NCBI GenBank assembly: GCA_964016885.1
Contig: OZ024742.1
Location: forward strand, 246,884,001 to 246,948,000
Origin: Eledone cirrhosa
Taxonomy: Eukaryota
Reading direction: 5' to 3'
DNA length: 64,000 nucleotides
Part shown: positions 1 to 64,000 of the stretch, one piece after another
Layout of the letters: each line of letters starts with the position of its first letter
Position numbering within the stretch: position 1 is the stretch's first letter
Notes under the pieces: model-generated
Told to the model about the DNA's origin: nothing
The model's database searches: none
What the model saw: only the letters and a program-made list of their open reading frames with translations
Program-made: the position numbers and the translations under genes

Positions 1-274
1 TCAGTGATGCATCTGGACTATCACAGTGATGAAATTTACTACGGACATAACACAATAACACCCGTGTCTGAAAGAACCCGCAGAAGTAGAATCAGCCAGA
101 TCCATACAAGGACCATGACTCGAGCTACATGACGGCGAAACATTTGTAACAGGAAATAAACTAAGTCCAGATGCATCACTGATTTTTCGTTTTGTTTATA
201 GTATATACACTCTACTCTGATGAATATCGGGTGCTAATTTTGGCATACCGCCTACGGAAGCACCATAGCTACCA

Positions 275-277
<3 letters not shown>
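1..277 (+). mobile_element. Short non-coding PLE-derived element, family A (cut by window edge), with HHR-like motif at 63-153
   Basis: Inverted repeat 1-19 vs 164-182; near-identical to 13748-13966; CGTGT-CTGAAAGA...GAAAC-ATTT-GTA motif. Confidence 0.7.
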
Positions 278-339
<62 letters not shown>

Positions 340-437
340 TAACTTCAGAAAACTTTACTGTTGAGTGCTCTAATCTATCGTAAAACTATATTCATTGATT
401 AATCAATGAACCTTGTTTAACTTTTGGTTATATATAT

Positions 438-610
438 AAAAGCTTCTACAGGACTAGAACTGTTTCATTCGTGAGGAAGCTTCCTGATGATTTCTCACGC
501 GAAAGAAACAGTTCTAGTCCTGTAGAAGCTTTTCTATATTAAACATTTATACTCTGCTATACATTGAGTACCTTACTTACTGTGGTTAACCCCGATTGAA
601 TCCGAAATAA

Positions 611-612
<2 letters not shown>
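438..612 (+). mobile_element. Palindromic HHR-bearing PLE-derived element, family B, in (TA)n
   Basis: Perfect 29-bp inverted repeat 438-466 / 505-533, unique tail to 612, TA tracts on both sides. Confidence 0.75.
477..531 (+). ncRNA. Type I hammerhead ribozyme
   Basis: Stem I AAGCTTC/GAAGCTT; core CTGATGA 484-490; stem II TTTC/GAAA; GAAA 505-508; stem III ACAG/CTGT; GTA site 522-524. Confidence 0.85.
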
Positions 613-641
<29 letters not shown>

Positions 642-644
<3 letters not shown>

Positions 645-1010
645 CATGAGTATGTGTTGGTTGTTTACCGACACCCTAGTATGCAGGTTGGAACGCGCAA
701 CGAAGTGCGCATGTTGGTTTGTTTACTCCGGAGTAATGTAAAAATAAGAAGTGTAAGTCAACAGGGTAAAATTAGCTTCGTTTATTCACAGAACTCATCA
801 GGCAGTAAGGATTTAAACAGAAAAAAACAGGAAAATATGATGTTGTAATGGACTTTACCTTGTTACTTCATTGATATGCCCAGCTCCTGGAAGCATATGC
901 TTCCAGTCTCTTAGAGGGCTAACAACACACCCAGGATCTGGACATATAAATGAATTAACAAGGTAAAATTCATTACAACATCATATTTTCCTGTTTTCTC
1001 TGTTTAAATT
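642..1010 (-). mobile_element. Palindromic PLE-like short element with degenerate HHR core
   Basis: Inverted repeat ~811-890 / 931-1009; minus-strand CTGATGA-GTT..AAC-GAAG near 775-801; TA-flanked. Confidence 0.45.
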
Positions 1011-1030
1011 ATATATATATATATATATAT

Positions 1031-1219
1031 ATAGGAACCAGTAAGACCCCGACAGCTGAGCTCAAGCCGTTTCGACGGCTAATTCTGAATTAGCCGTCGA
1101 AACGGCTTGAGCTCAGCTGTCGGGGTCTTACTGGTTCCTATTACCCACTCTACTACTTCAAGTATTGAGTACTTTGGTGCGTTATGGTCCACCTGGTTCC
1201 TTACCACATTTCCTTCGTT
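1031..1219 (+). mobile_element. Palindromic PLE-derived element, family C (3' half of HHR only)
   Basis: Perfect palindrome 1031-1141 containing GAAAC-GGCTTGAGCTCAGCT-GTC; tail to 1219; second copy at 26840-27034. Confidence 0.75.
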
Positions 1220-1235
1220 ATATATATATATATAT

Positions 1236-1287
<52 letters not shown>

Positions 1288-1289
1288 CG

Positions 1290-1510
1290 ATAGATTAACG
1301 GAGCCATAGACTCTCGCCATTCCCTGTCAATAATGTGCTCAAAGGAGAAGGAATCCTGAGCTCTTTAAAATACAATATTTTGAAAAGGTAACACACTAGA
1401 GAGAGATAGTGCGCCATCAATAAAACATGAAAAAACCAGCAGTGTATGGAATTTATAACCTATTGATGGTGTACTATCTCTCTCTAGTGTGTTACCTTTT
1501 CAACATATTG
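1290..1510 (-). mobile_element. Palindromic short element in (TA)n, no HHR core visible
   Basis: ~50-bp inverted repeat 1373-1422 / 1461-1510 with one-sided tail; same architecture as neighbours. Confidence 0.45.
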
Positions 1511-1531
1511 TGTATATATATATATATATAT

Positions 1532-1610
<79 letters not shown>

Positions 1611-1960
1611 ATGGTTCTGCGCCGTGGAATCTAAGTATTGAAGTGCCTGGTTGCATAGCAGATCATTACAGAACAAATGCAATATCCGTAAGCGTCAGTG
1701 GGTGGACAGTGTTTAGCGACTAATGTATCAAGGGGACTAATGGATCGAGGTGTAATAAGTCTAACGAATTGAGGTGCTACGCAACGACTTTGATGTCTTG
1801 AAATGTGCATAACAGGATGATATAATAAACTGATACCGTCTCTACCGATACTATATGCATATAGCCTCCACCCCAAAGGCCAGACTAACCACCCCGGCCA
1901 ACTTGAAACACTTTGTGTTTTTGTATCTCTGTATTTGTCTTGCCTATATTATATATAACT

Positions 1961-2152
1961 GTTGGTGGATTGGCAGTATCGGTAGAGCGTCGGGCGCCAT
2001 GCTTTGACACATAGAGTTACGGCCCTTGCCATTCTGAGTTCAAATCCCGCCGAGGTTAACTTGGCCTTTCATCCTTACGGGGTCGATAAAATAAAGTACC
2101 AGTAATACACTGGAATAATTGCTGGCCTTGTGCCAAAAGTAGAAACAATTAT
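1961..2152 (+). mobile_element. tRNA-derived SINE (octopus-like family 1)
   Basis: A-box-like TGGCAGTATCGG, B-box GAGTTCAAATCC, body GCCTTTCATCCTTACGGGGTCGATAAA; further copies at 39158-39722 and 45115-45560. Confidence 0.8.
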
Positions 2153-2600
2153 ATATATCTGTCTGTGTGTATATGTTTGTGTGTATGTGTGTGTGTGTGT
2201 GTGTACGTGCGCGCGTATGCATGTGCATGTGTTACATATAAATGCAAATTGGAAGACTTATTAGGGTGTGTCTGACTAGATTGCATTGCAATATTCGTTT
2301 GTTCCGGCTCTCTGTACTCTGAGGTCAAACCCCACCGAGATCAACTTTGCCGTTCCTCTATTCGGGTTCGATAAGTAATTTATCAGTCCATGTAAAGGTA
2401 GCCTTGTTGTTGCAAGATACAAGGAAATACTCATGTTAACCCTATGGATATTCAGTACAGATTATATAAGCGGGAGCTATGGTAGCCCTGTATTATATTG
2501 TGAACTGATTATAAATGAGTTCTGTTTGTCTTCGTAATACATAATTTACACACACAAGCATGTATACACTCATACACACACAAACACACAAATATATACA

Positions 2601-2641
<41 letters not shown>

Positions 2642-2644
2642 AAT

Positions 2645-3602
2645 ATATTGTTATACTTTGGGAGGGTCATGTTGCCAATAAGAAACACACGCACCAGTAG
2701 CTTTCACTCCAATTTATTATAGATAGATTAAATTATAAATTTAAACATTTATAAATTTCCGGTTGGTTGGTTGGTTCCACAACCGGACCGTTGTTCATAT
2801 ATTGTCAAAGTTCTTTCATCACACATTCTGTGACCTCTTCAGTGACTGGGGATTCTTTTCTTTGTTTTGTGCCTCTCTTTGTTCTGTCCTACGCCATCTT
2901 GTTTGTGTGTGTGTGTTGTGCTTAGTTTGCGCATGTGTTAAATCCGGGTGTCTGTGTGTGTTTTTATTTGTTTATTTATTTTTTATTTACATGTTACTGG
3001 TTGGTTGTTTGTTCTATGTGTGTGTGTTTTCATTTTATCCTTAATTGTAAGTTGTGATGTTACTATTCCATTCATGTTTTCTATTTAATTTTGGTTGGAG
3101 TTCATTTATGTTTATTGCCTCTGTGATTTGTCTAAACATTGCGCCTTTTCTGTGTGTCGATTTTATTTTTATTTCTATGTTCTCTAATTTGCCCTTATGT
3201 CCTATTTTAGTATAACAAATAAAAACACATACAGACACCCGGATGTAACACATGCGCAAACTAAACACACAACACACACAAAAACAAGATGGCGTAGGAC
3301 AGAACAAAGGAGAGGCACAAAACAAGGAAAAGAATCCCCAGTCACTAAAGAGGTCACATAATGTGTGACGAAAGAACTTTGACAATATATGAACAAGCGT
3401 CCTGTTGTGGAACCAACCAACCAACCAACCATTCGGAAATTTATAAATTTTAAAATTTATAATTTAACTTATAATAAATTTGAGTGAAAACGACTGGTGC
3501 GTGTGTTTCTTATTGGCAACATGACCCTCCCAAAGTATAACAATATCGGTTTCAACACACGTTTTCAGATAAAGAATCTTGCTAAACAAATTCAGAAACG
3601 AA
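2645..3602 (-). mobile_element. 5'-truncated and inverted PLE (family P): GIY-YIG C-terminus, pLTR with HHR (2804-2846 minus; 3341-3383 plus, mutated)
   Basis: Arms 2645-2973 / 3213-3545 inverted; both arms end in MTLPKYNNI; TA-flanked. Confidence 0.8.
3041..3205 (-). pseudogene. PLE GIY-YIG endonuclease C-terminal fragment
   Basis: RQITEAININELQPKLNRKHEWN matches the R..EA..I....P.LN end motif of PLE GIY-YIG domains; homologous to 36102-36365. Confidence 0.7.
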
Positions 3603-3607
3603 ATATG

Positions 3608-3678
<71 letters not shown>

Positions 3679-3706
3679 CTATATATGTATGTATATATAT
3701 ATATGT

Positions 3707-3860
3707 AAATGGACACACTGGAAGAGGAAGACCAAGGTTAGCGTATATTGATGCCCTAAGGACAGACATTGGTCTGTTGGAGACCCAGGACATGGCAGCG
3801 ATAATGAGGGACAGAGACCGCTGGAGAGAACTCGTCCATGGATCTCGGGAATTTTACCCG

Positions 3861-3863
<3 letters not shown>
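3707..3863 (+). mobile_element. 3' terminal fragment of an RTE-like LINE
   Basis: GRGRPRLAYIDALRTDIG...MRDRDRWRELV resembles the C-terminus of RTE-type LINE ORFs. Confidence 0.6.
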
Positions 3864-3896
<33 letters not shown>

Positions 3897-3899
3897 TTA

Positions 3900-4441
3900 G
3901 GTTTGTTGGTTCACCACTGGATAGAACTGGTCATTCCGTATGGTCAACTTGATGTAATATTATGGAGAGCTCTCGACGTAATGCAACTCACCCATCATCG
4001 TTTGTGTTGTTGGTGGTGCGAGTACGGAGTTAATTATTATAAAATAACAGGAGGCTGGACTGGTGTAAATCCTTGAAAGGTTTATTATACTATGATAATT
4101 TCAACGACCGGGTTCAGTATGAATCCGGTGACATCATCGGGTATTCAAAATATAACAAAGGAATATAATAGATAATATCCATGGGGCTGAAAATCAGAGA
4201 CAAGAGGACGACCGACTATTTAGCAGCTTCTATCTCAGTCGGCCGCCCTCAGGTAGAAGCTGCTAAATAGTCGGTCGTCGTCTTCTCTCTGATTTTCAGC
4301 CCCATGGATATTATCTATTATATTCCTTTGTTACATTTTGAATACCTGATGATGTGACCGGATTCATACTGAACCTGGTCATTGAAATGATCATAGTATA
4401 ATAAACCTTTTAAGGAATTACACCAGTCCAGCCTCCTGTTA
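3900..4441 (-). mobile_element. Palindromic HHR-bearing element, family F
   Basis: ~190-bp arms spanning 4045-4441, tail 3900-4045; HHR in both arms (4087-4144 minus with CCGATGA; 4342-4399 plus). Confidence 0.75.
4342..4399 (+). ncRNA. Type I hammerhead ribozyme, minimal palindromic stem III
   Basis: ATAC-CTGATGA-stem II TGACC/GGTCA-GAAA-TGATCA-TA-GTAT; AUA site. Confidence 0.75.
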
Positions 4442-4466
4442 TCTTATGAGAGAGCGAGAGAGAGAG

Positions 4467-4553
<87 letters not shown>

Positions 4554-4788
4554 GAGAAATAGATACACACACGCACATGTGTTTCCACAAGCAGTATCAG
4601 TTGACTAGTCCAAAACCAATAACTGACATTGCTACTAGGAAAAATAAAACTGCTCAATATTTTGAATTTATTACGGCACTATATTTGAAAGAAACATCAC
4701 TAGCACTTCACTACAATATCACCGCTGTCATGCCAATACCACAACATCAGTACAACACCGTTGCCACAATGTGATAACATATGCAAAG

Positions 4789-5229
4789 GACCACAACATC
4801 ATCACCACTAACAAGACCACAACATCATCACCACTAACAAGACCACAACATCATCACCACTAACAAGTCAGCCACGGTACAAGACCACAACATCATCACT
4901 AACAAGTCAGCCACGGTACAAGACCACAACGTCATCACTAACAAGTCAGCCACGGTACAAGACCACAACATCATCACCACTAACAAGTCAGCCACGGTAC
5001 AAGACCACAACATCATCACTAGTAACAAGTCAGCCACGGTACAAGACCACAACATCATCACTAGTAACAAGTCAGCCACGGTACAAGACCACAACATCAT
5101 CACTAGTAACAAGTCAGCCACGGTACAAGACCACAACATCATCATCACTAACAAGTCAGCCACGGTACAAGACCACAACATCATCATCACTAACAAGTCA
5201 GCCACGGTACAAGACCACAATATCATCAC
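4789..5229. repeat. 36-42 bp minisatellite (ACAAGTCAGCCACGGTACAAGACCACAACATCATCACTA)
   Basis: About 10 visible tandem units. Confidence 0.95.
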
Positions 5230-5239
5230 AACACAACAT

Positions 5240-5870
5240 ACAACCTCCCACCGCCCTACTGAGACCTCACTCTAATCACGCCCTACTGATCCCACATGCA
5301 AATACGACCTCAATGAACTTCGTCTTAATCCCACCCTGTAACACTCACACTAACCCCACCCGCAGGATCCGCATTCTAACTCCGCCCTGTGAAACTCTAG
5401 CCTGATTTCTTTCATCCACAGAACCTTCGCCCTATTCAAATTTCAGTCTAAACCCGCCATGTAAGACCACCACTCAAAATCTCCACCCCCTAGAATCCTT
5501 GTCCTATCTCCGCTGTAAGTCCCTCACACTAACCCCGCTTCTAGAACACTCACTTTAATTAGGCTCTGCGAGACACTCATACTAACTCAACCCCTAGAAC
5601 GCTCGTCCTATCTCCAGCCGTAAGACACTTACAAAAACCCCACATTTGGAACCCTCACTCAAACCCCATCCAGAAAACCCTCACCTTAACCCTCGTCCTA
5701 ACACACACCCCTAAAAAATCTCACACAAATTCTTTTTCCCCTAAAAACCCCGTCCTGACTCCGGCCTTTAAGACATCTACTCGAAGCCCAACCCTATACC
5801 CCTCGTCTTAACTCCACCCCCTAAGACCCTCATACTAACCCCGCCCTCTAAAAAACTCTCACCGTGACAA
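5240..5870. repeat. Degenerate C-rich tandem repeat
   Basis: Recurrent CCCTCACACTAACCCC and CCTCGTCCTA motifs. Confidence 0.55.
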
Positions 5871-6006
5871 TTCGCTCTCCTAAAATCCAGTAATTCTTAT
5901 TCAACCCCTCATAGAAACGTAACTTGTTCTAATTCAAACGAGAACATTCTTCTCTCTGTCTCACCTCCAAATCATTATCTTTCGTTTTTACTCTTAGTCA
6001 GTGCAA

Positions 6007-10360
<4,354 letters not shown>

Positions 10361-10664
10361 TTGTGGTTCTTATTGGTATTGCGGTTGTTATGATTCTTGC
10401 TGCTTTTGTTATTAGTGTTGCAGCTCCCCCCGCTACAGTTAATGTTGTTATTGTTTACATTATTTAACTTAAAAGATTTATCACTTCACACAACAAATAT
10501 AATTATAAAGATAGATATATCAATAGATCTACTACTGCCCCCTCCCCCTCGCCGCCATCTTCCCTTCTCTTTCACCAGTTCTTCTCCCTCCATTACACAC
10601 CTCTCACCCTCCTAAACAGCCAATCCAATCTCTCACTCACTCTCTTTCTCTCTATAGAGAAAGA

Positions 10665-10690
10665 TACATGTACATACATACATACATACA

Positions 10691-10726
<36 letters not shown>

Positions 10727-10830
10727 TATATATTTATATTTATATATATATGTATGTATATATATATATATATACATATACATAGATATATATATAACAT
10801 ATATATATATGTATATGTATATATAGAGAT

Positions 10831-10861
<31 letters not shown>

Positions 10862-10868
10862 ATGTATG

Positions 10869-10899
<31 letters not shown>

Positions 10900-10947
10900 A
10901 ACATATATATATATATGTATATTATATACATATGTATATATAGAGAT

Positions 10948-11027
<80 letters not shown>

Positions 11028-11415
11028 TATATGCATATACATGCATATACATGCACATGTGTGTGTGTGAAAATATATATGTAAATACATGTAGAAACAT
11101 GCATTAATATTTATATTTACAAAATATACACATATATAAGTATATATAAGTATATGTGTATGTATGTACGCATATATAAATATATATTTCTATATTTACA
11201 TACAGAGACAACATACATGGATATATGTATATATAGCTGACTTTATAAAGATATATACATATCAACACGTAAGCAAATATGTACATCTGTATAAGGGGTA
11301 ATTAGAGATATATTCATGTAAAATATTTGTACAATTCTATACATATATATACACTTCTATACACGCATACATCCATACAAACTCATTCGTACAAGCACGC
11401 ACAAACATATCTCTC

Positions 11416-11447
<32 letters not shown>

Positions 11448-11623
11448 AGCCTGGGTGTGTCTACGTGTGTCCATGTGTGTGTATATAAATCAACTTATCA
11501 ATATTGGTTATTTTTTAAATCCTAATATATATCAATTTCCTATTTCCATGAGATCATTATTCTATCTGCCACTCTCCCCCTATTCCTCACTTCCTGTTCC
11601 CTTTAGTTACACACACACACGTT

Positions 11624-11682
<59 letters not shown>

Positions 11683-11941
11683 AGTGCATATATATTACGT
11701 ACCATGTGTAAATAACTATATACAAAAAACATCAACAATCAATATATAGACATATGTATGTATGAATGTATGTATGTATGTACTTAGGTATATGTATGGG
11801 CGTATGTATGCAAGTTTATATGTGTGTATGTATATGCATGTAGATATCTATCTATCGATCGATCTATCTATCTGTTTATCTCAGTCTTTATATATATATA
11901 TATATCAGTCTTTATATATATATATATCTCAGTCTTTATAT

Positions 11942-12040
<99 letters not shown>

Positions 12041-12043
12041 AGT

Positions 12044-12080
<37 letters not shown>

Positions 12081-12086
12081 AGTCTT

Positions 12087-12165
<79 letters not shown>

Positions 12166-12202
12166 GTATATATAGATGCACATACACACACACTCACACA
12201 CT

Positions 12203-12247
<45 letters not shown>

Positions 12248-12462
12248 ATATATATATACAGAGATATATATTTACATATACACCGACTACGCATTATTTT
12301 TTTCAGTCAGGAATCACTCAATGTATTGTAGTATTGATTACACAACTTTCTTGTGTTTCTTCCTATTGAGGCATCATATGGTTGTGAGTGTATGTCCGTG
12401 TGTCCATTGTGTCTGTATGCCTATGTAAGTAAGTGAATAATATATATATATATGTACTTCTG

Positions 12463-12501
<39 letters not shown>

Positions 12502-12566
12502 TTGTATACATATATATATACTTGTATACATATATATATACTTGTGTATATATATTTATACTTGTG

Positions 12567-12607
<41 letters not shown>

Positions 12608-12630
12608 TTGTATACATATATATATATACT

Positions 12631-12683
<53 letters not shown>

Positions 12684-12708
12684 TTGTGTATATATATTTA
12701 TACTTGTG

Positions 12709-12780
<72 letters not shown>
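10665..12780. repeat. Compound (TA)n/(TACA)n microsatellite region
   Basis: Direct inspection. Confidence 0.9.
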
Positions 12781-12842
12781 TGATCAATCTCGTGGATGTT
12801 GTAGTTGTGTATAAGATATGTACGTATGTATATAAATGTGTG

Positions 12843-13158
12843 AAGGTTCGTGGCTTTGTGGTTAGGGTATTTGTCACACAATCGTAAAATCGTGAGTTCG
12901 ATTCCCGGCGGCGCGTTGGGTCCTTCAGCAAGACACTTTAGTTCACGTTGTTCCAGCTGGTACAAATGAGTTGTGCTTGTAGTTCAATGGGTCAGCCTTA
13001 TCGCATACTGTGTCCCGTTGAATCTCCCTGAGGACTATGGTTAGCGTACACGTATCGGTGGAATGCTCATCCACAAGCACGTTAATTTCACGAACAGGCT
13101 TTTCCGTTGTTCGGATCAACCAGAACATTTGTCGTCGTAACCGACGGAGTACCCTTTT

Positions 13159-13162
<4 letters not shown>
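12843..13162 (+). mobile_element. tRNA-derived SINE (family 2, CORE-like body)
   Basis: TGGCTTTGTGG A-box, GAGTTCGATTCC B-box, GTCCTTCAGCAAGACACTTTA body. Confidence 0.75.
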
Positions 13163-13229
<67 letters not shown>

Positions 13230-13231
<2 letters not shown>

Positions 13232-13510
13232 ACATAGGAAACGGAGAATCAGTGGTGCGACGAATAAGATTTATTAGACATATTACAATCGTTTCTCTGG
13301 CGACCAGCTCGAGGCACGATCGATGCAATGATCAAACCTGAAGCTGAAATCGCAAGATCCTCAGATATGTCTCTATTCTACGAGACAGAGTTTCCAAAAT
13401 CGCACCATTGACTCTCCGTTTCCTATGTGATATTATACTCTGCTCTGTAAGAGCATCGAGTGCTCAAACGGCCTACCGCTTACGGACGCTTTAAGCATCC
13501 CACACCAATT
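13230..13510 (+). mobile_element. Palindromic PLE-derived element, family G
   Basis: Inverted repeat 13230-13260 / 13400-13430, tail with ACTC..GAGT hairpin, TA-flanked. Confidence 0.75.
13276..13372 (-). ncRNA. Type I hammerhead ribozyme with extended stem II
   Basis: Minus strand: 8-bp stem I AGACATAT/ATATGTCT, CTGAGGA, stem II TCTTGCGA/TCGCCAGA, GAAAC-GATT-GTA. Confidence 0.85.
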
Positions 13511-13540
13511 ATATATATATATTTATATATATATATATAT

Positions 13541-13972
13541 AGTATAAACAAAACGAAAAATCAGTGATGCATCTGGACTTAATTTATTGCGTGTTACAAT
13601 TGTTTCACCACCAGGTAGCTCGAGACATGGTCCCTGTATGGATCTGGCTGATTCTACTTCTTCGGGTCCTTTCAGACACGGGTGTTTCGTCTGGAGCAAA
13701 TTTTATGAGTGATAAAATTTATGAGTGATAAAATTTGCTCCAGACGAAACACCCGTGTCTGAAAGAACCCGCAGAAGTAGAATCAGCCAGATCCATACAG
13801 GGACCATGACTCGAGCTACCTTCCGGCGAAACAATTGCAACACGCAATAAATTAAGTCCAGATGCATCACTGATTTTTCGTTTTCTCTATACTATCTACA
13901 CTCTACTCTGCTGAATATCGAGTGCTAATTTTGGCATACCGCCTATGGAAGCACCATAGCTACCATTATACA

Positions 13973-13976
<4 letters not shown>
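13541..13976 (+). mobile_element. Palindromic element, family A, with HHR-like motifs at 13590-13680 (-) and 13754-13844 (+)
   Basis: ~165-bp inverted arms; stem I CGTGT/ACACG; GAAAC-AATT-GTA (GCA in plus arm); core CTGAAAGRA. Confidence 0.75.
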
Positions 13977-14033
<57 letters not shown>

Positions 14034-14424
14034 TAAAGAGTTAAACAAGATTCAATGAATTCATCAAAGAATGAGTTTTACAGTATATTGGAAGCACCCT
14101 ACAAAAAATAATTTTATTAATATTAAAATACAAATATTAATAAAATAGATGTTCTTTTGATCAATTAAATTTTATTATACATATTTCAGAGGTACAACAG
14201 TACGTCCTCATCAGACAAAATACAATGATACATGACATACCCTGAGATGTTATATGGTTAAGATTTACTACCTTGATTAAATCTTAACCATTTAACATCT
14301 CAGGGTATGTCATGTATCATTATATTTTGTCTGATGAGGACGTACTGTTATACCTCTGAAATATGTATAATAAAATTTAATTGATCAAAAGAACATCTAT
14401 TTTATTAATATTTGTATTTTAATA
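14034..14424 (-). mobile_element. Palindromic HHR-bearing element, family H
   Basis: ~150-bp arms spanning 14119-14424; tail 14034-14118 related to 350-425; HHR in both arms. Confidence 0.75.
14324..14376 (+). ncRNA. Type I hammerhead ribozyme (antisense twin at 14169-14221)
   Basis: ATTTTGT-CTGATGA-GGA..TCT-GAAA-TATGTA-TA-ATAAAAT. Confidence 0.75.
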
Positions 14425-14462
14425 TATATATATATATATATATGAACATACACACACTGACA

Positions 14463-14531
<69 letters not shown>

Positions 14532-14545
14532 GAGTGTGAGCATGT

Positions 14546-14870
14546 GAAGGCGCATGGTTTTGTGGTTAGAGCATTGACCTTGCAATTGGGAGGTGGTGAA
14601 TTCGATTCTCGGATCGGGTGATGCTTTATTTCACGTTGTTCCATCTTATTCAGCTTTAGAAATGAGATGCTACAGCACTGGTGCCAAGCTGTATAGGCTA
14701 ATGCCTTTCCCTTGGACAACATCGGTGGCATGGAGAGGGACAGCTGGTATGCGTGGGCGACTGCTGGTCTTCCACAAACAACCTTACCCGGACTTGTGCC
14801 TGGGAGGGGAACTACGTTCTAAGTGCAAATCCCATGGTCATTCGTGATCGAAGGGGCCCTCCATTATTTA
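14546..14870 (+). mobile_element. tRNA-derived SINE (head related to family 2, different tail)
   Basis: GAAGGCGCATGGTTTTGTGGTTAGAGC head, GAATTCGATTC B-box-like, CTTTATTTCACGTTGTTCCA body. Confidence 0.7.
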
Positions 14871-15779
14871 CTCCCCCCCCCACACACACAGAGACACATA
14901 TGTATATATGTCTGTGTGTATGTGCGTGTGAACGATTATGTGCATGTTTTATTTATATATGTGTGTATAAACGTGTGCGCTTGGATAAAACATCTTTTTA
15001 TAGAGGCATTTTGTGATTTTGTGTTCTTAGCATAGTAGTGTGTATATGTGAATGTGTGAATATGTGAATAAATATGAGTGAGTGTGTATGTCTGTATATA
15101 TGTGTATGAGTGTGAGTCAATGTGAACATGTATGTGTGAGGTATCTTGTTATGGTTGTTTATGTTCAAGCCAATGTTTTTTGGTACCTTCTGTGTTCAAA
15201 TTCCGCCTCTTGCCAAATGTTGCCACCGGCAGATAGAAGAGAAATGGAAAAACTAATGGAAACATTGCTTCCTAGGTTCGATTCAATGATCAATCCTATA
15301 TTTGGCCAGAATTTGCGACAGACAGCTCGTATGAACAATGGATAGAGCGATGGAAATATTGTTTCCTTGGTCCAATCTGACGACCAAAAGCTTTCTTCTG
15401 ACAGGAACTGCGACAGATAGATAGTCACAGAAATGGAAAAACCAATGGAAATATTACTTATTCAGTCTGATTTGAACCTCAGCACCTTTCTTCTGTCAGG
15501 CGTGGCAGCAGACAGATAGTATCAACAACGGAAATACCAATCGAAACAGTGTTTCCTCGGTCCGAGCTGATGATCAATTCCTTTCTTTTTATTTTACAAT
15601 GAACCCCTTTCTCTGAAAAGCAATATAATAGAGTATAACAGAAATATCACCGAGATCGACCACGAGATCAATGATCAATTTTATTTAGTTCAGATTAACA
15701 TAAGTAAGACACTCGTATACACAGATATAACTGTGAAACTAATGGTGTCACAATGCCCAAATACTGTACTGTTATGTAC

Positions 15780-17086
15780 ACCACCACTACACCACTCACA
15801 CAATACCACCACCACCACCATATCACACCACCACACTACACCAGCATAGCACGCTGTTACATGACACTACCCAAACACTTGCACCACTACTAAACCACCA
15901 CCTCTACACCAAAACCACTACACTGCCACCATTACTTGACCGCACCTCACCAGCACCATACGCGACCATCAACCACATCACTACTACCAGCACCACCACC
16001 ACCACCACCGGCACCACCGGCACCACCACTACAGCACCGCCACCACCACTACGGCACCTCACCAGCACCATACGCGACCATCAACCACATTACTACCACC
16101 AGCACCAGCACCACCACCAGCACCACCACCACCACCACCACTACAGCACCACCACCACCACCACCACCACCAGCACACCTCTCCGTACACTCCAACTAAT
16201 TCCGAACATTTCAATTACATTTCTGGACAATCTTCTCATCTCAAGTGTCGGCTTCTTAGCTTTCATCCCTCTAAATCTACCACATACACACATACACACA
16301 TTTACACATACACACACATACACACATACACATACACACATTTACACATACACACACATACACACATACACATACACACATTTACACATACACACACATA
16401 CACATACACACATTTACACATAGACACACATACACACATACACACACACATACACATACACACATTTACACATACACACACATACGCACACATACACATA
16501 CACGTATTTACACATACACACACATACACACACATACACATACACACTTTTACACATACACACACACATACACACACAGACATTTACACATGCACACACA
16601 TACGCACACATACACATACACACATTACACTTAGACACACATACACACACACATACATATACACACATTTACACATACACACACGCATATACATTTACAC
16701 ATATACGCACACACACACATATATATACCAACACACATTTACACATACTCACACACATATTTACACATATACACACATACACACGCTTATGCGTTTACAC
16801 ATACACACGTTTACACATACCCACACATTCACATACACATACACATACATACACACAAACACTAACACGCACATACACGCACTAACATACTCACGTACTC
16901 CCTAATACACATGTACACACACATACACACTCACATATATATACACTGGTGACCTTCACACACATATATGCTTACACACACATATATATATAGATATATA
17001 GATATACATACATCAACCTCACATACATACACAGACACCTACATATACACCCGCGTAATTATACACCGATGCAGATATACATATAT

Positions 17087-17125
<39 letters not shown>

Positions 17126-17421
17126 TATACACGCTCATACAAACGCACTAAAATCACCATCACCACCAGCACCACCACCTCCACCTCCACCACCACCACC
17201 ACTACCACCACCAGCACTACCACCACTACCACCACCACCAGCACCACCACCACCACCATCACCACCACCACCACCACCACCACCACCAGCAGCACTACCT
17301 CCACCACCACCACCACCACCACCACCACCAGCAGCACTACCTCCACCACCACCACCACCACCACCACCACGAGCACTACCTCCACCACCACCACCACCAA
17401 CACCACCACCACCAGCACTAC

Positions 17422-17452
<31 letters not shown>

Positions 17453-17526
17453 ACCACCACCACCAGCACTATCTCCACTACCATCACCACCACCACCACC
17501 ACCACCTCCACTACCACCAGCACTAT

Positions 17527-17557
<31 letters not shown>

Positions 17558-17580
17558 ACCACCACCACCGCCGCCGCACA
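15780..17580. repeat. (CAC)n and (CA/CATA)n low-complexity tracts
   Basis: Direct inspection; explains the poly-T/G/V ORFs. Confidence 0.9.
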
Positions 17581-18329
17581 GAGAAGCCATTTATCACACA
17601 GAGAGATATTCGTTGTGATGTCGAAAGGGACAGAGGGACATCTAGACAGAGAAAGACAGGGAAAGTGAAGGGAGGGAGGGGGAGAAAAAAAAGGGGGTGG
17701 GGGTGAGAGAGAGTGAGAGCGAAAGAGTGAGAGGGAAGAGATAATGAGGGAGGAGAGTAGGAGTAAATTAGAGAATGAGAGCGAAGGAATGAGAGGGAAG
17801 AAGTGAGTGAAGGTGTGAGCGATAGAGGGAGGGAGCAGGAGTGAAAGAAACAAATATAAGATCACCAGCATTCGATATATCACTGATTACTTTAATCTTC
17901 AGGTAATCCAATTATAGCTCTAATACAATATCCAGCAGCGCTTCACCTTGTTTCACAAACACACCAAAACAATACAGACACACACACACAAACACACACA
18001 TACACACACACGTATATATATATATATATATATGTATAAATAACACCTTATACTTAACGATTAGTTTACATTGTAAACGTGTCATCATCTGATTGGATAA
18101 GATAATATTCAGTGAAGAAGGCGTTGTGGTGGTGAGGCCCTAATGGGATCGCTCTAGCAGCTAGAAGCAGCAGCTAAATCTCCATTAAAAGGTAACATTA
18201 AATAACGTAGTCTGTGAGAGACTGAGCCTAATAAACAAGTGTTACACAGAAATTGTTCACGGTTTCTACCAGAATATCTAGGGGGGGGGGTTATTATATG
18301 AAATTAGACCAACGAGACATTAAGTGTAC

Positions 18330-18360
<31 letters not shown>

Positions 18361-18623
18361 GCTAATCACTTTACTGTGTCAGCCGTCAGAAACAGTCACA
18401 GCCGGCATGGGCTGGGTTTTGGCTTCTATCGATCGATTGGTTATTGATTAGGCGATACCCGCTGATGAAGCCACATACGCCGATTATGGCTTGTTGCATA
18501 ATATATGCAGACAGAGGGTGTAACTATGTGTATACTCTGGGAATGTATCCTACATTACCTATTGAGTACGCTGAGATACAACCGGTCCTGGCATTGATAA
18601 ATATGCTGGGTCCGTCAACTCCT

Positions 18624-18627
<4 letters not shown>
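18361..18627 (+). mobile_element. PLE-derived short element, family I, with degenerate HHR and intact ACTC..GAGT hairpin
   Basis: CTGATGA-AGCCA..TGGCT but GAAA missing; hairpin 18534-18569; TA-flanked. Confidence 0.5.
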
Positions 18628-18657
<30 letters not shown>

Positions 18658-19331
18658 TTCCAATATGTACTTCCAATAGCACAGTCCAATAGCACAGTCC
18701 AATAGCAGACGACGAGTCGTTCTTCTACGCGTGAGGTCACTAATTGTTGCCAACTATCTTACAGTAGCTCAGTCTGGATAGATGATTTCACTCTCGCTAT
18801 AATTATCGAGCCCGCTAATGAAGTTGTTGCAGTATGGCTAGCACTGTACCCCCACTGTATTTGAGAAGCTGCAAATTGCACATATCGAAGCTTACTGTGT
18901 TAACAGAAACGTTGAGGTCCAGACAACCAGGTTGAACTGCCACATTACGAATATACATTTTCTAAGCTCACTGAATCTCGTTCGCTCGAGTATATATTTA
19001 AACTATATCACATTGAGTGAGTAACTGTGAGCAATCGGGATTATAGCGAATATATTTCCTATAAATTAATGTTTTGTCTCTCGTCTCTTACTCCACTGGA
19101 CAGCGTTTGGCTTATGTCAGACGTTATGACTCCAGATGGACCAGCAGTACCGTTGGTAGCTGTGGAAACTGCCAAAGTCTATCTCAACGGCCGATGACTA
19201 TGGAGTTATGTTTCCTTCGTTTGTATTTTCATTTAAAAAAATATGTTTTTAAGGTTTCCGCTTAAAAACTTGTTTTTCGTTTTGTTTTGTTTCCGTTCGT
19301 TGTCTTGTCCACTCTTGGTTAATTTTCTTAA

Positions 19332-19450
<119 letters not shown>

Positions 19451-19477
19451 TCATACACACACACATATACATACGTG

Positions 19478-19509
<32 letters not shown>

Positions 19510-19611
19510 TGTATGTATGTATGTATGTATGTATGTATGTATGTATGTATGTATGTACGTATGTATGTATATATATATATATATAAATATATATATGTAT
19601 ATAGTGTATAT

Positions 19612-19955
19612 GACTCAGTGAATTACTGGTGGTGGCACTGAAGTGAGCACTCGATGCACAGGGAGAGCGACTATATATAAAAAAACGATAAACTTTTGTT
19701 TAACAAGTATTATAGTTAGTTTTTTTTTTATTGCGTATCGACTTCTTACACGCATTTCACAGAGAATTAGCTCAATGCCCCCCCCCCCATAAGTTATGGA
19801 CCCGACTCCATTATCGATTTGCTCTTCAGAGTGGTGATATAGCTTGATAATAGAGTTGGGTGAATTTGAGCCGATCATTCTGCGAAACGCGTGTAACAGG
19901 TCGATATACAATAAAAAACTAAATACATGTAAGCGAGTCTTCATTTTTTTTCTGA
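19612..19955 (-). mobile_element. Diverged palindromic HHR element, family T (HHR ~19745-19831 minus)
   Basis: Inverted arms; minus CTGAAGA-GCA...TGT-GAAAT-GCGT-GTA; plus arm GAAAC-GCGT-GTA. Confidence 0.6.
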
Positions 19956-20594
19956 ATATATATACATATATAATTTCCAATCGATATTTCATATTCAAAA
20001 ATAGAAAAGCGTTTAGCTTATTCTGGACTCGGTGACGTGTGAGCGGATATCAACGATGACAAAGGGACATCCAGAGACATGTCTCTGCCATACTCACCAG
20101 CTCCTTAGTTGACTATAAAATGGCTACAGATTAAAACCTTCATAGCGAAAGTCTTCTATGTTTATAGTAGATAAATCAGGATTTCGATGGATCATTCATG
20201 AGGAATTTGCAGATCCAGTATCGAAGATACACTTTCAGCTTCATACTCGTTATTATACAAGTTATATACCAACAAGGTACAAGTTATATACCAACCCGCC
20301 TGGACCAAAGTATAACTGAACTTAGATTTGTGGAGAACACACGCAGTTCCTTCATTCATAAGCTATAAATTGTTGCGATATCTGGAACCTTCAAAATGTC
20401 TGAGTTATTCTTACGATTAAAAAGATGAACAATTACACAAGAGAGTACGAACATTTTCTTTTCTTTACAACCTTACCACCGGGAAGGTGGCCAGTTAAAC
20501 GTAGAGTCAAAACTAAAGGAAAGAGAAAATACAGACACACATACAGACACACACACGCGCACGCGCACGCACACACACACACACACACACCAAG

Positions 20595-20631
<37 letters not shown>

Positions 20632-20732
20632 CATGCATACATATACGCATATACATATACATATACACATGTATATATATACCTACATTATACATAGGTA
20701 AATCTAAATATATAGCTAGGTTTGATAGACAA

Positions 20733-20779
<47 letters not shown>

Positions 20780-20794
20780 ATGTGTGTATGTATA

Positions 20795-20859
<65 letters not shown>

Positions 20860-21714
20860 GTATATATATATGTGTATATATATATATATGTGTGTGTATA
20901 TATATATATATATATATAGGAGATCAATAGGAGTGGGTATAGAATTCAATTGCTACCAAGTACGTATATACACATATATATATATATATATGAATAAAGA
21001 GGCCTAAGAACAACTTATCACATGCGCGCTCTCGTGTAGTGTATGTGTGTGTGTGTGTATGTGTGTATGTGTGCGTGTGTGTATTTGTGTATATGTACGT
21101 CTTTACTGTCCATCTGACGAGTAGTTGTACCTGTAGGCAGTAAAGGCCCAAAAGGTACGATATCAAGTCAGTTGATTAATTAAGAAACCTTTGAAACAAA
21201 CGTTAATGGAAGCCGAGGTATGTAGTAATTATTGGAAATATCGGAGACATCTGCAGAATGACAGAAGTAGAAACCAGATTGTGTAATGGTTTCAAGAGAC
21301 AAAACTGTTGCTGTAGATATCTACATACTTTGACATCTCTCACTTGCAGCGTCTCTGACCTAACGAACGAGTCTGGGATGGGTCTCCGTCCGTTTCGATA
21401 ATCAGAGTAGCTCGATCATGGGAATAAATTATTTGTGAAATTAACATTGTAAGTGGCTGGCCATTTCACAGAATCGTGCCAAAATTAATGTAATTCTAGA
21501 AGAGTTTGAGCGTTACAGTGTGTAACATTACGAATATAGTCCGTTGGACGAACTTCCACACTGTTTCCACTTTACTAATTTTATTCACAAGGTTTCAGTT
21601 GACTTAGTGCTATGGTATAGGAAAGTTGCTCAAGATGTTACACAGTGGGATTGAACCCAGGATATTATGATACAAAATTGTTTTTAAGAGTTTATTTTTA
21701 TCCATAATTCTTTC

Positions 21715-22430
21715 CTCAATGCGCCTTGTCATCCTCATGCAGAACGCCTCAGCGAAGTTGATGCCACCATCCTATGACACTGACTAGCAGCAGGTGAAAT
21801 TCCATTAGCGGATCAGTGGTCTCGACCGCCGCTCATCATTTAACCTTGGTCTGCCGACTTACCTTTCAGCCACCGTCTCCAGTCACACACTCATCAACGA
21901 GGTTATACTTGTGTATAAACCAAACAAATGCCGTTACTGAGACGATCGACGAGTTCAGTCTACATCTGCCCTTTTATCGCCACAGTGTATGTCGGTTCTC
22001 TGAATGACGTCAGCAAGAAGGAGCCTTGACGCAGCCGGTTTCCCATCCCAACTGGAGCATGCCACCCCAGACAATCGTGATAATAAGCGCTCAGACGGTA
22101 CTAACCTTTCGTCTTTCGAAGAGGGTAGATTTATAACTTCGGGTACCACATGCTGCGACACGTTATCCGGGTCCAACCATGTCACTTTAGCCACAAACTC
22201 GGGTACATCCGTCCAAATTAAAGAGGAGCGGAAGATAACCAATTATCAGGACTTGTCTTCCCGGGCTGTCGGTTTCCTCCGCAATATCGGAAAGAGTAAA
22301 TGTTCTCAGAGAAAGAAACCCCGTGAGATGCATTGGCTCATGCTGTGGTTGCCGCTGGCTGTTCCCCGCTGCAATGCTTTCGCCATCTTATTTGCGGTAT
22401 GCAGCAGAGGTATACCAACTTGCCAAGAAT
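21715..22430 (+). pseudogene. Decayed 3' part of a CRE-like non-LTR retrotransposon (restriction-like endonuclease domain)
   Basis: RSLDAAGFPSQLE...DNKRSDG...TCCDTL...EERK...EPRE-like...LAVPRCNA motifs. Confidence 0.7.
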
Positions 22431-23359
22431 GTAGAGTTTTCTCTCTCCATTCTCCCTTCACGCGTTTTCATTATTCATATTTTTTCTTCATCTTTTTTAC
22501 TTTATTTTTCTCTGTTCTATTTTATCATTTTAATTCTTTTTTCCTAACACTTTCTTCATTGTATACTTAAAATATCTGGTGAAGTAGGTTATTTCATGTA
22601 AGAATATTTGTTACATTATGTTCCAAACACCAGCTTGATATGGAAAAGCTTGGTTATTATACCAAATCATTCTATATATCTGCTTATTTTCGAAATAATC
22701 AGGCAACGTATTCCATTAGAAACATGGTAATAAAATGGTTAACTTGTAAATTTTATGCATAAAGCATGAGTACTATATCATCTACACAGTTCCTTGACAT
22801 GATCTGAAGACATTATATAAGTTGCTGCCAGACAAAATTTGTTAATGGTGAGTATTTGGATAAGGACATATTTAAAATATTTGATATCGTTTCAAATCAA
22901 TTGAAAATAATTATTAAAATCTCTGCAGTTGTTCTACAGCGATAAGGTTATTAAATATACATCTTCGCTGTGAAAACTACTTGTACCTACCAAGATTTCT
23001 CCACCAACACAAACTACACTGACATTCCTTGTATCTTCACCATTCCAACCAAACCAAAAATCGTGTCGTACGAATAAATGTGTAATATGTGACCCCTACT
23101 TAGAAAAAGTAATTCATCTGACTGCCAAAATAATTAAGAATCAACAGTAGACCAATGATTGATAAGATGCTACTAACACACTTAATATAGTGAGCCAAAA
23201 TATTTTAATTAATTAATATTGCACCTATAGTTAGGAGAGAGCAGGAGAGAGAGAAGGGGAGATAGAGTGGAAGAGAGAGAGAGAGAGACTAACACACAGA
23301 CAGAGAGCTAGTGAGCGAAAGAGGGAGAGAGGCAGAGAACGAGCGTGAGAGAGAGCAAG

Positions 23360-23433
<74 letters not shown>

Positions 23434-23783
23434 AGAAAATACAACCAGCTTAGCCAACCATGTATTATTGTCCAGAAAGTTAAGGGAGACAACCCGGAAA
23501 CATAAATCGATAAAAAAATTCTAGGTACGTGGAGACTTATTCGGAATTATTCTGAAGTCGCAATTACGGAAAGTCTCGGTCTTATAAGATCTCCTCAGTA
23601 GTTGTGTGAGGTAAACATAACTGATTTAGAGGATCTGCGATACGAGCTTGATGTGGTCCAGTCATAACAGGCGTCCATGTAAGCATTTACAGTTTCCACT
23701 CCTAAGGCATTGTTCAACCTGAGGCAACAGTAGAAGATACTCTTCGAAAATGCCATGCTATAGGTTTTAACTCAGTAAAAAGT

Positions 23784-23822
<39 letters not shown>

Positions 23823-23857
23823 GTATATATATATATATATATTGTTTTTAAAAAAAA

Positions 23858-24153
23858 ACAAGATGACGTAGGACAGAACAAAGGAGAGGCACAAAAACAA
23901 AGAAAAGAATCCCCAGTCACTGAAGAGGTCACAGAATGTGTGACGAAAGAACTTTGACAATATATAAACAATCATCTGGTTGTGGAACCAACCAGCCAAC
24001 CGGAAATTTATAAATTTATTATAATAAATTGAAGTTAAAGCAACTGGTGCGTGTGTTTCTTATTGGCAACATGACCCTCCCAAAGTATAACAATATCGGT
24101 TTCAACACACGTTTTCAGATAAAGAATCTTGCTAAACAAATTCAGAAACGAAG
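23858..24153 (+). mobile_element. Solo pLTR/tail of PLE family P with HHR at 23916-23958
   Basis: Near-identical to 3282-3602; GTCA-CTGAAGA-G-GTCACA/TGTGAC-GAAA-GAAC-TT-TGAC; ends in MTLPKYNNIGFNTRFQIKNLAKQIQKR. Confidence 0.75.
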
Positions 24154-24160
24154 TATATAC

Positions 24161-24266
<106 letters not shown>

Positions 24267-24308
24267 ACACATATATATATATATATATTAGGATGTATAT
24301 ATATAATA

Positions 24309-24800
24309 AATGTAATCTGAACATTAATAATAACATTCGATTCGTTTGCAATTATGCAAACAAGCCTCAACTTTATAGCCATGTTAGTTGAATGAACCCT
24401 TCATTCTTGCGCTTGTGTTGGCATGCGGACAGAACTGCAGACACTAATGTTTCTGGGTATCACCCTTCATCAGTACAGCTCACTGTTCATCTGCCAAACT
24501 GTCAGAGCTAGTGAAAATATATGCTATTTTCAAAAATACACAGTGGCTGGCAGGTGAACAGTGAACTGTACTGATGAAGGGTGATACCCAGAAACAATAG
24601 TCTCTGCAGTTCTGTCCGTATGCCAACACAAGAGCAAGAATGAAGGGTTCATTCTACTGACATGGCTATAAAATTGAGGCTTGTTTGCATAATTGCAAAC
24701 GAATAGAATGTTATTATTAATATTCGAAAAACTCAGATTACATTAAAGGGAGTCATGTCCGAGACATGCGCCATATCCCCCGTAGAATAAGCTCAAAGAT

Positions 24801-24805
<5 letters not shown>
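24309..24805 (+). mobile_element. Palindromic HHR-bearing element, family J
   Basis: ~185-bp arms spanning 24309-24743; HHR at 24432-24481 (-) and 24563-24612 (+). Confidence 0.75.
24432..24481 (-). ncRNA. Type I hammerhead ribozyme
   Basis: GAGCTGTA-CTGATGA-A-GGGT/ACCC-A-GAAAC-ATTAGT-GTC-TGCAGTTC. Confidence 0.8.
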
Positions 24806-24838
<33 letters not shown>

Positions 24839-24841
<3 letters not shown>

Positions 24842-26059
24842 AATGTAAGTCCATAGAATCATTTGATAAAATATATACAGTATTTCCTCTCCCAATCAGC
24901 ATAATTAACCACACAAAAAAATCAATTATACGAGGCTATAAGTTTAAAAATTTTAAAAGCACCTATGAAGAAACAATAGATAAATAAATGATAGCTATTT
25001 TATCCGCGATCACCAGCCTCAGAAGATTTATCCAGTATTTCTAATAGCCAGTATATAGCCAACCATACACAATTAGGTACAGAATCAAACTTAGAAGAAA
25101 AATGTATATAAACATACCAAAATTATGTCTCTACTGCATGGGATTTCATTCGCTTTTTGGAAATATCCGATCATGGATAAATTCATGAGCTTCGAAATCA
25201 TCAGGAAACAAACTCAATTGGACAAAGATTTTTCTTAAATGATTCCCGCCAGAAACGAATTCAAAATGGCTAAGCACTGTTACATGGCCAGTGGTCAAGT
25301 CAGAAAGTTTGTGATTGGTGTCTGACGGTGAGTGGGCTGGTTGCTAGAAAGCGCAGCCGAATACTGCCTAAATTGTTTCTCAACCATACGGGAGTTTATA
25401 AAATATATAGATTTACATATACATAAACTAGACAGATCCTTAGATATATATATATGTGTTTTTGGCAACCATTCACGGTGTGGCTCAATGACGAATTAAT
25501 TAATCAAATAATCAACAATCAGAGCAATATATAAGAATGTAAGTCCATAGAATCATTTGATAAAATATATACAGTATTTCCTCTCCCAATCAGCATAATT
25601 AACCACACAAAAAATCAATTAAACGAGGCGATAAGTTTAAAAATTTAAAAAGCACCTATGAAGAAACAATAGATAAATAAATTATAGCTATTTTATCCGC
25701 GATCAACAGCCTCAGAAGATTTATCCAGTATTTCTAATAGCCAGTAGAAATCGATTAGACATATAGCCAACCATACACAATTAGATACAAAATCAAAGTT
25801 AGCAGAAAAAATGTATATAAACATACCAAAATAATGTCTCTACCGCATGGGGTTTCATTCGCTTTTTGGAAATATCCGATCATGGATAAATTCACGAGTT
25901 TCGAAATCAGCAGGAAACAAACTCAATTGGACAAAGCTTTTTCTTAAATGATCCCCACCAGAAACGAATTCAAAATGGCTAAGCACTGTCTCGTGGCCAG
26001 TAGTCAAGTCAGAAAGTTTGTGATTGGTGCCTGACAGCGAGTGCGCTGGTTGCTAGAAA

Positions 26060-26063
<4 letters not shown>
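24839..26063 (-). mobile_element. ~700-bp head-to-tail tandem (about 1.75 units) with one HHR per unit, retrozyme-like (family L)
   Basis: Repeat starts at 24839 and 25533; HHRs at 25126-25210 and 25835-25919; TA-flanked; no ORF. Confidence 0.75.
25126..25210 (-). ncRNA. Type I hammerhead ribozyme (second copy 25835-25919 has CTGCTGA)
   Basis: TGTTTC-CTGATGA-TTTCG...CGAAT-GAAA-(T/C)CCCATGC(A/G)-GTA-GAGACA. Confidence 0.75.
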
Positions 26064-26129
<66 letters not shown>

Positions 26130-26744
26130 TAACCACACAGCTCCCTGATTCGTCTAGAATGTTTATTAAGTTTTTGCTGTGACCTGTTCTCACTTTCTCC
26201 CTATCTACTTTGTTGCTATTAACTCTTTCCCATTCTTTCTCTCCCTTCCCCCTTCTCTCTCTCCCTCTCATTTTTATTCTCCTTCTCTCTGCTAGCTACC
26301 CTGCTGCTTCCGCTTTTTCTCTCGCCCCTGCCTCTTTTTCACCCACACTTACAGAGGTCAAACCTGTTTTCTTCGCTCTCTAATTCATCGTCAACACAGC
26401 CTCTGTCTTAAGTCCCCCGCTCTCTTTTTTCGGTTGTTTACATACATGTGCATTTCGTGTTTCCCTTTTAGGTATGTTCTCTATATTTTCTCCTTTTCTT
26501 TCTTTCTTTTTCCCCCCTTCTGTTATATTCTTTCGCTCTCTTCTTTTAGTTTTTCTATAGTTATTGTTTAGTTCTTTCTATAGTTATTGAAGCACTGGAG
26601 CTAGTCATATTGTCTTTAATGCATAGAAATGTCCGTGATCTCCAGCAGCAACAGATGATGGGAAATGTCCCCGGTTTATGCTTTACTCTTATTTCTAAAT
26701 ACACTTTAGCCAGTAACCACACAGCTCCCTGTTTCGTCTCTCTC

Positions 26745-26839
<95 letters not shown>

Positions 26840-26841
<2 letters not shown>

Positions 26842-27034
26842 CGAAGGAGATGTGGTAAGGAACCAAGTGGACCATAACGCACCAAAGTACTCAATACTTA
26901 GGGTAGTAGAGTGGATAATAGGAACGAGTAAGACCCCGACGGCTGAGCTCGAGCCGTTTCGACGGCTAATTCTGGACTCAGAATTAGCCGTCGAAACGGC
27001 TTGAGCTCAGCCGTCAGGGTCTTACTCGTTCCTA
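26840..27034 (-). mobile_element. Family C palindromic element, second copy
   Basis: Reverse complement of 1031-1219 with few differences. Confidence 0.8.
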
Positions 27035-27109
27035 TATATATATATATATATATATATAAATCAGGAAAGAAGGTTGACATGGTTTGCTATACAAAAAAAG
27101 GTTTAATCA

Positions 27110-27222
27110 CATAGCTTACATTTGTTTCACTGAGCTGGAAGGTCTAGAGATCGCTATTCGCTTATTTTCGCGTTACTCGATCGCCAATACAAAATTATAA
27201 CCAGTCAGATCTTCGGAGCATG
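27110..27222 (-). ncRNA. pLTR hammerhead ribozyme (inverted copy)
   Basis: Reverse complement of 28487-28599. Confidence 0.7.
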
Positions 27223-27594
27223 CGAGAATGAAGAAAATACACAGGCAAGAAAAGAATATACAGGCTACTATATGAAGTAGTAATGGCATTCAATTAGAAC
27301 AATAACAACAATTACAACAATGCTATCAATAAATTATTTAAGGAGACCCTGACATTACTTAGGTGGGGGGTATATAATGTATCTAACGTTACGGCGTGTA
27401 AAACTAGCTGTCATGAGGCAAAAGAAAGCGTTTGGCATGTATTGAGTATCGAAGTGTATATCAATTTTAAATTTTAAAGATAAGCTACTGTTTACAGTCT
27501 TTCTCTTCATCATCAATAGTATTCATGAGTGGGACAACATTGTCAAAGCTAAATAGATACAGAGGTTAACGAAGTAATATACGCATATATTTAC

Positions 27595-27712
<118 letters not shown>

Positions 27713-28032
27713 ACATATATACACATGCATGTGTACATAGACACATACATACACATCAATATATTCAGTAATATATTCATTAAGTATACTATATCCTTCA
27801 CAAGTCTATACCACATAATTGTCTGTAAGTACCTCATCTACCAACAAACTTATTCCTTCTCAGCTGCTGCCATCATTTGATCCTAAATCCTAGTTTTTCT
27901 CAAATCACTACTACAATGTAACTTTACCTTCTTTTTGCCATAATTACAATTAGCACGCTTATCTCTTTGCATGTATGTATATTTTTGTACGAGTGTATAT
28001 TGATGTGTATGTATGTGTCTATGTACACATGC

Positions 28033-28116
<84 letters not shown>

Positions 28117-28486
28117 AAATATATGCGTATATTACTTCGTTAACCTCTGTATCTATTTAGCTTTGACAATGTTGTCCCACTCATGAATACTATTGATGAT
28201 GAAGAGAAAGACTGTAAACAGTAGCTTATCTTTAAAATTTAAAATTGATATACACTTCGATACTCAATACATGCCAAACGCTTTCTTTTGCCTCATGACA
28301 GCTAGTTTTACACGCCGTAACGTTAGATACATTATATACCCCCCACCTAAGTAATGTCAGGGTCTCCTTAAATAATTTATTGATAGCATTGTTGTAATTG
28401 TTGTTATTGTTCTAATTGGATGCCATTACTACTTCATATAGTAGCCTGTATATTCTTTTCTTGCCTGTGTATTTTCTTCATTCTCG

Positions 28487-28599
28487 CATGCTCCGAAGAT
28501 CTGACTGGTTATAATTTTGTATTGGCGATCGAGTAACGCGAAAATAAGCGAATAGCGATCTCTAGACCTGCCAGCTCAGTGAAACAAATGTAAGCTATG
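28487..28599 (+). ncRNA. pLTR hammerhead ribozyme with long stem II
   Basis: CATGCT-CCGAAGA-TCTGACTGG...CCAGCTCAGT-GAAAC-AAAT-GTA-AGCTATG. Confidence 0.7.
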
Positions 28600-28871
28600 T
28601 GATTAAACCTTTTTTGTATAGCAAACCATGTCAACCTTCTTTCCTGATTTATTATTACTCCAAGTGTTTACAACATAGGAATTACGGCATACCCGCAGCA
28701 TCACTATGAAAACGCCTTGTTGAGTCAAACCAAGCCAAGCGTTAATATCATCCACTACCTGGAATACCATAACTGGACTTTACCTTGGTGGACTGCATTT
28801 AACTATTATTTGTTACCCCGTATATTTAGCTCCCACCTGGTCGAGAAACCCCATTAACGCACGGCAACAAC

Positions 28872-31217
28872 ATGGAGAAGCACCATATAGGTATGTCACT
28901 GAAAAACATACCTGTACTATACACTGGGCATGATACGACGGACTAGTGATTTCATCCGCAGGGTCCGATGGAAAGCTTACCATTTCGATAAGGGACCGAA
29001 TACCAACAGAAAGGAATTTTCCAAGGAGAATTACGGGTTTAAATCCTGCAAAAACCCGCCAAACAACCCTGCACTCGATGCCTTCGAGCTGGACCTTATG
29101 AACATGATAAGTGAAACTAAATTTAAAAAAAGAACAAATCACAACAAATTGCAAAATGACTTAAATACATTACTTAAAAAACTAAAAGACACTAACGATC
29201 AAACGTATACTCTATGGACATTAACACATACAATAACTTTATTCAGCGTGAACTACATAAAAAATATAAAAAAACAAATGAATCTACACTCACCAGCATT
29301 AACATGGAGGGCCTCAAGATAGTTAATAAACTCGGAATTTCAGATAGGACCGAACCGCTAACCCCGTGCAACCCAACATTTAACCTGAAGGATCACAAAA
29401 ATAACTTTGAAACTAATCCCACCATTAGATTAATATGCCCATCCAAGTCAGACATAGGTAAAATTAGCAAGAACATTCTAGATAGGGTAATCGCACAAAT
29501 AAAGGGTAAACTAGAAATCAATTTATGGGGCAACACTAACGAGGCAATTAAATGGTTCAATAAAATACAAAATAGGGAGACGTGTAACTTCATACAATTT
29601 GATATAGACGACTATTATGCATCCATATCCCCAGCTACCCTAGATAAGGCGCTTATATTTGCCCAAAATAACTCTGATCTTACCCATGATGAGATTGAAA
29701 TAATAATAGCGGCTAGAACGACTATCATAAAATTCGAAAATAGCTACTGGGTAAGAAAGGATAGAATAAATAGCTTCGATATAATAATGGGATCAAATGA
29801 TTCTGCGCAAATCACAGATATCGTGGGGCTATTCATAGCACACAACCTACATAAGAAATTCAGTAACCTCCAAGGAGGAATTTATAGGGACGACACGTTA
29901 CTTATAGCTAGGAACCTAAATAACCAGAGCATGGAAAGACTAAGAAAAAATATTAGAATATTCTTCAAAAAACTAGGCCTAAGTATTACCTACGAACTAA
30001 ACCATAAGAAGGTAAATTTTCTAGATGTAACTCTAAATCTAAATACTGGATTAATAGAACCTTTCCACAAAAATAATGAAAATCTTGCCTACATTAGTTA
30101 CAACTCAAATCACCCCAAATCCATAATTAGATCCATAGCACGTAGTATATCCCTCCGAATATCCCGCTTATCCTCAAACCTAGAAATCTTTAACGAGCAT
30201 GCTGACTATTATAATGCAGCATTACGTAGGGCCGGTCATAAAGATAAACTGCAGTATATAGTGAATAAGGACAACGTAAACAATCCTAGTAATTACTACT
30301 CCAACCGCTTACATAATAATAGGAATAGCTTGACTAGACATAGGGTTAGATACGTAACACCTGGAGTAAACGGCCAAAACACTAATAACGTAAACCCAAG
30401 AAACAATAGAAGAAACAGACAAAGAAAATACCTATGGTTCAACCCTATATTCAACTACTCTATAAAAACTAGACTGCCCTCTACATTCTTTAAACTAATA
30501 GATAAACACTTCCCTATCTCGCATAGATATCACAAAATACTCAATAGATCTACTATAAAACTCTCATTCTCAACAGCAGCTAACATAGAATCACACATAC
30601 GCAAGATCAACCACAGAAATATCTCTAGTAAATCAACTGCACCTATACATAAGCACAAACACATCGCAACATCACAACCACAAGCGCATACAAACGCGCA
30701 GCAGCAAAATCCCATTGGGCATATATCACAACCCACTTATAACAGAGTACTAAACAGGAATGTAAAAGCTGCACAAAATAGCGCCTCAAACTGTAACTGT
30801 CACCTCCCAGATAGGTGCCCATTGGCGAACAGATGTCTCGATTCGAGCCTGGTGTACATGTGCACGGTCATCTCGGGTAACTCCACCTGGAATTACATAG
30901 GATCCACCGCGGGTTCTTTTAAAAAAAGATGGTATGTGCACAGACACTCAATGAAAAACCGTGCACTTATGGGTTCCACAACCCTCGCCAAAAAAATATG
31001 GGAATTGAAGGACAGCAACACTAACTACAGTATCAACTGGTCGAAGTTGTCGGCTGCTAAAACCTATAGTACAGGGATGTCCCACTGCGGGCTATGTGAT
31101 CTTGAGCTATTATATATCCTTAAAAATGTAAAAAGGCTACTTAACAATAAGTTAGAAAGATCTATCTTCTGCAGACATAGAATAGCCACTAAATTCATAA
31201 GATTCAAACCTCCGTGA
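28872..31217 (+). pseudogene. PLE reverse transcriptase + GIY-YIG endonuclease, two N-terminal frameshifts; 29214-31217 open
   Basis: SLKNIP, RVRWKA, YGFKS..PP, FDIDDYYASI, MGSNDSA, YRDD, FLDV, WFNP, CNC....CPL...CL, LVY...YIGST...FKKRW..H. Confidence 0.9.
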
Positions 31218-31529
31218 ACCGAACCAACATAACATAGCTTTAAATTAGGATAACTACTACCCACAGTAATATATTCATTAAGTATACTATATCCTTCACA
31301 AGTCTATACCACATAATTGTCTGTAAGTACCTCATCTACCAACAAACTTATTCCTTCTCAGCTGCTGCCATCATTTGATCCTAAATCCTAGTTTTTCTCA
31401 AATCACTACTACTTTACCTTCTTTTTGCCAGAATTACAATTAGCACGCTTATCTCTTTGCATGTATGTATATTTTTGTACGAGTGTATATTGATGTGTAT
31501 GTATGTGTCTATGTACACATGCATGTGTA

Positions 31530-31630
<101 letters not shown>

Positions 31631-32000
31631 AAATATATGCGTATATTACTTCGTTAACCTCTGTATCTATTTAGCTTTGACAATGTTGTCCCACTCATGA
31701 ATACTATTGATGATGAAGAGAAAGACTGTAAACAGTAGCTTATCTTTAAAATTTAAAATTGATATACACTTCGATACTCAATACATGCCAAACGCTTTCT
31801 TTTGCCTCATGACAGCTAGTTTTACACGCCGTAACGTTAGATACATTATATAGCCCCCACCTAAGTAATGTCAGGGTCTCCTTAAATAATTTATTGATAG
31901 CATTGTTGTAATTGTTGTTATTGTTCTAATTGAATGCCATTACTACTTCATATAGTAGCCTGTATATTCTTTTCTTGCCTGTGTATTTTCTTCATTCTCG

Positions 32001-32113
32001 CATGCTCCGAAGATCTGACTGGTTATAATTTTGTATTGGCGATCGAGTAACGCGAAAATAAGCGAATAGCGATCTCTAGACCTGCCAGCTCAGTGAAACA
32101 AATGTAAGCTATG
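32001..32113 (+). ncRNA. pLTR hammerhead ribozyme (3' copy)
   Basis: Identical motif to 28487-28599. Confidence 0.7.
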
Positions 32114-32333
32114 TGATTAAACCTTTTTTGTATAGCAAACCATGTCAACCTTCTTTCCTGATTTATTATTACTCCAAGTGTTTACAACATAGGAATTACG
32201 GCATACCCGCAGCATCACTATGAAAACGCCTTGTTGAGTCAAACCAAGCCAAGCGTTAATATCATCCACTACCTGGAATACCATAACTGGACTTTACCTT
32301 GGTGGACTGGATTTAACTATTATTTGTTACCCC

Positions 32334-32383
<50 letters not shown>

Positions 32384-32449
32384 AAAAAAGATGAAATCGA
32401 ACATGCATCTGAGGTCTTTTTTTTTAAAATATATATATTTATTTAGTTC

Positions 32450-32485
32450 CTTTACCGGTTTCGCAGTTCTTCTGCTTTTCAAAAG
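32450..32485 (-). ncRNA. Degenerate minimal HHR remnant
   Basis: CTT-TTGAAAA-GCAG/CTGC-GAAAC-CG-GTA-AAG; core has two substitutions. Confidence 0.45.
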
Positions 32486-33971
32486 TAGAGTTGAGATGGA
32501 GGGTCTGTGGTTTTTCTCACATCTGGTTGATCTTTGAATGTTACTTGTTTTATATGAACAAAAGTGGTTCGAAATGCCAGGTTTTCAGAGAAGTAATTTG
32601 ATTGGTTGGTGAATAAGTATAATAAATTTCGCGCCAGTTCGCGTTACAAATTCTTCAGTTACAGGTTGTTTTTTCATATATGAGTGAAGTTTGGTTGGTT
32701 GATGCAGTCACGTGAATAAGCACATCAGCTTTCGCACCAGTTTGTTTGAATTTCTTTTTACTTAAAAAAAGTGGCTCACGACTCCTTTTTTTTTTTTTTT
32801 TTTAAATGTAATTTGATTGGTTATAAATGAAATTATGACTGTCACGTGAACAAGTTCATTAAATTGGCGCCCGTATTTGGGAATTTATTTTGTAAACTTT
32901 TAGAGAATTTTGTGCCAAACAAAAGATAATGGTCAAGAGAAATGGGATGGGGAGAATTGTTCTGGTTCAGTGAATATGGCTGGTGCGCTGGGGTGTCAGA
33001 ATTCAGACTTTCTATTGAAATAAAGAAAGTAAAGATATGTATGTTTATTTGTGTGCTTGTGTGTGTGTAGGAAGATGATTCTATTAGTAGAAATGGGGGA
33101 GAGAGTTGTGTGTGTGTATGGGTGTTATGTGTGTGTGTGTATGTGTGTGCGCGAGTATGGTTAGCATGTTAAGATGGAGAGAGTATATATATTTTGTGTG
33201 TATGTGCTATATGTGTGTATGTGTGTGTGGGAGTATGGTTAGCATGTTAAGATGGAGAGAATATATAAATTTTGTGTGTGCGTGTGTGTGTGTGTCTGTG
33301 TGTAGGAAAGTGATTCTATTAGTAGAAATGGGGGAGGGAGTTGTGTGTGTCTGTGGGTGTTATGTGTGTGTGTATGGGTGTTATGTATGTGCGTGTATGT
33401 GTGTGTGGGAGTATGGTTAGCATGCTAAGATGGAGAGAATATATATATATTTTTTTGTGTGTGTGTGTAGGAAAATGATTCCGTGAGTAGAATATATAAG
33501 TGAATGTTCAGGTTTGTGTATATGTATATATGTGTATTTATGTATATATATATATATATATATACATATATACATGCATACAACATCCTAAAATATTTTA
33601 TGCATTTAGTATTGCAGTTGAAAATTTTATAGCCAGAAATGCTAAAAATATGACCTGCACAGAACAACAAGAATTCTTTAAAAATTATATATTTAGATTG
33701 AATCTAATGACTGCTGTTTTTCACGATATAGCTCTCTCCTTGAAATATTTGGCCATTTCAAACAGAAACATTCTTTAACAATTTCTTGTATTTCTAAGAA
33801 CAATCTCATTCATCTTATCTTCATGTATGTATACACATATATATGTGTACACATATGTATGTACATTCATACACGCACCCCCGCACCAGTACCACCTCTA
33901 AACATATACATGTATTTAAATATAATTATATACATATATATATATATGTGTGTGTGCATATATATATATAC

Positions 33972-34049
<78 letters not shown>

Positions 34050-34192
34050 GAGAGTGTATGTGTGTATTTGAACATATTTTTAGTAGAAATATTAATAATT
34101 CATGAGCACATTAAATATACACATATCAAATTTAAATACATACATACTATAATGGTTTATGTATAGGTATATATGCATAATATAATTGAACT

Positions 34193-34280
<88 letters not shown>

Positions 34281-34423
34281 TTGTTATTCTTTGGGAGGGT
34301 CATATTGTTGTAATAATATTGCCAGAAATAATAACAGAACACACTCACTGTTTGGTTGGTTTTCGCTTCTGTATCTTTTATATCTCCATAGTTAAGTTAT
34401 TTGGTAATCAATGTTTAAAATAC

Positions 34424-35824
<1,401 letters not shown>

Positions 35825-35932
35825 ATAGTCTATCAAAGTTCTTTCGTTGCACATCTGTAACATCATCAGTTGTACTATTATGTTCCCTCTTATTGTACTG
35901 TATTGTATTGTAATATCTACGACATTTTTATT

Positions 35933-35963
<31 letters not shown>

Positions 35964-36646
35964 TTCTTGTCTTTGTCCCCCCGCATCCGTTTGCGTTTGT
36001 GTATAAAGTTTGGTGTGTGTGTGTGTTCGCGTTTGAGTGTATGTATTTTTATTTTTGTACTCTATCTTTGTTTACTAGTGTGTGCTTATATGGTTTTGTT
36101 GTTATTGTACTTGTGTATATATATTGTTTGTTTGGGTATGGTTGTTGTTGTTATTCCATTCATCTTTTCTGTTTAACTTTGGTCTTCTTAGCTCTATCCC
36201 AGCTGCTTCTCTGTTTTGCCTACCTGTTGAGTGACTTCTATGTTTAGATATTATTTTAATTTCTATGTTGTCTATATTACCGTCATGTCTTTGTCTGGCG
36301 TGTTCGTATAGTACTGAACCGTGTTTTTTTTGTCCTTTTAGTTCCCCCCAGTGTTGGATGTGTCTTTCCATTTCAGTTGGGTCGCACATGCGGGACACAT
36401 TCTGTATTTTTAACCGGTGGTCAATCAATGATAAACATTGATTGCCAAATAACTTAACTATGGAGATATAAAAGATACAGAAGCGAAAACCAACCAAACA
36501 GTGAGTGTGTTCTGTTATTATTTCTAGCAATATTATTACAAGAATATGACCCTCCCCAAGTATAACAATATTTGTTCCGACACACGATTTCATATAAAAA
36601 ACCTTGCAAAACAAATATATATGTGCATCACTGATTTTTCGGTTTC

Positions 36647-36759
<113 letters not shown>

Positions 36760-36791
36760 AAGAAAGATGCTGATGTTACATAAATCGTTTA

Positions 36792-36882
36792 TTCATAATA
36801 CTTATTTCAACGGTTCTTCTATGCAGTTCAAGATGTAATTCATGTATTTGTTGTTGTTATGTGAACAGTATCTTCAGATGAA
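36792..36882 (-). ncRNA. Type I hammerhead ribozyme in another TA-flanked element
   Basis: TTCAT-CTGAAGA-TACTGTTC...GAACCGTT-GAAA-TAAGTA-TT-ATGAA. Confidence 0.65.
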
Positions 36883-37300
36883 ATTCGATATGATGATATG
36901 CCGCAGGCAAAAAAAAACCACGTCCTTGTGAAAGGGTCTTTCCCAGCAATTTGATTTTCTGGAGTGAAGTTCTATCTATGTGTCAATTAGCGAACCTGGA
37001 TTCATGTGCACCCCACGGAATTAGGGTCGTAAATTACCAAAGGATAACTCTTCAAGTTTGTTGTGTTGATCTACACCAAACAATAGTCTATGCGTAGCTA
37101 GATTTCAACAGTGTTGATTTTGGGGATGGGTGGAAAAACGACCACACATTTCCAGGTTCATATATTCTAAGTACTCTAAAGGGTTATATGAGGGACTGAT
37201 AATTGTCAGGCTCTGGCGAAAGATTTTTTGTTATCAATGGGTTATTGACAGCTTTTAAATCAATTAGTTGTGAGGGTGGTGTAATTTGCATCAATAGCCA

Positions 37301-37380
<80 letters not shown>

Positions 37381-37644
37381 GTATATGGCACTACGTCATC
37401 AGTTTCTAAATTTATAGCTGAAAGCTTTCAAAGTGTTTATTTATAAACATACCTTATAACGCTAGATATACAAGATACTCATACTTATATCTATACAGTT
37501 ATGTTAAAGCGAACACCTTAATTCTATTTTCTGGGCGATCCAGTCGATAGCTCTATATGCAAATAAGGTGAGCCAAATATATATACGCACACTATCCATT
37601 TTTTTAAAATTATATTTAGAAGTTATCAGGATACTAATAATTCT

Positions 37645-37726
37645 TCACCCGCTGACGAGCTAGAATTTTGGTATTCCTCTTCACAATTAATATTGCGAAA
37701 CAGTATTATCAAAACTGTCCGGGTGA
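37645..37726 (+). ncRNA. Canonical type I hammerhead ribozyme
   Basis: TCACCCG-CTGACGA-GC...GC-GAAA; stem III ACAGT/ACTGT; GTC 37717-37719; CGGGTGA. Confidence 0.85.
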
Positions 37727-37986
37727 CCGGTAGTTACCACAATTCTGGTTTGTATTTATTTTCCTTGATTTATTCTTAAATTGAGTCTAGCAAACCCTAT
37801 TGTCTGGAGTTAGTATTCTTTTCACCTTACCGAATCTGGTCCATTATGATTTGAACACATATATGTATATGTCTGTGTTCGGTTTTCTTTTTTGTTCATA
37901 TATATATATATATATATGAACTATATATATATATAGAGAGAGAGAGACAGAGAGAGAGAAAGAGGGAGAGAGAGAGATAGATAAAT

Positions 37987-38486
<500 letters not shown>

Positions 38487-39157
38487 ACTCATACATACCG
38501 CTATAGACATGTTCTAACGCTCCCTAACACACAGATGGGAACGCAGGTAACATGTTAATGAATAGCATAAGATCAAGACAACGGCTCCGTTATAAGAAGC
38601 CTGAAAGTTAATTAATATATTTAAACAGCCAATTAATCTAAATTACCATACTCTGTATAAGTCACATTATAGATGGATATTTTAAATCATTCCCTAACAA
38701 TAAAGTAAGTGGAACTTATTGAAAATAATTTGATTCCAGTCTTGGTAAAGACAATCCCACCACTTCTCAAACGCTGATTAGTCAATTTACACTAAAACCT
38801 CCTAGCGTTATATAAGTCCATTAACTCAACCGAACATGACCTCTCTCTGAAGAACTGCAATAATTTCTAATTTTTGGAGTATATATATAATCACCAACTT
38901 AGACCGTTACAGTCTATCAAAACACGTGGCAAAATTATTAATGAACAAGATATTGAATATAAAATTGAAATCTCAGATTCTGAAATGACTACACAATATA
39001 TATATTGCCTTCATTGAGGTGGGTTTATTTTGCGTTGGCCACCATGCCATGGTATTTCGAAACCCCACAGCATGCAAACTAAAAAAAAAAAAAATAATAA
39101 TAATAAACCCTGGGTAAATGTTGAGAGCCTAAGGCAAGTCTCTACACTTTAGTAATT

Positions 39158-39722
39158 GGCAGCATCGATAGAGCTCAGACACCATGCTTTACAATATAGA
39201 GTTATGGCCCTATACGTTCTGAGTTCAAATCCGGCCGAGGTTAACTTTACCTTTCATCCTTACATGGTCGATAAAATAAAGTACCAGTAATGCACTGAGG
39301 TAATTGCTGGCCTTGTGTCAAAAGTAGAAACAATTATAATTATCAATAAATAAAGAAGGGCGGTGGATTGGCAGTATCGGTAGAGGGTCGGACGCCATGC
39401 TTAGCAGCATAGAGTTACGGCTCTTTATGATCTGAGCTCAAAATCCCGCCGAGGTTAACTTCGCCTTTCATCCTTACGGGGTCGCTAAAATAAAGTACCA
39501 GTCACGCACTGAAGTCGATTTAATCAATTTGCTGGACTTGTGCCTATATAAGAAACCATTATCAATAAATAAGGAAATAACTATCATTATCGCCCTTGCC
39601 ATTCTGAGTTCAAATCCCGCCGAGGTTAACTTTGCCTTTCATCCTTACGGGGTCGAAAAAATAAAGTACCAGTAATACACTGAGTAATTGCTGGCCTTGT
39701 GCCTAACGTAGAAACAATTATC
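39158..39722 (+). mobile_element. Cluster of three family-1 SINE copies
   Basis: Repeated GAGTTCAAATCC..CCGAGGTTAAC..CCTTTCATCCTTAC; homologous to 1961-2152. Confidence 0.8.
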
Positions 39723-40399
39723 GCCATTACAGGAATTACCATTTACATGTTCTCCTCTATGTGTTAATGTTTGCTTTCGTGTAGTGATGATGGTGGTTGT
39801 TGAGTTGTTGTAGTTAGTTGTAATTGTTGCTCGGTTAATTATTTCTTCTCCCACGGTACTGGTAGATGTATATTTTGACATGGATCTGTAATAGTAGTGA
39901 TGGCCTAGTGACAACGATGGTGGCGATGAAGTAGTGGTGGTGGTGGTGGTGGTGATGGAGTGATGATGGTGGCGGTGTCGATGGTAGTGGTGGACGTGGG
40001 TTGGTGGCAGTCGTGATTGAGTAGTAATGGAGTTGTTGTTGGTGTTGATGCTGTTTATGTATACGTGTTTGTCTCGGCTAAATTTTGTAGCCATTACAGC
40101 GGTATGTTCTTGTTGTATTTGATTTTGTCTGTAGCGTGTTGTATTTGTTTTTGTCTGTGTTATGTTCTGTAGTTATACGGCTTTCTACCATTATCACGAA
40201 GGATCACACCACACTTTTTTCGTTGCTGGTGAATTAGAAAAAAATGTTGCTCTAATTTTCTCGACAATTGCCACACAATTTTGACACAATCGATTACATG
40301 TGCTTTCTATCCTCTGGAGAAATATCTTTCCAGTAAACATCGTTCCAAAGTGGGATTTTGTTACCCTTAAAATTCAAAAATGGTCAGCTCTTTGATTCA

Positions 40400-40560
40400 C
40401 CGTAGAAATCTCAGACGTCCTCGGACCCCGCAGTGCCGAGCTCTTTTGCAAAATCGGAACGTCAACAGCTCGTTTGAGGAAGGAGCCTTGCGAGATAGGG
40501 TCGCTGCTGCAGCGGGCGTCACTGGCCATTGCCTGGGGAAATTTTTTTTGCAGTTTTGTC
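40400..40560 (+). pseudogene. CRE-like retrotransposon extreme 3' fragment
   Basis: VEISDVLGP.SA....KIG..TARL.KEPCE...LLQRASLAIAWGN; same domain class as 22250-22420. Confidence 0.6.
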
Positions 40561-41084
40561 CGCGGAGCGATCTAGCTTCGATCTAGACCCAGAGCCCATC
40601 ACCCTCTCTCATTCACTCTCCTTTTCTTCTGCGGCCCAAGTGTTCTTGCTTTTCCCCTCCCTTTCCGCTCATTTATGGCATTTATATTCCTTTCCTCTAT
40701 TTTTCCCATACAGCCAGATCTGTCCTTATTTACCCCTTCTCCCTTTCTTTCATTACTTAATCTTGTTTTTATCCTTTTTGTTCATATTTATGTAATTATC
40801 AATGATTTTAAAGCAACTGTGTGAGTGAAATATATGTATTGAGAATAAACATTTATTGTATACTTATCTGCATTAATCGAAATAATATTTGAACAAAACA
40901 TTTTGGGAGAAATTGTGAGAAAAACTTATTATCATTATCATGGGATTTGTGGTGCTGGTCGTGCTGCCGTTATGTTGGTGGGCGTGGGGTAGGGTGGGGG
41001 TTGTTTGCTTCCATTTGTAAACATTTTCTTTTTTAAATATAAAATTAAATATATGAGCCATGGGACCAGATATTATGGAGTCTC

Positions 41085-41115
<31 letters not shown>

Positions 41116-41183
41116 CTTCTTCTTCTTCTTCTTCTTCTTCTTCTTCTTCTTCTTCTTCTTCTTCTTCTTCTTCTTCTTCTTCT

Positions 41184-43099
41184 TTATTCATCCAGTTGTG
41201 ATGTGACAGTGTCTCGAAAGTTGAGATGAATAACGCCCACCCCCCCACACCAATGTTAACACCAACAGTACATTAGGCTGTATCGCCAACAGCAGCAGCA
41301 GCACCGACAAGAAGTGAAAACCCAAATGGGAACACAAATAACAACAATACCAGCAAGAGTAGCAACAACATCACCAACAACAACATGAATAATGAAAACA
41401 CTATCATTAACAATGAAAAGCAGCAACACAGCAGCACCAAACAGAACGACAACAACAACAGTAGCAACAACAGGAGTACTTTCACAGCCACAGCGGCAAA
41501 GCGTCAAACGCTTTACAATTTCGACTTAACAAAAAAAATGAACGTTTAGCCCAGGCGAAAAGAAATATAACGGGAGAAAAGACCTGGCTCAACTTAAACG
41601 TCTTGGCAGAGGTAATGGCAGCAAACGAGAGGAGAATATTGAAATATCGATGCCTTTCAATGAAATCTCTAAAAGCAGAAACAGCCTCCGAAGCACAGGT
41701 TGAAGCGGCACCGAAATACCTCACCAATAATGACATAGAGTATATAGCAAGGGTCAAACAATTTAGGAACATCTTGGTGCTCTTCAGAATTGAGACCCTT
41801 GCTATCAAGCATTCTGTGGTCCCTTGAAAAACGGATCGAATAGTCATATACCCGTCATACATGACGAGGAGGTCAATAAGGGTCCGTGTTCTCAGGATTC
41901 TGCCAAGATTGGACTTATGGTGGCTCCTGGGATGCATGGCGTCAGAGAGCCCTAACACCCTCTTCTACGTCAAGTTTCCAAATAGGTAGGGGCGGTCCGG
42001 GACTGGTTTGAAGATTAATCTCCAAATTAGACCCGTAGACAAAACAAAATATTCCGAACCTCATCAAACTATCAGACGGATACGAAATCCAGGTAGTCAC
42101 GAAGGGCAAACGGCCGCACTGTTTTGTTTGTGGTGAAGCCACAAGCTGAAAACTGCAGGGGCCACAAACCTCCGTTGCTGCCAACACCGCTGCTGGAACA
42201 AAAAACACCACCACCACCTGCAGCAGCCATAAAGGAAACGGCAATAAAGGAAACGGCACCGATAGCAACAACCCCAAGGAACATTAAAGCCACCCAAGGA
42301 GTCACCCAAACAATCTCTCTCTTTCAAACACATACACAGAACAACACTCACACCCATAAACACACTCTCACACCACCATGACACAGTGTCGTCAGACACT
42401 AGTTCCTCCACACCTCCAAATGAAGATGAAGGGGAACCACAAAAACCAAAATTGCAAAAAATAAAAATTCGTCTCTACACCCATCAACAGGCACACAAAA
42501 CAGACCCACAGCAAACACAGACACACCCACAACTGTCAACGAAAAAAAAACAAAAAAAAAACAAAAAAAAAACAAATAAACATACCTTATAACGCTAGAT
42601 ATACAAGATACTCATACTTATATCTATACAGTTATGTTAAAGCGAACACCTTAATTCTATTTTCTGGGCGATCCAGTCGATAGCTCTATATGCAAATAAG
42701 GTGAGCCAAATATATATACGCACACTATCCATTTTTTTAAAATTATATTTAGAAGTTATCAGGATACTAATAATTCTTCACCCGCTGACGAGCTAGAATT
42801 TTGGTATTCCTCTTCACAATTAATATTGCGAAACAGTATTATCAAAACTGTCCGGGTGACCGGTAGTTACCACAATTCTGGTTTGTATTTATTTTTCTTG
42901 ATTTATTCTTAAATTGAGTCTAGCAAACCCTATTGTCTGGAGTTAGTATTCTTTTCACCTTACCGAATCTGGTCCATTATGATTTGAACACATATATGTA
43001 TATGTCTGTGTTCGGTTTTCTTTTTTGTTCATATATATATATATGAACTATATATATATATAGAGAGAGAGAGAAAGAGAGAGAGAGAGATAGAGAGAG

Positions 43100-43143
<44 letters not shown>

Positions 43144-43455
43144 AATTAGAATTTACCTCCGGACATGGCTGTATACAGATATGTGTTGGAATTTCGTATT
43201 TCTAAAGAAATACGGTATGTTTATAACGAGAAAAGTATATATTCTCGCCTGTTTTCAAAGTCCATCAGCGGCAGGGATCTAGCTGATGAGGACCTGTTCA
43301 GTTCGAAATGCATCGACGATTGTCTCCCTTGCTTTTACTGGGCACCACAAGGTGACGGTAGCCACTAGTGTTTTTGCATAGCTACGGCTTTCTAAATGCT
43401 TATTTATAAACATACCGTATTTCTTTAGAAATACGAAATTCCAAGACAGCGGATA

Positions 43456-43542
<87 letters not shown>

Positions 43543-45075
43543 TACTCATACATACCGCTATAGACATGTTCTAACGCTCCCTAACACACAGATGGGAACG
43601 CAGGTAACATGTTAATGAATAGCATAAGAAGCCTGAAAGTTAATTAATATATTTAAACAGCCAATTAATCTAAATTACCATACTCTGTATAAGTCACATT
43701 ATAGATGGATATTTTAAATCATTCCCTAACAATAAAGTAAGTGGAACTTATTGAAAATAATTTGATTCCAGTCTTGGTAAAGACAATCCCACCAATTCTC
43801 AAACGCTGATTAGTCAATTTACACTAAAACCTCCTAGCGTTATATAAATCCATTAACTCAACCGAACATGACCTCTCTCTGAAGAACTACAATAATTACC
43901 AACAACACCGACACAACCGCAAATCATGCCACACAAAAGAAAACACACAGGTGGTTAGTAAACTTTTCCTCTCTCTTTTAGCCTGGCAACATGGCCACCC
44001 TAAGAGTAGGATGTTTAAATATCTGTGGCCTGGGGTCTTCCTGGAAGGTGGGTCACCTCCTGAACGACCTCAGGTCACTAGAAATGGATGCTATTTCCCT
44101 CTGTGAGTACAGGATTTCCTCGACGAAGCCGCAGTCCGACAGGAAGTTCTTGGAGAATGGAATGTCTTCAAGTGCTCACTGCCTTCAGCAAATCGGGTAC
44201 TACGATCGGTGGAAATTCCACCTTAGCGTTCTATAGAGGCAGAGGGTAACTGGAGGGTAAAAGCGCCGAAGTCCCTACGGAGACCCTGGGCGTCGATGAA
44301 AATCAAGTAGCCAAACTTTTCCGAAGAACTTTCGGACCAGGGACCATGGATAACTTCCAGGAAACCCTGGCATAGCCCTGCTACCAGCAAGCATCGCCAG
44401 TTCAAGATAAACTCTACAGGTATGGAAGTTCCGTAAACCGGCCCTGTCCGAGATGAGTGCAGGGCGAAGAAACCGTCCGAGAAGGACACGTCAATTGTCC
44501 GCTGCTGTCACGTGTAGGACGGATCCGGCTATCAGTTAAGTCCTTCGTGAGGATTGCACGGCCATCTTTCTTTAGCCAAGAAGAATAGGCAGTTTTTATC
44601 TGCCATGGCGAAAGCGGTCGTGTGGTGAACACGTTTAAAAAGTCTGATGACAAGCACTTTCTTCTTTGGCGAAGCTCTGATTAACTATTTTAGGTATCAT
44701 TTAAAGGGGAAAATGAGGGTGGCGAGGGATCTGCTACCTTCCAAGCAGTTAGTTGAAAGATAGGTGAGAGAGGTGAGCATGGTCTGAGTGAATGGGCCTG
44801 CTCTGAGTATGCGCCTATAGATAAGAGGTGTAGAACTGGTAGAGCGCTCTTGCCCTGATAGTCACGATGACCGTGGCTTTTTGTAGGCTTTCGCCATGTG
44901 TGACCTACGGAAGACGCTGCCCCACCAATTCGGGAATTTACTTTGTTTGAATCTGTTTTCTATATCTCGTTATATGAAATTTTTGCACACTAAAACTCAC
45001 ACTTCTCCCATCCTCTTCTGTCTGTATCGGCCTTAATGCTTTTCTTCATGTAAGCCTTGCGTGGCTAATAGAAAA
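41184..45075 (+). mobile_element. Decayed Tx1/L1-clade LINE: ORF1 remnants 41250-42575, ORF2 start 43991, large internal deletion, 3' end 44250-45075
   Basis: GKRPHCFVCG knuckle; MATLRVGCLNICGLGS; 3' part homologous to 59750-60390; GTGGCTAATA end motif; follows (TTC)n 41087-41183. Confidence 0.8.
42576..43897 (+). repeat. Duplicated copy of 37443-38865 inserted into the LINE; includes HHR 42778-42859
   Basis: Direct sequence identity; LINE-like sequence resumes at 43898. Confidence 0.88.
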
Positions 45076-45114
45076 AACAAAAAAAAACGAAAAAGAAATT
45101 ATTATTATTGTCAA

Positions 45115-45560
45115 GGGCAATGGATTGAAAGTATCGGTAGAGCGTCGAACAATATGCTTTGCAGCATAGAGTTACCGCTCTTTACGATCTGAGTTCAAAT
45201 CCCTCCGAGGCTAGCTTTGCCTTTCATCCTTACGAGGTCGATAAAAATAAAGTGCCAGTAATGCAGGATTTGAACTAAGAAGGTAGAGGGCCGTAACTCT
45301 ATGCTGCAAAGGATGGTGTCCGACGCTTTACCGATACTGTCAATAAATAATGATTTCTAATATAGGCACAAGGCCAGTAATTTGGGTGAGGGGGAAGTCG
45401 AGTAAATCCACCCCAGTTCGTTAGTGGCGCTTTATTTTATCGACCCCGTAGGGATGAAAGACAAAGTTAACCTCAGCGGGATTTGAACTCAGACCTAAAA
45501 GGGCCGTAACTCTATGCTGCAAAGCATGGCTTCCGACCCTCTACCGATACCATCACCCTT
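45115..45560. mobile_element. Family-1 SINE cluster (one plus copy, two minus copies)
   Basis: Same A/B boxes and body in both orientations. Confidence 0.8.
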
Positions 45561-45611
45561 GATAATGATAATAAATAATAATAAGATTAAGAATAAATAA
45601 ATACACACACA

Positions 45612-45656
45612 AATATTGCTGATGAGTTGTAACAACAACGAAACTAGTTCAATATT
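45612..45656 (+). ncRNA. Minimal type I hammerhead ribozyme, copy 1
   Basis: AATATTG-CTGATGA-GTTG/CAAC-GAAAC-TA-GTT-CAATATT. Confidence 0.85.
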
Positions 45657-46078
45657 CCTTGTCTGGCCTTCTGGAGAATAGAGGGAAGGTGTTCCCCCGA
45701 AAACCAGTATGACTCTAAAAACCGGTTTGTCTGTGTGTTTACATACAGAATAGCTGGGCTGCTCACAGTAAAGCAACCAGTGAAAGACTTGTTACACCTA
45801 CATATGTATACGTGTGTGTATTCATATACACACTAGTATTTCAGTATGCATATGTAGATGTACATTTTTAACTTAATTGTTTAAGCGTCAGTCATACAAA
45901 AGTGAGTTACAAACGAAACGAAATTTAATTTCGTTTCGTTATTTGTTTTTATCGTCTCCGCTGAACCGGTGCGTACTCACACTCTATGCAAATTAGTCTG
46001 CCCACTACTAATTTTCATAGAAAAAGCATATAACCATATGTGCTTTTACAATTCTCCAGAAGGGCCGGTAGATTAGTA

Positions 46079-46123
46079 AATATTGCTGATGAGTTGTAAA
46101 AACAACGAAACTAGTTCAATATT
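46079..46123 (+). ncRNA. Minimal type I hammerhead ribozyme, copy 2
   Basis: As copy 1, one change in loop II. Confidence 0.85.
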
Positions 46124-46545
46124 CCTTGTCTGGCTTTCTGGAGAATAGAGGGAAGGTGTTCCCCCGAAAACCAGTATGACTCTAAAAACCGGTTTGTCTG
46201 TGTGTTTACATACAGAATAGCTGGGCTGCTCACAGTAAAGCAACCAGTGAAAGACTTGTTACACCTACATATGTATACGTGTGTGTATTCATATACACAC
46301 TAGTATTTCAGTATGCATATGTAGATATACATTTTTAACTTAATTGTTTAAGCGTCAGTCATACAAAAGTGAGTTACAAACGAAACGAAATTTAATTTCG
46401 TTTCGTTATTTGTTTTTATCGTCTCCGCTGAACCGGTGCGTACACACACTCTATGCAAATTAGTCTGCCCACTACTAATTTTCATAGAAAAAGCATATAA
46501 CGATATGTGCTTTTACAATTCTCCAGAAGGGCCGGTAGATAGGTA

Positions 46546-46590
46546 AATATTGCTGATGAGTTGTAACAAGAACGAAACTAGTTTAATATT
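46546..46590 (+). ncRNA. Minimal type I hammerhead ribozyme, copy 3
   Basis: As copy 1; G-U in stem I, stem II GTT/AAC. Confidence 0.8.
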
Positions 46591-46809
46591 CCTTGTCTGG
46601 CCTTCTGGAGAATAGAGGGAAGGTGTTCCCCCGAAAACCAGTATGACTCTAAAAACCGGTTTGTCTGTGTGTTTACATACAGAATAGCTGGGCTGCTCAC
46701 AGTAAAGCAACCAGTGAAAGACTTGTTACACCTACATATGTATACGTGTGTGTATTCATATACACACTAGTATTTCAGTATGCATATGTAGATGTACATT
46801 TTTAACTTA

Positions 46810-46894
<85 letters not shown>

Positions 46895-46913
46895 ATATAT
46901 ATATATGTATATA

Positions 46914-46993
<80 letters not shown>

Positions 46994-47073
46994 TACATAT
47001 ATATATACATATATATTCATATATATATATATATATATATACATATATACGTATATATATATATATATATTCA

Positions 47074-47638
<565 letters not shown>

Positions 47639-47747
47639 GACAAACATTACCACCTTATAAAGGAGAAGACAATAATTCGTTATACATACCTCAATAATTC
47701 CATTAGTGAAGTTTACAAAATATATATCGGTGGTTGGTGGGGGCTAT

Positions 47748-50700
47748 ATCTGTTGGTAGGTTTGTTATATCTGTTGGTAGGTTTGTTATTGTTGTTGGTA
47801 GGTTTGTTATAGTTGTTGGTAGGTTTGTTATTATTGTTGGTAGGTTTGTTATTGTTGTTGGTAGGTTTGTTATTGTTGTTGGTAGGTTTGTTATTGTTGT
47901 TGGTAGGTTTGTTATTGTTGTTGGTAGGTTTGTTACTGTTGTTGGTAGGTTTGTTATTATTGTTGGTAGGTTTGTTATTGTTGTTGGTAGGTTTGTTACT
48001 GTTGTTGGTATGTTTGTTATTATTGTTGGTAGGTTTGTTATAGTTGTTGGTATGTTTGTTATTATTGTTGGTAGGTTTGTTATGTTGTTGGTAGGTTTGT
48101 TATTGTTGTTGGTAGTTTTGTTATTGTTGTTGGTAGGTTTGTTATTGTTGTTGGTAGGTTTGTTATTGTTGTTGGTAGGTTTGTTTCTGTTGTTGGTAGG
48201 TTTGTTATTATTGTTGGTTGGTTTGTTATTGTTGTTGGTAGGTTTGTTATGTTGTTGGTAGGTTTGTTATTGTTGTTGGTAGGTTTGTTATTGCTGTTGG
48301 TAGGTTTGTTACTGTTGTTCGTAGGTTTGTTATTGTTGTTGGTAGGTTTGTTATAGTTGTTGGTAGGTTTGTTATAGTTGTTGGTAGGTTTGTTATTATT
48401 GTTGGTAGGTTTGTTACTGTTGTTGGTATGTTTGTTATTGTTGTTGGTAGGTTTGTTATAGTTGTTGGTAGGTTTGTTATTGTTGTTGGAAGGTTTGTTA
48501 TTGCTGTTGGTAGGTTTCTTATAGTTGTTGGTAGGTTTGTTATAGTTGTTGGTAGGTTTGTTATTGTTGTTGGTAGGTTTGTTATTGTTGTTGGTAGGTT
48601 TGTTATAGTTGTTGGTAGGTTTGTTATTGTTGTTGGTAGGTTTGTTATAGTTGTTGGTAGGTTTGTTATTGTTGTTGGTAGTTTGTTATTGTTGTTGGTA
48701 GGTTTGTTATTGTTGTTCGTAGGTTTGTTATTGTTGTTGGTAGGTTTGTTATAGTATACTTGTTGGTAGGTTTGTTATCGTTGTTGGTAGGTTTGTTATT
48801 GTTGTAGGTAGGTTTGTTATTGCTGTTGGTAGGTTTGTTATTGTTCTTGGTAGGTTTGTTATTGTTGTTGGTAGGTTTGTTATAGTTGTTGGTAGGCTTG
48901 TTATTGCTGTTGGTAGGTTTGTTACTGTTGTTGGTAGGTTTGTTATTGTTGTTGGTAGGTTTGTTATTGTTGTTGGTAGGTTTGTTATTGTTGTAGGTAG
49001 GTTTGTTATTGTTGTTGGTAGGTTTGTTATAGTATAGTTGTTGGTAGGTTTGTTATCGTTGTTGGTAGGTTTGTTATTGTTGTAGGTAGGTTTGTTATTG
49101 CTGTTGGTAGGTTTGTTATTGTTCTTGGTAGGTTTGTTATTGTTGTTGGTAGGTTTGTTATAGTTGTTGGTAGGTTTGTTATTGCTGTTGGTAGGTTTGT
49201 TATTGTTGTTGGTAGGTTTGTTATTGTTGTTGGTAGGTTTGTTATTGTTGTTGGTAGGTTTGTTACTGTTGTTGGTAGGTTTGTTATTGTTGTTGGTAGG
49301 TTTGTTATTGCTGTTGGTAGGTTTGTTACTGTTGTTCGTAGGTTTGTTATTGTTGTTGGTAGGTTTGTTACTGTTGTTCGTAGGTTTGTTATTGTTGTTG
49401 GTAGGTTTGTTATAGTTGTTGGTAGGTTTGTTATAGTTGTTGGTAGGTTTGTTATTATTGTTGGTAGGTTTGTTACTGTTGTTGGTATGTTTGTTATTGT
49501 TGTTGGTAGGTTTGTTATAGTTGTTGGTAGGTTTGTTATTGTTGTTGGAAGGTTTGTTATTGCTGTTGGTAGGTTTCTTATAGTTGTTGGTAGGTTTGTT
49601 ATAGTTGTTGGTAGGTTTGTTATTGTTGTTGGTAGGTTTGTTATTGTTGTTGGTAGGTTTGTTATAGTTGTTGGTAGGTTTGTTATTGTTGTTGGTAGGT
49701 TTGTTATAGTTGTTGGTAAGTTTGTTATTGTTGTTGGTAGTTTGTTATTGTTGTTGGTAGGTTTGTTATTGTTGTTCGTAGGTTTGTTATTGTTGTTGGT
49801 AGGTTTGTTATAGTATAGTTGTTGGTAGGTTTGTTATCGTTGTTGGTAGGTTTGTTATTGTTGTAGGTAGGTTTGTTATTGCTGTTGGTAGGTTTGTTAT
49901 TGTTCTTGGTAGGTTTGTTATTGTTGTTGGTAGGTTTGTTATAGTTGTTGGTAGGCTTGTTATTGCTGTTGGTAGGTTTGTTACTGTTGTTGGTAGGTTT
50001 GTTATTGTTGTTGGTAGGTTTGTTATTGTTGTTGGTAGGTTTGTTATTGTTGTAGGTAGGTTTGTTATTGTTGTTGGTAGGTTTGTTATAGTATAGTTGT
50101 TGGTAGGTTTGTTATCGTTGTTGGTAGGTTTGTTATTGTTGTAGGTAGGTTTGTTATTGCTGTTGGTAGGTTTGTTATTGTTCTTGGTAGGTTTGTTATT
50201 GTTGTTGGTAGGTTTGTTATAGTTGTTGGTAGGTTTGTTATTGCTGTTGGTAGGTTTGTTATTGTTGTTGGTAGGTTTGTTATTGTTGTTGGTAGGTTTG
50301 TTATTGTTGTTGGTAGGTTTGTTACTGTTGTTGGTAGGTTTGTTATTGTTGTTGGTAGGTTTGTTATTGTTGTTGGTAGGTTTGTTATAGTTGTTGGTAG
50401 GTTTGTTATTGTTGTTGGTAGGTTTGTTATTGTTGTTTGTAGGTTTGTTATTGTTGTTGGTAGGTTTGTTATTGTTGTTGGTAGGTCTGTTATTGTTGTT
50501 GGTAGGTTTGTTATTGTTGTCGGTAGGTTTGTTATTGTTGTTGCTAGGTTTGTTATTGTTGTTGGTAGGTTTGTTACTGTTGTTGATAGGTTTGTTATTG
50601 TTGTTGGTAGATTTGTTATTGTTGTTGGTAGGTTTGTTATTGTTGTTGGTAGGTTTGTTATTGTTGTTGGTAGGTTTGTTATTGTTGCTGGTAGGTTTGT

Positions 50701-51176
50701 TATTGTTGTTGGTATGTTTGTTATAGTTGTTTGTAGGTTTGTTATTGCTGTTGGTAGGTTTGTTATTGTTGTTGGTAGGTTTGTTATTGTTGCTGGTAGG
50801 TTTGTTATTGTTGTTGGTAGGTTTGTTATTGTTGTTGGTAGGTTTGTTATTGTTGTTGGTAGGTTTGTTATTGTTGTTGGTAAGTTAGTTATTGTTGTTG
50901 GTAGGTTTGTTATTGTTGTTGGTCGGTTTGTTATTGTTGTTGGTAGGTTTGTTATTGTTGTTGGTAAGTTTGTTATTGTTGTTGGTAGGTTTGTTATTGT
51001 TGTTGGTAGGTTTGTTATTGTTGTTGGTAGGTTTGTTATTGTTGTTGGTAAGTTTGTTATTGTTGTTGGTAGGTTTGTTATTGTTGTTGGTAGGTTTGTT
51101 ATTGTTGTTGGTAGGTTTGTTATTGTTGTTGGTAAGTTTGTTATTGTTGTTGGTAGGTTTGTTATTGTTGTTGGTA
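47748..51176. repeat. 21-bp minisatellite (GTTGGTAGGTTTGTTATTGTT), ~160 units
   Basis: Direct inspection. Confidence 0.97.
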
Positions 51177-52513
51177 CTGCTATGGCCTCTGCTACTTAGG
51201 CTGGCTGGTATCAAGTCATCTCAAGTCAGGCACTTAAGACGCCCTCTTCACTCATCTTTTCATCACATATTTTGTGTCCAGCTTCCCTGTTATTATTTCT
51301 AGTCGCCACATTTGCTTGTATATTACTATGTACGCATTCCCAACGATTTAGGAGAGGAGTAATTGAAAGTGAGCTATTCATATCCAAAATGTCTTAAGAA
51401 GGGTATGGATTGCATAATGTTAATAACATGGCTTTGAACCAAGAAAGAATGCATGTAGATAATAGTCATGGTGGCTTTCTAACAATTGATCTACGGAACT
51501 CTCTGTAGTTCAGGTAGTAACTTTAAAACGGAGCAAAAATACGATAAAGTTATTTATTATATTTCATGGCATGAATTACTGCAAATATCAGCTGAAACGT
51601 TCGCCATTAAAATTGCATGTAACGTTCCAGGGATGAAATAAACTAAGAAAAACTAACGTTGTATAACAAACAAAACCGCTATCTGTTAAATATACGGAGA
51701 AATTAATCTTAGACAAAAAAAAGTGATATTCATAGCTGGAATATGTGAAATGTAGCAGAAAAACTTGGCAAATGCAGAAGACAAAAAAAAAGCAACAACA
51801 GCATTATAAAAATTATTTGAAAATCAAAGACGACTAAAGTGAATCAGAACCAGAAAAAAGACAAAAACAAAACAAAACAAAAATTGAAACAAATGAGCTC
51901 AAAATTGCAGAAGATAAGAATGATTGAGAGGGGGAATATATCTGGAAAATAAAATGTTCCCTGGAAATAAAAAGGGATTTTCCAGATAATTAACTTGGAA
52001 ATGAAATAGAAATAGAAAACAAATCAAGTCCATTAAAATATTTTACATTCATCTGGGATTTTTTTAATTTTTGGTGACGTAAGGAAATGCGATGATACAA
52101 ATGGCTTCATTTATCTTTATTATCATATAATTTAGAGGACCCGAGTTGCCAATAAAGAAATCATTATTATATACGTTAGGATATGATAATGATTAGGCAG
52201 GGCAGTGACCGCAGCTTTTTCGGTGTTCAGATCTTTTGTAGCAATACTGCCCTATGTAGGCCCATCTAAACTGGTGGATATATGCTTGATGTTAGGGTTG
52301 AATATGTACATTTTGAACGATTATTTCCAGTAGAATGGGGATAGAAATTGAACTCCAGTGTACTGGGAATGAATGTTAGGCTGAACTAAATATTTGGTGA
52401 GGGATATGAAAAAACTCTGAGAAACTAGAAATGGAAGGTTGGTAGAAAAGGGTGAGAGGCAAATGTGTTACAATATTTTTTATGGACGTGTGTATTTGTG
52501 TGTATCAGTGTGT

Positions 52514-52598
<85 letters not shown>

Positions 52599-52989
52599 AG
52601 AGAGAGGGGGAGAGAGAGAGAGAGATCGTTATAGTCACAACAGAAAAGAGAGCGAAGAAAATAGCGTATGCTTAGTTTTTGCTGTGAGTTATTAAGTAGT
52701 TATTTGCAAATGTGCTGACTGTGCTCTAATATATATTAGTCTAATATGTATTCGTCTATGATATAAGATCAGTAATAGATTCTTTCAATATTTGAAATTT
52801 GTAGTGCATTAGTACCCATATTATTTTGTCGGGGACACTGATATGAGTTTCCAAAAATCTCAGAACCATTATGTATATTTTATAGAGGATCGAAATCGCC
52901 CTCTATTTTAATAAGACATTAAGTGAGAAAAATTGTTTTAGAGAGAGAATTAAAAAAAGGTGAAGGCTGTTCTAAACTCAGAGGCATAC

Positions 52990-53232
52990 ACACCGGAGCT
53001 TATCCCCGTTTCATGAGCATTAAACGACTGAGAGTATAACGCTCCCTACCTCCTGGAAGGGACATCAGTCCACCTCATAGTTAAACTTCTGCTACTGCTG
53101 GGACTTCTATTGGAAAGGTTAATTGACGGAATGTGAAATATGAGTCTTGTTCCATGATTCTATGCACCGTTCAGTTCGGAGATCGAGCCCACAGCCATAT
53201 GATCGTGAGACCAACACACTAAACACTGCGCT
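52990..53232 (-). mobile_element. Diverged tRNA-derived SINE
   Basis: Minus-strand tRNA-like head (GCGCAGTGTTTAG...GGCTCGATCTC) and SINE-like body. Confidence 0.55.
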
Positions 53233-53574
53233 GAAGAGAGCATATTAAAAAGAGAGTTCATATTATATTTTATTAAAATACTACATATCTCGTGAAAACC
53301 CTAGAGTTTTCTCGCGGATCCTACTTTGGAAATCAATATTTTGTAGGATCAGAAACTAAGGACGTTTAAAGTATTTTGGTTATAGTCTAGTATGTTTTCA
53401 TCCAGTAGGCCAGTCCATGGAACGTAATAAGTCATCTGCTTACTAGAACCTATTAGAACTTTACTGAGAGTCAAAATATTATCAGAGTTGAAATATTTTG
53501 GCTGTGCTATAGTATGTTTCATCCAGCAGATCCGTCCATGATAGGACCGGAAGGCTGATCTATCCATGATACGA

Positions 53575-53750
53575 TATCAGTACCCTTGTATGGGTCGTAT
53601 TAAAGCTATGTAGAGGGCGGATTTGTCAATATACGAGATCAGTACACCTGTCTGAATCTTATTAAAGCTATGTAGAGGGCAGCTGTGTCTATGTTACGAG
53701 TTCGGTACATCTACATCTGTGTGTGGCTTATTAAAGCTATGTAGTGGACG
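53575..53750. repeat. ~59-bp degenerate tandem repeat (TATTAAAGCTATGTAG)
   Basis: Motif recurs at ~53598, 53660 and 53730. Confidence 0.7.
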
Positions 53751-55111
53751 AGAATGAGCGTTGATTCATTGTCTAACACTGAAGACAGAAAAAAATACAA
53801 CAATAAATATCTGTGGCTTGAGGTTGTCGTGCAGTGGAGAGTGATTATTTTCCAATCAGCAACATGGCGTTCATTTGGATACGGATGTGTGCATAGCATC
53901 AGTAGTGACAGCACCATCAGCAAGAGTATCACATCACTAACTGTACCATTAGCAACATGAGCATCAGCAACACTAGCACCAACAACAACAGCAGTGGGAG
54001 CAACAACAGAAGCAGTAGTCATGTCTGTTAGGTGAAGGACTTGATGAATTAACTGCAACGTTACGTTCACTTACGTCATTCATGATTCATTAGTCGGCAT
54101 ATGTTAATTGAATTTCCTTTGCTGGGGAGATCGTCTTTTTTTTTTGTTATGACCTACTGTGCATGTGGCGCCCTCAGACGATTCGTATTATTATTTTTTT
54201 TTCAGTTTCAATCAATGGGGAAATTTTTTCGTTATTAACTCAGTTTTCCGGGCGAAGTAAATATGTCAATGAAGTAAGTTGAAACCGAATCGTGTCCTCC
54301 ACCTACCGGAGCTTCTATTCTGTTCTCTATATCTGTCATGTCATTCTGTATATTCAATATTGATTTCTAGCATTGGCACAAGGCCAAACATTTTGGGTGA
54401 TGGTTTAGTAATTCATGCATGCATACACTACTTCATCTTGTTTTTCTTATTCTTTAATTGTTTAACAGTTCACACACACACACAGACACACAGACACACA
54501 CATACACACAGACACACACACATACACACACACACACAGACACACACATAGACACACATACACAGACACAGACATACACAGACACAGACACACACACGTG
54601 TGTGTGTTTGCGAAACGTAAACGGATAGAACAAAGCAAACAATACAGTACAGTGAAGAAATATATTAGTTTAACGCTTGATATAGTAGAAAGAGTCTTAA
54701 CGTTTCGTCCTTTATCAGAAGATCGAATGAAAAACTAAAGAATAGAATGAAAACAAAAAAAAAATAGAAATAGCAAAAATGAGCAAAGGAAGGAACGGAA
54801 AATACTGGAAAAAAAGCACGTGCGTGTTGAGTCAGCAAGCGAATACATATAAAAAGAATAACACAATATAGATATCTATCTATCTGTCTATCTATCTATC
54901 TATCTATCTTGATAGAGTAAGACACGCTTCACATCGGCTCCGCTATTCCATCGGGATTTACCCTTACTATTGTAAGTACCGGATAAATTTTTCAGTGCAA
55001 CACATTTGGAACACTAACCCCTGTTATTTAGGGAAACATTTTTGCATTTACCCCCTTTTTAGGGGGTAAAATAAATATCTATTTTTGCCGAAAAATTTCT
55101 TTCTTGGCAGC

Positions 55112-56952
55112 ATGGCGGAAAAGATGGCAGACATGTCTGCCATTAGCTCTGCCACGCCCCCCAAGTCTGAAGAACAAAAAATAATTACAACAAAATTAGA
55201 CAATGAAACAAACAAAGAAAATGAAAAAACAAATGTTAAGGAAAATGAGCAAACGGAAAACAAACAAACAGAAAATAATACAAATAACAACAGGGCAACT
55301 TTCGCCCAGAAAACAAAACAATCCATTACATAAACACCAATTGACCTAACTGCCGCCAGAGAAAAACTGGCCGAAGCAAAGAAACACATTGTTTTGGGGG
55401 AGAACGGAATGTTTTCCATTAACCCCCCCCCCCCCAGAATTCAAGAAAGAAAGAACAGAGAACACAGTTCTCTTCAGAACTATACTGAACCAGACAAGAA
55501 AGCCAGCACAGCCCAGCCAAATGGAAATAGAGTTAGTCCTAAAAGACTATATGAAGAATATTCTCTTCATACGAAAGGACCGACTCTATGGCAGCATTTC
55601 GGTCCTAACAAGAGACAAGGAAACGGCTGAGAAGCTTTCCATAAGCCCACTCTCATCGACAACATACAGCTTCTATCCCTCCTACATGGGTAGAAGAACA
55701 CAGAGAGTAAAAGTAAAAACAATGCTGCCCACAATGGACTTCTGGTGGGCTATTGCTGGCTTCATAGACATGGGCGAAGACACAATGCTGTCAATGGGGA
55801 AGGCAACTGGAGATGCGTTCCTGGGAATGGGCCTCGACATACTAGTCCAAATGAGGCCCGAAAGAATAGCACAAATCCCGGATCGCATCGGGCTGGATGA
55901 CCTTACCCCAATAGACATAATTGTAGAGGGGAGAAGACCAGCATGCTATTTATGCATGGAAAGGGGACACGTTAAGGCTAACTGCCCGAAACGTATCCCC
56001 CAAAAAGGACTATTGCCCACACCCACCACAAACAGTACACCAACACCACCCTCCTCCAAAAATACACTAATACCACACACAGCAAACAAAATACAGACAC
56101 CACCAACCACAAACACAACACAAACATCACCACCACCAGCACCAAACACAAGCACGACACAAAAATCACCACCACCAACCACAACACAAACATCACCACC
56201 ACCATCACCAACCACAAGCACGACACAAACATTACCACCACCACCACAAAACCCATTCCAAACAAATAATAAAAAAAACAGTAACAAATCTACCCCTCCC
56301 GCAAAAAAAAACAACCACACAACACGTCCCTCCCACCTAGCGCTGAAGAGTTTCCCCCAACTTCTGAAGAAGAAGGAGGAGAAGCCTTCAGACAAGTTAA
56401 AAGAAAAAAAAGAAAACACACACCCAGCACACCACAAATAACCCACACACAAACACCAACTCCAATCAAAAACACCCCACCCTCAACAAACAAAAATAAA
56501 TCTGCGCCTCCCCTCTCCGAAAAATGAAAGCATCACAAAAAAAAGACGTTGCATTACACATATATAAATAAAGAAAACAAAAAACTGGTTAAATTAATAA
56601 ACAATAACCCTATGGTGCAGACCGAAGGGCCAAACTTTATCTCAACAGAGAACTTCACCCATTTAAAAATGATAAAGGTCCCTCTGGACCTTTATCGTTC
56701 CTTAAAAGAACAATTTAGACGGGACGTGAGCCCCCCCCCCCCCTGTTTAAAACCGTTGAATCGCGTCCTCTTGAAAGATTCCCCATAACCGCCCCTCTCC
56801 CTGACACAACTCCAAATACCCCAACCCCACCACACACGTGTACCCCCACACCACCACAAAACATCCCTCCACCCAACACACCTAATGCCATGGAAATTAC
56901 GCAACCCGGAGAGGTAAGTGCTTTTCTTTCTTCACTTTCAACACCCAAATAG
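55112..56952 (+). pseudogene. LINE ORF1 (gag-like zinc knuckle, P/T-rich tail); one in-frame stop and homopolymer frameshifts
   Basis: CYLCMERGHVKANCP knuckle; YPSYMGRRTQ shared with 62540 (FPTYMGKRTQ); TAA at 55331. Confidence 0.8.
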
Positions 56953-59900
56953 ATCAATTGAGAGTTGGCTGTTTGAACGCGCGTGGCCTGGGCTCAGCTT
57001 GTAAGCAAGCAAAGCTTCTAAGTGACCTCAGGTCACAAAGTATAGATGTGATGGTTGTTTGCGAGAGTCGGATCAGCAGCGTGAGACAGCTGGCGCCCGC
57101 CTTCGATGACTTTGAGATGCACGCATCTCTCTGTCAACCCGGAGGCGGGGGGGGGGGGGAGTTGCCGTACTGCTAGATAAACGTCTGACTCTCGACGTAC
57201 AGATTGTTCACTCGGACCCGGGGGGTCGATTACTGGTGCTGGACGTCGGAGGCGGTGAAGGCGGGGCTTTCAGACTGGTCGGTCTTTATGCTCCCTTCGG
57301 GGCGGAAAGAGCCGACTTTTTCCAGCGTCTGGAGACTTTTCTAGGAACGTTGCGTTCCCTGCTTTTAGTGGGGGACTGGAATGGAATCCTAGATGCGCGT
57401 TGGGACTATGCAGGGGCATGTCCCGATAGAGGGGGGTGTAGCAGCCTCAAGGGGTTACTCGATCGATTCGACCTGGTCGATAGATTTCGACTAGATTGTC
57501 CAACTGCGCCAACCTGGACCTGGGCAAACCGCAGTGGACAATCTAGATCGTACCTAGATAGGTTTTTGGTTAGGAGTAAGGATAGGGACGTATTTAGTTG
57601 TCCAGAACTGATCATGGTTGGCTATTCAGATCACAAATTAGTGACCTGCGTGGTCAACCTTGATAGAACGCATAGACAGGGTCCCGGTTACTGGAAGATG
57701 AACTTGTCCTTGCCGACAAAGAAAGATTACAGAAACCGGATTAGTAGCTTAGTTAAGATGCGGTTGACGGGAGCGATCGTCAACAGTAGGTGGTGGGTAT
57801 CTCTAAAGAGAGAGATTAGAGTAAGTTCGATAGGTTACAGTAAGGAACTAGCGGCAAATAGAAATAGGAAGGAAAGGGAGTTAACAGATAAACTAGAAGA
57901 GGCGATTAGGAGCGGAGACGTAGCCAGAGTGTTAGCGGCGAGAACGGCATTGAGCCAGTTCTTTGACGCGAAGCACGAAGGCTGCGTTGTCCGAAGTAAA
58001 ATACGTGCTTTAGGAAACGAGGGGACCAAAGCTGTTAGCTGGGCCCGCGTGACAGAAGCCAAGAGTGGGATTAAATCCACCATTCGGTCTTTGCGAGACC
58101 AGGATGGACGGGTGATCCTTGAACCTGAGCGGATGTGCGAGGCCTTTCAAAGGCACTTTGCTCGACTGTTCGGAGGGGGCGGGGGGCCGGACGGGGATGT
58201 GGACTTCGGTCCATACCTCGACGGTCTACCGCGTCTTTCGAGCGGCGAAGCGGAGTGCTGCGAAAGGCCAATCACAGCCACTGAAATCGGGGAAGCGCTC
58301 AGCCAATGCAGCAGACGCAAATCTCCGGGTCTCGATGGTCTACCATACGAACTTTATTTAGCTATGCCGGTCTTGTTCTCCGAACTCCTCGGGGCTGTCT
58401 ATTGCAACTGGCAACAGAACGGGAGAATTCCCTGTTCTGTGACCAAGGGCGTGGTCACGCTAGTGAGGAAGGACGAGAGCAAGGGGGACGACTTAAGTAA
58501 CTTTAGGCCCATAACTCTGCTGAATGCAGAGTTACAGATTTTGGCCAAGGTGTTGGCGAAGAGGTTGGCGCTTGTGGTGGGTGGTTTGGTGGGAGACGCG
58601 CAGACATGCGCTATCCCGTCCAGGTCCATTCACGACAACCTCCACCTCATGCGATACATCATAGAGAGGGTTGGCAACGAACCCGGCTTTGGTGGGGCCC
58701 TGATCAACTTGGATCAATCTAAGGCGTTCGATAGGGTCGACCATGGTTACCTGGATGCGGTGCTAGCGGCGGCGGGCTTCGGACCCGTTTTCAGGGGCTG
58801 GATTTCTGCCATGCACAGTGGCAACATCTACTCTAGGATTAAAGTAAACGGCTACCTCTCGGAGCCGTTTCAAATCACCCGGTCCATCAGGCAGGGGTGC
58901 CCCCTCTCCTCCCTTCTGTACGTATTGACTCTCGAGCCACTGCTGCGGAAGTTGGAGTTGCTGCGGGGCATACCCCTGGAACCGGGATTGCACAAAGCGG
59001 TCTCGGCCTATGCCGACGACGTAACAGTAATGGTGGTGGACGCCTCGGAAATCGGGGCGATCGCCACCCTACTGGGGGAATACGAAAGGCTGACGGGGGC
59101 TAGGCTGAACCAGGACAAGTCAGTCGGTTTGCAACTCGGAACGTGGAGGGGCAAACCGATGCCGTTAGACGGTGTCGTCGGGCGGTGGACGGAGGGCCCG
59201 GTGAAGCTGCTCGGGGTCTGGTTCGGACCGGACCTCCAGGTGGAGAAGAATTGGGGCGAGGTGACGAGCAGGGTGTTTGCGCTGACCCAGAAGTGGGCCA
59301 AGTGCACACTATCACTGAAAGGTCGGGCGGAGGTGACGAACGCTTACATAGCGTCCGTCATCTACTACCGCCTGACCGTCGTGCCTTGCCCCAAGGAAAA
59401 GCTCACCATCATGGAACGCATGCTCTTCCAGTTCCTCTGGAAGAAGCAGCCTCCCATGGTGAGGAGATCCATCTGCTGCCAGCACCCTTCGAAAGGAGGG
59501 CTGGGTATGCCGTGGCTGTTGATGCGTAGGCACGCATTGAGGCTACGGCATCTACAGGTATTCCTCAACGGTCAGCCGGTGTGGGCCCCGTTTGTGAGGC
59601 GAGCCTTCCCACAGCTCGTCTCGCTCACCGAACTGCAATCCTGGGTGAAGCAAAGTCCGAGAAAACTGGGCAACTGGCACACCGAGTGTGCCCAGGCGCT
59701 CACGGCTATCTGGCAAGCGGACCAGACTATCAGTGGAGAATCCACCTCGACATTCTATAGAGGGTTGGTGGCTAGCAAGGGCGACGACACCCTTGGAGAG
59801 TCGCTAGGCATGGAGGAGGACGAACTGGCCAGCCTGTTCGGTAGAACTTTCGGCCCGGGACCCATGGACAACTTCCAGAGGTCCCTAGCCTGGCAGTGTT

Positions 59901-60391
59901 ACCGAGGGGCTCTGCCCGTTCGAGAAAAGCTCTACAGACACGGGCGCCCGGGCAGGGATCCCGCGAAAAAGATCTGCCCCAGATGCGTGCGCGACGAGGA
60001 AACCGTTGCGCATGCACTGGTACACTGCCCGGGCGTTGCCGATCTGTGGGGCTACGTCGAACGACTGCTGTCGCGTGTGGCGCCGATTCGATTAACCGCC
60101 GAGTCTGTGGTGAACATCAAGCCGCCTCCTCCCTTCAGAAATGAAGCAGAGGCGGTCTTTCTGTGCGTAATAGCCATGATGAAAGAGGTTGTGTGGTGGA
60201 CGCGCCTGAAAGGTCTGAGGTCGGGTGACTTTCTCTCCGGCCATCACCTGGTTTACTTCTTCCGATACCACTTCGGAAGAAGGATCAGGATGGAGAGAGA
60301 AGTGCTTGGCCCCAGACAGTTTTATGAAAGGTGGGTGAAAGAAGCGAGAATGGCCCGTGTAAATGGGCCTTCTCTCTACATTGTTCTGTAG
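56949..60391 (+). CDS. LINE ORF2: APE endonuclease, reverse transcriptase, C-terminal Cys/His finger; one frameshift in G-run ~57147-57159
   Basis: LRVGCLNARGL, GDWN, YLDRFLV, SDHK, FRPITLLN, DQSKAFDRVDH, RQGCPLS, YADD, CPRC...ETVAHALVHC. Confidence 0.92.
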
Positions 60392-60622
60392 GTGAAGAAG
60401 TGAAGAGGAAAGGGGGAGCGCCTCCTCTCTGGGCTTCCCCCGCGAAAAGAGTTGCACACTTTTCGGGGGTATGTGCAATCCCCAACACGCCCCCTCCCTT
60501 TTGAGGACTTTTTATTGTTATATTATTATTGTTATTCCTTTTTTCTTTACTCGATTTATGTAAACTCCCCCACTGTGTAAATGTCCCCTTCTTTTGTGCC
60601 TTCGTGGCAAATAAATAGAAAT

Positions 60623-60690
<68 letters not shown>

Positions 60691-60691
60691 T

Positions 60692-61565
60692 TATAGAGGG
60701 TTGATCCGCAGCAAGTCTGAAAACGCGCTCGGTGAAACTCTAGACGTAGAGGAGGACGAACTGGCCAGTCTGTTCGGTAGGACCTTCCGCCCGGGACCAA
60801 TGGACATCTTCCAAAAGTCCCTGGCCTGGCAGTGCTACCGAGGAGCTCTACCAGTTCGAGACAAGCTCTACAGACATGGGCGCCCGGGCAGGGACCCTGC
60901 AAAAAAGATCTGTCCGAGATGCGTGCGAGACGAAGAAACCGTCGCGCACGCATTCAAACACTGCCCGGGCGTCACTGACCTGTGGGGCTATGTAGAACGA
61001 CTATTGTCGCGGGTGGGACCAATCCGGTTGACCACCGAGTCCATTGTCATGATCAAACCGCCACCCTCCTTCAAAAACGAAGGAGAGGCGGTTTTCCTTT
61101 GTGTGATAGCTATGGCGAAAGAGGTTGTATGGTGGACAAGCTTGAAAGGTCTGAGGTCAGACACCTTTCTCTCCGGCCAACAACTGATTCTTTTTTTTCA
61201 AATACCACTTTGGAAGAAGAATCAGGATGGAGAGAGAGGTGCTGTACCCCAGCAAGTTTTATGAAAGGTGGGTGAAAGTGGCGAGAATGGCCCGAGTGAA
61301 TGGGCCTTCTCTCTATATCAGCCTGTAGGTTGAGGAAAAAGAGGAGGAGAGGAAAGGAGTACAAACTCTTCGTACTCCTGGAGATGAGGGTTGCACATTT
61401 TTTCGGGGGTATGTGTTACCCATATAAACTGTCTCCCCCTATTGGGGAAAATCGACTAACTTTTTAAATTGCATTTGTGATAACCTTTTACACGTTTTTA
61501 TTGTATGTGAACTTCCCCCTTTGTATTTGTCCCCTTATTTTGTGCCCCTGTGGCTAATAAAGAAA
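60692..61565 (+). mobile_element. 5'-truncated copy of a closely related LINE
   Basis: Homologous to 59756-60622; followed by (TATC)n. Confidence 0.9.
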
Positions 61566-61589
61566 TATATCTATCTATCTATCTCTCTT

Positions 61590-64000
61590 TCTGTCTGACG
61601 TGTGGAACATCGCCGGTAAGATTTTTGTTAATTTCTATGCAAACAAACGAACTAATTGTTTGAAAAATCATAACACTTTGTAGATTAACCCCTAAGCTGA
61701 ATTGTCAGCTGGGTGGTAATCCCATTTTTCGCACCTGTAGGGGCGAACATTTTATTTTAAAAATTTGTTTCAAAATATCAGATTTTACAAACTAAATAAC
61801 TTGAGCAACACAAGAACGCTGGAGAACGTTAATAGAGAAAAGAGAGAGAAAGAGGCAGATATTAACGTTATATCTGCTTCTGCTACTATGGATGTCGCCA
61901 TAGATACAAGTGTCAACAGAGAGAAAAATATATTAACAGTTGAAAATTTTAAAATTTCTACCGTCGAAGCGGAGAAAAATAACAATAACACACAGGAAAA
62001 CACAGGAATTAAACCCATTAACATACATACACATGAAAAATACACCAACAACTCTACAGATACATATACACATAATGTTTCACCTCGACAAGGAACTGAG
62101 ATTTACAACAACGATAACAACAACAACAACAACAACAACAGCAACACCACACAAAAAAAAGAAAATGTTTTTCGTGGAAACAGTGAACAAAAAACAAGAT
62201 TTTATAAATCTTGATATCTCCAACGCAAGAGATATGCTCCAGCAAGGGAGAAAATTTGTAACTTTCGAAGAAAGAGGTGGGTTTAGAATTAACTCACCTC
62301 TTGAAATAAAGGAAGACACAATCCGCATATCAGTCACCTTTAGGACTGTGTCAAATTCCACAAGAAAGCCGACATTTGTTAACCAAGCAGATATAGAAGA
62401 TACTTTCAAGCAAATTCTAGCAAATGTCGATTTTCTCCAGCGAGGAAAACAATACGGAAGTGTTTCCGTACTGTTTAAAAGCGAGGCACTCGCCCCAAAA
62501 AACTCTGTGACACGAATGGTGTCAAAAGCATACACCTTTTTCCCTACATACATGGGAAAAAGGACACAAAAAATAAAAATAAAAAAACATACCTCCAAAC
62601 ATTAACATCTGGTGGATCTTGGCTGGCTTCGTAGAGCCAGAAACTGATATGATACTTTCGATAGGAAAATCTATTCGACAAAGGTGGGCGGGCACAGATT
62701 TGGAGATTCTGTTGCAAATGAAACCGGAGAGAATCTCCAAAATACCCGAAAGAGTCGTTATTGATAATAACAACAAAATAAACATTTCGGTAGAAGGACG
62801 AAAATTTCATTGCTTTCGCTGTGGTAGCACAGCTCACCTAAAAGCCTCTTGTCCACAAACACACAACAACAACATCATAAAAAAAACGCTATTACCAACA
62901 CCAACACCAAAACAACCACCACCACCACAAGTACAACGACAGACGAAACGAGCAACCACACCAAAACAAACAGACACTCAACCAACAACAACAGAAAAAA
63001 CAGAGACAACACCCCTGAAGAACACAGCCCCACTCCATTCCACTTCATCAAACACTACCACAAACACACATACCGAAACACCACCACCACACAAAATACC
63101 CTTACCCCACACACCTGACGATGATTATTCATCGACAGATGAAGCTGCTTCTCCTTCTTTAAGTGAAGAAGAGGGAGAACAGCAGAAATGTAAAAAAACA
63201 AAAAAAGAGACACCACAAAACCCCCCAAACTACAATCACCAACACCAACACACAACAACAGACACAAACAACAACACAAACAACACCACAGTCAAACATC
63301 CCCCTATCAGCAAAACCAGCACCAACACCACCCCAAACACAAGCACCCACCATAAAAAAGAAAACTCCCAGACGAACAACAAACTAAAACAACACAACAA
63401 AAACACAAACAACAATACGCATACATCAACACAAACAACAAGAGTTTGATGGAGGTCATCTACCAAAACCCCAAGATGTAGGCGGAGGGCAAAACTTTCG
63501 TCAAGGCAGAATCGACAGTTCTTCGATGCGAAACACAAAGGCTGCGTGGTCAGAAGCAAAAGACGTGCTAAGGAAACGAAGGAGCGAAAGCTGTCAGCTG
63601 GGCCCGAGTGGCGGAGGCAAAAAGTGGCAACAAGTCCACGATTCGGTCTTTGAAAGACCAAAACGGATGCGTGCTACTTGGCCCCAAGCAAATGTGCGCG
63701 GCCTTTCAGCGGCACTTTGCGCGACTGTTTGAGCAGAACGACGGTGAGCCGAACGGGGCAATGGACTTTAGTTCATACCTCGACGGCCTGCCGCGTCTCT
63801 TGAACACGGACACCGAGTTCTACGAAAGACTGATCACGGACACTGAGATACGGGACGCTCTGGGCTGCTGCGGGAAACGCAAGTCACCCGGTCTAGATCG
63901 TCTACCCTACGAATTTTATATAGGCATGCCGTACTTGTTCTCTGGCGTCCTCGAAGCCGTCTACTGCAATTGGCAGCAGAACGGGAGAATTCCCAGTTCT
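61590..64000 (+). mobile_element. Third, more divergent Tx1-like LINE: frameshifted ORF1 ~61889-63449, ORF2 lacking the endonuclease domain, runs off the window
   Basis: CFRCGSTAHLKASCP knuckle; QFFDAKHKGCVVRSK at ~63517 homologous to 57957; RKSPGLD.LPYE, YCNWQQNGRIP. Confidence 0.85.

Follow-up and report, generated by a model that had tools for sequence, protein, structure and literature searches.

The array at positions 45611-46814 of the window, the 64,000-nucleotide stretch of the Eledone cirrhosa genome analysed here (contig OZ024742.1, positions 246,884,001 to 246,948,000), is best explained as a single insertion, truncated at its 5' end, of a non-coding repeat family that is young and dispersed and belongs to the metazoan non-LTR retrozymes. 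We hold with high confidence that the family is a retrozyme and is mobilised by Penelope-like elements (PLEs): its insertions end at two fixed 3' positions, here called A and B, lie in TA targets and are flanked by target duplications of about 12 bp, which is the "tail" footprint of PLEs and makes PLE mobilisation well supported. That the complete chain of events has an RNA circle as its template is somewhat probable. The copy in the window is a partly decayed, one-armed member of the family.

The tandem array

TRF placed an array with a period of 467 bp and 2.6 copies (2.58 units, 98% matches) at 45611-46814, directly followed on its 3' side by a (TA)n tract (46814-47553). Between units 1 and 2 there are 7 mismatches in 467 bases, the GC content of the unit is 37% (0.37), and the longest stop-to-stop frame overlapping the units has 98 aa, so the units are non-coding. 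The preliminary description of this DNA, a tandem of 2.6 near-identical non-coding 467-bp units ending in (TA)n, was thus borne out, and the 3' end proved to be family end A. The same description noted the start of the array at stem I of the hammerhead ribozyme (HHR), but this is an incidental 5' truncation; 5' ends are scattered across the family, and we also rejected the stem I start as a mark of processing. The features of the array are as follows (window coordinates).

45611-46814, forward strand: complete insertion with a single arm and 2.58 tandem units; the 5' truncation falls at unit position 1 and the 3' terminus at unit position 270 (family end A)
45611-46077, forward strand: unit 1, 467 bp
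46078-46544, forward strand: unit 2, 467 bp
46545-46814, forward strand: partial unit 3, 270 bp, terminating inside the loop region of the end-A hairpin
45612-45656, forward strand: HHR 1, type I; cut predicted after 45649; loop 1 without its upstream strand
46079-46123, forward strand: HHR 2; cut predicted after 46116; variant loop 2, UAAAAA; top Rfam score, 37.1 bits
46546-46590, forward strand: HHR 3; cut predicted after 46583; stem II has one pair broken and stem I a G-U at its base
45650-46116, forward strand: predicted cut-to-cut monomer or circle, 467 nt, strongly self-paired (-157.4 kcal/mol, z -10.2)
45872-45885, forward strand: predicted small hairpin with family 3' end A (unit 268-274), unit 1 instance
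45885-45952, forward strand: "tail" of about 70 nt from end A to end B, containing a hairpin at 45912-45940, U-rich sequence and, at end B (unit 338-343), UUAU|CG
45984-46022, forward strand: hairpin with ATGCAAAT, which we take to be octamer-like; kept in the sister family, altered in a 7-locus sub-lineage
46814-47553, no strand: (TA)n tract at the 3' junction, the target of the insertion
45600-45610, reverse strand: 11-nt flank match to the reverse complement of the unit, which may be what is left of an inverted piece or, given its low complexity, a chance match

Elsewhere in the window we observed an intact-looking non-LTR retrotransposon at 55350-60388, with a 363-aa frame followed by a 1091-aa frame (endonuclease and RT motifs by eye), and a partial second copy of it at 60581-63446. 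Long GT-rich minisatellites with 17/52-bp and 21-bp units and a strong strand skew lie at 6007-10309 and 47751-51176, and a 1.4-kb direct repeat (37443-38865 and 42576-43897, 91% identical) carries two CUGANGA...GAAA motifs per copy (37652/38198, 42785/43283).

Hammerhead ribozymes and covariation

An HHR of type I layout stands at the start of each unit, with stem I AAUAUUG/CAAUAUU, the core CUGAUGA, stem II GUUG/CAAC closed by a 6-nt loop and a 3' part composed of GAAA, the palindrome ACUAGU and a U at the cleavage position, the cleavage triplet being GUU. The cores begin at 45619, 46086 and 46553 and hence the predicted cuts are spaced by 467 nt, as had been proposed; the palindrome reported at stem III was also found in the units (AACUAGUU). 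The claim that every unit holds the same HHR stood for two of the three copies, which match the exact pattern (0 matches expected from shuffles), but not for copy 3, where GUUG/GAAC breaks one stem II pair and UAAUAUU places a G-U beside the cut, two changes that are both weakening. In copy 1 the upstream strand of loop 1 is lost and flanking sequence stands in its place. The Rfam model Hammerhead_HH9 (RF02275) matched all three copies over its whole length with 37.1, 29.9 and 29.8 bits (E 3e-07 to 7e-05), yet these scores lie under the gathering score of 52, and the Rfam scan of the whole window gave no match at gathering level. The motif had been called minimal; with a helix I of 6-7 bp, a helix II of 4 bp, a loop 2 of 6 nt and no unpaired base before stem II it is instead a canonical-type retrozyme HHR and departs from PLE min-HHRs.

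Structure was assessed by covariation and by folding. Among 17 aligned HHRs 95.9% of the cells were paired, compared with 76% in shuffles and 22-47% in slid controls, and two-sided change occurred at 10 of 13 HHR pairs, with compensatory changes in stems I and II, an outcome reached in 0 of 500 shuffles, a count that is not readable as a probability since the 17 HHRs represent only about five lineages. The covariation on these few independent lineages supports the view that the HHR structure has been kept by selection. Loop 2 is constant as UAANA(A/G), and the cleavage triplet is GUU, GUA or GUC across the alignment. GUU is a weaker cleavage triplet than GUC; our literature search returned no cleavage rate for the GUU triplet. 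The cut-to-cut monomer was markedly stable in its predicted fold (opposite strand z -8.8), and in the circle fold opened at the cut site HHR stems I and II were predicted to be retained. For the energetics of the dimer the ACUAGU palindrome duplex alone was computed, giving -4.8 kcal/mol. Cleavage favoured in the dimer is a fair prediction for the HHR of this family; the earlier claim of an obligate dimer, with a stem III able to close only between two HHRs, overstates the case. In the available text of PMC7229834, axolotl HHRs with a weak helix III are reported to reach 6% (HHR_Amex1) and 22% cleavage in monomeric form, dimers being cleaved much more efficiently and those of HHR_Amex1 far more so.

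Dispersal in the genome

The DNA search of the genome, in which 40 of 631 candidates were scored, returned 226 matches, and the full-length ones among the matches listed were 96-100% identical and spread over many contigs. The exact HHR pattern occurred 5,256 times in the whole genome (reversed control, 0); as the first 100 of these matches fall at 28 sites, the family occupies, by rough estimate, about 1,500 sites. Copies range from monomer to multimer. The genome measures 3.0 Gb and is rich in microsatellites, which fits the cephalopod origin proposed earlier. A relaxed HHR pattern added 14,114 matches genome-wide (control, 2), and the first 100 of them all lie in sister families, whose units are about 60% identical to the window unit and share its predicted architecture; the alignment of these units showed two-sided change in 23 of 91 pairs. 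The checks suggested in the preliminary description, multimeric copies, variable 5' ends and (TA)n 3' junctions, were all answered in the affirmative. It had further named confinement to a single locus and absence of HHR-preserving covariation as arguments against itself; the unit is multimeric, dispersed in thousands of copies and has covarying HHR stems, so neither argument holds.

One sister family (L127-L156, L169-L198) has units of 427-517 bp that are about 60% identical to the window unit, more than 14,000 HHR matches, a U-U as the basal pair of stem II and, within the unit, a (TA)n of varying length. Adjoining an array of this sister family (L139/L140, G000:C1 at about 5.544 Mb) we observed a two-armed 310-bp tandem with the same HHR architecture, in which GC replaces UA at the centre of the stem III palindrome (ACGCGU) while the palindrome is kept.

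Two fixed 3' ends

Insertion ends were surveyed at 66 sites. Of these, 39 came from the best-hit list, which is biased to the subfamily of the window, and the other 27 from the pattern matches listed first for contig C1. Site L032, whose flanks duplicate those of L031, was left out of the end survey; L025, nested in an older copy, was counted as one-armed and left out of the variant analysis. Of 111 outer 3' ends, 50 fell at A (unit 259-275), 57 at B (unit 325-344) and 4 elsewhere; 107 of the 111 therefore lie at two positions, about 270 and about 342, separated by about 70 nt, and 89 of the 111 are TA-flanked. Two arms joined head to head were found at 45 of the 66 sites, with the combination A+B at 41, A+A and B+B at none and one atypical end at 4, so that every two-armed site with both ends at A or B is A+B (41/41). 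A short stub of the opposite end type was present at 5 of the 21 one-armed sites.

The inner (5') ends are scattered over the unit, and the insertions combine microsatellite or AT-rich targets with 5' truncation. Eleven inner ends printed at position 1 are mostly an alignment-boundary artefact, the flanks continuing to unit position ~437-460. Target duplications of 12-14 bp were seen at six informative sites (L011, L019, L036, L037, L054, L083) of 39 examined; they are visible where the target interrupts the TA alternation, and the remaining sites were pure TA, ambiguous or had no duplication. By eye, copies of the sister family end at homologous places. At L034 and L060 the inverted part begins at unit position ~57 and the forward part at ~53-59, which resembles ordinary twin-priming inversion and is unlike A+B.

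The partner element

The two-end tail rule and the duplications of about 12 bp support the earlier proposal that a PLE RT copies the unit. Craig et al. 2021 (PMC8557442) describe inverted PLE insertions in which only one end bears a tail. In vitro, both DNA strands were cut and extended by a purified PLE protein, with internal starts at two sites that agree with the genomic ends (PMC11167929). Furthermore, three Hydra-type PLE families of the same genome, with a CxCX5C linker that agrees with the published description of the clade, possess two fixed TA-flanked ends that are 173, 88 and about 91 nt apart. On the strength of these published tailed inverted insertions, the two-site starts in vitro and the two-ended local Hydra PLEs, a PLE enzyme is the likely driver. 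We favour the Hydra clade as partner on two points, T-rich ends and abundance; one Neptune-type family likewise inserts in TA. The unit holds no ORF with RT and GIY-YIG endonuclease as an autonomous PLE does, and a comparison with the pLTRs of six families, five Hydra-type and one Neptune-type, found no sequence that they have in common with the unit. None of the three Hydra tails measured is about 70 nt long, and the unit tail and two PLE tails showed no evident shared shape in their folds.

The window itself contains a Hydra-type PLE at 27056-32342 with partial-tandem and inverted pLTRs and an open frame at 29196-31214 (RT, CxCX5C linker, GIY-YIG). This element has many copies with 94-97% aa identity and 808-aa frames, and its two ends are 173 nt apart in (TA)n; the canonical HHR pattern was not found in its pLTR, and Pfam returned no family for its protein. 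HHR-like motifs of another type lie beside a GIY-YIG remnant at 2842(-), 23920(+), 35869(-) and 36105-36704(-) and are related to a Neptune-type PLE elsewhere in the genome that has a 1218-aa frame and, in one copy, a tail of about 60 nt. Back-to-back pairs of HHR-like motifs at 14214(-)/14331(+) and 24473(-)/24571(+) are as expected of small inverted PLE-type insertions.

Circular or linear template

The predicted cut site is traversed by 74 of 82 arms, and of 111 inner ends not one is found 5 nt or less from it. This excludes a cut linear monomer and leaves a circle, an uncut multimer or monomers joined by jumps as the template. According to the mechanism that we propose, a tandem transcript would cleave itself after GUU into 467-nt units, with higher efficiency where the ACUAGU palindromes of two HHRs pair with each other, and the monomers would be ligated into circles. 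A PLE protein, probably a dimer and probably of the Hydra clade, would then make a staggered cut of about 12 nt in a TA microsatellite and extend both DNA 3' ends, one from site A and the other from site B, the RT reading past the HHR, at most over many units. Head-to-head joining of the two cDNAs would follow, whereas at the window locus one arm would have been joined to the flank; a stagger of about 12 nt with both 3' ends serving as primers would yield both the duplication and the two arms. Certain long arrays may have been lengthened afterwards by DNA-level duplication. Points that weigh against this mechanism are the lack of an autonomous partner among the six PLE families compared, the single cleaved Xenopus retrozyme dimer out of nine in vitro, the weaker GUU triplet and the strong folding of both strands of the unit. 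In its most specific form, asymmetric twin-priming on an RNA circle by a dimeric PLE-type enzyme with an approximately 12-nt stagger and active sites starting at A and B, for up to 17 rounds, the proposal is tentative and falls a little short of an even chance. If true, it would provide genomic evidence for the rolling-circle route of animal retrozymes, so far only proposed, and the partner PLE would recognise the shape of the RNA and not a common sequence.

The element and the PLE machinery would be the same if the template were instead an uncut linear read-through transcript, with DNA-level duplication renewing the length and the HHR serving only for release or trimming. Unprocessed RNA was the main and preferred substrate of a PLE in vitro, and HHR mutants were without effect on insertion there (PMC11167929), which suits such a template. 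So do the period-2 variant patterns at L016, L036 and L050 and the period-3 pattern in one arm of L095: these cannot come from a monomer circle alone and need multimer templates or DNA-level duplication (at L036 a 13-bp insertion alternates along the array). A sub-lineage of seven loci and 69 copies, defined by a triple A>G variant in the octamer, points the same way, for its units are nearly all identical and no arm exceeds the 17-unit arm already present in the genome. Against an uncut linear template stand the array-wide variants private to one site among the 65 sampled, 12 of 18 of which are present in both arms and imply that the copying passed at some stage through a bottleneck of one unit; two long arrays, with 9 and 18 full units, are likewise uniform throughout their two arms. 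These variants also lean to A>G (7 of 18 compared with 9 of 139 unit-private variants; Fisher p 0.0005, weaker without a cluster of three changes), the HHR and its closing rod are conserved across families that are about 60% identical, and circles have been shown for coral, mussel and axolotl retrozymes in published work. Taken together, we consider the linear template rather unlikely and favour the circle over it, if not decisively.

Two further readings dispense with a self-propagating retrozyme. Duplication at the DNA level in certain arrays could suggest an ordinary satellite with a relic HHR, spread by unequal exchange or circular DNA; the end anatomy, with 3' ends that are fixed and strand-polar, the A+B rule, the TA targets and the target duplications have largely refuted this, RNA-type covariation also opposes it, and we regard it as highly improbable. 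Scarcely more credible, and very unlikely in our judgement, is that the unit represents the pLTR or 3' end of an autonomous PLE, its copies being truncations and no non-autonomous family propagating itself. Published PLE ends do carry HHRs and tails, published Xenopus retrozymes match pLTRs, and our own comparison covered six PLE families only. Yet at none of the 66 sites does a unit run into coding sequence, the PLE fragments beside unit copies being separate neighbouring insertions, while the arms run from unit into unit for up to 17 copies and the HHR has canonical and not min-HHR proportions.

Several other candidates were considered and set aside. The triple A>G variant, which every unit of one array carries, was rejected as single-molecule proof of a circle: it is the one such variant that was traced through the whole genome, and it is inherited at seven loci. 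The success of this sub-lineage with three changes in the octamer weakens the octamer as a required promoter; no promoter was identified in the unit. RNA-editing scars are a weak candidate, with 27 A>G and 12 T>C distinct events but 7 and 3, respectively, among those array-wide variants that are private to a site (p 0.22). On expression, contigs from four runs whose kind is not stated contained neither joints nor ends, which speaks neither for nor against it.

Relation to described retrozymes and PLEs

[quoted passage not shown] As described in the accessible portions of these two papers, metazoan non-LTR retrozymes resemble the window family in their non-coding tandems with one type I HHR per unit, a GC content below 50%, thousands of copies, target duplications of more than 4 bp, a self-paired monomer with stems I and II free and co-occurrence with PLEs. 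All the features of metazoan retrozymes that sequence can test are present: at least two consecutive HHR units, non-coding, dispersed, of low GC and with duplications of more than 4 bp. Helix III of the axolotl HHR_Amex1 (PMC7229834) is similar, with one pair and a palindromic tetraloop cap. The unit of 467 bp slightly exceeds the 150-450 bp of PMC7229834 and is within the 51-972 bp of bioRxiv 10.64898/2026.07.22.740005. The window family differs from these retrozymes in its GUU triplet, and the accessible text of the two papers describes neither two fixed ends nor two-armed insertions; of the Xenopus retrozyme dimers one of nine was cleaved in vitro according to the published account. The plant LTR retrozyme, with type III HHRs in LTRs, PBS and PPT and a 4-bp duplication, is a different arrangement from the type I HHR, tandem units and duplication of about 12 bp seen here. 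In the mostly open-access main texts searched, we found no report of a cephalopod retrozyme or of an A+B footprint on any retrozyme; a squid genome paper merely counts hammerhead matches (235).

With the Hydra-clade EN+ PLEs, as presented in PMC8557442, the unit has in common the tandem and inverted structure, the tail on one end, the (TA)n targeting and the HHR upstream of the tail; in contrast, it has no ORF, and its tail of about 70 nt is longer than the 30-40 bp given there and shorter than the 88-173 nt measured in local Hydra families. The PLE min-HHRs (Cervera and de la Pena 2014, PMC4209133) are alike in the type I core, the palindromic helix III region and the proposed cleavage as dimers, whereas their helix II has 7-8 bp and their helix I 4-5 bp against 4 bp and 6-7 bp in the unit. 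A further parallel is the Poseidon PLE of Anolis studied in vitro (Frangieh et al. 2024, PMC11167929), which likewise shows two internal RT starts at the genomic ends, AT-rich targets and cutting and extension of both strands. Its HHR cleavage needs the protein and is dispensable, and its starts are in an AC-rich stem-loop, whereas the non-coding unit has one end at a small hairpin and the other behind U-rich sequence.

The mechanistic marks are useful at the level of the family, the copy in the window not being the best locus for their study. What the family adds is evidence for the PLE link at the level of single insertions, that is two fixed ends, a strict A+B rule and duplications of about 12 bp. 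Moreover, it predicts exact RT start sites on a short non-coding RNA, so that the PLE mechanism, and circular against linear templating, can be tested with purified protein.
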